A DNA stretch of 53,852 nt, taken from assembly GCA_022340515.1 (NCBI GenBank), contig JAJDNT010000056.1, positions 1-53,852 of the forward strand, in the 5' to 3' direction. Source of the DNA: Deltaproteobacteria bacterium (GTDB lineage: Bacteria > Desulfobacterota > Syntrophobacteria > BM002). The position numbers were made by a program, and so were the translations under genes. The notes under the pieces were generated by a model, which was not told the origin of the DNA, searched no databases, and saw only the letters and a program-made list of their open reading frames with translations. This document shows, in pieces, positions 1 to 53,852 of the stretch; position 1 is the stretch's first letter, and every line of letters begins with the position of its first letter.

Positions 1-383
1 TACCAAACCATGGCCAAATGGAGCAAAAATAGGACTAAACCAGCAAGTCCCTGGAGAGTGAAACTAGCGCGTATGAGGGCAACAGTGGTGAGGTAGTATT
101 TTATGTCCAGCAGATAAATCTGAGCACAAAAAAAGACTAGAGCCAAAAGTGATTGGCGGGTTATGCTGCGATGGTAGAGGACCGCCCAATGGGTGCTTAC
201 CCTAGCCCCCGACATTTTTGCGGTAAGCCCTCTAAAAACCTGCCTGTTGATGAGTCCGAAGAGGAACAGCAGGGTTAGGCTAGAGGCGAAAGTGAGCCAA
301 AAGGAAAGCCGTGGTGCCGGGGATGGCTGCTGAGTGGAGAAGATAAGCAGGACAACGATGAAATATATAAAATTTGTGTACAT
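1..383 (-). CDS. hypothetical integral membrane protein, N-terminal part (gene runs off the left edge of the window)
   Basis: Own translation of the minus strand from ATG at 383 gives MYTNFIYFIVVLLIFSTQQPSPAPRLSFWLTFASSLTLLFLFGLINRQVF...LAGLVLFLLHLAMVW. It is 127 codons, open to position 1 and strongly hydrophobic. It is missing from the ORF track because no stop codon lies inside the window. No family recognised. Confidence 0.45.
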   Translation of the reverse strand, partial: MYTNFIYFIVVLLIFSTQQPSPAPRLSFWLTFASSLTLLFLFGLINRQVFRGLTAKMSGARVSTHWAVLYHRSITRQSLLALVFFCAQIYLLDIKYYLTTVALIRASFTLQGLAGLVLFLLHLAMVW

Positions 384-420
384 GCAGAGACATCCGTTAT
401 CATAAATTCTGGGGTTCTGG

Positions 421-512
421 CAACCTTAAAACAAAACCACAAAGAACACGAAGAACACAAAGATTTCAATATTATTGTAACAATCTCTTTGTGATCTTTG
501 TGCCCTTTGTGG
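421..512 (-). terminator. intrinsic-terminator-like hairpin downstream of the DapA-fold gene; arms are built from cacaaag-type word repeats
   Basis: Arm 437-462 is CCACAAAGAACACGAAGAACACAAAG. Arm 487-512 is CTTTGTGATCTTTGTGCCCTTTGTGG. They pair at 22 of 26 positions with a 24-nt loop. On the minus strand the hairpin is followed by TTTTGTTTTAAGG (reverse complement of 421-436). Confidence 0.5.
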
Positions 513-583
513 TGAAAGGCGCCCCGTTTCTTTTGGCAAGGGACAAATCCGCCCCAGGCAAAAACTCGCTGAGTCCCCAATGT

Positions 584-1522
584 TTATGGTTCTGGAAGAT
601 GCTCCAGGATTCTTTCTTTTGCCCTTTCTTCTTCGGGGGCCAAACCCTTGGTTTTCCCTGATATCAAACCCCAGGCAGCCAGTACTGCAGGAATTATACT
701 GGCTGGAGATTGTTTGTAGTGTTTTTGCAAAGTTCGCACTCGTTGGCCTGATTCCCATAGATGGCGGAAACTGGCGGCCTGACCTAAATGGTCGTCCTCC
801 AAGTTAAGGGAGGCCAAGGTGATTGTCCTCCAATCATAAGGCAAAAGATTGGCTCCTACTGAAATCACTCCACTGGCGCTGGGGCGCTTAAGGAAATTGC
901 TTTCCCCCCCGTCATAGACTAAAAAATCAGATCTGCCCCTGACTGCTTTCTGGTAATTTATTCCCCTCCGAAGATCACCTCGGTGTATAAGTGCTATCAA
1001 ACGTGGTTCCTGAACAAGTTTTTTCAATACAGCCGTCCGGATATTCTTCCGCTTGGTTGTGTCGCCGATTTTTCTTATCAGTTGCGGATCATTATCGACA
1101 ATCAAGTTGAATTCAGTATCTCTAAGGAGACTTTGGTAATATTCGGGCAGGCCACGATTACTATGGTAGAAGAGTGGTGTGTCCACCCAGGCGAGAGGGC
1201 CGCGGTATTTGAGACGACGACAGACATTTTCGAGTTGGCTGCAGATGTGTACAGTTTGCTCTGCAGATGTACCGGTAATACGTATCCAAAGGGGAAGGTC
1301 AGGAGGTGCAAGAGCAATTGCCTCCTCCAGCAAGGAGGATGAAGCCGGGCCGCAGCAGTTGGCATCGGGACACCAGAACATGGGATCCAAAAACAACCCT
1401 GCAACTGCTGGTTGTAATCGAGCTATGAGTGACTCGAGACTCCGGTAAACTGAACGATTTTCGGAGCTTGGCACCAGGGCCAGCGAACAGATCAAACCTC
1501 TGGGTGTTACAGGGTTATTCAT
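584..1522 (-). CDS. dihydrodipicolinate synthase (DapA)/N-acetylneuraminate lyase-fold family protein, divergent
   Basis: 312-aa ORF. The overall pattern resembles class I aldolase DapA-family proteins (ITGTSAEQ for GTTGE, later DNDP.. and LIALIHRGD segments). The usual YN.P Tyr and the Schiff-base Lys appear to be replaced in a by-eye alignment. Confidence 0.45.
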   Translation of the reverse strand: MNNPVTPRGLICSLALVPSSENRSVYRSLESLIARLQPAVAGLFLDPMFWCPDANCCGPASSSLLEEAIALAPPDLPLWIRITGTSAEQTVHICSQLENVCRRLKYRGPLAWVDTPLFYHSNRGLPEYYQSLLRDTEFNLIVDNDPQLIRKIGDTTKRKNIRTAVLKKLVQEPRLIALIHRGDLRRGINYQKAVRGRSDFLVYDGGESNFLKRPSASGVISVGANLLPYDWRTITLASLNLEDDHLGQAASFRHLWESGQRVRTLQKHYKQSPASIIPAVLAAWGLISGKTKGLAPEEERAKERILEHLPEP

Positions 1523-1646
1523 TTTTCAGCATCTATCAGAGGTGTCTTTTGGGATGTGTGATGTGGGATGTGCGAACAGCAAAAGCCTCCAAGGGGACCT
1601 CATATCTCACATCACATATCTCACATCTCCATTCGGATTTGTTCAC

Positions 1647-2669
1647 TTACATAGTGAACTTGATGTGACCTTTGCCGAGGAGATCGTGGAGATGAATAAT
1701 CCCCAACAGCTCACCCTTGGGACCCGTTACGGGTAAGACGGTGATTTCATGCTGTTCCATGATCTCCAAGGCGTCTGCTACAAAGCCGCTAAAGTAAACA
1801 GTCTTGGGGTTCTTGGTCATAATGGCTTTGACAGGCTTTTCCAACAACTTCTCATACCTGCATAATCCACGCCGCAGGTCACCGTCAGTGACAATCCCTA
1901 CCAACCTGTCAGACTCATCCATCACAAGAGTTGACCCCAGAGTCTTTTCATCCATTTCCTTTATGGCCTCACTCACCAGAGTTTCTTCTCGGACTCTTGG
2001 GATGCTGGAACCGGTGCGCATAATCATCTCGATTGGAGCCCGCAGCCTTTCTCCCAATACTCCGCCAGGATGGCAGCGATGGAAATCCGCGGGCTGAAAC
2101 CTCCGCCTGTTGATGAGTGCCACGCAAAGAGCGTCTCCAAGGGCGAGCATGGCGGTAGTGCTGGCTGTTGGGGCCAAACCAAAGGGACAGGCCTCTCGTT
2201 CAACCCCGGCGTAAACAGTAAGGTCACTGTTTCGACCCAAAGTAGAGTCGCTATTTCCAGTGAAACAGATAATGCGTGTTCCCAAATCCTTTAGGGTTGG
2301 CAGGATCATCTTCAGTTCATCAGTCTCACCACTGCTGGATAAAATCAGGACTATGTCGTCCGGACTAACCATTCCGAGGTCGCCGTGCATGGCCTCCACA
2401 GGGTGCAAGAAAAGCGATTGAGTACCGGTACTATTTAGCGTGGCGACAATCTTGCGGCCAACTATTCCTGATTTACCAATTCCGGTAACAATCACTCGGC
2501 CACGAGTCTTGTATATCCACTGCACTGCTTCAGCGAATTCTTCCCCTACCCGGTCGATGAGACTGTAGATGCCCTCTGCTTCAATGCGGAGCACATCCTT
2601 TGCTTCGCGAATAGTTTTGACTGCACCCCGGCGCTTATTACTCTTCTTGGGTTTGACCATAACACTCAC
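1647..2669 (-). CDS. kdsD: arabinose-5-phosphate isomerase (KpsF/GutQ family, SIS domain + tandem CBS)
   Basis: 340 aa. SIS motifs are VIVTGIGKSGIVGRKIVATL and SSSGETDE. A C-terminal CBS pair is present (MTKNPKTV..., ITVLPV...GIIHLHDLL). Confidence 0.9.
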   Translation of the reverse strand: MSVMVKPKKSNKRRGAVKTIREAKDVLRIEAEGIYSLIDRVGEEFAEAVQWIYKTRGRVIVTGIGKSGIVGRKIVATLNSTGTQSLFLHPVEAMHGDLGMVSPDDIVLILSSSGETDELKMILPTLKDLGTRIICFTGNSDSTLGRNSDLTVYAGVEREACPFGLAPTASTTAMLALGDALCVALINRRRFQPADFHRCHPGGVLGERLRAPIEMIMRTGSSIPRVREETLVSEAIKEMDEKTLGSTLVMDESDRLVGIVTDGDLRRGLCRYEKLLEKPVKAIMTKNPKTVYFSGFVADALEIMEQHEITVLPVTGPKGELLGIIHLHDLLGKGHIKFTM

Positions 2670-2703
2670 TCACGGATTCTTCTTTTGGTGGAGGAATGAC
2701 ATT

Positions 2704-4143
2704 TCAAAGCTGTTGGCTTGAGGCCGAATTTGTTTCCATGCAGTGCTTATGAAGGTCATCGGTGAAACTGACCGGATACTCTCCATTAAAACAGGCAAGA
2801 CAAAAACCTGCGGTATCCATGTTTATTGCTCTCAAGAGTCCCTCAAGGCTGAGATAGTGAATGCTATCAAGGCCTAGATACCTTTTGATCTCCTCAGTAG
2901 TATGGGTGGCTGCAAGGAGTTCCTTGCGGGTAGGGAAATCAATGCCATAAAAACAGGGATAACGATGGGGCGGACAACTCACTGCCATGTGAACTTCCTG
3001 GGCGCCGGCCTCCCTCAGTGTCTTGACACGATTTTTGGTGGTGGTACCGCGGACGATTGAGTCTTCTATTATGAGGAGTCGCCTGTTGCTCAACAGGGGG
3101 CGCACGGGATTCAGTTTTACTTTTACATGGAAGTCCCGCATGGCCTGGGTAGGCTCGATAAAAGTGCGGCCTACGTAGTGGTTACGGATTACGCCCATTT
3201 CCAATGGAATGCCTGATTCCTCCGCGAATCCGAGGGCGGCATAGTTACCAGAGTCAGGAAAGGGCATAACTATATCGGCGCTCACCTGATATTCCCGGGA
3301 CATCTCGTGTCCCAGGCGTTTGCGGGCCATATAGACATTCTGTCCAAAAATATTGCTGTCCGGGCGGGCAAAGTAGATGAATTCGAAAATACAGAAGGCT
3401 GTTCGACCAGGATTAGGGAGGTGCCGGGACCTGAGTCCATTCCCATCGATGAAGACCACCTCTCCCGGCTCGACGTCTCGAAGGTAGCGAGCTCCTATTA
3501 GGTCGAGGGCACAAGTCTCTGAGGCAATGACATAGGCGTGGTTATCAATCATGCCCAAACACATGGGGCGAAAGCCATAAGGGTCGCGGGCGCCAATGAT
3601 CTGATCTTCTGCGGCTATTACGAGGGAATAAGCGCCTCTGATTTCACTCAAGGCGTTTAGAAGTGCTTCTTCCAGCCCACCGGATAGCTGGCGGGCAATA
3701 AGGTGAACGATTACCTCGCTGTCCATGGTAGTTTGAAAGATTGAACCCCGCTGCTCCAATTCACATTTCAAGCTGTGGGCATTGACCAGGTTGCCGTTAT
3801 GGGCAATGGAGAGGCTACAGCCTGAATGAGTGATGCAGAAGGGTTGGGCATTTACCAGAACCGACGAGCCAGTGGTGGAATAGCGCACATGTCCAATGCC
3901 CAGATAGCCCTTTAGACTGGCAAGCATATCCTCGTCGAAAATTTCGCTCACCAGACCCATGCCCTTGTGATGAAGCATTATTCGGCCGTCAGAAACACTC
4001 ATGCCCGCACTCTCTTGGCCCCGATGCTGGAGAGCATAGAGTCCGAAATAGGTGAGACGAGCCGTGTCTTCGTGTCCATAAATAGCAAAGATGCCGCACT
4101 CCTCCTTTGGCCTGCCATCAGGGATTATTATGCGGTTCTGCAC
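2704..4143 (-). CDS. purF: amidophosphoribosyltransferase
   Basis: 479 aa. Ntn-type CGIFAIYG follows a short propeptide. The LQHRGQESAG motif and a PRTase loop (LLIIEDSIVRGTT) are present. GTG start with an AGGAA RBS. Confidence 0.95.
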   Translation of the reverse strand: MQNRIIIPDGRPKEECGIFAIYGHEDTARLTYFGLYALQHRGQESAGMSVSDGRIMLHHKGMGLVSEIFDEDMLASLKGYLGIGHVRYSTTGSSVLVNAQPFCITHSGCSLSIAHNGNLVNAHSLKCELEQRGSIFQTTMDSEVIVHLIARQLSGGLEEALLNALSEIRGAYSLVIAAEDQIIGARDPYGFRPMCLGMIDNHAYVIASETCALDLIGARYLRDVEPGEVVFIDGNGLRSRHLPNPGRTAFCIFEFIYFARPDSNIFGQNVYMARKRLGHEMSREYQVSADIVMPFPDSGNYAALGFAEESGIPLEMGVIRNHYVGRTFIEPTQAMRDFHVKVKLNPVRPLLSNRRLLIIEDSIVRGTTTKNRVKTLREAGAQEVHMAVSCPPHRYPCFYGIDFPTRKELLAATHTTEEIKRYLGLDSIHYLSLEGLLRAINMDTAGFCLACFNGEYPVSFTDDLHKHCMETNSASSQQL

Positions 4144-4160
4144 GATCAGTTCCTGTTTAA

Positions 4161-4365
4161 GTGCCTAAAGTGTCTAAAATGACTAGAATGTCTAAAATGC
4201 CTAAGGCTAAAGCAATAGTTTATAAGTGTCAGGTTTCGGGTGTCAGGTGTCAGGGAAGAGAAAGACGATGCTGAAAACTGAAACCTAGCCTCTGCCTTCT
4301 GGCTTCTTACTCTATGCCCTCTGCTCTAGGCTCTATGCTTTCCCAAATCCAAAATCTAAAATTCC
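4161..4365. repeat. mosaic of tandem short-word repeats (tctaaaatg-type nonamers, gtgtcag words, ctatgc heptamers, aaatcc words)
   Basis: 4161-4211 reads gtgcctaaagtgtctaaaatgactagaatgtctaaaatgcctaaggctaaag. 4226-4255 reads gtgtcaggtttcgggtgtcaggtgtcaggg. 4306-4365 reads cttactctatgccctctgctctaggctctatgctttcccaaatccaaaatctaaaattcc. The same word families recur at 9851, 21386, 34885-35040 (inverted) and 51991. Confidence 0.8.
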
Positions 4366-4380
4366 TCGATCCCATGATAC

Positions 4381-7300
4381 CTAAATTCTAAGGTTATTCG
4401 CATGGTACTCCTGTAAAGAGGTGACCTGCAATTCTCCTTCACATATTGCCGCAATCGCCTGGACAAAAGCTTTTGCTCCGGCAATGGTTGTTGCGTAGGG
4501 AAGATTATAAACCAAGGTAGCCCGGCGAATCAAATAAGCATCAGAAGCAGTTTTCCCACCTGTACTGGTGTTGATGACCAAATTAATCTCCTCGTTTTTG
4601 ATGTGGTCTATGACATGGGGACGTCCCTCACTTAATTTGGCTACCATCAGGTTTTGTACTCCGTGTTCGGAGAGAATGGCGGATGTGCCCTGGGTGGCGT
4701 AGATTTTGAAGCCAAGCTTATCAAAATCTTTCGCCACACTTAATATAGCCGACTTGTCCTGATCTCGAACGCTTATAAATACGTTTCCCTTTAGGGGTAG
4801 GGAATAACCAGCCGCTAACTGAGCTTTGGCAAAGGCCATGCCGAAGGTCCTGTCAATGCCCATGACCTCGCCGGTGGATTTCATCTCCGGTCCCAAGAGA
4901 ATGTCCACATTAGGGAACCTGATGAAAGGAAACACCGACTCTTTAACAGCCAGGTGAGTAGGCTCCACTTCGTGGGTAAATCCGAGTTCAGCTAGACTCC
5001 TACCCAGCATGATCTTGGTGGCGAGCTTGGCAAGAGGAACACCAATTGCCTTGCTGACAAAGGGTGCCGTTCGGGAAGCCCGGGGGTTAACCTCCAGGAC
5101 ATAGAGCAAGTTATCCTTAACCGCGTACTGGATGTTCATCAACCCCACGACCGCTAGTTCCTTGGCAAGAGCTTTAGTTTGAACTTTTATCTCCTCGATG
5201 ATTTCCCGGGAGATACTAATGGGTGGAAGCACGCAGGCACTGTCGCCAGAGTGGATGCCTGCCTCCTCTATGTGTTCCATGATGCCGCCAATAACGGTGG
5301 TTCTCCCGTCGGAGATAGCGTCCACATCAATCTCTATGGCGTCTTGGAGAAATTGGTCCACTAGAATGGGGTGGCCGGGGGCGACACTGACCGCCTGTTG
5401 AATAAAGGTCTCCAGTTGCTCCTGTTGGTAAACTATTTCCATGGCACGACCACCCAAGACGTAGGAAGGCCTCACTAGCACCGGGTAGCCAATTTTGTCT
5501 GCTACCTGCAAGGCCTCGGTAGCGCTGGTGGCTATGGCATTTTTAGGTTGCCGCAATCCAAGCTTTTTGAGAAGCTCTTGGAAGCGCTGCCGATCCTCAG
5601 CCCGGTCAATGCTGTCCGGGGTGGTTCCAATAATAGGTGCCTCACATTCAGCTAAAGGAACGGCGAGGTTCAATGGCGTCTGGCCGCCGAACTGGACAAC
5701 GAGGCCCTCCGGCTGTTCACGCTCGACAATGTGCAGAACGTCCTCGAAGGTGAGAGGTTCGAAGTAAAGCTTGTCAGAAGTATCATAGTCGGTGCTCACG
5801 GTCTCCGGGTTGGAATTGACCATGATGGACTGTACTCCTTCCTCTCGTAAGGCAAAAGAGGCGTGGACACAGCAATAATCAAATTCGATACCCTGGCCGA
5901 TTCGGTTGGGACCGCCGCCTAGGATTATTACTTTCCTGGCATCGCTGGGTCTCGATTCATCTTCCGCTTCATAGGTGGAATAGTAGTAGGGTGTGTAAGC
6001 CTCAAACTCGGCGGCGCAGGTATCCACCAGCTTGTAGACAGGGAGGATACCAGCCTGGTATCTTCGAGCGCGGATGGTCTTATCATCACTGCCAGTGAGT
6101 TCCGCCAACCTACGGTCGGAAAAACCGAAAGTCTTGGACTGATGCAAGAGTTCGTCGGTCAGCTCTTGTCCCCGCAAGTGGTCTTCAAAATCCAGAATCT
6201 GCTTGATATTGTGAAGGAACCAGGGATCAATCTTGGTGAGTTGGTATATTTCATCCAAGTCAATTCCTGCCCGCATAGCAGCGGTTAAAAAGAAAAGCCT
6301 TTCCGAATTTGGCTGACTCAGCTTTTTTCGGATCAAGCTTTTACACTCCGGGTCATTCACATTCTCAGGCTGCAGGCCGCTGTCCAAAGAGTATCGGCCG
6401 ATTTCCAATGAGCGCACTGCCTTTTGCAGTGCTTCCTTGAAAGTCCGGCCAATGGCCATGGTCTCGCCTACCGATTTCATCGAGGTGGTCAGGGTATCTT
6501 CAGCTCGAGGAAATTTTTCAAAAGTCCAGCGAGGGATTTTCACCACGCAATAGTCAATGGTTGGTTCGAATGACGCCCGGGTCTCTCGAGTGATATCGTT
6601 GGCAATCTCGTCTAGGCTGTAACCTACAGCCAGTTTTGCGGCAATTTTGGCAATGGGAAACCCAGTGGCTTTTGAGGCAAGAGCGGATGAGCGTGAAACT
6701 CTGGGGTTCATTTCTATTATGACCATTTCACCGTTATGCGGATCGATGGCAAATTGAATATTTGATCCCCCGGTCTCGACCCCGATCTCCCGGATAACGG
6801 CAATGGATGCATCCCGCATGGCCTGGTATTCACGGTCGGTAAGGGTTTGGGCCGGAGCCACCGTAATGCTATCGCCAGTATGAATACCCATGGGGTCGAA
6901 GTTTTCTATGGAGCAAATTATAACCACATTATCCATGTGGTCCCTCATTACCTCCAGTTCGAATTCTTTCCAACCCAAAACCGATTCTTCCAGCATAATT
7001 GTTCCGATCATGCTGGCATCCAGGCCGGCGCGGGCCATTTTTTCAAGATCTTCCCGGTTGTAGACTACACCGCCTCCGGTTCCTCCCAGAGTAAAAGAGG
7101 GACGAATAATAAGGGGATAACCGATTTCCTCCGCTGCTTGGCGGGCTTGCTTCATGGAGCGAGCAATGCGGCTCCCAGGCACTCGCAAACCGATATTCTC
7201 CATGGCAGCGCGGAAAAGCTCACGATCCTCACCTTTTTTAATCACCGGCAAAGAAGCGCCTATTAACTCCACCCCGTAACGATCGAACACACCCATCTCG

Positions 7301-7608
7301 CCGACGGCAACCGCCACGTTGAGTGCGGTCTGGCCTCCAAGGGTGGGTAAGAGGGCATCTGGTCTCTCGCGCTCGATGACTTTAGCGACGCATTCCGGGG
7401 TAATAGGCTCAATGTAGGTTCGCTGCGCCGTCTCCGGGTCGGTCATGATAGTGGCGGGGTTACTGTTTATGAGAACGATATCGAAACCCTCCTCCCGGAG
7501 AGCTTTGCAGGCCTGGGTACCGGAGTAGTCGAACTCACATGCTTGACTTATGATGATAGGCCCCGAACCGATTATGAGGATTTTATTTATGTCTGTTCGT
7601 TTAGGCAT
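4381..7608 (-). CDS. carB: carbamoyl-phosphate synthase large subunit
   Basis: 1075 aa with a duplicated ATP-grasp architecture. N-terminus is [30 protein letters not shown], with a second copy [26 protein letters not shown]-terminal MGS-like domain is present. Confidence 0.97.
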
Positions 7609-7740
7609 ATACCTAGCTTTGCATTCAACAAGCCTGGCGTATGGTCTTTATCATTGCAGTGCGACACCCAGTGCAGTAGCTACGGGACACGGCGATTGGG
7701 AGAAATGGAGACGCGACGCCGCGTCCAGAATTACTGGGCA

Positions 7741-8901
7741 TTACCATTGTTTCCCCTTCATCAAGGCAAGGAAGTCATCAAACAGGTATGTTGCATCATG
7801 GGGGCCTGGAGATGCCTCTGGGTGGTATTGGACCGAGTAGATAGGCAATTTCCGGTGCCGCATGCCCTCAAGAGTCTGATCGTTGAGGTTGATGTGAGTG
7901 AGTTCCACATCTTTATTTTTGAGTGAATTTATGTCTACACAAAAACCGTGATTCTGGGAGGTGATTTCTACTTTGCCAGTGCGTAGGTCCTTTACTGGTT
8001 GGTTGCCGCCCCGGTGTCCAAATTTGAGTTTGAAAGTGGTGCCTCCCATGGCCAGACCAAGGAGCTGGTGGCCCAAGCAAATGCCGAAGATGGGCAGTTG
8101 GGTTAGAAGAGCACGAACCGTCTCGATGGCATAAGTCACTCCAGCGGGATCTCCCGGGCCGTTGGAGAGGAAAAGCCCATCGGGTTTCAGGGCCAAGACA
8201 TCAGCTGGTTTTACCTGAGCGGGCAGGACGATAATATGGCAGTCACGCTTGGCCAGATGGCGCAGTATGTTGTATTTGATCCCGTAGTCGAAGGCCACCA
8301 CTTTGTAAGGGTGTCTTGGATTCGGCCAGATGTCTGCTCCCTTCATGCCCGATTTCAGTTCCAGGGGCCGCCTGTCGCCCTGCCACAAATATGGAGAGGA
8401 GGATGTGACATTTGAAACCAGGTCCCGGCCCACCAGTCCAGGATAAGCTCTCACTTTCTCTAACAGTTCCTCGCGTTTGCTCTCCCCAGTTGCCATAATT
8501 CCTTTCATGGCACCTGCGGTACGAATGTGTTTGGTAAGAGCCCGAGTGTCGATTCCCTCAACACCGAGGATTTTAGCTTCCTCTAGGAAGTCCTTGAGAG
8601 TCTTTCGGCTTCGCCAGTTACTGGGATGGGGCATATACTCGCGGACAATGAACCCCTCGACCTGAATTTCCACTGATTCCATGTCTTCATCATTGACCCC
8701 GTAGTTGCCAATGAGTGGATAGGTCATAGCTACTATTTGTCCTTTGTAGGAGGGGTCGCTCAGTACTTCCTGATAGCCCGTCATGGCGGTGTTGAAAACC
8801 ACTTCACCAAGGGTTTCTCCCTCGCCGGCGAAGGCCCTGCCATGAAAGGTCCTGCCGTCTTCCAAAACCAGAGTAACTATAGGTTGGTTGAAACTAACCA
8901 T
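7741..8901 (-). CDS. carA: carbamoyl-phosphate synthase small (glutaminase) subunit
   Basis: 386 aa. Class I amidotransferase motifs are PIFGICLGHQLL and the HGF..H.. region. It lies immediately upstream of carB. Confidence 0.95.
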   Translation of the reverse strand: MVSFNQPIVTLVLEDGRTFHGRAFAGEGETLGEVVFNTAMTGYQEVLSDPSYKGQIVAMTYPLIGNYGVNDEDMESVEIQVEGFIVREYMPHPSNWRSRKTLKDFLEEAKILGVEGIDTRALTKHIRTAGAMKGIMATGESKREELLEKVRAYPGLVGRDLVSNVTSSSPYLWQGDRRPLELKSGMKGADIWPNPRHPYKVVAFDYGIKYNILRHLAKRDCHIIVLPAQVKPADVLALKPDGLFLSNGPGDPAGVTYAIETVRALLTQLPIFGICLGHQLLGLAMGGTTFKLKFGHRGGNQPVKDLRTGKVEITSQNHGFCVDINSLKNKDVELTHINLNDQTLEGMRHRKLPIYSVQYHPEASPGPHDATYLFDDFLALMKGKQW

Positions 8902-9094
8902 AGTGGCCAGTCACCTTATGACATTAAAAATTACCTGACTAGCGGTGCCCACGAATCCATCAACATAATCGTTTTAGTAAAGTATGGCAAGTGTTTTAGC
9001 TGGGCAAAAAATCTTTTCAGTAAAGCTAAATTTGCCACGTTTATAAATAGTTATACTGCAAAGAGTCTTGAAGATTAGGATTTGCTTCGCAGTA

Positions 9095-9832
9095 CTACTG
9101 TTCCATGATTTTTCGGACTCGGGCGAGATCTTCAGGGGTGTCTATGGAGATAGAGTCAAAAGGGGTAACTATCACGGAAATGGAAAAACCATGTTCCAAA
9201 GCGCGAAGTTGCTCGAGTTTTTCCAATTTCTCCAAAACTCCAGGAGAAAGCTTGGTGAACTTTTGCAAAAAGCCATTGCGGTAGCCGTAAAAGCCCAGGT
9301 GTTTGAAATAGGGTGGGGGTGAAGACCTATCCCGGACAGCAGGGATGGGAGAACGGGAGAAATACAGGGCTCTCCCCTTTGCGTTGAGGACAACCTTGAC
9401 AACTCCGGGGTCGGTGAGATCATTTTTATCTGTTTCCTGATAGGCAAGAGTGGCCATGGGAACGTCACTGTTCCCCTGGAGGTTACGCACTAGACTATCA
9501 ATCATTTCAGCTCTTAGCAGAGGTTCGTCACCTTGAATGTTCACCACGATGGCATCGTCTGTGAGCATCAATTTTCGAGCTGCCTCTGCCACTCGATCGG
9601 TACCACTAAGGTGTTCACGGGAGGTCATGAGCACCTCCCCGCCAAATTGAGCAACTGCTTTTTGGATGCGGGTGTCATCAGTGGCCACTACCAGTTTCTC
9701 GAGGGTGGCAGCTTGGGCCGCACGCAGGTAAACGTGTTGAATCATCGGTCGGTCATGGAGCAATACCAGAGGCTTGCCGGGGAGTCGTTTTGAGTCGTAA
9801 CGGGCGGGAATGATTCCCACTACATCAGCCAT
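9095..9832 (-). CDS. kdsB: 3-deoxy-manno-octulosonate cytidylyltransferase (CMP-Kdo synthetase)
   Basis: 245 aa. Motifs are VGIIPARYDSKRLPGKPL and VNIQGDEPL. Confidence 0.92.
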   Translation of the reverse strand: MADVVGIIPARYDSKRLPGKPLVLLHDRPMIQHVYLRAAQAATLEKLVVATDDTRIQKAVAQFGGEVLMTSREHLSGTDRVAEAARKLMLTDDAIVVNIQGDEPLLRAEMIDSLVRNLQGNSDVPMATLAYQETDKNDLTDPGVVKVVLNAKGRALYFSRSPIPAVRDRSSPPPYFKHLGFYGYRNGFLQKFTKLSPGVLEKLEKLEQLRALEHGFSISVIVTPFDSISIDTPEDLARVRKIMEQ

Positions 9833-9850
9833 GAGATACCCCGAGCAAAT

Positions 9851-10004
9851 GTCTAAAATGCCTAAAATTTACCGTAGTCAGTAGCCCGTAGTAAGCGGTA
9901 AGCAGTAATCTTTATCTAGCATCCAGTATCCAGCTTTCAAATCTGCAATCTGCAATGTAAAATCTGCAATCTACTCCATGCTCCATGCCCTATGCTCTAT
10001 GCTA
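9851..10004. repeat. mosaic of tandem short-word repeats upstream of kdsB
   Basis: gtctaaaatgcctaaaat at 9851-9868. cgtagtc/agtagcc/cgtagta/agcggta/agcagta at 9872-9908. aatctgcaatctgcaatgtaaaatctgcaatc at 9939-9971. ctccatgctccatgccctatgctctatgc at 9974-10002. Confidence 0.8.
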
Positions 10005-10416
10005 GACATTGATTAAACCACAGGGAGCGCGAAGAGCACAGAGAAAAGTTTGCCCCAGGGATGAAATTGACCGCAATTTTATGAAAGTTGTCCTAAATGG
10101 GTGATCTGAAGGATGAGAAGTGAAAGACTTACTGACCTCTCGAGTTCCAGTATTATCAACTATTCAGTCAAGTTAGCGATTTGGCGCGGCTGTGATAAAC
10201 CCCTTTGTACTTGACCATCATCTATGACGCGGGTAAGATAAGGCAGCGTTTAACGCTAGTTGCCCCCAATGGGGGTTCTTTGAAACCATCCCAATCCAAG
10301 TACATTAGTGATCAATTTTCTTTTTGAGTGAGGCCCTGACGGAAGGAGGTGAGGGAGCTGACTCTTGGGCCGAAGCGTGTTTTGTTTGTCCAACCTTAAG
10401 AGATAGGAGAAAGTTT

Positions 10417-11397
10417 ATGAAGAGAATCGGATTAATTACTCTAATCGCAACGATTTGCTTAGCTCTCGGGCTAGTGGTGAATCCAACACCTGTTGTGGCC
10501 AAGACCATCTTCGTCACCATTGGAACGGGTGGTATCACTGGGGTTTACTATCCAACTGGCGGCGCCATTGCCAGGATCGTCAACCAGAAAAGAAAGGAGT
10601 ATGGAATCCGCTGCACAGTGGAATCCACTGGTGGTTCGGTCTTTAATGTCAATGCGATTATGGCGGGCGACCTGGAATTCGGCGTGGTTCAGTCCGACCG
10701 TCAATACCAGGCGTGGAATGGCCTGGCAGAATGGGCAGAAAAGGGTCCTCAAAAGGATTTGCGGGCGGTTTTCACCATCCATCCGGAGTCCATTACCCTG
10801 GTGGCCGCAGATGACGCCGGGATCAAGACCATTCAGGACTTGAAAGGTAAACGGGTTAACATTGGTAACCCCGGCTCCGGCCAGCGTCAGAACTCCATCG
10901 ATGCCCTGGAAAATGCAGGGATCAACTACGAGACAGATCTAGTTGCGGAGGGAGTCAAGGCTGCTGAAGCCCCCGGATTGCTCCAGGACGGCCGCATCGA
11001 TGCCTTCTTCTATACAGTTGGTCATCCCAGCGGTGCAATCAAGGAGGCAACTGCTGGCAGGAGAAAGGTCCACTTCGTGCCGATTGTCGGAGTCGACAAG
11101 CTGCTGGCAAAGTACCCCTACTATGCCAAAGCTATCATTCCCATCAAGCTTTACGAAGGTGCCACCAACAAAGAAGATGTGCAGACCTTCGGGGTCAAAG
11201 CCACTTTCGTCACTTCCGCTAAGGTACCTAATCAGGTGGTCTATGCCATCACCAAAGAGGTCTTTGACAACTTCGAGGAATTCAAGAAGCTGCATCCGGC
11301 TTACGAGGTCCTCACCAAGCAGAACATGCTCGAGGGTATGTCGGCACCCATCCATCCAGGCGCCATGAAGTACTACAAAGAGGCTGGTTTGATGTAA
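10417..11397 (+). CDS. TRAP transporter solute-binding protein, TAXI family
   Basis: Start moved to the ATG at 10417, preceded by an AGGAGA RBS at 10405-10410. Signal peptide is MKRIGLITLIATICLALGLVVNPTPVVA. The TAXI signature is IGTGGITGVYYPTGGAIARIVN. Confidence 0.9.
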   Translation: MKRIGLITLIATICLALGLVVNPTPVVAKTIFVTIGTGGITGVYYPTGGAIARIVNQKRKEYGIRCTVESTGGSVFNVNAIMAGDLEFGVVQSDRQYQAWNGLAEWAEKGPQKDLRAVFTIHPESITLVAADDAGIKTIQDLKGKRVNIGNPGSGQRQNSIDALENAGINYETDLVAEGVKAAEAPGLLQDGRIDAFFYTVGHPSGAIKEATAGRRKVHFVPIVGVDKLLAKYPYYAKAIIPIKLYEGATNKEDVQTFGVKATFVTSAKVPNQVVYAITKEVFDNFEEFKKLHPAYEVLTKQNMLEGMSAPIHPGAMKYYKEAGLM

Positions 11398-11405
11398 GCC
11401 ATCAA

Positions 11406-11429
11406 GGCGGCGGGGACACTCCCGCCGCC
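11406..11429 (+). promoter_or_regulatory. GC-rich intercistronic stem-loop between the TAXI binding-protein gene and the permease gene
   Basis: GGCGGCGGG-gacact-CCCGCCGCC forms a perfect 9-bp stem 9 nt after the stop codon. It is followed only by a weak T tract (tgtcttt). This fits an mRNA-stabilising or partial-terminator hairpin, as is common after binding-protein genes. Confidence 0.45.
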
Positions 11430-11658
11430 TGTCTTTGCGCTCAAGGAATTTGCAGCCTTAGGGTGAATTTTATTGGCGCAATGGAGGAATACTGGAAGGA
11501 TGCAGTGGGGAGGATAACCGCCGTCCATTCCAATATTCCATTTTTCCAATATTCCTTTATTCCATTACCCAATCACTTCAAAAAGAGAGAAATATCCTGA
11601 TTGATCGTGAAAATTGCCGCCAGCAATTACATCAACCTTCCAACCTCTAGGTGATGAT

Positions 11659-13731
11659 ATGACTGAATTGGAAGAGTTCGAAAAGGAAGAGGGTTTTGAC
11701 CTGGCCAAAAAATTGGCCGATGAAGAAGAAGGGGTAGGACGCTTACCAAAAGGTCCTTCAAGGTATGTCATCCCAACGGTTGCGGTGATCTGGTCATTTT
11801 TTCAGTTGTCCATCGCCAGCTGGCTCATCCTCGACACCGTTTTTATCCGGGCCATTCACCTGGGTTTTGCCTTGCTCATCGTCTTTTTGAACTATCCCCT
11901 TTTAAAGAAAACCCGGTTTGGCCTGAAATCCCTCTCTGCCACTGACAAAATCCCAGTTTTCGACTACATCGTCGCCCTTATCGCTGCCTTCTCAGCCATA
12001 TATATTGTCCTGGATTTTGGTGGGATCATGGGACGTATCGGATCCCCCATCAGCCGCGACGTTGTTGTGGGACTGACTTTGACAGTTCTGCTCCTGGAGG
12101 CCTCCCGCCGCGTCATTGGTCCAGCCCTTCCCTTTATCGCTATTGCCTTTTGCGCCTACGCCTTTTTTGGGCCCTATATGCCTGACATCCTGGCTTTCAA
12201 GGGTGTTTCCCTGGACCGGTTCATAGGCCAGATGACCATGTCCACCGAAGGCATCTATGGCATCCCCCTGGATGTGTCGGCTACCATTGTCTTCCTCTTC
12301 GTTCTCTTCGGGGCCATGCTGGACAAGGCAGGGGCAGGGAGGTATTTCATTGAACTTGCCTTGAGTCTGCTGGGCGGCTTCAAGGGGGGTCCAGCCAAGG
12401 CTGCCGTCTTGGGAAGTGGCTTGACTGGCTTGGTCTCGGGCTCGAGTATTGCCAACATAGTTACTACCGGGACCTTCACCATCCCCCTAATGAAGAAGGT
12501 TGGCTATCCAGCAACGAAGGCGGCTGCAGTGGAGGTGGCGGCCAGCACCGACGGCCAGCTCGCCCCTCCCATTATGGGGGCCGCGGCTTTTATCATTGCC
12601 GAGTACGTCAACGTGCCTTACATTGAGGTGATCAAGGCAGCAGCCATACCGGCCTTTGCCTCTTACGCAGCTCTTTTTTACATCACTCACGTCGAAGCGT
12701 CCAAACTGGGTTTGCGGGGCATACCCCGGGCAGAATTGCCGAAATTCTTTAAAACCATGGTCCGCGGGGCTCACTACCTCATACCGATCTTGCTTTTGCT
12801 CTATGAATTGGTAGTGGTGCGTCACTCGCCCGAACTAGCTGCATTTCATGCTATCTGGGTCATGGCTGCGGTAATGCTGTTGCAGAACCCGGTTAAAGCC
12901 TACCTAAAGAAAGAGCCCATCGGGGCGGCCTTCAAGCAAAGTGTAGTTGATATATTCTCAGCCCTGGCAGCGGGTGGCAGGAATATGGTTTCTGTGGCTC
13001 TGGCCACGGCTGCCGCCGGGATCATCGTTGGGGTGGTGGCCATGGGTTTGGGAGGCCTTATCACCCAGATTATCGATACCCTCTCCGGAGGCAATATCTA
13101 TTTGCTCCTAATCATTACTGCTGTCGCCAGCCTTGTTATCGGCATGGGTCTGCCCACCACCGCCACCTACATCGTCATGGCCTCACTTACGGCACCGGCC
13201 ATCGTTGAGATCGGAGCTCTATATGACTTCATCGTGCCCTTGATGGCGGCCCATCTGTTCTGTTTTTATTTCGGTATCCTGGCTGATGATACTCCGCCGG
13301 TAGGTCTGGCTGCCTACGCTGCTGCGGCCATTGCCAAATCGGATCCCATTCCCACGGGCATACAGGGATTCATGTACGATATCCGCACGGCCATCTTGCC
13401 ATTCATGTTTATTTTCAATAGTGACCTCATCTTGCACAATATCAACAGCTGGCCGGCTGGTTTGCTAATATTTGCCATGGCATGTATGGGGAACTTTGCT
13501 TTTGCCTCGGCGACACAGGGCTGGCTGGTGGCCAAGAACAGGTTTTACGAGATTCCACTGTTGCTGTGCGCCACCTTCGTTTTGATGCGTCCTGATGCCA
13601 TTGCAAGTTTGCTCGGTGTTGCCCACGATCAGCGATTCTGGATGTATCCAATAGGCCTTGCCATTTTTGCTCTGACTTATCTGTTGCAAAGGCCGAGGAG
13701 GCCACAAGTTGCCGCCCCGGCCGCGGCATAA
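11659..13731 (+). CDS. TRAP transporter fused permease (4TM/12TM DctQ-DctM-type fusion, TAXI-associated), paralog 1
   Basis: About 690 aa and polytopic. The ATG at 11659 (MTELEEFEKEE...) is preferred over the track's TTG at 11614 by analogy with paralog 2. Conserved blocks are GLVSGSSIANIVTTG, AAVEVAASTDGQL and AAHLFCFYFGILADDTPPVGLAAYAAAAIA. Confidence 0.9.
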   Translation: MTELEEFEKEEGFDLAKKLADEEEGVGRLPKGPSRYVIPTVAVIWSFFQLSIASWLILDTVFIRAIHLGFALLIVFLNYPLLKKTRFGLKSLSATDKIPVFDYIVALIAAFSAIYIVLDFGGIMGRIGSPISRDVVVGLTLTVLLLEASRRVIGPALPFIAIAFCAYAFFGPYMPDILAFKGVSLDRFIGQMTMSTEGIYGIPLDVSATIVFLFVLFGAMLDKAGAGRYFIELALSLLGGFKGGPAKAAVLGSGLTGLVSGSSIANIVTTGTFTIPLMKKVGYPATKAAAVEVAASTDGQLAPPIMGAAAFIIAEYVNVPYIEVIKAAAIPAFASYAALFYITHVEASKLGLRGIPRAELPKFFKTMVRGAHYLIPILLLLYELVVVRHSPELAAFHAIWVMAAVMLLQNPVKAYLKKEPIGAAFKQSVVDIFSALAAGGRNMVSVALATAAAGIIVGVVAMGLGGLITQIIDTLSGGNIYLLLIITAVASLVIGMGLPTTATYIVMASLTAPAIVEIGALYDFIVPLMAAHLFCFYFGILADDTPPVGLAAYAAAAIAKSDPIPTGIQGFMYDIRTAILPFMFIFNSDLILHNINSWPAGLLIFAMACMGNFAFASATQGWLVAKNRFYEIPLLLCATFVLMRPDAIASLLGVAHDQRFWMYPIGLAIFALTYLLQRPRRPQVAAPAAA

Positions 13732-13775
13732 TGCGAGGTTTTAGGGGGTGTTTGCCAGAGGGGGTGATTAACCGC

Positions 13776-13975
13776 GAAGCACACAAAGAAACCAACTGAG
13801 GCAAAGTGCATAGCGAAAGATAACAGGTGATAGGTAATAGGTAAACGGCAGGGGAGACCCCACAACCCATTACCTATGACCCATAACCCATAGATAGAGG
13901 ATGTGACGAACGGAGGCTATGCCCTTTGCTTTATGTGCTCAGTGCTCTTTGTATTCTTTGTGGTTTCGTTTCCAG
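13776..13975. repeat. nested imperfect palindrome (~200 nt) made of word repeats, downstream of TRAP permease 1
   Basis: The outer arm gaagcacacaaagaaaccaactgaggcaaagtgcatagc (13776-13818) pairs imperfectly with gctatgccctttgctttatgtgctcagtgctctttgtattctttgtgg (13917-13975). The inner arms are ggtgataggtaataggtaa (13826-13844) and ttacctatgacccataaccc (13870-13890). tttcgtttcc follows. Confidence 0.6.
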
Positions 13976-14034
13976 CCAGCCGCAATAACTTAAGAAATGA
14001 CAAGCGGTGTTGATGGTTTTCAAGGAGAGGAAAA

Positions 14035-14571
14035 ATGTTAAGGCTTCGAGCTTTGTGCTTCGGTTTGTTTATAGTTTTTCTTGTGGTTGCCGTTTCTTCT
14101 GTTTCAGCAGGTGAAAGATTTACTGACAACGGTGACGGAACAGTGACGGACCATCAGTTGGGAGTCATGTGGGCCAAAGATGACAATCAGGGAGACATAG
14201 ATTGGCGGGATGCGGAAAAATATTGTAAGTGGACTTTTCCTTACCTTATACCCGCTCGCTACGACAACTGGCGGATGCCCACCATCGAAGAACTGCAAAC
14301 ACTGTTCGTCCGTAACAAAGACTACCAAGGGTATGAGACTGACTGTGGCCAGACGGTCAAGATAGTCCCTGAAATCAGGTTGAGTTGCGGTTGGGTGTGG
14401 GCATCAGAGCCCATGACCATAGACTATAAATTGAAAGATAGACAAATAAAGGTCAGGACAATAAGTTCCAAACTGTTTAACTTTCACCGGGGATATGCCT
14501 ACACTGACCTTATGCGGCATTATAAAGCGTATCGGGCTCTACCCGTCAGGGATTTGCAGGAAGGGAAGTAA
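14035..14571 (+). CDS. secreted DUF1566 (Lcl C-terminal domain-like) protein
   Basis: 178 aa with an AGGAGAGG RBS and a signal peptide MLRLRALCFGLFIVFLVVAVSSVSA. FTDNGDGTVTDHQLGVMWAK and WRMPTIEELQTLF are typical of DUF1566. Confidence 0.75.
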   Translation: MLRLRALCFGLFIVFLVVAVSSVSAGERFTDNGDGTVTDHQLGVMWAKDDNQGDIDWRDAEKYCKWTFPYLIPARYDNWRMPTIEELQTLFVRNKDYQGYETDCGQTVKIVPEIRLSCGWVWASEPMTIDYKLKDRQIKVRTISSKLFNFHRGYAYTDLMRHYKAYRALPVRDLQEGK

Positions 14572-14585
14572 GTGGAGGAAAGATC

Positions 14586-15041
14586 ATGCCGGAAGTGAAG
14601 AAAATACTGGTTGCCATCTGTTTTTCAAAGTACTGTCCCGGAACCTTTGCCTACGCTACTCGGCTGGCGCAGCAATTGGAGGCGGAACTTGTTGTGGTCA
14701 ACGTCATTAACATCCAAGATGTGCAGGCTATCGGTAAGATTGAATCCATGGGTTACTCCATAAGCGCCGAGGATTACGTCAAAGGTGTCAAAAAAGAGCG
14801 GCGGGCAGAGCTGGACAAAATGATTGCTGATTCCGGATTTCCCAAAGAGAGAATAAAAATCATCCTAAAGGTGGGCCACCCCTTTGAAGAGCTTTTGAAA
14901 ATCACCAAGGAAGAGAAAGTCGATATGGTGGTCATGGGAGCCAAAGGCCGGAGTAATGTTGAACATCTTTTAGTGGGTGGGGTGGCTGAGAAAATGTTCC
15001 GCCATTCACCGGTTACCGTGGCTTCATACCGAAGAAGATAG
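14586..15041 (+). CDS. universal stress protein (UspA family)
   Basis: 151 aa with a GGAGGAAA RBS. USP pattern is KILVAI...VDMVVMGAKGRSNVEHLLVGGVAEKMFRHSPVTV. Confidence 0.88.
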   Translation: MPEVKKILVAICFSKYCPGTFAYATRLAQQLEAELVVVNVINIQDVQAIGKIESMGYSISAEDYVKGVKKERRAELDKMIADSGFPKERIKIILKVGHPFEELLKITKEEKVDMVVMGAKGRSNVEHLLVGGVAEKMFRHSPVTVASYRRR

Positions 15042-15158
15042 CATGCCGCCAAGTCCCAATCCAGTTGGTGCAACTGGATACCGGACCCTTAGAATACTCC
15101 TGGAAGATTTTCGCCGCAAAGCCCAGCGAAGACCTTAAAACTGACAAAAGGTTTATCA

Positions 15159-17234
15159 ATGCTGGAAAAACTCGGGATAAAAGAGGGACTGAAAACCGCA
15201 GAGGAGCTGTTAAAGGAAGAAACGGGTGATGTTCGCACTTTACGCCCATTTGAAAATATACTGGTTTCAATAATAGCCATTGCCTGGGCCCTCTATCAAC
15301 TGGCCCTTCCGAGCCTACTGGTAATTGACAGCACTCAGGAAAGGGCTATCCATCTTGCTTTTGCCATATCACTTCTTTTTCTTCTCATGCCAGCCTTGAA
15401 AAAGCCGCAAAAATATCTCGGCTATCTCTCGGTTACAGACCGCATACCTCTGGCGGACTATGCTTTTGCCCTTTTAGGTTCTTTTACGGCCCTTTACTTG
15501 GCCATTTTCTATGAAGCCATCGCCATGCGGGCCGGATCGCCCACCACCCTTGACCTCATTTCTGGAAGCGTCCTGGTCATACTGCTCCTCGAGGCCACCC
15601 GGAGAATTATCGGGCCGGCCCTTTCTGTCATTGCGGTGGGCTTTACCCTCTATGCCTTCCTCGGCCCATATATGCCGGCAATTCTTGCATTCAAAGGGGT
15701 TTCGCTGAGCAAATACCTGAGTAACATCACCCTTTCCACGGAAGGAATATACGGTATTCCTCTCGGAGTGTCTTCGGCTATCGTCTATCTCTTTGTCCTG
15801 TTGGGTGCTTTACTGGACAAGGCGGGTGCAGGAAGATTTTTCACCAACCTTGCTCTCTCCTTCCTGGGTAGATTCAAGGGGGGAGCGGCAAAGGCCGCCA
15901 TTGTGGCGAGTGGTGCCACCGGACTCGTCTCCGGCTCCAGCATTGCCAACATTGTTACCACCGGGCCTTTCACCATCCCCCTGATGAAGAAGATTGGTTA
16001 CCCACCGAAGAAAGCGGCTGCCGTGGAAGTTGCCGCCAGCACCGACGGGCAGTTGATGCCTCCAATAATGGGGGCGGCGGCCTTTATCATCGCCGAGTAT
16101 GTAAACGTGCCCTACATAGAGGTGGTAAAGGCAGCGGCCATACCTGCTTTTGCTTCTTATTTCGGCCTTTTTTGTATAGCACACCTGGAAGCATCCAAGC
16201 TGGGTATCGAAGGGCTTCCCCCTGAAGATATTCCTAGCTTCACTGGCACCCTAAAGAAAGGCTTCCATTATTTGCTCCCATTAGGCGTCCTCCTTTGGGA
16301 ACTAGTTTATCTCAGGCACTCTCCGGAACTTGCTGCTTTCAGATCAATCCTGCTCTTGTTTGTGGTCATCTTCTACCAGGAAATACGAAAGGCGATCTCT
16401 GACAAAAGGGGGGTCGGATCCGGTATCGCAGAGAGTTTTCGAATTATCATGAATGGTTTGATTCAAGGCTCGAAAAACATGATGTCAGTGGCCTTGGCAT
16501 GTGCCTCCGCCGGCATCATAGTGGGTGTGGTCAATATGGGATTGGGAGGTATGATAGCTTATGTGGTAGAGGTTCTCTCCGGGGGAAACATCTTTCTCCT
16601 GCTTCTCATCACAGCCATTGCCAGTCTAATAATTGGCATGGGTCTTCCCACCACGGCCACATATATTGTCATGGCATCATTGACAGCTCCGATCATTGTC
16701 AGTGTTGGTTCTCTTTTTGACTTTATCATTCCCCTTATGGCCGCTCACCTGTTTTGTTTCTATTTCGGCATCCTGGCTGACGATACTCCACCTGTAGGTC
16801 TGGCTGCTTATGCCGCGGCAGCCATAGCGGAGTCTGATCCGATTCCTACCGGCATTCAAGGCTTTATGTACGACATCCGAACCTCTTGTATTGCCTTCAT
16901 GTTTGTCTTCAATCCTGAACTGATCCTCCACAACATAAATAACTGGCCTCAGGCCATACTCATTTTCGTCATGGCCCTCATCGGCATGTCCTCTTTTGAA
17001 TGCTTTGCCCAGGGGTGGTGTTTGACCAAGAACAAGTTGTATGACATTCCTTTCTTTCTGACAGCATGGTTCATCCTCTTTCACCCGGGTGGCGTTGCTA
17101 CCTTCTTCAATGTGGATCAGTCGATGAAGTATTATTTCTACCCCCTTGGTATTGCCATTTATGCTGCAGTGGTGGGCATTCAAAGACTAAGGATGATGTC
17201 GACGGCAAGGTCTAAAGCCAAGACGGCTGGCTAA
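15159..17234 (+). CDS. TRAP transporter fused permease (4TM/12TM), paralog 2
   Basis: 691 aa. It shares long identical runs with the 11659-13731 product, including PPIMGAAAFIIAEYVNVPYIEV and SDPIPTGIQGFMYDIRT. Confidence 0.92.
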   Translation: MLEKLGIKEGLKTAEELLKEETGDVRTLRPFENILVSIIAIAWALYQLALPSLLVIDSTQERAIHLAFAISLLFLLMPALKKPQKYLGYLSVTDRIPLADYAFALLGSFTALYLAIFYEAIAMRAGSPTTLDLISGSVLVILLLEATRRIIGPALSVIAVGFTLYAFLGPYMPAILAFKGVSLSKYLSNITLSTEGIYGIPLGVSSAIVYLFVLLGALLDKAGAGRFFTNLALSFLGRFKGGAAKAAIVASGATGLVSGSSIANIVTTGPFTIPLMKKIGYPPKKAAAVEVAASTDGQLMPPIMGAAAFIIAEYVNVPYIEVVKAAAIPAFASYFGLFCIAHLEASKLGIEGLPPEDIPSFTGTLKKGFHYLLPLGVLLWELVYLRHSPELAAFRSILLLFVVIFYQEIRKAISDKRGVGSGIAESFRIIMNGLIQGSKNMMSVALACASAGIIVGVVNMGLGGMIAYVVEVLSGGNIFLLLLITAIASLIIGMGLPTTATYIVMASLTAPIIVSVGSLFDFIIPLMAAHLFCFYFGILADDTPPVGLAAYAAAAIAESDPIPTGIQGFMYDIRTSCIAFMFVFNPELILHNINNWPQAILIFVMALIGMSSFECFAQGWCLTKNKLYDIPFFLTAWFILFHPGGVATFFNVDQSMKYYFYPLGIAIYAAVVGIQRLRMMSTARSKAKTAG

Positions 17235-17250
17235 ACAGATCCCTGAACGC

Positions 17251-17296
17251 ATTTCATCTCTCATTTGTCATTTCTCATCTCTCATTGGTCATTTAT
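17251..17296. repeat. tandem heptamer array (tcatttc/tcatctc family)
   Basis: The array reads atttcatctctcatttgtcatttctcatctctcattggtcattta. An inverted copy of the same word family lies at 27405-27439 (aatgagaaatgcgaaatgacaaatgagaaatgaga). A loosely complementary a/g-rich arm lies at ~17365-17420. Confidence 0.7.
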
Positions 17297-17413
17297 TGCT
17301 AAGCAACGAGTGATATCCCTCCATCTGGTTAATAAATTTGAGAAGGAGAAATTTGAAAGGTCAGAAAATGGATAATGAAGGTTAAGTGAAAAATGTCAAT
17401 TGCGAGATGATAA

Positions 17414-18298
17414 ATGAAATGGGTTAGCTTGTCTGTTCGGTGCCCACCGGCCGTGCAAGAGGCAATAGCCAATTTCTTGGTGGAACAAACGGAGCGGGGT
17501 GTCCAAATCGAGGGACAATGGGTCACAGCCTACTGTTTCGAGGGAGAGGAAGCGCAGGTCTGCCACCAGCAGTTAACTCAATATTACCGAGATCTTCAGC
17601 AGTTGCATTTAAACTTGGCGGAACTAAAGGTGAGGCAAAAAGTTCTGCCAGGTGAAGATTGGTCTGAGACTTGGAAATCCTTCTTCAAGCCATTGACTAT
17701 AGGCAAAAACATTGTAATCAAGCCCACCTGGGAACCATATGAGCCAAAACCTGGGCAGGTGTTAATCGAGATCGATCCTGGGCGTGCCTTTGGAACCGGC
17801 AAGCATCCCAGCACGGCTCTTTGCCTTGAAATACTAGAGCTAGTTTTAGGTGAGTCCTCAAGTAAAAAAATGGGCTCAGTCACTTCTGTTTTGGATGTGG
17901 GCACAGGGAGCGGTATTTTAGGAATTGCTGCTGCAGGTTTAGGGGCTAGACGAGTTTTGGGCCTGGACCTTGATCCCGAAGCCCTAAAGGTGGCGGAGGA
18001 GAACCTGCGCAGGAATGGGGTGGAAGGGATTATGTCGGTAAGCAGTATACCTCTCCATCAACTGGGCGAGACTTACGATTTGGTTGTGGCTAACCTCACT
18101 GCCCCAGTCATAATTCAAATGGCAGCCAACCTGTCTCGCTCCGTTTCGCCCAAAGGTTGTTTGGTGCTTTCAGGCATATTGAGCCAGGAGATGGAAGAGG
18201 TTGCCAAATCCTTTCGGGCTCATTATTTTGAATGTATAGATAGCTGGGCAATGGAAGAGTGGCGAGCGCTTCTTTTAAGAAGGAAAAGCCGGGCATAG
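17414..18298 (+). CDS. prmA: ribosomal protein L11 methyltransferase
   Basis: 294 aa. Motifs are IEIDPGRAFGTGKHPST and VLDVGTGSGILGIAAA (SAM motif I). Confidence 0.9.
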   Translation: MKWVSLSVRCPPAVQEAIANFLVEQTERGVQIEGQWVTAYCFEGEEAQVCHQQLTQYYRDLQQLHLNLAELKVRQKVLPGEDWSETWKSFFKPLTIGKNIVIKPTWEPYEPKPGQVLIEIDPGRAFGTGKHPSTALCLEILELVLGESSSKKMGSVTSVLDVGTGSGILGIAAAGLGARRVLGLDLDPEALKVAEENLRRNGVEGIMSVSSIPLHQLGETYDLVVANLTAPVIIQMAANLSRSVSPKGCLVLSGILSQEMEEVAKSFRAHYFECIDSWAMEEWRALLLRRKSRA

Positions 18299-18384
18299 TT
18301 GATAAGATACTTCACCAACTAGGATACTACCCTTCGATGTCGATAAGTCATTTGGGCTTGCAGCCCGTCATTTATGGTCATTTC

Positions 18385-18431
18385 TTCGCGCTCGCTGCGC
18401 TCTGCTCAGGCCTGCAAGCTGGTTCCCAGTT
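18385..18431. repeat. fragment homologous to the interior of the 32598-32824 MITE-like element
   Basis: ttcgcgctcgctgcgctctgctcaggcctgcaagctggttcccagtt compared with ttcgccctcgctacgctccgctcagtcccgcaagcgggttcccagtt at 32742-32787. There are 6 mismatches in 47 nt, counted by eye. Confidence 0.7.
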
Positions 18432-18564
18432 AGCCTTCGGCGTGATTCATAGTCACACATCGGTTAATGACAATAAATGACAGCGAACCGTAATAACGGC
18501 GGAGTCGCCTGACGACTTTAGCCAAATAACCGCGTGGGGAATTTCTTTAGGTGAGGAATAAATC

Positions 18565-19803
18565 ATGACTACAGAAACTTCATCTCAAAAGGGTGAAAGG
18601 ATAACCCTCGAGGAGGACGGAACCTTAACCGTTCCTGAAAATCCACAGTTGATTTTCATTGAAGGGGATGGAATCGGCCCTGATATTTGGCGGACCGCCG
18701 TCAAAGTGTTTGACTCTGCAGTAGCAAAGGCATATGGGAGCCAAAGACGGGTTCAGTGGCAGGTGGGACTCGCTGGTGAAGTCGCTTTCGCCGAGACCGG
18801 CCAGTGGTTGCCGGAAGAGACATTGCAGTTGCTGCGGGAGAATATCGTGGGAATCAAAGGACCCCTTACTACTCCAGTGGGCGGTGGCATAAGGAGTTTG
18901 AATGTTACCCTCAGACAGGTCCTCGACCTGTATGCCTGTGTGCGACCGGTCCGTTACTACAAAGGTGTTCCTGCGCCCGTTCGCTTCCCGGAAAAGGTGG
19001 ACATGGTGGTTTTCCGAGAAAACACCGAAGACGTTTATGCCGGGATTGAGTGGCCAGCCGGTTCACCCGAGGCCAACCGGTTGGCCAGTTACATCAGAGA
19101 ACACCTGAATAAGGAGATCCGGCCGGAATCTGCCATTGGGATCAAGCCTATGAGTCGCTATGCAAGCCAGAGGCTGGTCAGGCGAGCCATTCGGTATGCA
19201 CTGGATCAAGGTTACCGAAGTGTCACCCTGGTGCACAAAGGAAACATCATGAAGTACACTGAAGGTGCCTTCCGCCAATGGGGTTACGAATTGGCAGCAG
19301 TTGAATTTCCAACTCAGACCGTCTCCGAAGCTGAAATTTACGAAAAACACGGGGGGCAGCAGCCACCAGACAAGGTGGTTATTAAAGATCGCATAGCGGA
19401 CATGATGTTCCAGCAGGCACTACTAAGGCCGGACGAGTACGACGTACTGGCAATGCCAAATTTGAACGGTGACTATCTTTCTGATGCCCTGGCAGCTCAG
19501 GTAGGAGGTTTAGGAATGGCACCGGGAGCCAACATTGGTGACGAGGCCGCCGTTTTCGAAGCCACACACGGCACGGCCCCCAAATATGCCGGCCAGGACA
19601 AGGTGAACCCTAGTTCCCTTATTCTGTCAGGTGCCATGATGTTTGATCACCTAGGGTGGAAAGAGGTGGGTGATCTAATTCGGACTTCCCTGGAATCGAC
19701 CATATTAGACAGGATTGTGACCTACGACCTGGCCAGGCAAATGGAAGGAGCTGAAGAGGTTAAATGCTCCGAATTCGGGGCTGCAATAGTGGAACATATG
19801 TAA
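18565..19803 (+). CDS. icd: NADP-dependent isocitrate dehydrogenase
   Basis: 412 aa with the homodimeric prokaryotic IDH pattern: [39 protein letters not shown] and [13 protein letters not shown]. Confidence 0.93.
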
Positions 19804-19925
19804 GATGCAGAGATTAACGTTCTGCGTTGCGCGACGGGAGGTGGGGTTGAAAAGAGACTTAGTGATCCTCGTCTCGCCAGTCTCGCCAGTCTCGCAATTA
19901 ATCTCGAGTTGGAATTGACTGAGTA

Positions 19926-20732
19926 ATGCAACCAAATAAATCATCCTTCAGCGCTAAAGTTCTTGAGATTAAGACTTTGTTTAGGCGGTTGCCCACCCTT
20001 GCTGCAAGGTTGTTAGAAGAAACACTTGTCTTGATCTATCCACCAATGTGCGCGGGTTGCTCTCGCACCCTCGATGCTGAAGAGTCGACTTTATTTTGCC
20101 CGGATTGTCTTACTGCTCTGGATCTAATCTCAGAACCGTATTGTCCCCTCTGCGGGATTCCTTTTGTGGCAGAAATCAGCAAAAGCCACCTTTGTGGTGA
20201 CTGTCTAGGGGGTGCGCACTCTTTTGACCGAGCGCGAGCAGCAGGATTCTACCAGGGACTCATTAGGGAGGTGATTCATCGCTTCAAGTACGGGGGGCAG
20301 ACCTTTCTGCTGAAGCCTTTGGCAAGAATGCTCGTTGTTCCGGCAAAGGACTTAATCCGTTTGCACAGAATAGATACTATTATGCCCGTTCCTCTCCATT
20401 ACAGACGTCTGCGCCAGAGAGGATTCAACCAGGCATCTTTGCTGGCGAGAACTTTAGGTCCACTTTTGCAAATACCCGTGGATTATTTCAGCCTAAAACG
20501 GACTCGCTGGACTGATCCGCAAATCGGTTTGAGCCGCAACCAGCGGGCAGCCAACGTCAAAGGCGCCTTCAGTCTAAAGTCTGCAGAAAAGATTGAGGGT
20601 AAAGGTATCCTCCTTCTAGACGATGTTCTCACCACAGGAGAAACGGTGAATCAGTGTGCAGGGGTGTTAAAAAAGGATGGAGGGGCCAGGGAGGTAGTGG
20701 TCCTGACTGTTGCACGAACCGTAGCGGGGTGA
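19926..20732 (+). CDS. comF: ComF family protein (phosphoribosyltransferase domain)
   Basis: 268 aa. N-terminal zinc-ribbon Cys pairs are CAGC..CPDC and CPLCG..CGDC. A C-terminal PRTase loop is ILLLDDVLTTGET. Confidence 0.85.
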   Translation: MQPNKSSFSAKVLEIKTLFRRLPTLAARLLEETLVLIYPPMCAGCSRTLDAEESTLFCPDCLTALDLISEPYCPLCGIPFVAEISKSHLCGDCLGGAHSFDRARAAGFYQGLIREVIHRFKYGGQTFLLKPLARMLVVPAKDLIRLHRIDTIMPVPLHYRRLRQRGFNQASLLARTLGPLLQIPVDYFSLKRTRWTDPQIGLSRNQRAANVKGAFSLKSAEKIEGKGILLLDDVLTTGETVNQCAGVLKKDGGAREVVVLTVARTVAG

Positions 20733-20803
20733 TAGCAGAGGGGTTCAGGTTAGAAGTGGGGTTTTTTTGAGGATAGATTTGAGATGTGGGATAGGATGAA
20801 GAA

Positions 20804-21331
20804 ATGACGGTAGATGCGGCGGAAAAGATTCTCGAGCGCAATAGCCTCAAGGCAAAAGTAGACTCTCTCCGGCAGTCAGGAAAATTAGTGATCTTTACCA
20901 ATGGCTGTTTCGACCTTCTGCACGCTGGACACGTGCGCTACCTGCAAGAGGCTCGCAAGCAGGGTGACTGTTTAGTAGTAGCAGTCAACAGTGACAGGTC
21001 GGTAGAGCAAATCAAAGGACCAGGACGTCCAATCATTCCAGATAATCAGCGCGCGGAGGTGCTGGCGGCACTTGGCTGTGTCGACTGGGTAACGATTTTC
21101 GATGAACCTGACCCCCTAGTTCTGATTAAGCTGCTCAAGCCGGATGTGCTGGTGAAGGGGAGCGATTGGCCGGAGAAGAAGATTATAGGGGCGAAAGAGG
21201 TTAAAGAGGCAGGAGGGAAGGTGTTAAGGATCCCTTTGGAAGCAGGGATCTCCACAAGTGCTATTTTCGAACGAATACGGTCTGCCTCAGGCAAGAAGAC
21301 CAAGGAGGAGCCGGAAAACCAGACTCTATGA
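20804..21331 (+). CDS. rfaE2: D-glycero-beta-D-manno-heptose 1-phosphate adenylyltransferase (stand-alone RfaE/HldE domain II)
   Basis: 175 aa. Cytidylyltransferase motifs are TNGCFDLLHAGHVRYL, VAVNSDRSV and LVKGSDW. No kinase domain is attached. Confidence 0.88.
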   Translation: MTVDAAEKILERNSLKAKVDSLRQSGKLVIFTNGCFDLLHAGHVRYLQEARKQGDCLVVAVNSDRSVEQIKGPGRPIIPDNQRAEVLAALGCVDWVTIFDEPDPLVLIKLLKPDVLVKGSDWPEKKIIGAKEVKEAGGKVLRIPLEAGISTSAIFERIRSASGKKTKEEPENQTL

Positions 21332-21385
21332 ACTAAGCACTAGGCACCGAGGAGTCAGCTGTCCGTGGTCTGTCGCCCGTCTCGC

Positions 21386-21452
21386 CTTACTCTATGCTCT
21401 ATGCCCTATGCTCTGTGCCCTTCCAAATCCGCAATCCGAGATCCAAAATTAC
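21386..21452. repeat. ctatgc heptamer array followed by an aaatcc word array; diverged copy of 4306-4365
   Basis: cttactctatgctctatgccctatgctctgtgcccttccaaatccgcaatccgagatccaaaattac aligns with cttactctatgccctctgctctaggctctatgctttcccaaatccaaaatctaaaattcc at 4306-4365. Confidence 0.8.
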
Positions 21453-22201
21453 TGGCGTGCCTGATCTTCCTCGCCCTTTCGGGCGAGTAAATGGGCTGCC
21501 GCTAGTGGACCGTAGCTGCTCTTCTTTTTAAGCTCCCACCAGGTAAACCCAGTTGAGCTCATTAAAATGTCGTATTCTTCGGCAGTTAGTGCACCGGCTA
21601 CGCACCAGCTCCAGGCGTCCTCGAATCCTTCAATAATTGGCGCAATTTCACCGACGGCAATGAGGTCGGCCAGTGAGAGAAAACCGCCCGGTTTAAGCAC
21701 TCGATTTATTTCTGTTAGGGCTTGTTCTTTATGGGGCAGCAGATTAAAGGACCCATTGGCCGTTACCAGGTCGATACAATCCGATCGCAAAGGAAGGTAT
21801 TCACCATCACCTGTCACCCAGTGGCACAAAGGATTTGAATTTGAATACCCTTTGGCCTGATAAAGCATTTCACTGGTGATGTCCATGCCGATCACCCTAC
21901 CAGGTGGCTGCATGGAAAGGGCCGCCACTTGGCTATCAATACCCACCCCGCAGCCTAAATCCAAAACAATCCAGTGCGGCCCCATCCTGATCTCTTCAAG
22001 AGGGTTTCCACAACCTGCAAATAATCTCCAGGCCTTCTTAGGAATCGGTAAAACTGAGGTGTGATATCCGAAGGCACGAGCCAGCTCTTCTCCGCAAGGG
22101 ATGGGCGCGGAACTTAGGTTGGCGGTGCCGTGAGCCGCAAGTTTCGCGTATAGTTGGCGAAGGTAAGCTTTGAGTTTTTGAGATGATTGCTTTTCTCTCA
22201 T
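21449..22201 (-). CDS. class I SAM-dependent methyltransferase, ArsM-like
   Basis: 250 aa. GCGNPL...VLDLGCGVGID...VIGMDIT, RVLKPGGF and WCVAGA resemble arsenite methyltransferases. The SNCVINL Cys position reads ANGSFNL. Confidence 0.75.
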   Translation of the reverse strand: MREKQSSQKLKAYLRQLYAKLAAHGTANLSSAPIPCGEELARAFGYHTSVLPIPKKAWRLFAGCGNPLEEIRMGPHWIVLDLGCGVGIDSQVAALSMQPPGRVIGMDITSEMLYQAKGYSNSNPLCHWVTGDGEYLPLRSDCIDLVTANGSFNLLPHKEQALTEINRVLKPGGFLSLADLIAVGEIAPIIEGFEDAWSWCVAGALTAEEYDILMSSTGFTWWELKKKSSYGPLAAAHLLARKGEEDQARQ

Positions 22202-22344
22202 GAAGTAATTTTCGTGCTTCGTTTAGTGGCGGGAGCATTATGACAGAGAGTGGCCAATGAAGCAATTGGATGAAAAGTTGGAAGTTTCTGGACAGAAAAG
22301 GGCTGCATTGCTATAATCCCACCGATTTTAAATAGGAGGAGTGT

Positions 22345-22770
22345 ATGAAGATATCAACTAGAGGTAGATACGGAACTCGAATGATGTTGGACTTGGCAGC
22401 TCACCATGATGAAGGTCCAACTCCTCTAAGAGAAATTGCCAAGCGTCAGGACCTTTCGGTTAAGTATTTGGAACAACTGATTATCCCGCTTAAGGCCGCT
22501 GGGTTTATTCGCAGTGTTCGTGGAGCTCGGGGAGGATACACCCTGGCTAGGAAACCTGAAAAAATCAGCATTGGACAAATTATAAAGACCCTCGAAGGGG
22601 GTATGACCCTAGTTGACTGTGTAGAAGATCCCAAGGGTTGTGAAAGAGAGAGTCAATGTCTTACCCGAGAAATCTGGCTTCGTATGAGTGAGCGGCTAAT
22701 GGAAGAGCTATCGTCTTTGAGTCTAAGAGACGTCTTGGATGGTAGGAAAATGCCTGTAGATGCTAAATAG
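22345..22770 (+). CDS. Rrf2 family transcriptional regulator (IscR/NsrR-like, probable Fe-S binding)
   Basis: 141 aa with an AGGAGGAG RBS. MKISTRGRYGTRMMLDLA is a winged helix-turn-helix. A Cys triad is present as CVEDPKGCERESQC. Confidence 0.9.
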   Translation: MKISTRGRYGTRMMLDLAAHHDEGPTPLREIAKRQDLSVKYLEQLIIPLKAAGFIRSVRGARGGYTLARKPEKISIGQIIKTLEGGMTLVDCVEDPKGCERESQCLTREIWLRMSERLMEELSSLSLRDVLDGRKMPVDAK

Positions 22771-22783
22771 GTGGAGGACGGTC

Positions 22784-23071
22784 ATGGCCATTCGGGTCCT
22801 GATAGAGAGAAAAATTGTACCGGAAAATCAACCGAGGTTAAACAACCTCCTCATGAAACTTAGGGGAAAGGCCATGCTTGCCAAAGGTTATATTTCCGGG
22901 GAAACATTGCGTTCTCTTGATGATCCCAATGAGTACTTAGTGATCAGTACGTGGAACAGTTTGAATGACTGGAAGAAGTGGGAATCGGATAAAGAACGGC
23001 ACGAGATTCAGAATGAGATTGACAGTCTGTTAAGGGCACCTTCCCTTCATCGGGTGTTTGTTTACGACTAA
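22784..23071 (+). CDS. antibiotic biosynthesis monooxygenase (ABM) domain protein
   Basis: Start moved to the ATG at 22784, after a GGAGGA RBS at 22773-22778. The 95-aa product reads MAIRVLIERKI...VISTWNSLNDWKKWESDKERHE, typical of the ABM/Dabb fold. Confidence 0.75.
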   Translation: MAIRVLIERKIVPENQPRLNNLLMKLRGKAMLAKGYISGETLRSLDDPNEYLVISTWNSLNDWKKWESDKERHEIQNEIDSLLRAPSLHRVFVYD

Positions 23072-23081
23072 TGCCCTGGCA

Positions 23082-23302
23082 TTGTCCGTTGTCTGTTGTC
23101 CGTGGTCAGTTGCATAAAAAGACAAGTGATTCTACATTTGAGCTAATTTCGGAGCACTGAGAGGACAAAAGATTTGCTATTATTTGTTTTTCCCCTTTGT
23201 GGTTTGCATGCCAGATCGTCCATTAAGCTCGACATTCTCCCTCGCAGCAGTTAGCTGAAGAAACAACGGACTACGGACCACGGACTACCGACGACGGACT
23301 CC
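23082..23302. repeat. long imperfect palindrome whose arms are gtccgtt/ggactac heptamer arrays
   Basis: The left arm is ttgtccgttgtctgttgtccgtggtcagttg (23082-23112). The right arm is caacggactacggaccacggactaccgacgacggactcc (23264-23302). The right arm overlaps the last codons of queH (...GVRRR*). Confidence 0.7.
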
Positions 23303-23824
23303 TAGATATCTTTCCTCTTCGCTGTAAATGCAGCCGCAGTATTCCTGTCTGAATAGTTTCATTTCTTTTGATTTTTCTATCCCCTCCTGCCAACCCTGGC
23401 GGAAATCTCGGTAGATGAAGGGTATCCCCCGGCGACGACCTATCTCCTCGCCTAGCTGAGAAATTAATTCGTGGTCTTGTTTCTTACTGTAAAGGAGCGT
23501 ACTGGTAAAACCGTCCATGCGGCTTTTTTTTGCCAACTGTGCAGCCGCATCGAGACGCAAGTTGTAACAAATTGGACAACGGTGCGACTCCCTAAATGCC
23601 ACTTGGCGCAAAAAACTCACAACGTCATATTCGTCCCGGTAAATCATTTCCAACCCAAGAATTTCTGCCAGTTGCTCCACGGCTTGCCGGCGGCGGCGGA
23701 ATTCCTGGTAAGGATGGATGTTGGGGTTATAGAATAAGCCGAAAACACGCGCTCCCTCACCCTGCAAGATCTCGAGAGGGTAGATGGCACATGGTCCACA
23801 GCACATGTGGAGAAGTATCTTCAA
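23285..23824 (-). CDS. queH: epoxyqueuosine reductase QueH (DUF208)
   Basis: 179 aa. TTG start after a GAGGTGG RBS. Motifs are HMCCGPCA, YNPNIHP, RCPICY and CGCIYS. Confidence 0.9.
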   Translation of the reverse strand: MKILLHMCCGPCAIYPLEILQGEGARVFGLFYNPNIHPYQEFRRRRQAVEQLAEILGLEMIYRDEYDVVSFLRQVAFRESHRCPICYNLRLDAAAQLAKKSRMDGFTSTLLYSKKQDHELISQLGEEIGRRRGIPFIYRDFRQGWQEGIEKSKEMKLFRQEYCGCIYSEEERYLGVRRR

Positions 23825-24091
23825 GAAACCACCTCGTCAGGAGTTGACAAACCGTTAGATGTTGTTAGTGGATAATTATAAGTGAAAGTAAAACAACGGG
23901 CAAACGTGTATGGAGTGTTGGAGTACTGGAGTGTTGGCAAAGGCAAAAAATCAGGTCTATTTTTGATAGTAGTTAGTCTTTAATACTGAATCAAACCATT
24001 ATTACACCACTCCATTACTTCAAATACCACAGCGCATACGACTAAATGGATTTATCTGCCAACCAGCCTACATTATCTGGATTCGTCTTCC

Positions 24092-25420
24092 TTACTTGAG
24101 TAGTTTTTGAGCCGCTATGTGTATAGGATCCCAGGTGCCGGAGAAGGGCGGGGCGTAGGCCAGGTCCACGTAGGCCAGTTCCTCTATAGATAAGCCGCCT
24201 GTCAAGGCGACGGCCAAAGCGTTGATTCTGGAGACCACCCCGTCGCCACCCACAGACTGAGCTCCAAGGAAGCGGCCGGTTTCAGTATCGGCGACTAATC
24301 GGATTTGAAGCTCGAGGCTGCCAGGGTAGCTATGTGCTTTAGAGACACCCTGGATGGTAGCGGAACTAGCTTTGAATCCAGCTTTCTCAGCTTCTTCCAA
24401 AGTCAAGCCAGTACTGGCAACTTCAAGATTAAATACTTTGAAACAAAGAGATCCGACTATTCCGGGAAATAAAATTTTCTGGCCACCGATGTTGGCACCG
24501 GCAATACGGCCTTGTTTGTTGGCGATATCTCCAAGGGGGGCATGCACCGGTTTGCGGCTAACGCGATGAAAGCACTCGCAACAATCTCCGGCTGCATAGA
24601 TAAATGGGTAGTTAGTTAACATGTTCTCGTTTACCGCAATGGCGCCGGTTGGACCTACTTCGATACCGGCTTCTGAGGCAAGAGAAACCTCTGGAACGAC
24701 ACCTATGCCGATTAACACTAGATCAGACTCTAAAGTGCCATTACTGGTGTGGACCATGATGGTTCCAGAGCTGGTTGGCTCAAAGCCCTCCAAGAGTGTG
24801 CTAGCCATAAATTTTGCGCCATTCGATTCGAGTTCTATGAGTATCTGCTCAGCAAAGTCTTGGCCGAGTCTCCTCATGGGAAGATCTTTTCGATAAACAA
24901 CGGTGGTCTCTAGTCCTAGTCGTCTAAAAGCTTCGCAAACTTCAAGGGAAATTAGCCCAGCTCCAATTATCACAGCACCTCTGGCATTCCTTTGCTTGAT
25001 GAAGCTTTTTATGCGAATAGCGTCAGCAACGTTCCGTAAAAAAAAGATGCCCTCAAGATCTTGCCCAGGAACTGAAGGCAAGCGAGGAGTAGCACCGGTA
25101 GCCACGGTTAGGTAATCGAAGGGAAGGGTTTCACCTGTGGTTAGTTCCAGCACCTTTTTCTCTGGTCGTATGTTGATCACTTTGGTATGGAGTTTTACCT
25201 CTATGCCAGACTTGGCAAAGGCTTCAGGTGTTCGGGCAATTAACTTGGCCTCATCCCTGATTACATCGCCGATGTAATAGGGTGTCGGTCAGGATGAGAA
25301 AGAGACGTGCTCCCCACCCTCAAGTATGGTTACCTCTAGATCTGGATTGACCCGCTTAGCTTTAGCGGCCGCACTAGGCCCGCCAGCGCCACCACCTACC
25401 ACAACCAATCTCTTTTTCAT
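24092..25420 (-). CDS. FAD-dependent pyridine nucleotide-disulfide oxidoreductase (NADH oxidase / CoA-disulfide reductase family), predicted selenoprotein with in-frame TGA at 25291..25289
   Basis: The track ORF (24092-25180) starts at an internal Met. The same frame continues upstream to the ATG at 25420, which has a GGAG RBS 7 nt upstream. That region encodes MKKRLVVVGGGAGGPSAAAKAKRVNPDLEVTILEGGEHVSFSS-TGA-PTPYYIGDVIRD.... The GxGxxG FAD motif is present. The TGA occupies the position of the redox-active Cys in the family motif SF(A/S)xCG(L)PYYIG. A hairpin follows. Confidence 0.8.
25260..25278 (-). promoter_or_regulatory. SECIS-like stem-loop downstream of the in-frame UGA
   Basis: The mRNA reads UGA CCGACACCCU AUUACAUC-GGC-GAUGUAAU. 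A perfect 8-bp stem starts 11 nt after the UGA and has a G-rich apical loop. This geometry fits bacterial SECIS elements. Confidence 0.65.
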
Positions 25421-25719
25421 GGTGCATCTCCAGGTATAACAACAGCACTTTTATTACTCCATGTTTTAAATCCGAATATCTAATATCGAAATCCGAAATG
25501 GTTCGACGAGCCGTTCGACAGGCTCACGGTCCTGAGCAGAGTCGAAGGGCAAATTCAAATTTTCAAGATCCAAATGACCAAAATTTAGGGTACTCGCTTA
25601 TGCTGTTTTCGTTTTGAACATTGGAGAATTAGGATTTTGAATTTGTTTAGTGCTTCGTGCTTAGGATTCCGAATTTTCTCCTTTTGCTCTGGTCGGTGTT
25701 TCTTGCCACAATGCTCCGC

Positions 25720-26619
25720 TTACTGCTTGATTTGTTGAACCAACCACTGGACAATGATCTCCTCTAATTCCTTTTCATGCTGGCGGAAACGGTGGTTTCC
25801 ACCTACCACCTTTCTCACCGTAACTTGGCTTCCGGTTCCGGCGTTGTTCCTGAGTTGATCTGCCACTTGGGGGTCCGCCAACCGATCAGCCAGACCATGG
25901 ACTATAAGAACTGGTTTGCTAAGACGACCAATGTTCATAAATGGGTCGGAGAAGGTTTGTGGGCCTCTGAGGCTAACCACATGGTTAGCCGTGTAGAGAG
26001 TCTTGCCAAGGGGGCCGAGGTCAATGACCATCCAAGTGTCACCTTTGCCTTCGGTCTTCAACTCCTGGGCCCGATGGAGAAGTTGAGTCGCAGCTTCCAG
26101 GCCGAAGGTTCTCACATTCCATTGGAAAAGGTTTCCTGGGGGAGCAGTGAGAATGAGTCCGGCGATCCTGGGGTCCTCTGTCTCTGCCAGATAAAAGAGT
26201 ACTCGGTTGGTTCCCATGCTGTGGCCGTAGAGGAAAAGAGCTTCATAGCCGTGTCGAGCCATTTCATCCACCCCTGAGGTGATGTCTGGCAGGTTCTCTT
26301 CAAACAAGTTTTTCTTGGGGCCCAAGTCGTGATCCCGCATGTTAAGAGCCAACGTAGCGAAACCTCGTCGAGATAGGGCTTGGGGAAGAAAGGCCATAAT
26401 GCCGGAATAGAAGTTTCCCCCATATCCGTGAACCATAACAACTCCGGCCTTGGCCCGCTCCGGGTAAGGTTCACGCAGGACGGAGTTCAGTCTCACCCCA
26501 TCAGTGGTCTGCAGTTCTATCAGTTCGGTCCGAACTCCTTGCTCAGTCTTGGGGCAGGATGAGCAAACTAGAATGGCGACCAAAAAGGTGCAAAAGATTA
26601 ATAGTTTGTTGGTTCGCAT
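25720..26619 (-). CDS. alpha/beta hydrolase, secreted or lipoprotein
   Basis: 299 aa. The N-terminal signal has a Cys (LVAILVCSSCP). The nucleophile elbow is GHSMG and the HG oxyanion motif is VMVHGYGG. Confidence 0.8.
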   Translation of the reverse strand: MRTNKLLIFCTFLVAILVCSSCPKTEQGVRTELIELQTTDGVRLNSVLREPYPERAKAGVVMVHGYGGNFYSGIMAFLPQALSRRGFATLALNMRDHDLGPKKNLFEENLPDITSGVDEMARHGYEALFLYGHSMGTNRVLFYLAETEDPRIAGLILTAPPGNLFQWNVRTFGLEAATQLLHRAQELKTEGKGDTWMVIDLGPLGKTLYTANHVVSLRGPQTFSDPFMNIGRLSKPVLIVHGLADRLADPQVADQLRNNAGTGSQVTVRKVVGGNHRFRQHEKELEEIIVQWLVQQIKQ

Positions 26620-26753
26620 TATCGACTGGCCTTCAACATAGTGGCGGTTAGAATGTGCCAGACTATGACTAGCGAAGGAAAAGCGGAAAGGTTGTATAAT
26701 TTCTCTCTAGAAGAGCAATATCGAGCCCTTAAACGTTTATAAGCAAAAAATAC

Positions 26754-26984
26754 TTATAAATTATGGCCGCCAAGGAGCCAGGCAGGGTCCAAGGAGAATG
26801 TCTCTCTTAAGACCTCGATGTTTTCCGAAGAGAGTTTCTTTTTCCCTGTTTCCATCTCTTTAAGGTCTTTTTCACTTATGCCTAGCCTTTGAGCCACCAC
26901 GGCTCGAGTCAGTCCACGAACCTCCCTGAAATTCTGCAGACGTTCTCCAACCCTTTTGTAATCGAGATCTGTTTCCATAACCAT
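26754..26984 (-). CDS. helix-turn-helix XRE-family transcriptional regulator
   Basis: 76 aa. GERLQNFREVRGLTRAVVAQRLGISEKDLKEME is a Cro/C1-type HTH. Confidence 0.75.
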   Translation of the reverse strand: MVMETDLDYKRVGERLQNFREVRGLTRAVVAQRLGISEKDLKEMETGKKKLSSENIEVLRETFSLDPAWLLGGHNL

Positions 26985-27094
26985 CTATCCTTTCTCACCA
27001 ATCCCAACCAGTAATAAGCTTTTTGCTCCCAGAATATAGGAAGATTTCAATTTAACATACCCGGAAGATCTCTGCAAAATTCTTTCATGGTTAG

Positions 27095-27173
27095 CCCGGA
27101 TAATTAATAAATCGGCTGCTCCGACTGTGAAACTGGGAACCCGCTTGCGACACCAATTCATGAATCATCCGGG
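27095..27173. mobile_element. short (79-bp) internally deleted copy of the MITE-like element at 32598-32824, in opposite orientation
   Basis: The ends are cccggataattaataaatcgg (27095-27115) and ccaattcatgaatcatccggg (27153-27173), forming imperfect inverted repeats. The interior ctgctccgactgtgaaactgggaacccgcttgcg matches the reverse complement of 32769-32803. The remainder matches 32598-32625. Confidence 0.7.
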
Positions 27174-27258
27174 CTAGGGGTGTTCGTAGTCCGTTGCGCA
27201 GCAGGCATAGGGCATGGGGTTCAAATTTTGAAATTCGAATTTGGAACTTCGAATTATT

Positions 27259-27439
27259 AAATCCGCAATCCGCAATCCGAAATCGGAAATTACCGAAATG
27301 CTTAGTGCCTAGTGTCCATGGTGCTCTGCGTCTTTAACTCTTCGGGCTCTGTGGCTCAAAAGGTGGAATGGGTATTGCTTGCCCCTTTTCGATTGTCTGT
27401 AGGTAATGAGAAATGCGAAATGACAAATGAGAAATGAGA
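27259..27439. repeat. tandem word arrays (aatccgc heptamers, gcttagtgcctagtg, aatgaga heptamers) upstream of the guanylyltransferase gene
   Basis: aaatccgcaatccgcaatccgaaatcggaaattaccgaaatg at 27259-27300. gcttagtgcctagtg at ~27300-27315. aatgagaaatgcgaaatgacaaatgagaaatgaga at 27405-27439. Confidence 0.75.
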
Positions 27440-27503
27440 CCGTATACTGGTTCAACCCCTTCGCTGAAGATAAAGCTGAAATACAAAAGGAGGTGTGAAG
27501 GCG

Positions 27504-28574
27504 ATGTACGCGGTAATCATGGCTGGAGGCAAGGGCACCAGATTCTGGCCTAGGAGCAGAGAAAAGAGACCCAAGCAACTTCTCAATATTGTGGGGCGAC
27601 GTTCAATGCTGCAACAGACCATAGCGCGGATTGCTAATTTGCTCCCGGTGGAAAATGTTCTAGTGGTGGCTGGTGAAGCTCATGGAGAGGAGTTGCGCCG
27701 GCAACTGGCTGAGCTGCCAGCTGAGAATGTTTTCCTGGAACCAGTTGGGCGAAACACAGCCGCCTGTATAGGTTTAGCGGCTCTACTAGTGCAAAATCGT
27801 GACCCAAGTGCAGTAATGGTAGTATTGCCGGCGGACCACCTGATTGCTGACGAGGATCTGTTCCTTTCCACCTTAAGGGCTGCGGTAGCAATGGCTCGAA
27901 AACAGCCAGCCCTGATTACTTTGGGTATTCGCCCCAGATCACCTGAGACCGGCTATGGATATGTCGAGGCAGGGGACCAGGTGCATAAAATACAAGAGCA
28001 CAGATTCTATAAAGTTAGTTCCTTTCATGAGAAACCTGACCTTGAACGGGCCAAACAATACCTGGAAAAGGGTAATTTTTTCTGGAACAGTGGCATGTTT
28101 GTTTGGCAAGCCAATGCTATTTTGGCGGAAATGAAAAATTACTTGCCCGGCCTCTACAACGATCTCCATAAACTGAAGCCATTTTTGGATACAGGTGGCC
28201 TGGATGAGAAAATAAACCAGATCTATCCAGAATTGGAGTCCATTTCCATCGACTACGGGATAATGGAAAAGGCTAATAATGTTCTGATGATACCTGCTGA
28301 TTTCGGCTGGAATGACTTGGGATCCTGGGCCTCCATGGCACAAATCTGGCCCAGGGATGATCAAGACAATGCCCACCTGGGTGAAATTGTGGCCATGGAA
28401 GCCCGGGGCAATGTTGTCTTCTCTCAGCAGAAACTTTGTGTCCTTCTTGGGGTGGCTGACCTAATTGTGGTGGATACCGAAGACGCACTGCTGGTTTGTC
28501 CTGTGAATAGAGCCCAGGATATTGGCAAGATTCTTGACGCAATGAAACAGCGCGGTATGGAAGAGTATTTATAG
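27504..28574 (+). CDS. mannose-1-phosphate guanylyltransferase (NTP-transferase domain only)
   Basis: The ATG at 27504 lies 10 nt after the GGAGG at 27489-27493; the track's GTG at 27495 is too close to the RBS. Motifs are MYAVIMAGGKGTRFWPRSR, PADH and GYGY. Confidence 0.88.
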   Translation: MYAVIMAGGKGTRFWPRSREKRPKQLLNIVGRRSMLQQTIARIANLLPVENVLVVAGEAHGEELRRQLAELPAENVFLEPVGRNTAACIGLAALLVQNRDPSAVMVVLPADHLIADEDLFLSTLRAAVAMARKQPALITLGIRPRSPETGYGYVEAGDQVHKIQEHRFYKVSSFHEKPDLERAKQYLEKGNFFWNSGMFVWQANAILAEMKNYLPGLYNDLHKLKPFLDTGGLDEKINQIYPELESISIDYGIMEKANNVLMIPADFGWNDLGSWASMAQIWPRDDQDNAHLGEIVAMEARGNVVFSQQKLCVLLGVADLIVVDTEDALLVCPVNRAQDIGKILDAMKQRGMEEYL

Positions 28575-28577
28575 ATC

Positions 28578-29726
28578 TTAATTGGCAGGGGATTTTGGCT
28601 CTAAGAGGCCAGATCTGTCCTCGTCTAGGCGGCGCAAACCTTCCATTAGCAAATGCATGGTCTCCTTTTGCACCTGTCGTTTAATGGAGAGAGTCTCGGC
28701 AGACTGAAACTGGAACTGCCCCTCCTGCCAGGTAAGTAGCTGGTAAAAGGCTTGTTCGCCGAGAAGATCTCCGAGGGTTACCTGGTAAATGAAGCCTCTC
28801 TCGAAAGCAATTTTAGCCTCACCCCTCTTGCCAGAGATCACTAATACGCCGGTTCTACCGTTGAGTGCGAGGGTTTGAACGAGTTCAGGAATACTGAAGG
28901 TCTCAATACTTCCAAGCATCCCTTTGTCCAGCGTTTCCGCCATCCTTGTGCTGGTCTGCTTCAATCGCTGGGTAAGTAGTTTAGTGAAATAAATGTTCAG
29001 ATAGGGATTGTCTCGGACAAGCTGATCAAAGTCTTTTTTGCTTATCTTTAGCAAGGTAACTGGGGTTTTTGCCCTGATGGTAGCCGAGATGGGTTCGCCA
29101 GAAATCAATGACATTTCACCGAAACACTCTCCTTCCGGCAGATTGGCAATCACTTCTTCCCGTATCTGCCCTCCCTGACGTAACACCGACACTTCTCCCT
29201 TTATAATTACATAGAGAAACTCGCCAACGTCACCCTGCTGAATGATGTCGTTTCCTGTATTGATCTGTTGGAGTTGAAGAAGGGGAATGATTTTCTCCAG
29301 GGAAGCCTCCGGAAGGGGTTCAAAAATAGGCATGGATTGAAGCTTTGACAGATCAAGTTTCAGGTTCGCAAGTTGCTTCAGTGTCTCCGGGGTGATGGAT
29401 ACGCGAGAGCGTCTTTTGATAACATTGAAAATGACACGGCCAAGATTGCAGCAACAACGCAAGCTGCCAAGCTCTTCGCCAATACCCAGGGTGGCGAAAG
29501 CCACTCCCCGAGACAGGGCCAGAATGTAAGGCTGGCACTGATTAAGAGCTGAAATACAGACTTTGTTGGTCTCCTCCAGGACAATTTGCGGATAGTCAAT
29601 AGTGATTTGGTCGCCCTTTGCATAAGTAGGACAATCGAACACTTCCTCGGCGATCATAGTGACTCTAAGCAAAGCCATAAGTGCCAATCTCACAGCAAAA
29701 CACAGGAGCATCCAAATGATAGGCAA
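28578..29726 (-). CDS. cyclic nucleotide-binding protein with C-terminal DUF4388 domain and Cys-containing N-terminal domain
   Basis: 382 aa. The cNMP-binding core is GEFLYVIIKGEVSV...FGEMSLISGEPISATIRA. The C-terminus is GSIETFSIPELVQTLALNGRTGVLVI...QEGQFQF (DUF4388-like). The N-terminus is FDCPTYAKGDQITIDYP...LRCCCNLGRVIFNV. The start codon is uncertain; 29657 is an alternative. Confidence 0.75.
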   Translation of the reverse strand: MPIIWMLLCFAVRLALMALLRVTMIAEEVFDCPTYAKGDQITIDYPQIVLEETNKVCISALNQCQPYILALSRGVAFATLGIGEELGSLRCCCNLGRVIFNVIKRRSRVSITPETLKQLANLKLDLSKLQSMPIFEPLPEASLEKIIPLLQLQQINTGNDIIQQGDVGEFLYVIIKGEVSVLRQGGQIREEVIANLPEGECFGEMSLISGEPISATIRAKTPVTLLKISKKDFDQLVRDNPYLNIYFTKLLTQRLKQTSTRMAETLDKGMLGSIETFSIPELVQTLALNGRTGVLVISGKRGEAKIAFERGFIYQVTLGDLLGEQAFYQLLTWQEGQFQFQSAETLSIKRQVQKETMHLLMEGLRRLDEDRSGLLEPKSPAN

Positions 29727-29990
29727 AAAATTATAGCAGACTCCCTAATACCAAGAAAGCTCTTGTACTTTGCCGTTGGTTTATTATGGTGTAACATAGT
29801 CAGTCGACAATAAGGTGACCATTTCAGTCTTGTTGAGCATTACTCAAGTATGCTTGCAAGGTCTTTGCCAGAAAGAGGGTTTTTGTTTTTTAATTTATTA
29901 CCAGCCATAAGCGGAAGACCCAAGGAGTCGAGGGATTCCTCTGGGTGGCGAGAATAGCCAAAACAATCTTGGTGCAGCGGGGAGCGGAGC

Positions 29991-30560
29991 ATGAAGGTAC
30001 TTAGTATCCTCGGCAGTCCGAGGAGAGGCGGAAATACTGAAATTCTTTTAGATGAGGCGCTGCAGGGTGCGAGTGACCATGGCGGTTCCTGTGAGAAAGT
30101 CATACTGCGAGACCTTAAAATCACACCATGCTTGGAGATCTATAAATGCGCTAAGGATGGAGTATGTGCCATTAAAGACGATATGCAAGATCTTTTTCCA
30201 AAAATCGAGCAAGCCCAGAGGTTGATCATAGCTTCACCCATATTTTTTTACAGTGTCTCAGGCTGGACTAAGGCAATGATTGACAGATGTCAATCTTTAT
30301 GGGCAAAGAAGTATATTTTAAAGTTGCCGGTCTCCAACGTTCCCGACCGCAGGGGAGCATTCATCTCGGTAGCAGCTACCCGGGGAAAAAAACTTTTTGA
30401 TGGAGTGAGACTTACGATAAAATATTTTTTTGATGCCATCGATGTAAGTTACAGCGATGAACTTTTGGTGCGGGGAGTAGATGATAAGGGTGAGATAAGG
30501 AAGAGAGAGGAAGCTCTACAACAAGCTTATGAGTTAGGTAGAAGGCTGGTAGTAGATTAA
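29991..30560 (+). CDS. flavodoxin-fold NAD(P)H-dependent FMN reductase / iron-sulfur flavoprotein-like
   Basis: 189 aa. MKVLSILGSPRRGGNTE is a flavodoxin-like FMN site. A Cys cluster reads CLEIYKCAKDGVC. The ASPIFFYSVSG motif is present. Confidence 0.8.
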   Translation: MKVLSILGSPRRGGNTEILLDEALQGASDHGGSCEKVILRDLKITPCLEIYKCAKDGVCAIKDDMQDLFPKIEQAQRLIIASPIFFYSVSGWTKAMIDRCQSLWAKKYILKLPVSNVPDRRGAFISVAATRGKKLFDGVRLTIKYFFDAIDVSYSDELLVRGVDDKGEIRKREEALQQAYELGRRLVVD

Positions 30561-30660
30561 AAATTTGGGCCTGGGGTCAGGGCACTGAAGGTTTTTAATT
30601 TCGAAATTTTAAGCCATTGCCCTATGCTCCATGCCCTTAGCCAAGGAAGGAGGTATCTCA

Positions 30661-30936
30661 ATGCTATTTATGGCCGTTTTTACTTATGAACCTAATGATA
30701 GAGATCGGGTGATTGAACGGAGGATGAAAAATCCTCGAAGCCCGAAGGGCGTAGAAATCAAAGGTGAGTGGTTTGATGTCTCGGGTCATCGAGTTTTTTG
30801 TCTTTTTGAGGCAGAGGACGCAGCCCACATGGCTGCTTCTTTTTACGATTGGACTGATCTTGGGGTGGCGGAGTTGATTCCGGTTGTTAATACTGAATTA
30901 GCCATTAAACTGCTGAAAAGGACTAGTCGCAAATAG
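30661..30936 (+). CDS. small conserved hypothetical protein (DUF3303-like)
   Basis: The ATG at 30661 follows AAGGAAGGAGG. The 91-aa product reads MLFMAVFTYEPNDRDRVIERR...WFDVSGHRVFCLFEAEDA. The family assignment is from memory only. Confidence 0.55.
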   Translation: MLFMAVFTYEPNDRDRVIERRMKNPRSPKGVEIKGEWFDVSGHRVFCLFEAEDAAHMAASFYDWTDLGVAELIPVVNTELAIKLLKRTSRK

Positions 30937-31046
30937 GATAAACGACAATCTGTCTCCCAAGCTAACTTGACACCAAAGTTGGCCATAGGCTAACCTAATG
31001 CCGTTTCAAGCAAGACCCCACCAAGATATTGCCAGGAGATTCGCCG

Positions 31047-32378
31047 ATGAATCGAATCGGTCGCAGAAGATGGCTGAAGTGGTTTATAGTGGCGGCCATT
31101 ATTTTTAGTGGCTGTGGTCCTCCCATAACGACCAGATTGGTAACCATTGACCTGGAAAAACCTCCAGAGGCGGAGATACAAAACATAAAGACTATTGGGG
31201 TCATGCCTTTCAGCAGTCCCGCCTCGGATGTAGGGCGCAAAATGGCTGTGGATATTGCCAGGGCACTGGACAGCGGCGTACTGGGGCTAGGACCATTTGC
31301 GGCGCGGACTATTAGAGCCGCCGAAGATTTCAAGCCTACGGCTGACTCAATTAGAAAACTCGGGCAAAAGGAGCAGGTAGACGCACTAATCCTAGGTGAG
31401 ATTAGCCAGTTTTCTGTGCAAACCTCAAGAGCTAATCAGCCCATGCTATCAGTGCCAGAATTCGGCTCTGGTGACCATTCTGAATATGAATGGGTGGGCA
31501 TTCTCGAGGAAGAGTCAATAAAAGATACCTACTACTACAGGATCTTACCTCGCCAGGATCCAAGCACAGTTGAAGTCTCCATTACCAAACTGGTCTCCAC
31601 CCTAACTGCACAGGTGAGGCTTGTGGAAACTAAGAGCGGTAATACCCTTTGGGAGCAAGAAATCACAAGGAAGTCTGAAAGAATCAAGTTTCCTGGCCCC
31701 GAGGCGGACACGGAAGCAGAAATTCACAGACTGTTGATTTCCATAGCCAATGAGGTGGCTGCTCGGTTAAAGCCGCAGGAATACAGGGTCCAGCGTTTAA
31801 TTAAAGCCCCCCACTTTGGAATGGTCCCGGTGGCTGCGAAATGGGTGCGACGGGGAATTCAGGCAGCGGCAGAAAACGATTGGCTGAGAGCAGAGAAGTT
31901 GTTTCTTAAGGCAATGGAAGAGGCCCCAGATGAATGCACTGTAAATGGAAACCTGGGGGTTGCCTACGAGATGAATGGCCGCTTATTAGAGGCTGTAGCT
32001 GCTTATGAGAGGGCGCATCGCTGCCGGCCAAAAGATCCCACCTACCGCTATTATAGCGATGATTTGCAGAGAGCTTTTGCCCCGGATTTGAAGCAAGAGG
32101 ATCTGCCGAGTACAGTTGTGGGAGTGCGTGGGGACGGAACTATTTATCTCAGTAGATGTGGAAGGGGCGGCCATCCACCAGGTCAGCGATTTACTATCTA
32201 TCGAACGGAGGTCGAGCGCTACCAGAGGGGGGCAAGGATAAAGAATTTTAAGGAAACTGATCTTGCTCGCGGCAGAATAGTTGAAGTGGATGAAAAAATG
32301 TCTTTGGGCCAACTGTTGCTCTTCAATCCTGTGCTCAATGTTCGCAGAGGTGACCTGGTTCGCTTTGAAGCAAAGTAA
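31047..32378 (+). CDS. lipoprotein with C-terminal TPR-like region
   Basis: The ATG at 31047 gives MNRIGRRRWLKWFIVAAIIFSGC, a lipobox-like signal. The GVMPFSS segment resembles CsgG/LpoB-type lipoprotein domains. A TPR-like stretch reads AEKLFLKAMEEAPDECTVNGNLGVAYEMNGRLLEAVAAYERA. Confidence 0.7.
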   Translation: MNRIGRRRWLKWFIVAAIIFSGCGPPITTRLVTIDLEKPPEAEIQNIKTIGVMPFSSPASDVGRKMAVDIARALDSGVLGLGPFAARTIRAAEDFKPTADSIRKLGQKEQVDALILGEISQFSVQTSRANQPMLSVPEFGSGDHSEYEWVGILEEESIKDTYYYRILPRQDPSTVEVSITKLVSTLTAQVRLVETKSGNTLWEQEITRKSERIKFPGPEADTEAEIHRLLISIANEVAARLKPQEYRVQRLIKAPHFGMVPVAAKWVRRGIQAAAENDWLRAEKLFLKAMEEAPDECTVNGNLGVAYEMNGRLLEAVAAYERAHRCRPKDPTYRYYSDDLQRAFAPDLKQEDLPSTVVGVRGDGTIYLSRCGRGGHPPGQRFTIYRTEVERYQRGARIKNFKETDLARGRIVEVDEKMSLGQLLLFNPVLNVRRGDLVRFEAK

Positions 32379-32408
32379 ACTAGGGCAGGATATAGGAGTG
32401 GAGGAGGC

Positions 32409-32597
32409 GTGGTATACATCCGCGATATAGCTAGAAACCTCTATGAACTGAAAAGGCGATTGGAGGAATTGGGGCAGGCGTACGATTCAGAACCACCGGG
32501 TGAGAAGCGAGACGAAATCGAGCTAGAACTAAATAGAACCCGTCAAGAATACAGAAGGGTAAAAGACGTGCTCGAAGGAGCTAAGGATTCTTCCTAG
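32409..32597 (+). CDS. possible small coiled-coil protein (62 aa), GTG start
   Basis: The sequence is charged and helical (LYELKRRLEELGQAY...ELELNRTRQEYRRVKDVLEGA). AGGAG lies 10 nt upstream. The stop codon abuts the MITE-like element. No family recognised. Confidence 0.3.
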   Translation: MVYIRDIARNLYELKRRLEELGQAYDSEPPGEKRDEIELELNRTRQEYRRVKDVLEGAKDSS

Positions 32598-32824
32598 CCC
32601 GGATAGTTCACGAATTGGTGTGGCGAGACCGTGGAGGTGAGGGTGCAACCGGGCATCCGCAGGGACTCGAATCCGAGGCGTACTTGAACAGTACGTCGCA
32701 GGGTTCGAGTCCAGAGGACGTCCGGAAGGACGTTCATATTATTCGCCCTCGCTACGCTCCGCTCAGTCCCGCAAGCGGGTTCCCAGTTTTACAGTCGGAG
32801 CAGCCGATTGATTAATTGTCCGGG
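32598..32824. mobile_element. MITE-like non-autonomous element (227 bp) with 21-bp imperfect terminal inverted repeats and a highly structured interior
   Basis: The left end is cccggatagttcacgaattgg (32598-32618). The right end is ccgattgattaattgtccggg (32804-32824), whose reverse complement cccggacaattaatcaatcgg matches the left end at 15 of 21 positions. The interior has a ~22-bp composite hairpin (32663-32712) and a GGAA-loop hairpin (32716-32735). A short copy lies at 27095-27173 and a fragment at 18385-18431. Confidence 0.7.
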
Positions 32825-33136
32825 CTTTGGCTGAGAGGCTAATTGGCGCTGCTTATCTCCCACCATAAAAAAGGCCCCAACAAACGTTATCCCATCTGGT
32901 TATTCCCGAACCACCGTTCTCCCCCCGGCATCACCATGACTGCCGGAATTTGCGCCATCTGGGCGGGTTACTAGGTCCGTCCGGTAGGCCTAGCAAAATT
33001 AATTTCCTAAAGCCAACCGTGATGGTCTACGCTCATTGGGACCACTTTCAATTTAACATGACTATAGTTTTTTGCCAAGGGTATTTTTCACACTATTATC
33101 TTTAGCTTTCCGAACCATCCGGAGTAATGCAAAGAT

Positions 33137-33216
33137 GGAGTACTGGAGTATTGTCAAGAAGCTAAAATTCTCAAAAAATCATTGTTTTTCTCACTACTCC
33201 AATACTCCAGCACTCC
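33137..33216. repeat. hairpin with ggagtact/actccag word-repeat arms
   Basis: ggagtactggagtattg (33137-33153) pairs with caatactccagcactcc (33200-33216) at 16 of 17 positions, with a 46-nt loop. The same word family occurs at 23912-23937 (tggagtgttggagtactggagtgttgg) and 24005-24030. Confidence 0.7.
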
Positions 33217-33528
33217 AAAACTCCAACTGCAGGTGTGCAAGCATCATTTGATGCTGAATTACTGGAAGGAGAAGGTTACTTAGGAACCTGATCCAGAGCA
33301 CGAAAAAACAGATAGGCAGTCGCTACTATTCTCCCTTACCTTAATGAGTTCGAATCTAGTAAAGAGGTGACAGAGAGTTAAAGAATTCGGTTGCAAGGAT
33401 GAGAATTTGAGATGAAAACTAATCAGCTATTCTAACCTACCATTTTCGCAAAAGATTTTGCCCTTGATCGACCGCCAAATCAGGTGTAAAGTACCAAAAT
33501 CGCCTCAGTGAATATGTTACGCATCATA

Positions 33529-33620
33529 ACCAAAGAGCACACAAAGAGCACAGAGTATTAGGTTGTATTGATGAGGGCTAACTGTCAATTGTGTCTCAGT
33601 GAACTCTCTGGCCTCTGTGG
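33529..33620. repeat. imperfect hairpin of cacaaagag-type words upstream of the K+ channel gene
   Basis: The arms are ccaaagagcacacaaagagcacagag (33529-33555) and ctcagtgaactctctggcctctgtgg (33594-33620). The word family is the same as at 437-512, 10025-10043 and 13776/13950. Confidence 0.55.
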
Positions 33621-33663
33621 TTAAAATCGTCTATTGCAAGCAGGGAATATTTGATCAAGCCTA

Positions 33664-34866
33664 ATGAGCTTTGATAGATCCATGGGAGATGCACGGAATC
33701 GATTTGCATTACGCAAAAAGAACCGGCTGGCTGTTCTAATGAAAAGGGTGATGAGGAGTCGCACCTACCCGATTATTGCTGTTATTTTGCTGGTTTTTTT
33801 GCTGAGTTCTCTGGGCGTGCTGTTTTTTGAGTACGGTACCAACCAGGGTTTTGCCAGCATGTGGGACGCCGTATGGTGGACCCTGGTCACCGCAGCCACC
33901 GTAGGCTATGGCGACAAGGTACCGCTGACAACTGGCGGAAGATTAGTTGCCGTTCTTGTCATGCTCTTCGGTATTGGCCTGTTGGGAATGATCACTGGCC
34001 GGATCGCATCCTGGCTGGTGACATGGAAAATCAAGGAGGGAAGCGGCTTGGCCGATCAAAAAAAACTAAAGAAGCATTTTGTCATCTGCGGTTGGAAAAA
34101 TGAGATGGTCTCCGTGCTGGAGGACATTCTCCGCATTAACCCCAATTTCTCAGATGAGGACATCGTGGTGGTGAGCACGGTGGAGCAGGCCAAGATGGAG
34201 AATTTACGCTCTAATCCGAATCTGCAAAATGTCCGTTTTGTGCGGGGTGACTACGTGGATGAGAACGTGTTGCTGCGCGCAAATATCAAAAAAGCCGCCA
34301 GAGTGTTGGTGCTGGCAGATAAGAGTAGCCCGGCATCCGACCAGGAAGTGGATGCTCGCACTGTGATGACGGTTTTGACCATAAAGACATTATTAAGGGA
34401 TATCTATACTTGTGCCGAGCTTATTGACTCCAAATTCAAGCGATACTTAGAAAATGTTCATTGTGATGAAATAATCTTGAGCCGCGAACACAACAGAATT
34501 CTTCTGGCCAATGCTACGGCAGCTTCAGGGATTGCCCACATAGTACAGGACCTGCTAAACGTGGGGGAGGGCCGATTAATTACCAAAAATTTCCCGGATC
34601 GTTTTGTCGGAGACTCTTTCGCCAATCTGAGCAGTTATTTTATGGAAGGAGAAAGGGGAATACTCATAGGTTTACTGGAAAATACCGGAAATATTTTTCA
34701 GCGTAAACGGGAAGCCTTGCACGAAGCTCAGAAGACTCCTGACATATCAAAGTTGGTAGCGAACCTTCAGGAAGTAAAGGAACTGCGCGGAAATCTGCCG
34801 GTGTTCAACCCGGGGCCGGATTATAGAATAAAGTCCTATTCCCGGGCTATTTTGATCCAAGGCTGA
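33664..34866 (+). CDS. two-TM potassium channel with cytoplasmic RCK/TrkA-N domain
   Basis: 400 aa. The selectivity filter TVGYGD lies between two TM helices. It is followed by a Rossmann-like HFVICGWKN segment, so the layout is MthK-like. The start is uncertain; internal Met residues are possible. Confidence 0.88.
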   Translation: MSFDRSMGDARNRFALRKKNRLAVLMKRVMRSRTYPIIAVILLVFLLSSLGVLFFEYGTNQGFASMWDAVWWTLVTAATVGYGDKVPLTTGGRLVAVLVMLFGIGLLGMITGRIASWLVTWKIKEGSGLADQKKLKKHFVICGWKNEMVSVLEDILRINPNFSDEDIVVVSTVEQAKMENLRSNPNLQNVRFVRGDYVDENVLLRANIKKAARVLVLADKSSPASDQEVDARTVMTVLTIKTLLRDIYTCAELIDSKFKRYLENVHCDEIILSREHNRILLANATAASGIAHIVQDLLNVGEGRLITKNFPDRFVGDSFANLSSYFMEGERGILIGLLENTGNIFQRKREALHEAQKTPDISKLVANLQEVKELRGNLPVFNPGPDYRIKSYSRAILIQG

Positions 34867-34884
34867 TGTCTACTAGAGAGTAAT

Positions 34885-35040
34885 ATAATTGCGGATTTAT
34901 CTTCGCATAGCGCAAAGAGCATAGAGTCAGAGCAGAGAGGTCAGATGTCAGAAATCAATAATTTCGAATTGCGAATTTGGGATTTTAGTTCAGTTTTAGC
35001 ATTTTAGACACTTTAGACATTTTAGGCACTTTAGGCATTT
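34885..35040. repeat. mosaic word-repeat block, inverted relative of 4161-4365; ends in a ~7-copy nonamer array
   Basis: 34981-35040 reads gattttagttcagttttagcattttagacactttagacattttaggcactttaggcattt. It is preceded by aattgcggattt, gcatagcgcaaagagcatagag and gtcagagcagagaggtcagatgtcag. Reverse-complemented, the block order parallels 4161-4365. Confidence 0.8.
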
Positions 35041-35060
35041 AAGTTAAATGGGATGGAAGA

Positions 35061-35579
35061 ATGGCTGAACAGGAGATAATTGAAAAACTGAAAAAGGTTA
35101 AACTATTCAATACACTCGAAAGCGATGAGGAGAGACTCGCCAAGCTGGCACGCATAGTTACCTGGCAGGAGTGTAAGGCCGGAGACGAGGTGCTGAGCGA
35201 AGGCATTGAGGGTAGTGATCTCTATATCCTTTACCAGGGGACAGTGCAAATCCAGAAAAGAACTCTCGATCAGGAACTTTATACGATTACCACTTTGACG
35301 GACCAAGAGGATGCGTTTTTTGGAGAATTGGCCCTAATGGATAGAGAGGTGCGATCCGCCTCGGTGACTGCAGTGACTGATTGTGAGTTTCTGGTGATCA
35401 ATCGTGAAGATTTTAACCGGTTGGGAGAGGAAGATCCCGTGCTAGGTCTTCTGGTGACGAGGGCTATAGGAAAAGAGCTATCCAAAAGGTTGCGCCGGGC
35501 AAACAAGGATATAATCATTCTATTCCAGGCCTTAGTGGAGCAGGTTGCCGAGAGCGGAGGACTGGAAAAGAGAGCTTGA
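35061..35579 (+). CDS. stand-alone cyclic nucleotide-binding domain protein
   Basis: 172 aa. The CAP/CNB beta-roll reads GDEVLSEGIEGSDLYILYQGTV...FGELALMDREVRSASVTAV. Confidence 0.85.
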   Translation: MAEQEIIEKLKKVKLFNTLESDEERLAKLARIVTWQECKAGDEVLSEGIEGSDLYILYQGTVQIQKRTLDQELYTITTLTDQEDAFFGELALMDREVRSASVTAVTDCEFLVINREDFNRLGEEDPVLGLLVTRAIGKELSKRLRRANKDIIILFQALVEQVAESGGLEKRA

Positions 35580-35729
35580 CAGAGGCACAGCCGTGGTCAT
35601 GCTGGAATTCGCCGTCGGCCCGCCCGGGGCGGGTAATCCAGAGGACCGACCAAGTTCTGCCTGGCATACCCACCTCAGCGGGGCTTCAACTCCTCTTATA
35701 TGACTATTATTACCAGAGTAACAAGCCTA

Positions 35730-37244
35730 TTAAACATTATTGGCAAAGTAGCGATTGAAGGCATTTAAATATGCCCGAGCACTGGCCTCGATAACGTCCG
35801 GGCTGGTTCCTAAGCCGGAATAGACTCTTCCCTCTATCTCCACTCGAACCATTGCTTCACCCAGAGCATCTTTTCCAGTGGTAATCGCCTTGAGGTCATA
35901 ATCCAGAAGTTTGCCCTGATGTCCAATCAGACGTTCAATACAGCGATAAGTAGCATCAACTGGTCCATTTCCTATTGCTGCGTCTGTGATGACCTCGTCT
36001 CCTTTTTTGAGCCGTACGGATGAAAGGGGCGTAGTCTGGTTTCCACTCATAATCTGCATGCCGAGGAAAGCATAGGTCTCTGGTACCTTAGAGATTTCAA
36101 CCTCTACAATGCTACTGAGATCCTTGGCAGTGATTTCCTTTTTCCGATCTGCCACATTGATAAAGCGCTGGAAGACTCTTTCAAACATCTCTTTTTCCAG
36201 ATCAAAGCCGAGATCCTTTAATTTATGACGTACAGCGGCACGTCCGGAGCGAGCAGTTAGTACCATGGTGTGTTCCTTGATGCCCACATCTTCCGGTTTC
36301 ATGATCTCATAGGTACGTCGATCCTTAAGGATGCCATCCTGGTGGATACCGGATGAATGAGCAAAAGCATTAGACCCAACAATCGCTTTGTTGGGCTGAA
36401 CCGGAATGTTCATCAGCCTGCTTACCATCCTACTGGTGCGATAGATCTCTTTGGTATTTATATCAGTATGGGCCTGGAAGACTGTTTGCCTGGTGCGCAA
36501 AGTCATCACTATCTCTTCCAGGGAGGCATTGCCCGCCCGTTCGCCGATGCCATTGATGGTACACTCCACCTGCTGCGCTCCGTTACGGATGGCAGCGACA
36601 GAATTAGCCACTGCCAAACCAAGGTCGTTGTGGCAATGAACACTCAAGGTCACTTTGTCCAGAGCAGGCACACTTTCCCGCAGTCTAACTATAAGGTCGC
36701 CGAACTCATCAGGAGTGGCATAGCCCACGGTATCGGGGACATTTATGGTTGTGGCACCCACTTTGATAACTGCCTCGATTACATGACAAAGATATTCAAA
36801 GTCGGTACGGGAGGCATCTTCGGTGGAATATTCAACGTCCGAGCAAAAGCTTTTGGCATATTTGACAGATTCCACCGCAAGGTTCAGAGCTTTTTCTCGA
36901 TCCATGCGGAGCTTTTTCTGGACGTGGATGTCTGAGGCACCCAGAAATACGTGTATCCGCGGACTCTCAGCCGGACGCACCGATTCCCAGCATATGTCTA
37001 TATCCTGCTGGACGGCTCTGGCTAGGCCTGCGATGGTAGACTTCTTAACTTCTTGGGCCACATTTTTGACCGCCTGGGCATCCCCGGGTGATGAGCAGGG
37101 GAAACCGGCCTCGATTACGTCTACCCCCAGTCTTTCCAGTTGGAGAGCGATCTCCAGTTTCTGCTTGGCATTGAGTTTTGCCCCAGGCACCTGCTCGCCA
37201 TCTCTTAGGGTAGTATCGAAGATTTTTATCTTCCTTGTTGCCAT
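35730..37244 (-). CDS. leuA: 2-isopropylmalate synthase
   Basis: The ATG at 37244 follows GGAGGTAATC; the track's TTG at 37256 is less likely. Motifs are [31 protein letters not shown] and a C-terminal LeuA dimerisation/regulatory domain. A citramalate synthase cannot be excluded. Confidence 0.88.
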
Positions 37245-37414
37245 GATTACCTCCAAAATTATAAGGGGTTAGAGGAAGGTCTGATTCGTCAGCTGTCTCG
37301 TAGGTCTCTAGGGCCAGCCCCATGCCCACCACCTCCTTTCGGATTGCGGATTTTATCTTTTGGCTTATTCCTTTCTGAATTTTCAAAAAAATCCTCAATC
37401 TGCATTCTGCAATA

Positions 37415-37452
37415 TAAAATGAAAAAGGCCATGGGCGATTCACCCATGGCCT
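37415..37452 (-). terminator. rho-independent terminator (minus strand) downstream of the 1239-aa oxidoreductase gene
   Basis: AGGCCATGGG-cgattca-CCCATGGCCT is a perfect 10-bp stem at 37426-37452. On the minus strand it is followed by TTTTTCATTTTATATT. Confidence 0.75.
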
Positions 37453-37746
37453 TTGTAAGTTTCGACGAGCAGGTGGTCAGCGACCGTCAAAGGCAATGGG
37501 CGGGCCGCAAAGGCACAAAAGGCCCAGCAAGAGCAAAAGCTCCAGGCTAAGAAGACCTTCCCACTGCCAAATTCTATTCATGCTTTCCTCGTTGCCATTT
37601 TAGAATTCTATGGAAATATATCGGAATCAATAACAATTTTCAACAGAAAATTGTCAGTGAATCCGCGTAAGGCGGATGCGCTTTGCGAGTTTAAACCAAG
37701 GATAATTGCTTCAAAGAGTAAACATGCAAAATCTGTGCATAAGTAG

Positions 37747-40700
37747 TTATAAGCCGCTAACTACAAACTCTAGAGGCTTTTTCAAATCTGCCAATTTAAG
37801 CAGGCCTCCTGACTTTTCTTCGGTGTAAGGCCACTGAATGCCGCCTTCTTGCAAAAGCTCATAAGAGAGCCCCTGGTAGAAGGGTACAACTGACATTATT
37901 TCCTTATACACAGATTCGGCGTCCTTGTATGTGGCTCCGCCGGCATCAAGCCTTGCCAATAAATCTGCCAGAATGCGCCAATCTGGAAGGGCATCGCCCG
38001 GAGCAGGCAAAACTGGCGAGAGTTTTTGAGCTCGCCGTTCGGTGTTGGTGAAAGTCCCCTCCTGTTCCGTAGAAGCTGCGGAAGGTAAGATCACATCTGC
38101 CAGTTCCCCACACTGGGTAAGCAACATATCCTGCACCACCAGAAATTCGACCTGCTCTAAAGCCTCTTGAACTTTCTCCCTCTCAGGTTGAGTGGCCAGG
38201 GGGTTTTCTCCCATCAGATAAAGTCCTCTAACTTTTTTCTGCTGGGCCGCTGCGATTATCTCCCGGTAATCCAATCCAGCGGCGGCTGGCAATTGACCTC
38301 CCCAGGCCTTAGTTAATCTATCGTTGACTGCCAAGTCTGAGACCCTGACATGTCCTGGGTAGAAAGATGGTGTCATGCCCATGTCCATGGCACCCTGGGC
38401 GTTGATCTGACCATATAGAGGATAGATGCCACTTTGCGGCTGACCAATGCGGCCAGTGAGTATGGCCAGGTTGACTATGGCCTCGACCTTCTTGGCTCCC
38501 TTGGCTTGAGCCGTAACATCTTCCGAGTAGACCATGGCCAGGGAAGAGCTATTTACAAGAATTAGGGCCAGCTCTTCAAAAGCGCTCGGCCGTATGTCAA
38601 GCTTGGCTAAAGTATCTAGATGATCGAAGGATGCCAGGGATTTTTCCAGGGCCTCTATTCCCTTGGTATGAGCAGCTACGAAGTCTTTATTATAGAGTTT
38701 AAGCTCAAGCACGAGTTTGACCAGACTTTGAAGGAAATCAGCCGTGTATTCCTTGGGAACAACCAAGGCAGGATCGGCAAATTTAGCCAGAGTCACTTCT
38801 GAGGAGCTCAAAGTAATGAGACGACGAGCATGGGTGCGGCTGGCTCTCCGCATGGCAGTGGCTACGATGGGATTGTTTTCTTCAATAGAATTGCCCAGAG
38901 CGAAGATGACCTCCGCCTTTTCAATTGCGCTCAACGAATTGGTCATGGCGGACTTGCCCATGGCTTGGGAAAGAGTCGACAAAGTGGCCCGATGAGACTG
39001 ACCTCCCAGGTAATCCAAATTGTTACACTGTAACTGTTTGCGAAAAATCTTTTGAAGCAGGTAATTGGCCTCATTGGTAGCTCGCGGGGAACCTATGGCA
39101 GCCAATCCGCCAGGGCCATGCTCTTCCTTTAATCGCTTAAATTCAGCGACCACTCGCTCCAGCGCCTCCTCCCAGCTAGCCTCGACTAATTTACCGTTTT
39201 TCTTTAGCAGGGGGGTCTGGAGCCTTTTGCCCTTGGAGAGATAATCAAAGCTGTCAAAGCGGCCCTGACGGCAGGTATAGCCATAGCTGGGTGGGGCGGT
39301 ATTATTGGTGCTAACAGTGAAGAGCTTGTCGCCCTTAACGTTTAGCAGAAGGTTACACCCACAGCCACAGTGAGGGCAAATAGTCTCCTTTTGCTCGTAA
39401 TGAAATGGGCCGGGTTTGCCGCTTATGCGTTCCTCCAATGCTCCGGTGGGACACAAATCAAGGCAGAGACCACAGAAAACGCAGTTTGAGTTAAGACTGG
39501 GAGTATCCTCAAAGTCGATGGCATCAGAACATTGGAAGAAAGTACAGGCCTCATAACATTGTCTACAGCGTATACACTTATTAGGATCCACGGCGATAAA
39601 CTGATGATCGTCGCGGCGGGAAACCTCATCGAGGGATATTTGAGGCTTGATCCTAGTAGTGGGTTCCAAGCCAAAATCAAAGGCGAATTTCCTTAGTCTG
39701 CAGTCAAAGGCATCCATGCAGCCACAAGAGAGACAGCGCTCCGCCTCCCTTCGCGCACCCTCCTCGGAAAGACCCAACTCGATTTGCTCATAGTTCTTAA
39801 TCCGTACATTAGGCTCCAATTCCGGCATGAGTTCACGAGGGGCTGAAGTAACCCTGGAGGTAAACTGTTCCTTCTCAATAGTTTCAAGATCACCCTTTAA
39901 GATATTAAAAGGCTTGGGCGGGCCAAACACTTCTTTCTCACGCAAATAAAGGTGTATGGCCATTGCCGCCTTGCGGCCATCAGCCAAGGCTCCAACCACG
40001 GTCTCAGGACCGCGATAGACATCGCCGCCGGTGAATACGCCCTCGAGACCAGTGTGCAAACTGTCCGGATCAGCCCCGAAGGTATTCCAGCGAGTAGTAG
40101 GAACACCCTCAACGCCTTTGTCGGATTCCACCGGGGAAAGATCAGGAAATTGCCCAATGGCTGCAATCACCATATCCACTGGAATCAAGGTCTCCGAGCC
40201 TTCGACAGGTACGGGTCGCCGCCTGCCGCTAGCGTCCGGCTCGCCGAGTTCCATTTTGATATACTCGAGTTTGTCAACCTTGCCGTTACTGCCAAAAAGC
40301 CGGACTGGAGCAGCCAAGAAATGGAACTTGACTCCCTCTTCTTCAGCACCATGAATTTCTTCGGGACTGGCGGGCATCTCTTCTCGAGAACGCCGGTAAA
40401 TAATGGTTACAGTATCTGCACCCATCCGCACACTGTTGCGGGCCGCGTCAATGGCAACGTTTCCGCCACCGATTATGGCAATGTTCTTACCAATGTTAAG
40501 CGGCTTGCCGAGAGCAAGGTCAACAAGGAAGTCTACCCCAGACCAGACACCCTGAAGGTCTTCTCCCACTACGCCTAGTTTTCGTGTATCCCAAGCGCCG
40601 ATGGCTAGAAGAAAGGCGTCGTACCCTTCCTGCCTGAGAGATTCGACGGTGAAGTCTTGGCCCCACTTTAGTCCAAACTTGACCTCGATGTTACCCAACT

Positions 40701-41466
40701 CGAGGATTCCGTCAATTTCCCAGTCGAGAATTTTCTTGGGTAAACGATATTCAGGAATGCCATAACGAAGCATGCCGCCCAGGGCAGGCATGGCGTCAAA
40801 GATGGTGCTACCGTGGCCCAGTCTGCGGAGATAGTAGGCTGCCGAAAGGCCAGCAGGTCCACCGCCAATGATGGCCACTTTACGACCGGAGAGTTCTGCC
40901 AGAGGCGGTGGGTTACGTTTGCCTGAGTGCATCTCAAAGTCGGCGACAAATCGCTTGAGGTGGTTGATATTGATGGGTTCATCCACCAGGTTCCGGTTGC
41001 ATTTGTACTCGCAGAAATGAGGGCAGACCCGACCTATGGTAAGGGGCATGGGCAGGCGCTCCCGAATAAGCTTTAAAGCCTCGATGTACTGTCCCTGGGC
41101 AATGAGGCCAATGTAGCCCTGAATATCTATTCCCGCCGGACAGGTGAGCTGACAAGGGGCCACACAGTCACCATAGTGTTCCTTGAGGATGAGTTCGAGC
41201 ATGAGCTTACGGATTTGATAAATTTCATCAGAATCGGTAGTAACCACCATGCCTTCTTGGATTTCAGTGCTGCAGGAGGCCTGAAGGTGTTCCTCTCCCT
41301 CCACTCGAACGACGCAGAGTCGACAACTCTCGATAGGTCTAAGAACCTCGTTAAAGCAGAGTGTTGGGATATGAATGTCGTTTTGCCTGGCCACCTGCAA
41401 AATAGTGTTGCCCGCTTCGGCCTCAAATTCATGCCCATTGATGGTTAGTCGAATCTTCTCCTTCAT
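37747..41466 (-). CDS. multidomain FeS flavoprotein: 2Fe-2S ferredoxin + GltD-like NAD(P)H/FAD oxidoreductase + 2x[4Fe-4S] + formate-dehydrogenase-alpha/NuoG-like molybdopterin-oxidoreductase domain (apparently non-catalytic)
   Basis: 1239 aa. The N-terminus is IRLTINGHEFEAEAGNTILQVARQNDIHIPTLCF...CRLCVV. The GltD-type region is CPAGIDIQGYI...GRVCPHFCEYKC, VAIIGGGPAGLSAAYY and IAIIGGGNVAIDAA. The ferredoxin motifs are CIRCRQCYEAC and CVFCGLCLDLCP. The MopB N-terminal cluster is CPHCGCGCN. By eye, GSPRATNEANYLLQK...NNLDYLGGQSHRAT aligns with FdhF ...NNVDxCARVUHGPS, placing Ser at the Sec/Cys position. The protein ends shortly after IQWP, so the C-terminal molybdopterin-dinucleotide-binding domain is absent. 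Confidence 0.85.
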   Translation of the reverse strand: MKEKIRLTINGHEFEAEAGNTILQVARQNDIHIPTLCFNEVLRPIESCRLCVVRVEGEEHLQASCSTEIQEGMVVTTDSDEIYQIRKLMLELILKEHYGDCVAPCQLTCPAGIDIQGYIGLIAQGQYIEALKLIRERLPMPLTIGRVCPHFCEYKCNRNLVDEPININHLKRFVADFEMHSGKRNPPPLAELSGRKVAIIGGGPAGLSAAYYLRRLGHGSTIFDAMPALGGMLRYGIPEYRLPKKILDWEIDGILELGNIEVKFGLKWGQDFTVESLRQEGYDAFLLAIGAWDTRKLGVVGEDLQGVWSGVDFLVDLALGKPLNIGKNIAIIGGGNVAIDAARNSVRMGADTVTIIYRRSREEMPASPEEIHGAEEEGVKFHFLAAPVRLFGSNGKVDKLEYIKMELGEPDASGRRRPVPVEGSETLIPVDMVIAAIGQFPDLSPVESDKGVEGVPTTRWNTFGADPDSLHTGLEGVFTGGDVYRGPETVVGALADGRKAAMAIHLYLREKEVFGPPKPFNILKGDLETIEKEQFTSRVTSAPRELMPELEPNVRIKNYEQIELGLSEEGARREAERCLSCGCMDAFDCRLRKFAFDFGLEPTTRIKPQISLDEVSRRDDHQFIAVDPNKCIRCRQCYEACTFFQCSDAIDFEDTPSLNSNCVFCGLCLDLCPTGALEERISGKPGPFHYEQKETICPHCGCGCNLLLNVKGDKLFTVSTNNTAPPSYGYTCRQGRFDSFDYLSKGKRLQTPLLKKNGKLVEASWEEALERVVAEFKRLKEEHGPGGLAAIGSPRATNEANYLLQKIFRKQLQCNNLDYLGGQSHRATLSTLSQAMGKSAMTNSLSAIEKAEVIFALGNSIEENNPIVATAMRRASRTHARRLITLSSSEVTLAKFADPALVVPKEYTADFLQSLVKLVLELKLYNKDFVAAHTKGIEALEKSLASFDHLDTLAKLDIRPSAFEELALILVNSSSLAMVYSEDVTAQAKGAKKVEAIVNLAILTGRIGQPQSGIYPLYGQINAQGAMDMGMTPSFYPGHVRVSDLAVNDRLTKAWGGQLPAAAGLDYREIIAAAQQKKVRGLYLMGENPLATQPEREKVQEALEQVEFLVVQDMLLTQCGELADVILPSAASTEQEGTFTNTERRAQKLSPVLPAPGDALPDWRILADLLARLDAGGATYKDAESVYKEIMSVVPFYQGLSYELLQEGGIQWPYTEEKSGGLLKLADLKKPLEFVVSGL

Positions 41467-41724
41467 GAAATCCCTCTTTTAGATGGTTTGGATGGAAAGA
41501 CAATCTTTGCACCTGTGGCGCATCATAACCACTCAAGTTTCCGCGCAAGTTCCATCAGGTTTTTGCTGGCCAGGTTGGCCACAGGAAGGGCAAACAAAGC
41601 TGATCATATAACACACATTCTTCAAACAGTCATTAACTTCGGCAATTTTTGGACTTACTGCAAGGAAAAATGTATTAATCCCTCACCCGCCGGGATTACG
41701 GCTCATACTCTTCACATCAGGGCT

Positions 41725-41925
41725 CTAACGGATAAGATAGATGGCGAAAGCGAAGACGATTGCTATTTCAATGGCAAATATCAAGGAGAAAAGTATGTAT
41801 TTGGAGACAGGAAAGTCTTCAAAGATTTTGTTCGCCTTCTGCAAAAAACTAGCGCCTATTGGAGAGGAATACATCCTAAAAGGGTCATTGGATTTGGTCC
41901 CTTGCCCAGCTGCATGCGCGGCCAT
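41725..41925 (-). CDS. possible small tail-anchored membrane protein (66 aa)
   Basis: The ATG at 41925 lies 7 nt after a strong AAGGAG RBS (reverse complement of 41933-41938). A C-terminal hydrophobic helix reads YILFSLIFAIEIAIVFAFAIYLI. It lies 259 nt upstream of the 1239-aa gene and on the same strand. No family recognised. Confidence 0.4.
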   Translation of the reverse strand: MAAHAAGQGTKSNDPFRMYSSPIGASFLQKANKIFEDFPVSKYILFSLIFAIEIAIVFAFAIYLIR

Positions 41926-42183
41926 CTTAATGCTCCTTGTCGACTGATATGATTAGGCCAAAATCGCTGGCCATTATAGGCAGGTCGGTTTTACAGTCAT
42001 GCAAAAACCAGCTGAGGGAGAAAAGGATCGATCTCACTTATTTTGTGAATAATATCCCTTTGTCCGGCGACGGAGTATAACCTTTTTTAAGCTGATGTAC
42101 AAGGGGAAACTCGGTTGATTTCGCATTTCTGATTTCGGATTACGGACTTATAGTAATTAAGTAAAGAAATTTATCTTTTGTCC

Positions 42184-42213
42184 TTGACGGTCGTAGGGAT
42201 TTCTGTTACAAAT
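42184..42213 (+). promoter_or_regulatory. candidate sigma70-type promoter of the nuo operon
   Basis: TTGACG at 42184-42189, a 17-nt spacer, then TACAAA(T) at 42207-42213, about 125 nt upstream of nuoA. This is a pattern match only. Confidence 0.3.
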
Positions 42214-42337
42214 CACGTCGTTTGTGCCAAATAGTACCAAATGATCTTATCCCGCCTCGCATGCCGTTCAAAGAACAATATGGGTAACGCTTGAGGCTGT
42301 TCCCCTGTGGCTGGCCCTTGGCAAAAGAGAGCATAGT

Positions 42338-42718
42338 ATGACAGCTCAGGTCTTACACGACTTCCTCTATGTGGGAGTCTTTTTGGTGGTAGGTATTGTC
42401 TTTGCCATTACGCCGATAATCATCTCGTGGTTGATTGGCGGCAGAAGCGTGGGTGTCAAACGGGCGGAGACTTACGAGAGTGGTATGCCCACCATCGGTA
42501 GTGCTTGGATACAATTCAGTGTTGCTTACTACATTTATGCCCTTATCTTTCTTGCCTTCGACGTGGACGTTCTCTACCTATTTCCGGTAGCCTTGGCCTA
42601 TGACAAGGGATATGTCATTCGCGACTTCATTGAGGTTTTCATCTTTATTGCTATTCTGTCCTTGGCCATTGTCTACGCCTGGCGTAAAGGAGTTTTCACT
42701 TGGCAGAGAAGGAGCTAG
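42338..42718 (+). CDS. nuoA: NADH-quinone oxidoreductase subunit A
   Basis: 126 aa with three TM helices. The motif [38 protein letters not shown] is present. It is the first gene of the operon. Confidence 0.92.
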
Positions 42719-43224
42719 CCCCAGGCCCTCGGGTGCAATTTGCGGTTGTAGAAGAGGTACTCAACCTGTGTAGGGCCAATTCCCTTTGGCCTATGACCTT
42801 TGGTCTAGCCTGCTGCGCCATCGAAATGATGGCAGCAGGAGCCAGTCGCTTCGACCTGGACCGTTTCGGAGCAGGAGTGTTCCGCCCCTCCCCCCGGCAG
42901 TCGGACTTAATGATCGTAGCGGGGACCATTGCCAAAAAGATGGCCCCCACGATAGTTACCCTTTGGGAGCAGATGCCTGCACCAAAATGGTGTATTGCCA
43001 TGGGTAATTGCGCCATCTCAGGAGGTCCCTTCCAATACGATGGTCAGTATGCCATAGTGCCTGGTGCTGATCTTATTGTGCCGGTGGATGTTTATGTGCC
43101 CGGCTGTCCGCCTCGACCCGAGGGGTTAATTCAGGGATTTCTGGCTTTAGAGGACCTAATAACCAAAGGCGAAAAACGTAATGTCTTTAGAAGATTTAAA
43201 AGAAGAATTGTCAAAGGTCGTTGA
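42700..43224 (+). CDS. nuoB: NADH-quinone oxidoreductase subunit B
   Basis: 174 aa. TTG start 7 nt after AAGGAG. The N2 cluster ligands are [18 protein letters not shown] and VPGCPPRPE. Confidence 0.93.
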
Positions 43225-43654
43225 TCCGGCGCATATACGGTCGCGGAATTACGAGAAAAACGGCTTTCTTTTAGAGGTTGAAGCCAAGGCCAAGGAGGTG
43301 GAAGCTTTGGCCAAAGCAGCCCGCGAGGCAGATTGTTTCCTTGAGTCTATCACCGCGGCGGACTTTACCGAGGGGGTTCAAATTATCTACCAGTTTAACT
43401 CCTTCTCCAGTGTATCTAGAACATTGGTGCGAGTGCAACTGGCAAGAGGCGAATCGATTCCCACCGTCAGCAGCATTTACGATGCGGCGCTCTGGTACGA
43501 GCGAGAAGTCTTCGACCTGTACGGCATTCAGTTCGACAATCACCCCGATCTGCGCCGCCTTTTGCTACCGGATGATGCTGACTTCCATCCACTTTTGAAA
43601 GACTACGGCAAAGTCCACGCCTTTAGGAGCACGGAAGAAATCTATGGCGAATGA
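43181..43654 (+). CDS. nuoC: NADH-quinone oxidoreductase subunit C
   Basis: 157 aa. The 30-kDa subunit motif [31 protein letters not shown] is present. It overlaps the nuoB 3-prime end, so the start is somewhat uncertain. Confidence 0.88.
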
Positions 43655-44762
43655 GTTCCTTGAGCCCGTAACCGAGCAGACCTTTTATCTGAATATGGGG
43701 CCCCAGCATCCTAGTACGCACGGGGTCCTGAGGCTCTTCCTCAAACTGGATGGGGAGTACATAGTTGAGGCGGACCCTATAATCGGTTACGGACACCGCG
43801 GCCATGAAAAAATGGCGGAGAGCCACCTCTACGAGCAATTTCTGCCAAACTCTTCCCGCATGGATTACCTCGCAGGTCTGATATACAACCATGGTTATGT
43901 TGCCGCGGTGGAAAAGATGGTGGGAATTGCAGTGCCACCGAGGGCAGAATACATTAGAGTTATCTGTGCTGAGTTGAACCGCATCTCCAGCCACCTCCTC
44001 TGGTTCGGCACCTATGTCATGGACTTGGGTGGCTTCACTCCCTTCCTTTATTGTTTTGATGATCGGGAAAACATCCTGGATATTCTGGACCGGGTCAGCG
44101 GCTCCCGTCTGACTTACAGCTACTGTCGTTTCGGCGGGGTGGCCAGGGACTTGGATGACGAGTTCATCAGGGAGACACGGAAATTCATCGACCGTTTGCG
44201 CAGTCGCTGGAATGACTATCATAACCTAGTCACCAAGAATGTGATCTTTATTCATCGAACCAAGGATGTGGGGATAATCAACCGTGAATTGGCCCTGCGC
44301 TTTGGCTGCACCGGACCAATCCTAAGAGCTGCCGGGGTAGCTTACGATATCCGGAGGGCCGAGCCCTATTCGGTTTATTCCGACTTTGACTTCGAGATTC
44401 CCACCGGCACTACCGGGGATGCTTTGGCTCGCTATATGGTCAGGTTGCAGGAGATGGAGCAGAGCCTGCGCATTATCGAACAGGCGCTGGACAGGTTGCC
44501 GCAAGGGCCGTTCAGGGCAGCGGTGCCCCACAAAGTGAGGCCCGCCAAAGGAGACTATTACTTCGCAGTTGAGTCTGCCCGCGGTGCCCTGGGATATTAT
44601 ATAGTGAGTGACGGAACCTCTTATCCCTACCGACTCAAAGCCCGGGTTCCGTCCTATGGTAACCTGCAGGTCCTCACCGACGTACTTCCCGGAACCCTGG
44701 TAGCTGACACCATCTCCATACTGGGAAGCATTGACATCGTCGTTCCCGAGGTAGATCGTTAG
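43644..44762 (+). CDS. nuoD: NADH-quinone oxidoreductase subunit D
   Basis: 372 aa. Motifs are NMGPQHPSTHGVLRL, GYGHRGHEK and a C-terminal SIDIVVPEVDR. Confidence 0.95.
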   Translation: MANEFLEPVTEQTFYLNMGPQHPSTHGVLRLFLKLDGEYIVEADPIIGYGHRGHEKMAESHLYEQFLPNSSRMDYLAGLIYNHGYVAAVEKMVGIAVPPRAEYIRVICAELNRISSHLLWFGTYVMDLGGFTPFLYCFDDRENILDILDRVSGSRLTYSYCRFGGVARDLDDEFIRETRKFIDRLRSRWNDYHNLVTKNVIFIHRTKDVGIINRELALRFGCTGPILRAAGVAYDIRRAEPYSVYSDFDFEIPTGTTGDALARYMVRLQEMEQSLRIIEQALDRLPQGPFRAAVPHKVRPAKGDYYFAVESARGALGYYIVSDGTSYPYRLKARVPSYGNLQVLTDVLPGTLVADTISILGSIDIVVPEVDR

Positions 44763-44781
44763 TACATAAGCGGAGAAAAGC

Positions 44782-45786
44782 ATGGCCGCCTGGCAAAAAC
44801 TGGTTAACTATCTAGGTCCGGATTTGACCGTGATTATTGTGGGGTTAGTGGGTGTCCTGGCTCTGGTGCAGGTCAACGCTCTGTTTCTGGTCTGGTTGGA
44901 ACGAAAGGTCGCTGCCCACATCCAACTTCGAATAGGTCCTAAAGAGGTTGGGCCTTTTGGTATTTTGCAAACTATTGTTGACGGTGTCAAACTGGTGAGT
45001 AAGGAACTCATCACCCCGAGCCATGTGGACAAGAAACTCTTCATCTTGGCACCCGTGGCCATATTCCTGCCGGTTTTGGTGAGCTTTGTGGTCATTCCCT
45101 TTAGTGAGAAGTTGCAGATCCGGGATTTAAACGTCGGGTTGCTAGTAATTTTCGCCTTTTCCACCTTTAACGTCCTGGCAATTCTTGTGGGTGGTTGGTC
45201 TTCCAACAACAAGTATTCTTTGCTTGGTGCTGTGCGCTCGGTGGCCCAGAATGTTGCCTATGAAATTCCCTTACTGCTTACAGTCCTTAGCGCTCTTCTC
45301 TGGTCTAATAGTCTGCAAATGTCTGAAATCGTGGAGTCACAGTCTACCGTGTGGAACGCCTTCTGGATGCCGGTGGCCGCATTAATTTATCTTATTTGCG
45401 CCACGGCTGAGACTAACCGGGCGCCCTTTGATATCCCCGAGGCGGAATCAGAACTGGTGGCAGGTTTCCACACTGAGTACGGTGGAATGCGTTTCGCCCT
45501 GTTCTTCTTGGCCGAGTATTCCAATATGCTTATTGTAGCGGCGGTGGCAACTACCCTGTTCTTTGGTGGCTGGAAGCCCTTGCCTTTTCTAGGGTTTCTG
45601 CCCGTGCCTGGCTTGATTTGGTTTTTTCTCAAGACCTATGTGCTGATCTTTGTCGTAATCTGGGTTCGTTGGACTTTTCCACGGTTGCGATTCGATCAGC
45701 TCATGAACTTCTGTTGGAAGATCATGATTCCGGCGGCACTGCTTCATCTGATCGTTTATGCCGGGATTATTAAGTTTATAAGGTAA
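44782..45786 (+). CDS. nuoH: NADH-quinone oxidoreductase subunit H
   Basis: 334 aa. Motifs are [41 protein letters not shown] and FLAEY. It starts 19 nt after the nuoD stop, leaving no room for nuoEFG. Confidence 0.95.
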
Positions 45787-45860
45787 CGGATTGACGAATT
45801 GAGGGATTGTGGGATTGGGGAATTATTGATTCTAAATTGGCTTACTAAATTCCTAAATTC

Positions 45861-46313
45861 GTGAATTGGAGCTACATGGGTATGATCAGAGACATTTTGG
45901 TAGGTGGCTGGAGCCTGATAGCAGGGATGGCGGTGACTATCCGGCGTATTTATCGGCCTGTGGTTACGGTGCAATACCCACGGAAACATTTGTATATGAG
46001 CCCCGCCTACCGCGGGCATATTGAGTTCAAGAGCTTCCCGGAAACCGGCACCCATAACTGCGTTGCCTGTGGTACTTGCATGCGATTCTGCCCTACCAAG
46101 GTAATCAAAGTTCAGGGCGAAAAGACTCATACCCATAGCGAAAAAAGAGCCAGCCTCTATTTTATCGATTTTTCTCATTGCAGTCTCTGTGGTCTGTGTG
46201 TGGCCAACTGTCCCACCCAGACTCTGAAATTTTCAGAAGAATACGACTTAGCCCATTATAGCCGTTGGGGAGGGGTAGTTGATCTCCTCCAGCGGTTGGA
46301 GGAATCGGCATGA
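45861..46313 (+). CDS. nuoI: NADH-quinone oxidoreductase subunit I
   Basis: About 145-150 aa. It has two 4Fe-4S ferredoxin motifs, CVACGTCMRFCP and CSLCGLCVANCP. The start is either GTG 45861 or ATG 45876. Confidence 0.9.
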   Translation: MNWSYMGMIRDILVGGWSLIAGMAVTIRRIYRPVVTVQYPRKHLYMSPAYRGHIEFKSFPETGTHNCVACGTCMRFCPTKVIKVQGEKTHTHSEKRASLYFIDFSHCSLCGLCVANCPTQTLKFSEEYDLAHYSRWGGVVDLLQRLEESA

Positions 46314-46846
46314 ACTCGGTTCAGAGCCTTATCCAACCACATCTTCTCGCTCAGGCAGGGTTTGCCGCCGTGGTTGTACTTACTTTTGCCGGAGCCCTCA
46401 TAGCGGTATTTCCCCGAAACATTCTCTACAATATCTTGGGTCTCATCGTCTGCCTCACCGGGGTGGCCGGCCTTTTCGTTTATCTGGGAAGCCCATTCAT
46501 TGCGCTCATGCAGCTGCTCATTTACGTGGGGGCCATCTGCATCTCCATTATCTTCGCCATCATGCTCTCCAGACCCCTTCACCTGAGTGTCCCCAAACGG
46601 CGTTTGCCTAAGGTAGGGTTAGCTGCGGGAGTGGGTGCGGTGGTTTTCCTTATGCTTGCGGGGATTATAAGCCGTACCCCTTGGCAGCCAGCCGTGAGTC
46701 GCAGCAGTGATTGGTCGGTGACTACCCTCGGACATTATTTGCTTACCCGGTACGATCTGGTTTTTGAAGCAATCTCTTTGGTGCTGTTAGTGGCAATCCT
46801 CGGCGCCATAGTAATCTCCGGTTATGCCCGCAGGAGGCCGTCGTGA
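46310..46846 (+). CDS. nuoJ: NADH-quinone oxidoreductase subunit J
   Basis: 178 aa. The motif FIALMQLLIYVGAICISIIFAIML is present. It overlaps nuoI by 4 nt, consistent with translational coupling. Confidence 0.9.
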   Translation: MNSVQSLIQPHLLAQAGFAAVVVLTFAGALIAVFPRNILYNILGLIVCLTGVAGLFVYLGSPFIALMQLLIYVGAICISIIFAIMLSRPLHLSVPKRRLPKVGLAAGVGAVVFLMLAGIISRTPWQPAVSRSSDWSVTTLGHYLLTRYDLVFEAISLVLLVAILGAIVISGYARRRPS

Positions 46847-47151
46847 ACAGTCTTACTACCTATCTTTTTATCGCGGCTTTGTTGTTCAGTCTCGGGATTT
46901 TCGGTGTTTTCCAGCGCCGCTCCCTCATCGGTATGCTCATCGCCATCGAACTTATGCTCAATGCAGCCAGCATAAATTTCATGGCATTTAACCGATTTCT
47001 GGCGCCTGATCCGATTGTGGGTCAGATATACACTTTATTCATCATGGGCATTGCAGCTGCTGAGGCGGCCATTGCTCTTAGTATCATAGTAGCTTTATTC
47101 CGCAGGCTTCGCTCCATCAATATCGAGCGGGCCCAAGAACTACGAGGCTAA
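46843..47151 (+). CDS. nuoK: NADH-quinone oxidoreductase subunit K
   Basis: 102 aa with three TM helices. The motif MLIAIELMLNAASINF is present. Confidence 0.92.
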   Translation: MNSLTTYLFIAALLFSLGIFGVFQRRSLIGMLIAIELMLNAASINFMAFNRFLAPDPIVGQIYTLFIMGIAAAEAAIALSIIVALFRRLRSINIERAQELRG

Positions 47152-47153
47152 CC

Positions 47154-49067
47154 ATGACCTCTTCCTGGTTCCAAGATCCAACTCTGTTGGCTGCCGCCTT
47201 GGCAGCCCTGCTGCCTTTCGTCACTTTCGCTTTGATCATGATTTTCACCCGGCCATATCCAAAACTGTCGGCCGCTATTTCCATTGCAGCTGTCAGTGTC
47301 TCCCTAGTATGTGCCATTTTCCTTCTTAGCAGCCATTGGCACCTGGAAAAACCCATACAATACGCCGCCAAGTGGATAATTTCAGGGGATATCTACATTC
47401 CCTTCGGATTTCTGCTGGACCAACTCAGTCTGGTGATGCTCACCATTGTTGCGGTTATCTCATTTCTGGTTCAGGTTTACTCTTTGGGCTACATGGCAGG
47501 AGACCCGGGGTTTGCCCGCTACTATGCCTTCCAGTCCCTCTTCGCCTGGGCCATGATGACCATGAGCATAGCGCCTACCATGCTGCAATTTTACGTTTTT
47601 TGGGAGTTGGTGGGACTGGCCTCCTATTTGCTCATTGGCTTTTACTATGAAAAGTTCAGCGCCTCAGAGGCGGGTAAAAAGGCTTTTGTCATGACCCGTT
47701 TCGGGGATATTGCCTTTTTCCTCGGACTGCTTCTGGTGTTGTTTAACTTCGGCAATCTAAATATCCTGGATATGAATTCCGTTGATGTAACCGCCCGTAT
47801 GTCACCAGCCTTGATAACCCTATCCGCCATATTGATTTTCGGTGGTGTTGCCGGCAAGAGCGCCCAATTCCCCTTGCTAACCTGGCTGCCCGATGCCATG
47901 GAAGGTCCCACCCCGGTGAGTGCCTTGCTTCATTCGGCCACTATGGTGGCGGCAGGGGTTTACATGTTTGCCCGGATTTTTCCCTTCTTCAGCCATTCGG
48001 CCGCTGCCATGAACACGTTTTTGGCCATCGGTACCATTACTATGCTGCTGGCCTCCACCATGGCCATGGTGACCAGGGACATCAAACAGGTGTGGGCCTA
48101 CTCTACTGTCAGCCAGCTTGGCTTCATGGTCATGGGACTGGCAGCGGGCAGCTACTTCGCCGGGATTTTTCATCTAACCACCCATGCTGGGTTCAAGGCC
48201 CTGCTCTTTCTCTGCTCGGGAGTTTTTATCCACGAGTTCGAAACCAATGACTTTTTTGAAATGGGTAAATACGGGGGCCGTGGCCTTAAGGTGCCAATGG
48301 TGTGTATGACTGTGGCCGCCGCGGCCTTGTCGGGCCTGCCGCCGCTCTCCGGCTTTTTTAGCAAAGAGGCGATCATGGGCGGTTTGGCCGGACTCCACAA
48401 CCCCGTCTGGCTGTGGGCAGGGTTGTTGGGTGCTTTTCTCACCGCTTATTATTCTTTCCGACTGATTTTTTCCATCCTCTTTCCACGGAAAATCGAAAAA
48501 ACTCATCAGGGAGAGCATGGTGGCCATGGTCATGGCCATGATGGCGGCCATCATCATGTTGGTATTTACTGGGTGATGGCTTGGCCTTTGATCATCCTTG
48601 CCTCTATCACCCTGGTACTTGGTTTCTTCCACACTCCTTTGGAAAATTTCCTGGTTGGCCATCACGGTGGTGCTGAGGCTCACGGTGGTCACCACGCCTG
48701 GTTGCTCTATGTGGCAGTGGGTTTGGCCCTTTCGGGCGTGGGACTTGCCTGGCTCGAGTTTGGCCGCAAAGGGGCCTCTCAGGTAGGTTTTGTCGAAAAG
48801 ATAGAGCCCATGAGCAGGCTCTTTGCCAACCGCTGGTATATTGACCATTTCTATCGACGCTTTCTCGATTATTTCATCTACGGAATTGTCTCGAACCTAT
48901 TTACCAGAAACGACCGCCGGGTGATTGACGGCGGCATCGACGGAATTTGCAGGGCCACAGTTGGCAGTGGCTGGGCGCTTTCCTTCTTGCAGTCGGGAAT
49001 GCTCCAGTACAATTTAATGGTGATGTTTGCTGTACTGGCCCTGGTGGCACTTTACTTCTTCTTTTAA
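47154..49067 (+). CDS. nuoL: NADH-quinone oxidoreductase subunit L (antiporter-like, with His-rich insertions)
   Basis: 637 aa. Motifs are WELVGLASYLLIGFYYEK, AGKSAQFPLLTWLPDAMEGPTPVSALLH and a C-terminal lateral-helix region. His-rich stretches are HQGEHGGHGHGHDGGHHH and GHHGGAEAHGGHH. Confidence 0.95.
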   Translation: MTSSWFQDPTLLAAALAALLPFVTFALIMIFTRPYPKLSAAISIAAVSVSLVCAIFLLSSHWHLEKPIQYAAKWIISGDIYIPFGFLLDQLSLVMLTIVAVISFLVQVYSLGYMAGDPGFARYYAFQSLFAWAMMTMSIAPTMLQFYVFWELVGLASYLLIGFYYEKFSASEAGKKAFVMTRFGDIAFFLGLLLVLFNFGNLNILDMNSVDVTARMSPALITLSAILIFGGVAGKSAQFPLLTWLPDAMEGPTPVSALLHSATMVAAGVYMFARIFPFFSHSAAAMNTFLAIGTITMLLASTMAMVTRDIKQVWAYSTVSQLGFMVMGLAAGSYFAGIFHLTTHAGFKALLFLCSGVFIHEFETNDFFEMGKYGGRGLKVPMVCMTVAAAALSGLPPLSGFFSKEAIMGGLAGLHNPVWLWAGLLGAFLTAYYSFRLIFSILFPRKIEKTHQGEHGGHGHGHDGGHHHVGIYWVMAWPLIILASITLVLGFFHTPLENFLVGHHGGAEAHGGHHAWLLYVAVGLALSGVGLAWLEFGRKGASQVGFVEKIEPMSRLFANRWYIDHFYRRFLDYFIYGIVSNLFTRNDRRVIDGGIDGICRATVGSGWALSFLQSGMLQYNLMVMFAVLALVALYFFF

Positions 49068-49079
49068 GGTGAAGCACAC

Positions 49080-50558
49080 ATGAGTATGGAGTTTGCCAAT
49101 TTTCCCTATCTTACCGCCATCCTCTTGAGTTGTGTGGTGGGCCTACTGGTGATCCTTTTCATTCCAGATGAGCGTAAGATGCTGATCAAATGGGTTAGCC
49201 TGGTCTTCTCCGGGATCACCATGGTGCTCTCCATCTACCTCTTCTTCGCCTACGATAAGACCCAAGGAGGCCTCCAGTTTGTCGAGAGAGTTCTGTGGGT
49301 CAAGTCACTGGGCATCTATTATTTCAATGGGGCTGACGGTTTCAATCTTCCCATGTTGATGCTTACAGGCATTGTGCTCTTCACCGGAGTTCTTACCATG
49401 TGGGAGCTGGAGACCCGGGTCAAGGAGTTCTTTGCTTTCACCTTCCTGCTGGTTGCCGGGGTTTTCGGCGTTTTCATGAGCATGGATCTCTTTTTCATTT
49501 TCGTTTGGTACGATGTTTCTCTCTTTCCCATGTATCCGCTCATTGCCATTTGGGGCAGCACCCGCAAAGAATACGGTGCCATGAAGCTCACCCTTTATCT
49601 CTTGGCTGGAAGTGCTTTGATTCTGCCGGGCATCCTTTATCTCTTCGTGAATTCGGGCCTCAACACCTTCGATATAGTCGCCCTTATGCAGCCGGGCACT
49701 TTTACTCCTTTCCAACAGAAGTTCGCCTTCATCCTCCTCTATCTCGGTTTCGGCATCTTAGCGGGTGTTTGGCCCTTCCACACCTGGTCTCCGGTGGGAC
49801 ACGTGGCCGCGCCCACTTCAGTGAGCATGATTCACGCCGGGGTCCTCATGAAGCTAGGAGCTTTTGGGGTTTTACGCGTGGCCATATTCCTCTGCCCAGA
49901 GGGCTGGCAGTACTGGGCCCAGCTCATGGCGGTGCTGGCCACCTGCGGCATCGTCTACGGTGCCTTCGTGGGGCTGGCCCAGACGGACCTCAAATATGTC
50001 ATTGGCTACTCCAGTGTGTCCCACATGGGTATCGTTGGCCTGGGGTTGGCCACGGTTACCGTAGATGGATTGAATGGTGCGGTGTTTCAGATGTTCGCCC
50101 ACGGGGTTATGACCGCACTATTATTTTCCTCCGTGGGCTACATTTACGATAAGACCCACACAAAAATGATTCCGGAGCTGGGCGGTATGAGCAGGACAAT
50201 GCCCGTTGCCTCGGGTTATTTCATCGTGGCGGCGCTGGCTGGAATCGGCGTTCCCTGCCTGGCTAGTTTCTGGGCAGAGCTACTGGTCTTTATCTCTGCC
50301 TTCAAGACTTATCCGATTCGGGGTGCTCTGGCCATCTGTGGCCTGGTAGTAAGTGCCCTGTTCATGTTGCGGGTGGTGCAGCGGACCTTTTATGGTGAGA
50401 AAAGAGAGGAGTTCGACCACCTGCCCGATGTCTCCTTCGGTCTGGGTATTCCCAGGATGATCCTGGTTGCGGTGATTGTCTTTTTTGGCCTCTTTCCGTC
50501 AGTGATGCTTGATGTGATACAGGTCGCCTCAATTCCCTTTATTAACGGGTTGCCGTAA
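49080..50558 (+). CDS. nuoM: NADH-quinone oxidoreductase subunit M
   Basis: 492 aa. Motifs are [30 protein letters not shown] and [10 protein letters not shown]. Confidence 0.95.
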
Positions 50559-51985
50559 TGAAATTGTGGATTCTCTTTATTCCTGAACTCTACTGTTTGT
50601 TAATGGGTGTGGTTTTCTTTGGCTTGGCAATGGTTGCCCGCCCCAATCCTAGGCGTGACTACTTCGTGGCACTTCTTTTGGCGTCGGCAGGGGTAGTTGT
50701 GGCTCTGGCCTCGATAAAGCTGGAGGGAACCCTATTTTTTGAGGCCTATAGGGTAGATCTTTTTTCCCAGGTTTTCAAAGTCATGCTGGCCATGGGCTTC
50801 TTCTTGGTTATCTGCTTTTGCACAGAGCTCAACGGCATAGAGGAGCGGCACCATCCCGAGTTTTATCTGTTCCTCACAACCTGCACCTTGGCTATGATGT
50901 TGCTGGTGAGCAGCGTCGAGCTTTTGACCATTTATGTCGCCCTGGAGCTCTCCAGTTATTCACTTTATATATTGGTACCTTTACGCCGAGGACACGGAAT
51001 CGATGTTGAAGCCGGCATCAAATACCTCATGGTGGGGGCTACCTCTTCAGCAGTTATGCTCTTCGGCCTCTCTTTTATTTTCGGGGTTACCCATACTACC
51101 TACGTGGTAGACATTATCAATGTCCTTCCCAGTGTTATTAGCAGTCCGGCTGCAATTGTGGGTCTACTTCTTGTCCTGTGTGGTTTCTTCTTCAAGTTGG
51201 CCGTATTTCCCTTCCATTTCTGGGCTCCTGATGTCTACCAGGGAGCTGCCAACCAGGTGACCGCCTACATTGCCTCCGCCTCCAAAGTGGCGGCTGTGGC
51301 CATTATCATGAGGATGGTGTCTCTTGTCGGCGGCGACAGTAAGTATCTGGTGCATGTGCTGGTAACCCTCTCAATTGCCTCCATGACCTTGGGGAATCTG
51401 GTTGCCATTGTGCAAAAGGACATGAAACGTCTTTTGGCTTATTCAAGTATTTCCCATGCAGGCTACGTCCTCATCGGAATTCTCAGTATGAGCCAAACCG
51501 GTTATGCCAGTGCCATATTCTATGCCCTGGCCTATCTGGTGATGAATCTTTGCTGTTTCCTGGTGGTTATAAAAGTTGCCCAGGACGGCAGTGACTTGAA
51601 AATTGCTCAACTGGCAGGGTTGCATCGCCGCTCTCCCATATTGGCCATGGCCCTGATGCTAGCTGTTTTTGGCCTGGCAGGTATTCCACCTACTATAGGG
51701 TTTACCGGAAAATTCTTGGTGTTCGCCGCAGCCATGGAGAAAGGCTACATCACCCTGGTTATTATCGCTATGATCAATGCCACCATTTCTCTTTACTACT
51801 ACATCTTGGTGGTGAAGGCAGCATACCTAATGGAGCCTGATGTGGAGCAGCCCCGGCTTGCAGTGTCAATACCAACTAAGCTACTCACTGGGGCGCTAGT
51901 GACCTTGATGGTAGTGTTTGGGGTTTTTCCCCATTATTTGCTGGAGGTGGCCAGAGCAGCCGCCAGGATGTTGCTGCAAGTGTAA
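50558..51985 (+). CDS. nuoN: NADH-quinone oxidoreductase subunit N
   Basis: 475 aa. Motifs are [29 protein letters not shown] and [12 protein letters not shown]. Its start overlaps the nuoM stop. Confidence 0.95.
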
Positions 51986-52025
51986 GTTAGCTTAAAATGC
52001 CTAAAATGAACTAGAGCGAATTAGA

Positions 52026-52769
52026 ATGGAACCTCAAGTCCCAAAATTTTGCCGAATCAATGAGCAGCAAGCCTGCATAACCATTTGTGAACCTTCTGGA
52101 ACTTGTACTTGTGACTGCCATGAGGTTCGCCAAGTACTGGAAAATGAGATCGCCGCCATGAATCTTGGGCTAACCGTTGGCACCATGAAGGTTGGCTGCA
52201 ACGGTGACTGTCCTTACGGGGTTCTGGTGGGCTTTCCCCAAAGGGGCTTTTTCTATGACCAGGTTGATGGAGAGCTGGCCAGGGAAGTGGTGAGCGGGAC
52301 CTTGGCCCAAGGCCACATACTTTTTGATCACTTGCACATAGATCCTTTAAAGGCTACCTCCGGTAAAATTTTATATGACCGATCAGGGTTCATCGCTACC
52401 ATCGACGATAGTTTTTGCATGGTTAAAGTTGCCCAGTATTTTCTGAAGTTTGAGGAGGGTGTTTCCTGCGGTAAATGCGTGCCCTGCCGGGTTGGTTCCC
52501 TTGAGCTTCGGGAGATCCTAGATCGTATTATTCAGGGAAAGGGTGAGCCAGAGGATCTTCAGAGGCTTGACTTGGTTTGCAGAGCCATGCAGGATGCGCC
52601 CTTCTGCGACTTTGCCAGGACTACCAGCGGTCCTGTAGTGGCCATCCTCAAATATTTCCGCTCTGAATTTGACAAACACGTTGACCAGAAGGTGTGTCCG
52701 GCTGGTGTTTGCGAGGGGCTGGCAAAGGAAGTGAAGGAAGAGAAAGCAGAAAAAGCAAGGCAAGAATAA
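52026..52769 (+). CDS. FeS protein fusing a thioredoxin-like [2Fe-2S] (NuoE-type) domain to a NuoF C-terminal [4Fe-4S] domain, without the FMN/NADH-binding domain
   Basis: 247 aa. The N-terminal Cys pattern is ICEPSGTCTCDC ... VGCNGDCPYGVLVGFP. The C-terminal part is FCMVKVAQYFLKFEEGVSCGKCVPCRVGSLEL...APFCDFA, which matches the NuoF/HydB N3-cluster region (ESCGKCxPCReG...C). It is the last gene before the terminator at 52800. Confidence 0.8.
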   Translation: MEPQVPKFCRINEQQACITICEPSGTCTCDCHEVRQVLENEIAAMNLGLTVGTMKVGCNGDCPYGVLVGFPQRGFFYDQVDGELAREVVSGTLAQGHILFDHLHIDPLKATSGKILYDRSGFIATIDDSFCMVKVAQYFLKFEEGVSCGKCVPCRVGSLELREILDRIIQGKGEPEDLQRLDLVCRAMQDAPFCDFARTTSGPVVAILKYFRSEFDKHVDQKVCPAGVCEGLAKEVKEEKAEKARQE

Positions 52770-52799
52770 TCGCGCACCGCTAAAAATAGGCATAGGGAT

Positions 52800-52830
52800 G
52801 GGGCGAGTTCATTCTCGCCCTTTTTTATTT
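52800..52830 (+). terminator. rho-independent terminator closing the nuo operon
   Basis: GGGGCGAG-ttcatt-CTCGCCC at 52800-52820 is followed by TTTTTTATTT at 52821-52830. Confidence 0.85.
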
Positions 52831-52831
52831 A

Positions 52832-53074
52832 GTCCGTTGTCCGAGTTAATTGTCCGTGGGAGCTCACTTCGTTCGCGGCAGAGCGCCATAGCCACTAAGC
52901 ACTATGCACTAAGGACTGGGCACCAAAGGCAGGAGAACATATTTCGGACGCGATAATAAGGGGTTTCGGTTCAGAGTTGCAGTGCTCAGTGCCTAGTAAG
53001 CATGATTCTATGTTCTATGCTCCATGCCCTTTGTCTTGTTTGCAACGGACTACGGACCACTGACAACGGACTGG
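52832..53074. repeat. nested imperfect palindrome (~245 nt) built from word repeats
   Basis: The outer arms are gtccgttgtccgagttaattgtccgtgg (52832-52859) and caacggactacggaccactgacaacggactgg (53043-53074). The inner arms are cactaagcactatgcactaagg (about 52893-52915) and gcagtgctcagtgcctagtaagc (52978-53001). A ctatgc array lies at ~53008-53030. Confidence 0.7.
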
Positions 53075-53852
53075 CTAATTTACTACAATTAGGGAACAGT
53101 CACTGGCGCTTTGTAGCATCTTTGCTGCCCTGCTCCCCAGGTTAAACTCACTGATTGCAGACAGACCTCTCCGGCCGAAGGCTAAGATATTATAGTCGCC
53201 TCGGCTGGCCTCGGCGATAATATCGCGGGCGATACCGCGCATTCGAGTTGGCATCTGGTGGGTAACTTGCTTCTCGTCCATTCCAGCTTTGGTGAAAACC
53301 TCCTTGGCTCTGGCGAAGATACCTGCCATTCGTTCCTCATGATTTGAGCGCCACTTTGCTACCAGAGCGTCACGCTCGCTCCGTTCCCTCTCGTCCAGAA
53401 TGTGGCCATGGTCCCAGAACTCCGGAGGCTTGGCTGGCATCACATGGAACAAAGATATCCGCGTTCCGGGAAATGGGGCAAAATACTGAGCCAGGTGAGC
53501 CAAGATGCGTTCGGCATAATCAGAATCATCCAGGGCCGCCAAGATGTTAGGTGGTTTCAATTGAGGGGTGCCGATCACCCAAACAGGTTGTGCCTCTGAG
53601 TATTGGCAAATCTTCGCGGTAGTACTTCCCAGGAGGAATCTCTTCACAGCAGAGCGACCCTTTCTAGCAAGGACGATAGCGGCAAATTTGTTACTTTCGC
53701 AAGCAGTCAGAATATTCTGCGCAGTGTCTACGCTTTTCAACATGCGCTCTAATTCAAGACGGGAGCGCTTGTAACCCATTTCGAGCAACAATTCGACCGC
53801 TCTGTCTAAAACGCGCTGGGCCTGCCGTTCCTGGACCTTTTCCCATTCTGAC
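53075..53852 (-). CDS. tandem-domain universal stress protein, C-terminal part (5-prime end beyond the right edge of the window)
   Basis: The track ORF starts at an internal TTG (53791). The same frame stays open to position 53852 (...SEWEKVQERQAQRVLDRAVELLLEMGY...). Two USP-type ends are present: GRSAVKRFLLGSTTAKICQYSEAQPVWVI and GRRGLSAISEFNLGSRAAKMLQSASDCSLIVV. Confidence 0.8.
   Translation of the reverse strand, partial: SEWEKVQERQAQRVLDRAVELLLEMGYKRSRLELERMLKSVDTAQNILTACESNKFAAIVLARKGRSAVKRFLLGSTTAKICQYSEAQPVWVIGTPQLKPPNILAALDDSDYAERILAHLAQYFAPFPGTRISLFHVMPAKPPEFWDHGHILDERERSERDALVAKWRSNHEERMAGIFARAKEVFTKAGMDEKQVTHQMPTRMRGIARDIIAEASRGDYNILAFGRRGLSAISEFNLGSRAAKMLQSASDCSLIVVN

Follow-up and report, generated by a model that had tools for sequence, protein, structure and literature searches.

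A family of NADH-oxidase-type selenoproteins has reportedly been known since 2004, from the work of Kryukov and Gladyshev. It is listed in several comparative studies (PMC1794560, Tables 1 and 3; PMC9312934; PMC13188914), as the initial annotation of the locus described here had rightly stated of selenoproteome surveys, was met only once in the 2006 genomes (PMC1794560, Table 1) and has UGxP as its tabulated Sec motif (PMC13188914). The family belongs to a TIGR03385/COG0446-related superfamily, carries Sec in place of the single redox-active Cys near residue 43, has a deltaproteobacterial host and was found by Cys/Sec pairing together with a downstream SECIS, all of which applies to the protein presented below. 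Among proteins of solved structure, the closest relative of this protein is the NADH oxidase of Thermus thermophilus (6ruz; E 1e-107 over residues 1–439), followed by a group formed by the CoA-disulfide reductase (CoADR)/polysulfide reductase of Pyrococcus horikoshii (4fx9, 5l1n, 3kd9; E 5e-86). The P. horikoshii CoADR uses a one-Cys mechanism that proceeds via a mixed disulfide with CoA, whereas the protein described here has Sec instead of this Cys.

The window analysed, i.e. the whole stretch of DNA of 53.8 kb, is an entire contig. On its minus strand, positions 25420..24092 form a single frame of 442 codons followed by a TAA (24094..24092), whose sole internal stop is a TGA at 25291..25289 (codon 44). 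The frame starts with an ATG at 25420, located 6 nt downstream from a GGAGA ribosome-binding site (25427..25431, minus strand) that is unchanged in an alignment of the six closest upstream regions. This reading of the minus strand agrees with the frame, the single TGA, the start and the ribosome-binding site initially proposed, and a full-length selenoprotein CDS (24092..25420, minus strand) is supported by the frame itself, Pfam, the 6ruz alignment and the orthologues. Codons 1–43 (25292..25420, minus strand), which gene callers omit, encode the flavoprotein N-terminus MKKRLVVVGGGAGGPSAA with the FAD-binding beta-alpha-beta segment (GGGAGG). Three Pfam domains, Pyr_redox_2 (residues 4–288), Pyr_redox (149–225) and Pyr_redox_dim (328–429), are found with 185, 66 and 61 bits respectively, each above its gathering score, and one uninterrupted Pyr_redox_2 match crosses the TGA codon. 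The combination of Pyr_redox_2 and Pyr_redox_dim, an N-terminal GxGxxG and a length of about 440 aa is that of the Nox/Npx/CoADR enzymes, and the UGA codon lies where this group has its single nucleophilic residue, near positions 42–44 after S-x-x-x. The gene product is thus predicted to be a pyridine-nucleotide-disulfide oxidoreductase of the one-redox-residue Nox/Npx/CoADR type; it is very probably a 442-residue FAD- and NAD(P)H-dependent flavoprotein of the Nox/NADH peroxidase/CoADR kind in which Sec replaces the nucleophilic active-site Cys.

Every public annotation treats the TGA as a stop. The six-frame ORF list gives only 24092..25180 (362 aa, GTG start), and the public gene call for the contig (24092..25240, minus strand; 382 aa, ATT read as start) is 100% identical over 86% coverage and starts too late to include the FAD-binding N-terminus or the active site. 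The best 120 public protein matches are all N-terminally truncated, covering 71–88% of the protein, so the claim that ORF callers shorten this gene extends to its relatives. As neither the FAD-binding N-terminus nor the catalytic residue is included in such records, functional or structural inference made from them is wrong. Taken literally, they would mean that the TGA is a true stop, that the product is a protein of 362–382 aa and that the 43 codons preceding the TGA form a small ORF of their own or are untranslated. TGA is indeed a normal terminator in this genome: it ends 6 of the 36 other confident genes of the window and therefore is not reassigned genome-wide. A true stop at codon 44 is nevertheless highly improbable, because the short product would have neither the GxGxxG FAD-binding fold nor the catalytic residue, the called starts disagree (ATT 25240 vs GTG 25180), the relatives in databases are called at many lengths (315–399 aa), single Pfam and single PDB alignments extend across the TGA, and orthologues preserve the sequence, the frame and the length of the 43 codons upstream. 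In the orthologue alignment, G9 and G14 are present in 80/80 sequences and A12, A18 and S16 in 78–79/80, which indicates that selection acts on codons 1–43 at the protein level and in the frame shared with the downstream part.

The in-frame TGA (codon 44; 25289..25291, minus strand) is predicted to encode Sec at the position of the redox-active Cys, on the basis of the alignment with 6ruz and 4fx9 and of the orthologues. In this alignment, the TGA column corresponds to the Cys of SYGACGLPY in 6ruz and to that of SHAPCGIPY in 4fx9, which bears out the initial placement of the TGA at the nucleophilic Cys. Altogether, 80 loci were retrieved by peptide patterns that included PYYIGDVI; therefore, the amino-acid invariance of PYYIGDVI is partly due to ascertainment, which is without effect on the TGA or on the results at synonymous sites. 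The 79 orthologous loci come from different species-level genomes of Syntrophobacteria, Syntrophales and Acidobacteriota and encode proteins with 44–89% identity. Codon 44 is TGA in 75/79 and TGT in 4/79, the Cys codon being found at the identical position, as an alignment with Cys-containing orthologues was expected to reveal. The TGA or TGT is codon 44 after the ATG in 76/79 loci and codon 46, counting from a script-chosen start, in the other three (L008, L077 and L078). The homologues therefore include a Cys/Sec pair, and the TGA-containing orthologues are conserved on both sides of the TGA. The four TGT forms are nested at three separate places within a Sec-dominated tree, which makes at least three independent Sec-to-Cys reversions. 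Taken together, these comparisons make it almost certain that the TGA interrupting the frame is a genuine Sec codon, placed in the active site of a flavoprotein of the CoADR/NADH-oxidase type. CP070689.1 and CP070735.1 are closed genomes belonging to the nearest relatives; the former is colinear with the window, with about 85% nucleotide identity over 13 kb.

According to the consensus model of Zhang and Gladyshev (2005; summarised in PMC13188914), a bacterial SECIS has an apical loop of 3–9 nt and an upper stem of 4–16 bp (Fig. 2 legend), a G in the first two loop positions, a distance of 16–37 nt from the UGA to the loop and a minimum free energy of -7.5 kcal/mol or lower. Downstream from the TGA, the mRNA can form a core hairpin, AUUACAUC-GGC-GAUGUAAU (25260..25278, minus strand), with a perfect 8-bp stem conserved together with the TGA (arms 25278..25271 and 25267..25260) and a GGC loop (25270..25268). 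The stem, the loop and the coordinates are as initially described; the spacing had to be corrected, since the hairpin begins 10 nt and not 11 nt past the UGA. With a 3-nt loop starting with GG, an 8-bp stem and 18 nt between the UGA and the loop, the hairpin lies within the published ranges, in agreement with the SECIS geometry first attributed to it. However, with its AU-rich stem, the core hairpin alone reaches -5.2 kcal/mol, above the limit of the model. The stretch from the UGA to +45 reaches -16.4 kcal/mol in the window with extended folds (median MFE of the orthologues, -9.9), and the 66-nt region has a folding z of -1.55, 14/200 shuffled sequences being at least as stable, so that thermodynamic support, taken alone, is weak. 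One such extension, specific to the window, is a possible lower stem enclosing the UGA (25249..25299, minus strand), in which UCUCAUCCU (25299..25291) pairs with AGGGAUGAG (25257..25249); an alternative one is a CCCU/AGGG pairing with a bulged C. A conserved lower stem was rejected: the core hairpin is the sole structure in the RNAalifold consensus of the orthologues and, the outer pairs being absent from it, the lower stem is optional at best. No Rfam family reaches its gathering score anywhere in the window.

The hairpin sequence is encoded by the codons of Y-Y-I-G-D-V-I, and its 19 nt are identical in all 76 TGA forms except for the third loop base. The five synonymous third positions of the stem thus display zero entropy among the TGA forms, versus 1.54 bits at the third loop position and 0.7–1.9 bits at all other nearby third positions. 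The median per-gene expectation for the required set of stem codons is 0.005, and GTA represents just 10.6% of the Val codons elsewhere in these genes. At the synonymous stem positions (20 sites in the four TGT forms), these forms display 6 changes, with one broken pair each; every one of them carries a synonymous change that breaks the stem (for example, GTA to GTC in L014 and L030). As judged from these alignments, selection acts on the synonymous sites of the hairpin only in the presence of the TGA. No compensatory covariation was found in the stem among the 76 TGA forms, a test that is uninformative because the stem never varies; support for the hairpin therefore rests on synonymous-site conservation. 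This conservation and that of the TGA, rather than the folding energy, are the decisive evidence beyond chance.

The same data bear on the reading of the TGA as a nonsense mutation or as a mistake in sequencing or assembly, the gene being a pseudogene or the codon being really TGC or TGT. This single contig is known from its assembly alone, TGA is one base away from TGT or TGC, and Cys forms do exist in 4/79 orthologues. However, it is hardly conceivable that an error or a decayed gene would make 75 independent assemblies, at 44–89% identity, agree on a TGA at this codon, in a frame that is intact on both sides, with first 43 codons conserved as protein and with synonymous hairpin conservation tied to the presence of the TGA.

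Compared with the SECIS of the E. coli fdhF type, the hairpin is likewise located in the coding region just past the UGA and has a small loop starting with G. It differs by its very short GGN triloop, by the low stability of its AU-rich stem and, third loop base apart, by its complete invariance across the clade down to 44% protein identity. Furthermore, the E. coli fdhF element has a bulged U, which is absent here. A read-through in which the UGA is decoded as another residue (Cys carried by tRNA(Sec) at scarce selenium, or Trp by a near-cognate tRNA), the hairpin being merely a stimulator, would be compatible with the sequence and with a contig devoid of sel genes. It is nonetheless very unlikely, given that the hairpin has the geometry of a SelB-type SECIS with a GG loop start, as modelled in PMC13188914, that every reversion gives a Cys codon, which is what Sec/Cys pairs would predict, and that cultured relatives of the lineage use Sec (PMC1794560); Cys inserted now and then via the Sec pathway would represent a by-product of that mechanism and not a distinct one. 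Relatives are rich in selenoproteins (31–39 in Syntrophobacter fumaroxidans and 19 in Syntrophus aciditrophicus; PMC1794560, PMC9312934).

None of selA, selB, selC and selD is found among the annotated ORFs of the 53.8-kb contig, which carries no tRNA at all, and no tRNA-Sec was found either within the window or in the sequences flanking loci L001–L060. Three ORFs of the nuo region (637, 475 and 334 aa), considered as SelA, SelB or SelD by size, are actually NuoL, NuoN and NuoH. A six-frame scan of the window for ORF pairs joined by one TGA revealed no further convincing selenoprotein gene: the other pairs are gene overlaps or antisense shadows, and in the one candidate examined further, at 13903–14571, the upstream part is non-homologous. 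The ArsM-like neighbour (21449–22201) is matched by several NCBIfam models of selenoprotein fusions, over their methyltransferase half; as a selenoprotein candidate, it was rejected, as it ends in TAA and has no open extension. A promoter and terminator scan around the gene gave counts equal to the shuffled expectation.

Within its superfamily, the protein resembles 6ruz by an equal length, a GGxAGG N-terminus and a Cys at the TGA position. They differ by Cys-Gly-Leu-Pro in 6ruz vs Sec-Pro-Thr-Pro in the window protein and by GDVAE vs GDCCE; furthermore, 6ruz, which is free from the hairpin constraint, continues with YVLSGEI where the window protein has YYIGDVI. The GxGxxG segment reads GGGAGG in the window protein, GGVAGG in 6ruz and GGGAAG in 4fx9. 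In Npx/Nox enzymes, a catalytic His is located at that spot of this N-terminal segment. The best NCBIfam models are those of CoADR (TIGR03385 and NF007123), with scores below the equivalog cut-offs (403.1 vs 578.8 bits and 376.3 vs 458 bits), so that a CoADR function is a resemblance and not an assignment; the model of H2O-forming NADH oxidase, NF046103, gives 211.7 bits for a cut-off of 600. This profile appears closer to the CoADR/polysulfide-reductase type than to H2O-forming Nox. Some relatives bear the JGI label 'CoA-dependent NAD(P)H sulfur oxidoreductase'. The motif SF(A/S)xCGxPYYIG, initially given as general for the family, does not hold as such, since solved relatives read ..SYGACGLPY.. 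and ..SHAPCGIPY..; PYYIGDVI is specific to the clade of the window protein. The residue following Sec/Cys is Pro in 77/80 sequences, L, D or E in 3/80 and Gly in 0/80, and P is found at +3 in 80/80, giving U-P-x-P in the window protein (U-P-T-P) and in 76/79 relatives. Cys280 was considered as a resolving partner of Sec44, GDC being present in 80/80 sequences, yet GDC also occurs in the solved Cys-type relatives 6pfz, 3cgb and 3iwa; Cys280 is therefore a family feature near FAD that is not specific to the Sec clade.

The window protein is a new member of the listed selenoprotein family, whose type example is WP_011365774.1. The tabulated UGxP motif differs from the U-P-x-P of the clade, and the one occurrence of 2006 contrasts with at least 75 species-level genomes here (Syntrophobacteria, Syntrophales and Acidobacteriota). 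It is conceivable, though rather doubtful, that the U-P-x-P proteins constitute a separate, uncatalogued Sec-dependent subfamily, nearly universal in uncultured Syntrophobacteria and Syntrophales, with an activity that is neither that of a classical CoADR nor that of a Nox and with a single frozen SECIS. If they are separate, one possibility would be a reductase of persulfide/polysulfide, or of O2/H2O2, that depends on selenium, uses NAD(P)H and is linked to thioredoxin. The tie to the thioredoxin system would come from the neighbourhoods: 36–40 loci display the order trxB-lgt-gene, or else, in 18 loci, a C-GCAxxG-C-C protein lies upstream.

By the standard bacterial mechanism, the UGA of codon 44 would be decoded by Sec-tRNA(Sec) brought by SelB, itself recruited by the hairpin AUUACAUC-GGN-GAUGUAAU 10 nt downstream; as this hairpin is inside the coding sequence, the codons of Y-Y-I-G-D-V-I would be fixed. 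By analogy with the Cys homologues, NAD(P)H would reduce FAD, which would then reduce an oxidised selenium centre at Sec44, either a selenenylsulfide with CoA, another small thiol or a persulfide, or a selenenic acid. Selenium insertion at codon 44, SelB binding and the nature of the substrate are inferred only.

These findings leave the understanding of Sec decoding unchanged. They nevertheless provide a clear case, taken from nature, of synonymous sites frozen by a SECIS that lies in coding sequence, with a constraint that decays after Sec-to-Cys reversion. The gene marks an uncultured lineage of Syntrophobacteria as a selenocysteine user, and a selenoprotein family counted a single time in 2006 proves to be common in syntrophic Deltaproteobacteria.

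The gene lies on the minus strand, where its frame runs from an ATG at 25420, preceded by a GGAGA 6 nt to its 5' side, to a TAA at 24094..24092 and includes a TGA at codon 44 (25291..25289) as its sole internal stop. The open frame upstream of this TGA, pointed out in the initial annotation, is thus confirmed by the reading of the minus strand. The N-terminus of the protein, MKKRLVVVGGGAGGPSAA, corresponds to a dinucleotide-binding GxGxxG segment. When codon 44 is read as Cys, the TGA is spanned by one Pfam Pyr_redox_2 match (residues 4-288), and Pyr_redox (149-225) and Pyr_redox_dim (328-429) are matched as well. As had been anticipated, ORF callers shorten the gene: the mechanical ORF list only retains 24092..25180, with a GTG start at 25180, and the public gene call P0001 is a 382-aa protein for which ATT 25240 is taken as the start. 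It is highly improbable that the real product is such a shorter protein starting past the TGA. Indeed, this protein would be devoid of the FAD-binding fold and of the catalytic residue, and its start differs among callers (ATT 25240 or GTG 25180), with lengths of 315-399 aa in relatives. Each of the 120 best matches from a collection of 5.8 billion proteins covers only 71-88% of the full-length protein; among them are NCBI records from metagenome-assembled genomes bearing the name 'FAD-dependent oxidoreductase' and JGI records bearing the name 'NADPH-dependent 2,4-dienoyl-CoA reductase/sulfur reductase-like enzyme'. No selenoprotein-specific NCBIfam model is found among the matches listed for the protein (25 of 53).

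One genome per species was scanned for orthologues, and the best 80 of 572 relatives were kept as loci. The scan patterns were degenerate, without bias on TGA or synonymous sites, and contained PYYIGDVI, so that the amino-acid invariance of this motif is partly ascertainment. The 80 loci display 44-89% identity and all come from metagenome-assembled genomes, the labels of which are Syntrophobacteria, Syntrophobacterales, Syntrophales, Smithella, Deltaproteobacteria or Acidobacteriota. The site is covered by 79 loci, of which 75 have TGA and four have TGT (Cys) opposite codon 44. This aligned codon is numbered 44 from an ATG in 76 of these 79 loci, and 46 from the start chosen by the script in the three others (L008, L077 and L078), this start being TTG in L077. 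The probability of a sequencing error or a pseudogene lesion is close to nil, as neither accounts for a TGA found in 75 independent assemblies. Furthermore, the segment upstream of the TGA shows conservation at the protein level (G9 and G14 in 80/80 sequences; A12, S16, A18 and A19 in 78-79/80); translation therefore runs through both halves in a single frame, and the UGA must be decoded. Genome-wide reassignment of TGA is excluded: this codon terminates 6 of the 36 confident genes of the window and many orthologues. Selenocysteine is the supported reading, and a readthrough of the UGA as another amino acid is very unlikely.

The initial annotation had described a perfect hairpin eleven nt after the UGA; the hairpin is indeed perfect and located at 25278..25260 of the minus strand (AUUACAUC-GGC-GAUGUAAU), but it begins 10 nt past the UGA. 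The sequence TATTACATCGGNGATGTAAT is identical, N excepted, in all 76 TGA forms (the window and 75 loci). In these forms, five synonymous third positions within the stem (TAT, TAC, ATC, GAT and GTA) have zero entropy, compared with 1.54 bits in the loop, 1.13 bits just past the stem and 0.7-1.9 bits at all other third positions from -15 to +62. GTA accounts for only 10.6% of the Val codons elsewhere in the hairpin-bearing genes, and the median per-gene expectation of the five-codon combination is 0.005. The four TGT forms retain the YYIGDVI residues and show 6 changes at 20 synonymous stem sites; one stem pair is broken in each of them, and two carry an additional G-U wobble. A neighbour-joining tree places them at three distinct points within the TGA clade (L014 with L030, L056 alone, and L072 alone). 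This distribution is the pattern expected if Sec were ancestral and the hairpin, serving only UGA decoding, decayed after Sec-to-Cys replacement.

As the stem is invariant, there is no compensatory covariation, and the RNAalifold consensus of the orthologues contains the 8-bp hairpin only. Its energy is -5.2 kcal/mol, and the stability of the 66-nt region (z = -1.55) is by itself unremarkable; extended folds reaching -16.4 kcal/mol are specific to the window and are not conserved in orthologues. The bacterial SECIS consensus, as summarized in a figure legend (PMC13188914, Fig. 2), comprises a 3-9 nt apical loop with a G at either of its first two positions, a 4-16 bp stem, a UGA-to-loop distance of 16-37 nt and a minimum free energy of -7.5 kcal/mol or lower. 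The GGN loop (3 nt), the 8-bp stem and the 18-nt UGA-to-loop distance are within these limits, whereas the energy threshold is only reached by adding non-conserved flanking pairs. SelB, with GTP and Sec-tRNA(Sec), would bind the GGN-loop hairpin and bring Sec to the UGA.

The closest solved relative of the protein is the Thermus thermophilus NADH oxidase 6ruz (E 1e-107, residues 1-439), followed by the Pyrococcus CoA-disulfide reductases 4fx9, 5l1n and 3kd9 (E ~1e-85) and, ranked lower, by NoxA-3, CoA-disulfide reductase-rhodanese fusions, persulfide reductases, NADH peroxidase and the Staphylococcus CoA-disulfide reductase. The residue aligned with codon 44 is the Cys in SYGACGLPY for 6ruz and in SHAPCGIPY for 4fx9, which bears out the proposal that the TGA occupies the position of the nucleophilic Cys. 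Among NCBIfam models, the highest scores are those of the CoA-disulfide reductase equivalogs TIGR03385 (403 bits) and NF007123 (376 bits), both below cut-off; the model of H2O-forming NADH oxidases gives 212 bits for a cut-off of 600. In NADH peroxidases and NADH oxidases, a catalytic His is found at the spot matching the GGGAGG N-terminal segment. The enzyme is more likely to be of the CoA-disulfide reductase/polysulfide-reductase type than a classical NADH oxidase or peroxidase, judging from the PDB and NCBIfam ranking, from a GGGAGG N-terminus like that of 6ruz and 4fx9, and from source names of relatives that include 'CoA-dependent NAD(P)H sulfur oxidoreductase'. By analogy with Cys homologues, electrons would pass from NAD(P)H to FAD and then to oxidised Sec44, which could be a selenenylsulfide with CoA, another thiol or a persulfide, or a selenenic acid. 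The FAD motif GDCCE carries two Cys, at codons 280 (24581-24583) and 281 (24578-24580), present in 80/80 and 68/80 members of the clade, respectively. GDC is shared with the solved Cys-type relatives 6pfz, 3cgb and 3iwa, and 6ruz and 4fx9 have GDVAE; the second Cys may be clade-specific.

Within the window, which is the entire 53852-nt contig, no tRNA gene, Rfam match or further selenoprotein candidate was found, nor any sel gene among the annotated ORFs. An ArsM-like SAM methyltransferase (21449-22201, minus) has among its top NCBIfam matches three 'double selenoprotein' fusion models (ArsM_AhpD_UU, MTase_UXPK_star and ArsM_DUF2284_UU), each matched through its N-terminal half; as its gene stops at a TAA with no open continuation, it is a Sec-free stand-alone form. 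Another minus-strand gene (37747-41466) encodes a 1239-aa protein in which a GltD-like NAD(P)H flavoprotein (NF009454, 654 bits) is fused to a formate-dehydrogenase-alpha-like molybdopterin domain that only matches model positions 1-525 of 672. The C-terminal domain of the latter is absent from the ORF, with no continuation in any frame, and since there is no in-frame TGA, this part is not a Sec form. The cultured relatives Syntrophobacter fumaroxidans (31 to 39 selenoproteins) and Syntrophus aciditrophicus (19) are among the known bacteria richest in selenoproteins (PMC1794560, PMC9312934).

Colinearity of 18092-31420 was examined against L001, L006, L003 and L004, four of the orthologous loci. 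These 13 kb are colinear with two closed chromosomes, CP070689.1 (~85% nucleotide identity) and CP070735.1 (~70%), and the window is also colinear with CAVQGX010000042.1 (~85%). The two chromosomes being those of 'Deltaproteobacteria bacterium', the contig is placed in this uncultured Syntrophobacteria-like lineage. There, an alpha/beta hydrolase gene lies upstream of the selenoprotein gene, and genes for QueH, an ABM-domain protein and an Rrf2 regulator lie downstream. In 36-40 Syntrophales loci (within L010-L076), thioredoxin-disulfide reductase (TIGR01292, 358 bits), lgt and the Sec gene follow each other on one strand with a median gap of ~27 nt; a C-GCAxxG-C-C family (seleno)protein homologue directly precedes the orthologue in 18 other loci, and TerC/Alx lies downstream in 14. 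None of these neighbours is found in the lineage of the window. Roles in thiol redox or oxidative stress would loosely fit these gene contexts but are not proved by them.

Some non-coding features were also observed. On the minus strand, ~50-80 nt 5' of ATG 25420, the motif TTTCGGATTTCGATATTAGATATTCGGATTTA (25467-25498) contains two TTCGGATTT copies around GATATT-A-GATATT. It is nearly unchanged 5' of the orthologues of L006 and L002, partial in L003 and L004, and is a possible operator or promoter element; the gene of an Rrf2-family regulator is located nearby (22345-22770). Just 3' of the ArsM-like gene, a short imperfect tandem run, GCACAGAG-CATAGGG-CATAGAG-CATAGAG (21390-21418, minus), is preceded by CGGATT-type motifs resembling those 5' of the Sec gene. 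A stretch of ~1 kb (~32650-33660), bordered by a TPR lipoprotein-like gene and by one for a potassium channel, is devoid of Rfam matches and, on both strands, of ORFs >66 aa.

Lists of prokaryotic selenoproteins have included 'NADH oxidase' since a 2004 survey, which later papers cite. The initial annotation's statement that such proteins are listed in selenoproteome surveys proved correct (PMC1794560). In 2006, the only example was that of Geobacter metallireducens, and none was credited to S. fumaroxidans or S. aciditrophicus (PMC1794560, Tables 1, 3 and 4); a gutless-worm symbiont metagenome yielded one Sec sequence as well (PMC1976440). The motif listed for the known family is UGxP, whereas the present clade has U-P-x-P, the position following Sec/Cys being Pro in 77/80 sequences and Gly in none. 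The gene is best regarded as a new member, possibly a sub-clade, of this known family. It is a real but ordinary selenoprotein gene from a known, systematically mis-annotated family. The most useful by-products are a corrected gene model, evidence of the family's wide distribution among syntrophic lineages, and a clean demonstration of synonymous constraint driven by SECIS.

Follow-up and report, generated by a model that had tools for sequence, protein, structure and literature searches.

The window, i.e., the whole 53.8-kb stretch of DNA that was analysed, comes from a sulfate-reducer-like bacterium and carries an operon of eleven nuo genes with further genes and sites at its flanks; all ORFs lie where a first-pass annotation had placed them (coordinates are those of the window):

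37747–41466, minus strand: gene of a 1239-aa StnC/NfnA-type subunit (Pfam and NCBIfam domain maps, PDB matches, hallmark residues)
41725–41925, minus strand: sm66, conserved 66-aa ORF upstream of the StnC-like gene (ORF and homologues in other loci)
41926–42337, no strand assigned: divergent intergenic region between sm66 and nuoA, 412 nt (sequence)
42000–41973, minus strand: promoter-like site just upstream of sm66, ATGACT-16-TATAAT (10 of 12 consensus matches; pattern match only)
42338–42718, plus strand: nuoA (PF00507, E = 6e-28)
42700–43224, plus strand: nuoB, carrier of cluster N2 (PF01058, E = 2e-27; tandem-Cys GLACCAIEM)
43181–43654, plus strand: nuoC (PF00329, E = 8e-29)
43644–44762, plus strand: nuoD (PF00346, E = 6e-96; without NiFe-binding cysteine motifs)
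44782–45786, plus strand: nuoH (PF00146, E = 2e-120)
45861–46313, plus strand: nuoI, clusters N6a and N6b (two 4Fe-4S motifs)
46310–47151, plus strand: nuoJ (46310–46846) and nuoK (46843–47151) (PF00499, PF00420)
47154–51985, plus strand: nuoL (47154–49067), nuoM (49080–50558) and nuoN (50558–51985), antiporter-like subunits (PF00361, PF00662)
52026–52769, plus strand: dF, 12th operon gene, FMN-less HydB/StnB/NuoF-like FeS protein, 247 aa (PF10589, HydB alignment, AlphaFold2, Foldseek)
52800–52821, plus strand: terminator-like GC-rich hairpin and T-run (consensus scan, pattern match only)
53075–53791, minus strand: universal stress protein gene (PF00582)

The Pfam order of the operon was nuoA, B, C, D, H, I, J, K, L, M, N; only 19 nt separate nuoD and nuoH (44762 to 44782), so that no E, F or G gene lies inside the operon, as first annotated. 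The FMN domain Complex1_51K (PF01512) gave 0 matches among the window ORFs of ≥150 aa scanned (short ORFs 14586–15041, 20804–21331 and 29991–30560 left out). A hydrogenase identity of the complex was ruled out by the N2 tandem Cys of NuoB and the lack of NiFe ligands in NuoD; judged by sequence, nuoABCDHIJKLMN in one operon with a quinone-type Q-module is an 11-subunit (EFG-less) complex I. The nuo genes and the extra genes recur as a set in dozens of independent contigs, and the arrangement is therefore not due to chance.

The 1239-aa protein was mapped by Pfam as follows: Fer2_4, residues 3–79; Fer4_20 and Pyr_redox_2 (GltD-like), 101–497; 4Fe-4S dicluster, 623–678; Molybdop_Fe4S4, 694–737; Molybdopterin, 748–1171; Molydop_binding (PF01568, domain IV) was absent from the scan. 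The Sec/Cys-His position of true FdhA is occupied by Ser-His (the Sec/Cys position is Ala in the orthologue of locus L084), and the FdhF/NuoG-like molybdopterin part is, by these residues, inactive. PDB matches: 9bov_A (Caldicellulosiruptor saccharolyticus Nfn-ABC, chain A), E = 8e-231; 8oh5_C (StnC), residues 3–1031, E = 1e-210; 9n5u_A (NfnA), E = 1e-186; the alignments with 9bov_A and 8oh5_C run end to end. The StnC hallmarks K170 (= K171, Lys ligand of cluster C7) and R239 (= R241) were retained, and the NADPH motif GxGxxA/YRR was found as GGGNVA and YRRS, all of which experiments on StnC had proved important (PMC10482914). The GltD insertion is flanked by H97-C101-C105-C109-P and C578xxC581xC583x5C589, corresponding to the described motifs HxxxCxxxCxxxCP and CxxCxCx(4-5)C (PMC7483475); these 470 residues split the N5 motif of the NuoG fold, and PF10588, the contiguous His-ligated N5 motif of NuoG, gave no match in the protein. 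A gene for StnA (NuoE-like) or for a full FMN-type StnB was found neither among the window ORFs scanned nor beside any orthologue examined; nuo genes stand there instead. The composition first read from the sequence (2Fe-2S domain, GltD module with its flavin/NAD(P)H site, degenerate molybdopterin domain) was thereby confirmed, the FAD and NADPH motifs being kept as in the biochemically studied StnC (PMC10482914); the alignments identify the protein as a StnC/NfnA homologue, not a new design.

The sole Pfam match of dF was PF10589 (NuoF N3 4Fe-4S domain; residues 134–218, E = 1e-24); PF01512 (FMN/NAD(H) domain) and SLBB were absent from the scan, which also left the N-terminal 2Fe-2S domain undetected. 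This N-terminus was aligned with the thioredoxin-like 2Fe-2S domain of HydB (7t2r_B residues 6–94, domain E = 0.0011), and the two-part alignment jumps from HydB residue 94 to 400, omitting residues 95–399. In the dF family C21, C31, C58 and C62 of this domain never vary, C27 and C29 hardly ever; invariant as well are C148/C151/C154/C194 and C131/H218/C224/C229, the Cys3His site being Zn-hinge-like. The protein terminates ca. 18 residues past this site in a Lys/Glu-rich tail, without the C-terminal 2x[4Fe-4S] ferredoxin-like domain. The AlphaFold2 model was confident (pLDDT 88), with HydB, StnB and NfnB chains as best Foldseek matches. The first description of dF as a 2Fe-2S domain joined to the N3 portion, without the FMN domain, was borne out; it is a subunit of HydB/StnB type minus the flavin domain and the C-terminal ferredoxin domain.

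The first-pass annotation had taken the two flanking genes as the module; both proved nuo-linked, and a third conserved gene, sm66, had been overlooked. It encodes a C-terminal transmembrane helix preceded by the core Y-[AS]-S-x-[VI]-G-x-x-[IF]-[LM]-x-x-A-N-x-I-x-E-[DE]-F; homologous 66-aa ORFs were found in nine other loci (L084, L085, L086, L113, L117, L122, L133, L135, L136), and no Pfam family was found for it. The peptide is a candidate tail-anchored membrane anchor or accessory subunit. An Rfam search of the sm66/nuoA intergenic region returned no family. The hairpin 31 nt past the dF stop codon (8-bp stem, 6 GC pairs, then TTTTTATTT) probably marks the operon end. The universal stress protein gene recurs beside the module in the majority of loci of the window's clade, adjoining dF or the StnC-like gene in L087–L089, L092, L100, L101, L104, L105, L108, L113, L117, L118, L120, L122, L123, L133 and L136; it may have a functional part in the module.

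In 39/39 metagenome loci with upstream DNA a dF homologue (41–92% identity) lies directly 3' of nuoN, and so it does in L084, L085 and L136. All orthologues of the 1239-aa gene examined (≥57% identity) adjoin an EFG-less nuo operon (the window, L084, L085, L086, L110, L114, L122/L123 and L136), in three layouts: divergent; co-directional after sm66; directly after dF. This linkage, kept through rearrangement, argues for a functional bond with the nuo operon. In a neighbour-joining tree the StnC-like proteins linked to nuo group as a single clade; the window's clade consists of MAG or metagenome sequences throughout, the relatives being Syntrophobacteria and Desulfobacterota MAGs, and no gene abuts nuoA upstream in this clade, 220–400 nt being non-coding there. 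The neighbourhood survey, proposed at the outset as a check, supported the nuo linkage of both genes; on the other side, paralogues of the same architecture with 45–49% identity, that of Desulfosoma caldarium among them, occur as solitary genes outside any nuo context. The observations support that both dF and the StnC-like gene are evolutionarily tied to the EFG-less nuo operon.

A sister operon type was found in Desulfacinum hydrothermale DSM 13146 and Desulfoferrobacter suflitae (L139, L140). It shares with the window the nuo core clade and an FMN-less F-like gene directly 3' of nuoN (43–48% identity); it differs in a 617-aa full-length FMN-type NuoE/F-like flavoprotein gene directly before nuoA and in its end, a plain 772-aa NuoG-like gene with intact N5 motif (PF10588 match) and without GltD, which occupies the place of the StnC-like gene of the window. 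No sm66 was detected in these two operons. The comparison would fit an exchange of the flavin head. As both isolates combine a dF-family gene with a plain NuoG and a NuoF-like gene of full length, dF is a conserved extra subunit and not simply what remained of NuoF.

The architecture of the extra genes is best compared with the StnABC/NfnABC (Nfn-Bfu) transhydrogenases of Sporomusa ovata (8oh5), Caldicellulosiruptor saccharolyticus (9bov) and Thermococcus sibiricus (9n5u). The 1239-aa protein has in common with StnC/NfnA the 2Fe-2S domain, the GltD FAD/NADPH module, the FeS chain, the inactive FdhF-like domain and the key residues; the features common to dF and StnB/HydB are a thioredoxin-like 2Fe-2S domain at the N-terminus, the N3-type 4Fe-4S domain (B1 of StnB) and the Zn-hinge residues. 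In contrast to StnABC, the window lacks a StnA (NuoE-like) gene, its genes lie in or beside an 11-gene nuo operon, and a 66-aa membrane peptide is added; unlike StnB, dF is devoid of the FMN/NAD domain and of the C-terminal 2x[4Fe-4S] ferredoxin-binding domain, and the bifurcating core is therefore gone. For Stn, biochemical work has traced the electrons of NADPH from FAD along C7...C3 as far as B1, the cluster of N3 type in StnB (PMC10482914). The GltD-NuoG fusion cannot be called undescribed, being the known StnC/NfnA/NsoC architecture (PMC7483475, PMC10482914), and 'Nuo-Bfu' heads, in which BfuABC sits on a predicted 14-subunit complex I, e.g., in Geobacter, had already been proposed (Schut et al. 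2022, PMC9304861). Nuo-Bfu likewise sets a head derived from HydABC/Bfu on a Nuo core that pumps protons and reduces menaquinone, in related anaerobes, but keeps an FMN-bearing BfuBC core mid-operon, with proposed confurcation of NADH and ferredoxin; the window instead has FAD in the inserted GltD module, from which NADPH is predicted as donor, and an FMN-less B subunit, its extra genes being placed at the end of the operon or on the other strand. No FMN-bearing BfuBC core (PF01512) was found in the nuo operon or the window ORFs scanned, which makes the ferredoxin/NADPH-confurcating role suggested in the first-pass annotation unlikely; its overall interpretation is partly supported, the nuo linkage and NADPH motifs standing, the novelty of the fusion not.

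Compared with the canonical NuoE/F/G module, the window offers a flavin, N3-type 4Fe-4S and 2Fe-2S clusters, NuoG-fold 4Fe-4S clusters and an inactive molybdopterin domain; it differs in that its G-like subunit carries the flavin, as FAD within a GltD module, where the canonical enzyme has FMN on F, in lacking NuoE, in the N5 motif split by GltD, and in the predicted donor, NADPH and not NADH. Other inputs of 11-subunit enzymes are FpoF (F420H2), cyanobacterial NdhS/V/O (ferredoxin) and Campylobacter NuoX/Y with NuoG (flavodoxin) (PMC3144371, PMC11238625); there too the 11 core subunits are retained and a donor-specific head is exchanged, but the proteins are unrelated, the donors are others and none has a GltD-type NADPH site. 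SfrAB, a soluble NADPH-dependent oxidoreductase of Geobacter sulfurreducens (cited in PMC7483475), also pairs a GltD-like NADPH subunit with a NuoG/FDH-like FeS subunit, but as two separate soluble proteins without nuo linkage, whereas in the window the parts are fused and nuo-linked.

On balance we lean towards a complex I in which the NuoEFG head is replaced by a Stn/Nfn-Bfu-derived head, with the path NADPH → FAD → FeS chain → complex I → menaquinone. NADPH would be bound at the GltD-type Rossmann domains of the StnC-like subunit and reduce FAD; the two electrons would leave FAD singly via the two GltD 4Fe-4S clusters and then the NuoG-like clusters. The N3 four-helix domain of dF would dock on the NuoG-like part, cf. 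StnB on StnC and NuoF on NuoG, adding one 4Fe-4S and one 2Fe-2S cluster to the chain, and tail-anchored sm66 may help to keep the head at the membrane arm. From there electrons would pass to NuoI (N6a/b), NuoB (N2) and menaquinone, NuoH/A/J/K/L/M/N pumping protons. The domain content, the cofactor motifs, the homology to StnC and StnB and the strict synteny with the EFG-less operon are established by the data. The NADPH specificity of the head is suggested by the motifs and the StnC precedent, and its physical docking on complex I by the gene order; the order of the clusters and the direction of electron flow we infer. In complex I the N5 side of the NuoG fold faces NuoI; with the GltD insertion within the N5 motif, on this side, canonical docking may be hindered. 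The soluble nature of StnC in Sporomusa, the stand-alone paralogues and the co-occurrence of dF with complete NuoF-like and NuoG proteins speak against this reading.

Alternatively, the StnC-like protein, with or without dF and sm66, would be a separate NADPH oxidoreductase merely co-regulated with Nuo, either SfrAB-like or Stn-like with an acceptor such as ferredoxin, thioredoxin or metal, the 11-subunit complex being fed by ferredoxin or another carrier. Sporomusa StnC is indeed part of a soluble enzyme with a soluble tetramer core (PMC10482914), StnC-like paralogues stand alone in related bacteria, the window gene is on the opposite strand as its own transcription unit, and ferredoxin is the usual candidate donor of 11-subunit enzymes (PMC11238625). 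We regard this as unlikely: to reduce ferredoxin by itself, NADPH would need a bifurcating core, which the locus does not encode; the partner-type dF closes the nuo operon in every case; and the StnC-like gene adjoins the operon through three rearrangements, being co-directional past nuoN in L084, L085, L122 and L136.

The same assembly could also operate in reverse, proton-motive force driving electrons from menaquinol to NADP+ for biosynthesis or syntrophic oxidation steps. Reverse transport from menaquinol to low-potential acceptors is needed in the Syntrophobacteria/Desulfobacterota group, from which the relatives come; Sec-FdhA genes adjoin the module in L085, L113 and L117, and electron flow can be reversed in complex I as well as in the Stn chain (PMC10482914). 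The sequence does not fix the direction, but NADPH → menaquinone is strongly downhill and hence the default, so that reverse operation as the main role seems quite improbable. Very unlikely is an incomplete head, joined by a HydBC/NuoEF-type flavoprotein from elsewhere to give a full Stn/Nuo-Bfu-type head for NAD(H), ferredoxin and NADPH: the 617-aa gene before nuoA in the sister operons, NuoE-like and HydB-like genes ca. 5 kb off beside the Sec-FdhA gene in L085, and the Nuo-Bfu proposal (PMC9304861) point that way, but the non-coding region upstream of nuoA in the clade leaves no such gene there (in the window sm66 and the StnC-like gene follow), no FMN-type flavoprotein was found among the ORFs scanned in the 53.8-kb window, and the HydBC genes of L085, which lie on the opposite strand with FdhA/FdhD genes of their own, have the look of a soluble formate dehydrogenase in its own right.

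With the NADPH-linked head replacing NuoEFG as the preferred reading, the locus offers a testable answer to the power source of one group of "headless" complex I enzymes. A broader and rather doubtful extension is that complex I of the Syntrophobacteria type is modular, the conserved FMN-less NuoF-like adaptor, encoded in every case after nuoN, allowing interchangeable NuoG-fold heads to attach to a single 11-subunit proton pump; candidate heads are the plain NuoG with the NuoE/F flavoprotein (Desulfacinum type) and the StnC-type NADPH head of the window, and possibly a formate head, the selenocysteine FdhA of L085, L113 and L117. If this holds, NADPH or formate would be coupled to menaquinone with proton pumping and, in reverse, menaquinol-dependent reduction of NADP+ or CO2 would become available to syntrophs.

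The locus comprises the following features:

nuoA from 42338, nuoN to 51985, plus strand: nuoA-B-C-D-H-I-J-K-L-M-N (ORF map and Pfam scans)
52026–52769, plus strand: dF, ORF of 247 aa, 40 nt after nuoN
52800–52821, plus strand: GC-rich hairpin with T-run, 3' of the dF ORF
41466 down to 37747, minus strand: StnC-like ORF of 1239 aa, transcription directed away from the nuo operon
41725–41925, minus strand: sm66, ORF of 66 aa between nuoA and the StnC-like gene, also called in orthologous loci
53075–53791, minus strand: universal stress protein gene (usp), conserved neighbour of dF or the StnC-like gene

The end of nuoD (44762) and the start of nuoH (44782) enclose no gene (ORF map), and the operon lacks nuoE, nuoF and nuoG, as the first-pass annotation had claimed. 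The tandem-cysteine N2 motif of NuoB and the lack of NiFe ligands in NuoD (sequence inspection) identify the encoded complex as a complex I of the quinone-reducing kind rather than a hydrogenase of the Ech/Mbh kind. The remaining window ORFs scanned (≥150 aa) have housekeeping functions (carAB, kdsB, TRAP transporters, prmA, an isocitrate/isopropylmalate dehydrogenase family gene, leuA); no Complex1_51K (FMN) domain was found among them (Pfam).

A gene for a flavoprotein of the CoA-disulfide reductase/NADH-oxidase family (24092–25420, minus strand) contains an in-frame TGA (25289–25291) at the exact position of the expected redox-active Cys (..VSFSS[TGA]PTPYY..), and a stable hairpin (−16.4 kcal/mol) begins ca. 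10 nt downstream; the product is probably a selenocysteine protein, of which the mechanical ORF list gives only the 362-aa part after the TGA.

1239-aa StnC-like protein: Domain scans gave, in order, Fer2_4 (3–79), Fer4_20 and Pyr_redox_2 (101–497, GltD/NfnB fold), a 2×[4Fe-4S] domain, Molybdop_Fe4S4 and Molybdopterin; the Molydop_binding domain (domain IV) was not found. The position of the Sec-His site of true FdhA is occupied by Ser-His (Ala-Gln in one orthologue). The predicted layout of 2Fe-2S, GltD, FeS and degenerate molybdopterin domains was thereby confirmed; the reading as an active formate dehydrogenase (JGI annotation: 'formate dehydrogenase major subunit') was rejected, since the protein lacks domain IV and has Ser at the Sec/Cys position. 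The closest solved structure is chain A of Caldicellulosiruptor Nfn-ABC (9bov_A, E = 8e-231), and StnC of Sporomusa ovata (8oh5_C, E = 1e-210) and Thermococcus NfnA (9n5u_A) are also among the best matches; the GltD–NuoG design, taken in the first pass as undescribed, is thus the known StnC/NfnA architecture. StnC consists of a 2Fe-2S domain (1–101), a GltD domain (102–565) and an inactive FdhF-like domain (683–1172); its FAD is reduced by NADPH, and electrons then travel along clusters C7 to C3 and on to B1, the N3-type cluster of StnB (PMC10482914; PMC7483475). This FAD was demonstrated to be non-bifurcating (PMC10482914). The C7-ligating Lys (K171), a functionally important Arg (R241), the NADPH signature GxGxxA + YRR and both Cys motifs flanking the GltD insertion are kept in the 1239-aa protein.

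247-aa protein (dF): PF10589 was the sole Pfam match. [quoted passage not shown] Three invariant sets were found in family alignments: C21/C31/C58/C62; C148/C151/C154/C194, the N3 ligands; and C131/H218/C224/C229, which line up with the StnB/HydB region holding the Zn-stabilised linker (PMC10482914). The AlphaFold2 model was confident (pLDDT 88, pTM 0.83), and its top Foldseek matches were all HydB, StnB or NfnB chains. Longer family members (420–505 aa) were considered as gene fusions indicative of physical contact and rejected: the additional part is a low-complexity, Pro/Ala/Glu-rich, Lys-terminated tail, with no fusion to Nuo or NuoG domains. Such tails span 150–250 residues with a Lys-rich stretch at the end in five relatives (P0358, P0361, P0362, P0366, P0367), P0367 having lost the N3 cysteine motif; Lys-rich short C-termini are frequent in the family.

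66-aa peptide (sm66): The first-pass annotation had correctly singled out the two flanking genes (247 and 1239 aa) and had overlooked this conserved third one, homologues of which are called just upstream of the large StnC-like gene in orthologous loci. A conserved core, termed cytoplasmic (...Y-A/S-S-P-V/I-G...ANKIFEDFP-x-SKY...), is followed by a hydrophobic C-terminal helix, as in a tail-anchored protein; no Pfam family was matched. In at least nine further loci the gene lies beside a StnC-like or Sec-FdhA gene; in the window, the minus strand carries a promoter-like site immediately 5' of sm66 (pattern match). The start codon of the StnC-like gene is 258 nt from sm66 in the window (spacer 41467–41724) vs 35–92 nt in the orthologous loci L084–L086. 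Neither an Rfam family at gathering score nor a tRNA was found in this spacer or in the 412-nt divergent region. A 154-aa intergenic ORF (41488–41952, plus strand) was rejected as a gene: it matches no Pfam family and overlaps the conserved sm66 on the opposite strand.

Linkage to nuo: When a genome collection was scanned with the alignment of the full-length 247-aa family and the universal N3 motif SCGKC[VT]PCR, only ordinary NuoF/HydB genes were returned (80 of 80 loci; Firmicutes and other groups). The scan of metagenome contigs used the family-specific N-terminal half and yielded 49 loci; the dF homologue (41–92% identity) directly follows nuoN in all 39 that have more than 400 nt of upstream DNA. 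Every StnC-like orthologue examined (≥57% identity) likewise adjoins such a nuo operon, in differing layouts:

window, L086: StnC-like gene divergent from nuoA
L084, L085: nuoN, dF, sm66, StnC-like gene
L110, L114, L122/123, L136: nuoN, dF, StnC-like gene, usp, sm66

Most loci of the window's clade have usp, in one orientation or the other, beside dF or the StnC-like gene; all members of the window's clade are uncultured. The nuo-linked StnC-like proteins form one clade (neighbour-joining tree); the sister clade (45–49% identity, same architecture) consists of stand-alone genes, found for instance in Desulfosoma caldarium and several MAGs beside two-component or unrelated genes. Location mostly away from nuo, named beforehand as evidence against the proposed module, therefore holds only for these paralogues, since the examined orthologues of both genes adjoin the operon. 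A separate NADPH oxidoreductase merely co-regulated with Nuo is unlikely, though the strongest of the rival readings. The D. caldarium paralogue (L081, 14356–18196) adjoins an ABC transporter (SBP_bac_11/PBP_like components) and an HTH-PBP_like regulator; the neighbourhood resembles molybdate/tungstate uptake loci, which is odd, since the molybdopterin domain of this paralogue looks inactive.

Sister operon type: After the most distant members of the 247-aa family (41–48% identity) comes a plain NuoG-like protein of ca. 772 aa with an intact N5 motif (PF10588) and without GltD. In the isolates Desulfacinum hydrothermale DSM 13146 and Desulfoferrobacter suflitae the operon opens with a gene for a 617-aa NuoE/F-like flavoprotein that ends 13–15 nt before nuoA (L139, positions 1–136; L140, positions 1–108), the order being F-ABCDHIJKLMN-dF-G as far as the loci extend upstream. 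Because the FMN-less protein occurs alongside a complete flavoprotein in both isolates, the 247-aa family is a conserved additional subunit in this lineage of complex I and more than a surviving N3 piece of NuoF; the first-pass description of an N3 part devoid of an FMN domain stands, and a role as nothing more than a NuoF remnant does not. Upstream of nuoA, loci of the window's clade have 220–400 nt of non-coding DNA, or else sm66 and the StnC-like gene. A head swap would be the simplest history, with loss of the NuoE/F-like gene and a StnC-type protein from the Stn family taking the place of plain NuoG. Recruitment from that family is supported by the structure matches, the best being Firmicutes/archaeal StnC/NfnA (E = 1e-186 to 8e-231), vs only ca. 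30% identity to resident NuoG-like proteins across the region in common.

A Sec-FdhA with a NuoG-like N-terminus, split by TGA at ..ARL[U]HSS.., was observed next to nuo operons of the window's type, after sm66 (L113, 2638–4920; L117, 3465–6236) or after the StnC-like gene (L085, 13677–16448); a formate-linked head is possible there.

Proposed mechanism: Cofactor motifs, homologies and synteny are shown; in the likeliest reading of them, NADPH would reduce the FAD on the StnC-like subunit, and electrons would pass one by one along its FeS chain; the 247-aa protein, binding via its N3 domain in the manner of StnB and NuoF, would contribute two clusters; the 66-aa peptide would tether the head; and electrons would proceed via NuoI and NuoB to menaquinone, with proton pumping. 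The GltD insertion falls inside the N5 motif (sequence comparison), and the N5 side of the NuoG fold is the side facing NuoI in canonical complex I. Because GltD is placed on that side, either the head would dock differently from the canonical one or the 247-aa protein would be a bridge. Bifurcation or the ferredoxin/NADPH confurcation suggested earlier is unlikely, because there is no BfuBC core with FMN and the FAD of StnC is non-bifurcating (PMC10482914). Operation of the same assembly in the reverse direction appears improbable, and completion of the head by a HydBC/NuoEF pair encoded elsewhere is the least probable of the rivals.

Which donor supplies the 11-subunit complex I of anaerobes with electrons has long been an open question (PMC3144371, PMC11238625). 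By homology the parts all come from known families (StnC/NfnA, HydB/StnB, Nuo), and Bfu-type heads on Nuo ('Nuo-Bfu') were predicted by Schut et al. 2022 (PMC9304861); that survey demanded a full BfuB with FMN, whereas the window system has an FMN-less B-type protein and would for this reason have been missed. Full-text searches, of incomplete coverage, found no description of nuo operons associated with a gene of the StnC-like or FMN-less NuoF-like kind; public annotations of these proteins read 'hypothetical', '(2Fe-2S) ferredoxin' or 'formate dehydrogenase major subunit'. The locus offers one clade a concrete donor candidate backed by gene order, a non-bifurcating FAD-based NADPH head built from Stn/Nfn-Bfu parts. 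If this is true, NADPH would join NADH, F420H2, ferredoxin and flavodoxin as donors of complex I, and a soluble bifurcating enzyme could lose its FMN core and be re-used as a respiratory input module; the conserved FMN-less subunit would be open to direct study in cultured D. hydrothermale and D. suflitae; and sulfate reducers and syntrophs would gain a proton-pumping link from the NADPH pool to menaquinone, which would change estimates of their energy yield.

Follow-up and report, generated by a model that had tools for sequence, protein, structure and literature searches.

A putative electron-input module for an EFG-less complex I containing an FMN-less relative of bifurcating-enzyme B subunits

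Described input modules of complex I-type enzymes

Complex I-type enzymes that lack NuoEFG can carry other input subunits, such as NuoX/NuoY in Campylobacter and Helicobacter and NdhS/V/O in cyanobacterial NDH-1, with flavodoxin or ferredoxin as the donors. In these enzymes lineage-specific small subunits take the place of the NADH module and fit the 11-subunit core to another donor. The locus described here is alike in this respect, but its mini-protein is unrelated to NuoX/NuoY and NdhS/V/O, which have neither a NuoF-type 4Fe-4S bundle nor a GltD-type flavoprotein. What donates electrons to the widespread 11-subunit, NuoEFG-less complex I of anaerobes has long been debated. As summarized in PMC11238625, which also cites cyanobacterial NDH-1, no donor protein shared by these enzymes could be found, and their core was suggested to be a platform on which different partners dock (Moparthi and Hagerhall 2011).

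A second type of variant input is that of Nuo-Bfu, an enzyme predicted in Geobacter, Deferribacteres, and Nitrospirae that combines a complex I-type membrane arm with input subunits of the Bfu family (Schut et al. 2022, PMC9304861). Complete BfuABC genes lie in the middle of the 14-gene Nuo-Bfu cluster and the enzyme was predicted to confurcate NADH and ferredoxin (PMC9304861). The present locus likewise joins a membrane arm to Bfu-type input, with menaquinone the presumed acceptor, but its B subunit is FMN-less, a C subunit is absent, and its A subunit is of the StnC/NfnA (GltD-containing, NADPH) type. As the Nuo-Bfu survey demanded an FMN domain in BfuB, it could not have found the family described below (PMC9304861).

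The window, by which we mean the whole 53,852-nt stretch analysed, encodes a 247-residue mini-protein, a large flavoprotein, and a small membrane peptide in association with 11 nuo genes. Taken together, the three resemble an electron-input module of EFG-less complex I that has not been described before. No prior description of a truncated or FMN-less NuoF encoded after nuoN, or of a StnC/NfnA protein linked to Nuo, was found in the literature searched, which covered few subscription journals.

Table 1 Features of the nuo region and of the putative input module
Feature	Coordinates	Strand	Remarks
StnC / NfnA(Bfu)-type subunit, GltD-NuoG fusion, 1238 aa	37747..41466	-	Divergent from nuoA; Pfam and PDB matches
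66-aa ORF, single transmembrane helix at the C-terminus	41725..41925	-	Immediately 5' of the StnC-like gene
nuoA, B, C, D, H, I, J, K, L, M, N	42338..51985	+	11-subunit complex I-like operon; Pfam match for each ORF
Mini-protein gene	52026..52769	+	ORF with ATG start, 247 aa; derived from a Bfu-type B subunit, without its FMN and ferredoxin domains
Thioredoxin-like [2Fe-2S] domain	52074..52325	+	aa ~17-100; counterpart of 'B5' in Bfu B subunits
Putative Zn ('B2', hinge) site	52416..52712	+	Codons of Cys131 (52416), His218 (52677), Cys224 (52695), and Cys229 (52710), scattered within the span
Four-helix bundle with [4Fe-4S] motif	52425..52679	+	aa 134-218; corresponds to NuoF cluster N3 / Bfu B1
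Intrinsic-terminator-like hairpin	52800..52831	+	8 bp, 6 G-C, then UUUUUUAUUU; 31 nt past the stop codon; hairpin proper 52800-52821, followed by the U run
Usp gene	53075..53791	-	Universal stress protein (Pfam PF00582); convergent with the mini-protein gene; recurrent neighbour of the module

The mini-protein and its gene after nuoN

An initial annotation, made from the sequence alone, had placed a 247-residue ORF 40 nt past the end of nuoN, and the ORF is present exactly as claimed. Pfam searches of the ORFs showed that nuoE, nuoF, and nuoG are missing from the nuo operon of the window. The further claim, that the mini-protein gene closes an EFG-less nuo operon, is strongly supported by synteny: in all ten independent loci examined the gene lies directly 3' of nuoN on the same strand, with gaps of 10-174 nt. 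Among these loci are L088, with a relative at 47% identity, and L091, with a long-tailed variant, and the link to nuoN is kept where the nuo operon is split (L087 and L006). The annotated terminator after the gene was also recovered, as its hairpin and U run form the top-ranked terminator-like site in 41400-53200 (centroid stem energy -17 kcal/mol), and the nuoN-mini gap contains no promoter-like site and no good terminator-like site. Given the 40-nt gap, the lack of such sites within it, and the terminator downstream, the nuo genes and the mini-protein gene are likely co-transcribed, and the mini-protein would then be made together with the 11 Nuo subunits. Two metatranscriptome contigs of at least 99% identity lie inside the mini-protein gene; the metatranscriptome contigs are short and sparse, and none crosses the nuoN-mini junction.

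The sole Pfam match of the mini-protein is PF10589 (NADH_4Fe-4S), which covers the bundle over the full length of the profile (positions 1-85 of 85, E 1.2e-24) and bears out the NuoF/HydB-type 4Fe-4S segment of the initial annotation. Neither Complex1_51K (PF01512) nor SLBB (PF10531) was matched even at E<=10, and thus the FMN/NADH core is absent, as had been proposed by eye. There is also no Fer4 match in Pfam; the C-terminal 2x[4Fe-4S] ferredoxin-like domain (B3/B4) is absent and the chain stops 18 residues past its CPAGVC motif. In the NCBIfam NuoF models only the C-terminal ~100 positions align to the mini-protein (TIGR01959, positions 311-410 of 410), with scores of 79.2 bits versus a cut-off of 558.65 for TIGR01959 and 52.2 bits versus a cut-off of 749 for NF008436. 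The N-terminal thioredoxin-like 2Fe-2S domain gave a weak match when the mini-protein was searched alone (NF041613/NF041612, E 0.007-0.01). A family profile searched against the PDB matched HydB residues 5-98 with an independent domain E of 2.5e-14 and also residues 427-541, skipping the ~330 residues of the FMN core (~99-426). Moreover, 14 of 25 family members match PF01257 at E<=1 (best 8.7e-4), and the AlphaFold2 model (pLDDT 87.5, pTM 0.83) has a beta-alpha-beta thioredoxin-like part followed by a four-helix bundle, so the N-terminal domain proposed in the annotation also stands. In Foldseek comparisons the bundle superimposes on that of HydB/NfnB with an rmsd of 1.3-2.0 A. The modelled inter-domain orientation is unlike that of full-length B subunits, the rmsd being 9.5 A when both domains are aligned together.

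In an alignment of 25 homologues with identities down to 43%, the 2Fe-2S pattern (C21, C31, C58, and C62) and the 4Fe-4S ligands (C148, C151, C154, and C194, as CxxCxxC...C) are invariant, and the 2Fe-2S domain has two extra, near-invariant residues, Cys27 and Cys29. The annotation counted two FeS centres, but the conserved metal sites number three. Invariant C131, H218, C224, and C229 form a third set, which lines up with the HydB segments 'TCMVD' and 'HI..K.CPA..C' and is putatively a Zn site as in Bfu B subunits. [quoted passage not shown]

The mini-protein might be a vestige with a non-redox role, in which it only steadies the peripheral arm or aids assembly while catalytic electrons bypass its clusters, as with the off-pathway clusters N1a and N7. 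Off-pathway clusters are indeed known in complex I and in NfnA, and single sites seem dispensable in some lineages, the Zn-site residues having been lost in family members P0146 and P0149-P0151 and the 4Fe-4S cysteines in P0162. We consider such a structural or assembly remnant very improbable, given eight invariant Fe-S cysteines among the 25 homologues, ~96 family clusters with intact reading frames, and in situ expression of the gene as seen in the metatranscriptome contigs.

The annotation had called the protein NuoE/NuoF-like. This holds for its architecture: the N3-type 4Fe-4S bundle (PF10589) of NuoF (the 51-kDa subunit, Nqo1) is homologous to the C-terminal part of the mini-protein, the thioredoxin-like 2Fe-2S fold of NuoE recurs in its N-terminal domain, and NuoE and NuoF are likewise encoded with nuo genes. 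It does not hold for descent. HydB/NfnB/StnB-type chains in the PDB score 129-173 bits against the family profile in two matched stretches, whereas respiratory NuoF scores at most 77 bits and matches only at the C-terminus. Unlike NuoF, the mini-protein has no FMN site and has the Zn site that Nqo1 lacks (PMC9499530); its gene follows nuoN whereas that of NuoF lies between nuoD and nuoG, and its phyletic affinity is to the Bfu B subunits. As the HydB-type scores exceed those of NuoF and the Bfu-specific Zn site is kept, the mini-protein is best read from its sequence as a reduced Bfu-type B subunit of the HydB/NfnB/StnB lineage, homologous to NuoF. An origin by deletion from the NuoE and NuoF of complex I was rejected on the profile scores and the Zn site.

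The best sequence and fold matches of the mini-protein are the B subunits of HydABC, NfnABC, and StnABC (PDB 7t2r_B, 7q4v_B, 8a6t_B, 7p5h_B, 9bov_B, and 8oh5_B), with which it has in common B5, B1, and the Zn site B2 with its CPAxxC motif. The N-terminal [2Fe-2S] domain, the N3/B1-type [4Fe-4S] bundle, and the Zn site would therefore be what was kept from such an ancestor, and the Rossmann/ubiquitin-like (SLBB) FMN-NAD(H) core of ~330 residues and the C-terminal 2x[4Fe-4S] ferredoxin domain (B3/B4) what was lost. In further contrast to Bfu B subunits, there is no C-subunit gene nearby, the gene ends a nuo operon, and the product is predicted to be unable to bind NAD(H) or to bifurcate.

Proteins of this architecture fall into ~96 sequence clusters, the majority of them from uncultured Syntrophobacteria and "Deltaproteobacteria". 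Some are long-tailed variants that end in a polylysine stretch, which could bind membranes. P0160 (L092) is a distant FMN-less variant encoded between a GltD-like gene and a gene resembling the N-terminus of NuoG. Note that motifs such as SCGKC[TV]PCR do not single out the family: all 80 loci with these patterns among the matches listed encode full-length HydB/NuoF, as the patterns are common to all NuoF/HydB proteins, and long tblastn alignments among those loci (for example, L072, residues 2-245) are artefacts across the SLBB region.

The StnC-like flavoprotein and the 66-residue peptide

The 1238-residue protein encoded divergently from nuoA begins with a NuoG-like 2Fe-2S domain, followed by a GltD/NfnL-like FAD/NADPH module with two 4Fe-4S clusters, a 2x4Fe-4S region, Molybdop_Fe4S4, and a pterin-less Fdh/NuoG-like domain. 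It contains seven Fe-S motifs and no catalytic Sec or Cys. Its PDB matches are 9bov_A (E 8e-231, over aa 4-1032) and 8oh5_C (E 1e-210), and the large subunits of StnABC and NfnABC, the NADPH-dependent bifurcating transhydrogenases of S. ovata, C. saccharolyticus, and T. sibiricus, are full-length homologues with the same domain order. The molybdopterin-like domain had suggested a formate dehydrogenase with formate as donor, but this reading was rejected: Ser824 (Ala in the orthologues) aligns with the TGA-encoded Sec of the true FdhA in L090, there is no Molydop_binding domain in the 1238-residue protein, and the closest solved relatives are pterin-less. The finding of this protein bears on the 'no flavin' of the annotation, which is correct for the mini-protein itself but probably not for the system, as flavin is probably supplied in trans by the StnC/NfnA-type FAD/NADPH protein.

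The 66-residue ORF has tblastn matches of 45-59% identity beside the StnC-like gene in L094, L004, L090, and L095, and it is a candidate membrane tether. A 154-codon plus-strand ORF (41488-41952) between the StnC-like gene and nuoA has no Pfam match and overlaps the 66-residue ORF, and was treated as spurious. The StnC-like gene and the 66-residue ORF are divergent from nuoA in the window, L095, and CP070692.1 (L094). In L004 and L090 the StnC-like gene lies directly downstream of the mini-protein gene, with the 66-residue ORF of L004 further on, past a Usp gene. CP070689.1 also encodes a StnC-like protein (P0430). Overall the StnC-like gene was present in six of six checkable genomes and adjacent to nuo or the mini-protein gene in five of these, and the pair was linked to nuoA or the mini-protein gene in all five loci with enough context. 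Adjacency is not universal: in L001, L087, and L089 no StnC-like gene lies within the sequence examined, and the StnC-like protein of the L087 genome is known only from a 'partial' 888-residue record.

These linkages bear on a model in which the mini-protein is a stand-alone adaptor that docks on NuoI/NuoCD and passes electrons from soluble reduced ferredoxin or flavodoxin to the Q-module, in the manner of the extra subunits of cyanobacterial NDH-1, with the StnC-like protein a separate enzyme that is only encoded nearby. Anaerobic Syntrophobacteria are rich in ferredoxin-linked metabolism, which speaks for an adaptor. Moreover, the linkage to nuoN (10 of 10 loci) is tighter than that to the StnC-like gene, the position of which varies, and 11-subunit Nuo is generally proposed to take its electrons from ferredoxin (PMC11238625). 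However, the ferredoxin-binding domain of Bfu B subunits, the C-terminal 2x[4Fe-4S], is exactly the part that has been lost, the retained four-helix bundle is the large-subunit-binding surface in the solved complexes, and the StnC-like gene and its small partner show their own, independent linkage to nuoA or the mini-protein gene. We therefore regard the ferredoxin adaptor as quite unlikely.

The StnC-like protein and the mini-protein might instead form a cytoplasmic, non-bifurcating NADPH:acceptor oxidoreductase, using ferredoxin or another acceptor, that is co-regulated with Nuo and not attached to it. The solved homologues NfnABC and StnABC are soluble tetramers. In our reading of the domain order, the GltD-like module of NfnA/StnC sits where NuoG has the domain of the His-ligated N5 cluster, the feeder of NuoI in complex I, and docking to Nuo would thus be non-trivial. 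Against this, a position right after nuoN on the same strand in all ten loci is more than co-regulation usually needs, the conserved transmembrane-helix peptide encoded next to the StnC-like gene points to the membrane as the site of the enzyme, and the polylysine ends of the long-tailed variants might serve the same end. A soluble two-subunit enzyme seems unlikely to us.

Proposed electron path and its implications

We somewhat favour a reading in which EFG-less Nuo has a non-bifurcating, NADPH-oxidizing input module with the mini-protein as its Fe-S connector, the physical association of the parts being inferred from gene linkage and homology. An electron wire or adaptor, as first suggested for the mini-protein, is a plausible function. 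In this scheme it would join the GltD-NuoG fusion and the 66-residue peptide, and the trio would replace NuoEFG. NADPH, assumed from the homologues to be the substrate rather than NADH, would be oxidized at the FAD of the GltD-like domain, and electrons would travel through the large subunit's Fe-S chain as far as its N-terminal 2Fe-2S cluster, as in the solved NfnABC/StnABC structures, and from there to the 4Fe-4S cluster of the mini-protein. Exit to NuoI/NuoB and menaquinone might proceed by the 2Fe-2S cluster of the mini-protein or by a side branch of the large subunit. The mini-protein would act both as Fe-S connector and as docking piece, and the enzyme as a whole would be a reversible, proton-pumping NADPH:menaquinone oxidoreductase.

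Lacking FMN, an NAD(H) site, a HydC/NuoE-like partner, and a ferredoxin domain, such a module could not bifurcate. No HydC/NuoE-like (2Fe-2S_thioredx-type) ORF was found in the nuo/StnC-like neighbourhood of the window, L004, L090, L094, or L095. In NfnABC the four-helix bundle of B touches the N-terminal domain of A (A1 to B1), whereas the C subunit requires the Rossmann domain of B (PMC11829005). Retention of the bundle together with the lack of a HydC/NuoE-like gene fits these contacts. The pterin-less Fdh/NuoG-like domain and the bundle of B that contacts the large subunit are both kept here. In contrast to StnABC/NfnABC, however, the module has no NAD(H)/FMN site, ferredoxin-reducing domain, or C subunit, its genes lie with nuo and with an ORF for a small membrane peptide, and the predicted acceptor is quinone via Nuo rather than NAD+ plus ferredoxin.

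More tentatively, a lineage of uncultured Syntrophobacteria would possess a 14-subunit complex I in which NuoEFG is replaced by a StnC/NfnA-type NADPH/FAD-Fe-S subunit, an FMN-less HydB remnant that connects this subunit to the Q-module, and a tail-anchored 66-residue peptide, and which may function as a reversible, proton-pumping NADPH:menaquinone oxidoreductase derived from a Bfu enzyme stripped of its bifurcation site. The activity predicted is piericidin-sensitive NADPH:menaquinone oxidoreduction. With its genes defined, the locus provides a specific candidate module, open to testing, for a single lineage that is abundant in sediments. If the proposal is true, no dedicated electron-input module for the '11-subunit' Nuo of anaerobes would have been defined genetically before this one. 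It would then also follow that a Bfu enzyme capable of bifurcation can be cut down to a simple electron wire and taken over for respiration, with consequences for how complex I gained and swapped its N-module in evolution. Post-nuoN genes annotated as "(2Fe-2S) ferredoxin" or "NuoF Fe-S binding domain protein" could then be given a specific name.

The universal stress protein (Usp) gene that converges with the mini-protein gene in the window has homologues of 59-89% identity adjoining the module in L087, L089, and L004, and Usp genes are likewise found in L093 and L006.

Domain content and ancestry of the mini-protein

The mini gene, the last gene after nuoN, has an ATG start 40 nt beyond the nuoN stop codon and encodes a product of 247 aa (the mini-protein). 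The window nuo genes are nuoA, B, C, D, H, I, J, K, L, M and N, each recognized by Pfam, and Pfam searches of the upstream ORFs found no nuoE, nuoF or nuoG in the operon. Thus, the reading frame and its position in an EFG-less operon were as read in the initial annotation. The intrinsic terminator proposed 3' of the gene was also borne out: a hairpin (GGGGCGAG-UUCAUU-CUCGCCC) followed by a U run is the top terminator-like site within 41400-53200. A sequence scan detected no promoter-like site in the nuoN-mini gap. In situ expression of the mini gene is supported, because metatranscriptome contigs match inside it (two rhizosphere contigs from X25, at least 99% identity). In the marine-sediment metatranscriptome X28, nuoN of related strains was well covered; no contig spanned the nuoN-mini junction.

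Coordinates of features in the window and in homologous loci
Feature	Sequence	Coordinates	Strand
NMT1_3-type binding protein and DctM-type permeases	window	10324-17234	+
Pyr_redox protein	window	24092-25180	-
StnC-like gene	window	37747-41466	-
66-aa ORF	window	41725-41925	-
nuoA	window	42338	
nuoN stop	window	51985	+
Mini gene	window	52026-52769	+
Cys9 codon	window	52050-52052	+
Cys27 and Cys29 codons	window	52104-52112	+
First X25 contig match	window	52245-52395	
Second X25 contig match	window	52406-52556	
Terminator hairpin and U run	window	52800-52831	
Usp gene	window	53075-53791	-
Genes following the StnC-like gene	L090	14646-20690	
Long-tailed variant locus	L091	812-2749	
P0160 locus	L092	1-2494	

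The sole Pfam domain of the mini-protein is PF10589 (NADH_4Fe-4S; residues 134-218, E = 1.2e-24, entire profile covered), and no Complex1_51K or SLBB match was found at E<=10. NCBIfam NuoF equivalogs align by their last ~100 positions alone, scoring 79 bits versus a cut-off of 559. Taken singly, the N-terminal thioredoxin-like 2Fe-2S domain is marginal (E = 0.007-0.01 against 2Fe-2S ferredoxin models). A profile of 25 homologues matched HydB-type chains of solved structures over residues 5-98 (independent domain E = 2.5e-14), PF01257 was touched by 14 of the 25 family members, and at the family level the predicted domain is solid. These searches confirmed the first reading that the FMN core is absent and that the 2Fe-2S and 4Fe-4S segments are kept.

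In an alignment of 25 family members (identity down to 43%) the 2Fe-2S pattern (C21, C31, C58 and C62) and the N3/B1 4Fe-4S motif (C148, C151, C154 and C194) are invariant, as are C131, H218, C224 and C229. The last four align with the HydB motifs "TCMVD" and "H....K.CPA..C". Thermotoga maritima HydB has a three-Cys-plus-His Zn "hinge" site that is explicitly not conserved in Nqo1 (PMC9499530) and is called B2 in the nomenclature of the electron-bifurcating (Bfu) enzymes (PMC11829005); the four mini-protein residues match it and would form a putative Zn site. Beyond the twelve assigned ligands, Cys9 (within an N-terminal 'FC' motif), Cys27 and Cys29 are near-invariant. Cys27 and Cys29 sit between the first two 2Fe-2S ligands and replace one another across the family. 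Alternative ligands or partner contact are possibilities for these three residues.

Among solved structures, the family profile best matched NiFe-HydB (7t2r_B, E = 5e-50, 173 bits), and further top matches were FeFe-HydB (7q4v_B, 8a6t_B and 7p5h_B), the WOR-Bfu chain 9mqx_B, NfnB (9n5u_B and 9bov_B) and StnB (8oh5_B). Every Bfu B chain aligned in two stretches, the thioredoxin domain and a segment around residues 427-541, and in Foldseek the mini-protein helix bundle superposed on those of HydB, NfnB and StnB at 1.3-2.0 A. Derivation from complex I as a NuoE-NuoF fusion was rejected, since Bfu B chains match best and respiratory NuoF chains reach at most 77 bits, through the C-terminal bundle alone. 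Profile scores and Zn-site residues instead point to a HydB-type B subunit in place of the NuoE/NuoF-like identity given in the initial annotation. In Bfu terms, B5, B1 and B2 are retained in the mini-protein, and both the FMN/NAD(H) core (Rossmann plus ubiquitin-like) and the ferredoxin domain with B3/B4 are lost; it is thus a stripped HydB-type subunit.

Linkage to nuoN and variation within the family

A word-indexed search gave ~96 clusters at 90% identity that share the length (about 240-285 aa) and architecture of the mini-protein, down to 45% identity. The taxonomic range is that of metagenome-derived matches, which come from metagenomes of sediment, rhizosphere and wetland and from MAGs carrying the label Deltaproteobacteria or Syntrophobacteria. 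Existing annotations of family members include "(2Fe-2S) ferredoxin". In every readable locus (the window, L001-3, L004/5, L006, L087, L088, L089, L090, L093 and the long-tailed variant L091) the mini gene is directly 3' of nuoN on the same strand, with a gap of 10-174 nt. This link is kept despite splitting of the operon in close relatives: the CP070689.1 (L087) cluster is nuoIJKLMN-mini, and in CP070692.1 (L006) nuoN and the mini gene alone still adjoin. In CP070692.1, nuoABCDHIJK lies ~50-70 kb from nuoN-mini, and positions for nuoL and nuoM were not found.

Variants came from an exhaustive search of representative sequences. Proteins P0146, P0149-P0151 and P0155 carry the same module plus a 150-400-residue acidic, Ala/Glu/Pro/Val-rich, low-complexity, disordered extension with a polylysine end, and are without the Zn-site Cys and His residues (SMV replaces CMV and CPAGxC is missing). 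The one long-tailed locus seen (L091) is also 3' of a nuoN-like gene. In P0162 (463 aa) the CxxCxxC 4Fe-4S motif is gone, and the thioredoxin-domain cysteines and the CPxGxC motif remain; either at least one lineage can do without the 4Fe-4S cluster or this gene copy is in decay. P0169 is an independent FMN-less form that retains the ferredoxin domain. Loss of individual sites in some sublineages would fit a mini-protein that is a non-redox structural remnant, although that explanation is weakened by the invariance of eight of eight Fe-S cysteines.

The StnC-like flavoprotein and its neighbors

Divergent from nuoA is a gene for a 1238-aa StnC-like protein with the Pfam domain order Fer2_4; Fer4_20 plus Pyr_redox_2 (GltD-like); 2x4Fe-4S; Molybdop_Fe4S4; Molybdopterin. 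It matches C. saccharolyticus NfnA (9bov_A, E = 8e-231), S. ovata StnC (8oh5_C, E = 1e-210) and T. sibiricus NfnA, and is homologous over its full length to the large subunit of NADPH-dependent bifurcating transhydrogenases. The earlier statement that no flavin is present holds for the mini-protein, which is without the FMN core, but it missed this FAD-type partner beside nuoA. A formate dehydrogenase identity for the Fdh/NuoG-like domain was rejected: the TGA-encoded selenocysteine of the genuine L090 FdhA aligns to Ser824, which is Ala in two orthologues. Pfam detected no Molydop_binding domain in the protein, and a solved homologue is without pterin (PMC11829005).

Directly upstream of the StnC-like gene is a 66-aa ORF with a C-terminal transmembrane helix and no Pfam family. 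Its homologues (45-59% identity; motif YxSPxG...AN.I.EDFP.SKY) are always close to a StnC-like gene (L094, L090, L004 and L095), and the peptide may be a membrane tether. Both genes are divergent from nuoA in the window, L095 (which shares a contig with L093) and CP070692.1 (L094). In L004 and L090 the mini gene is followed directly by the StnC-like gene, with the 66-aa ORF between the two in L090 and past the Usp gene in L004. CP070689.1 also encodes a StnC-like protein (P0430, annotated as partial). The protein is present in six of six checkable genomes and its gene adjoins nuo or the mini gene in five. The StnC-like protein and mini-protein could instead make up a soluble enzyme tied to Nuo by co-regulation alone, an explanation weakened by the invariable placement of the mini gene after nuoN and by conservation of the membrane peptide.

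More distant short FMN-less forms include P0160 (242 aa; L092), whose gene lies between a GltD-like (Pyr_redox_2) gene and one encoding NuoG/HydA N-terminal Fe-S domains, an arrangement resembling the StnC-like partner in 'split' form. Hence, association of an FMN-less B subunit with a GltD-type flavoprotein recurs. The Usp gene is a frequent neighbor of the mini or StnC-like gene (L087, L089, L093, L004 and L006) and may be a regulatory partner. In L090 the StnC-like gene is followed by an FdhA that has a selenocysteine encoded by an in-frame TGA and a NuoG-like N-terminus and, on the opposite strand, by FdhD, a small protein resembling the HydA N-terminus and a HydB-type B subunit of full length. 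Reduced and complete B subunits thus occur in the same genome.

A possible NADPH-oxidizing module on Nuo

The 11-subunit Nuo lacking the N-module is well known, and what feeds electrons into it is acknowledged to be an open question (PMC11238625). "Nuo-Bfu" enzymes, in which a 14-gene cluster contains an inserted complete BfuABC, were predicted by Schut et al. 2022; their survey was blind to the mini-protein family because the FMN domain was required in BfuB (PMC9304861). The parts described here are known families, but their combination is new, as is the reduced form of the B subunit; the literature, as far as covered, gave no description of an FMN-less HydB/NuoF remnant after nuoN or of a StnC/NfnA-type subunit linked to nuo.

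In NfnABC and StnABC, NADPH reduces the FAD of the GltD-like domain and electrons pass through A7-A6-A3-A2-A1 to B1 in the B-subunit four-helix bundle. The bundle packs on the large subunit at its N-terminal domain, the B subunit's Rossmann domain holds the C subunit, bifurcation occurs at FMN with B1 and C1, and ferredoxin is reduced at B3/B4 (PMC11829005; PMC10482914). Compared with NfnB and StnB, the mini-protein keeps the large-subunit contact part (the bundle with B1), B5 and the Zn site, but is without the parts for NAD(H) binding, C-subunit holding and ferredoxin reduction. On these grounds, and from the observed domains, ligands, homologies and gene linkage, we infer an assembly, a donor and an electron pathway: the mini-protein would combine with the StnC-like subunit and the small membrane peptide in a non-bifurcating NADPH-oxidizing module that takes the place of NuoEFG on the 11-subunit core, where it would be an Fe-S connector or docking piece. 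Electrons might reach N6a of NuoI through the mini-protein (B1, then B5) or through a side branch of the large subunit (A2-A4-A5). The mini-protein alone might adapt Nuo to ferredoxin, but its missing ferredoxin-binding domain and the fact that the StnC-like gene is independently linked to nuo weaken that proposal. For the NADPH-oxidizing module, the reverse reaction, from menaquinol to NADP+ driven by proton-motive force, is conceivable in syntrophic or sulfate-reducing Syntrophobacteria.

Elsewhere in the window, an NMT1_3-type binding protein precedes two large, fused permeases of the DctM type that are paralogues of each other (705 and 691 aa); both contain a DUF3394 segment, and two small ORFs separate them. 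A separate Pyr_redox_2/Pyr_redox_dim protein (361 aa, GTG start) has a Pfam profile match that begins at position 80/291; either its N-terminal FAD-binding part is missing or the true start is further upstream.
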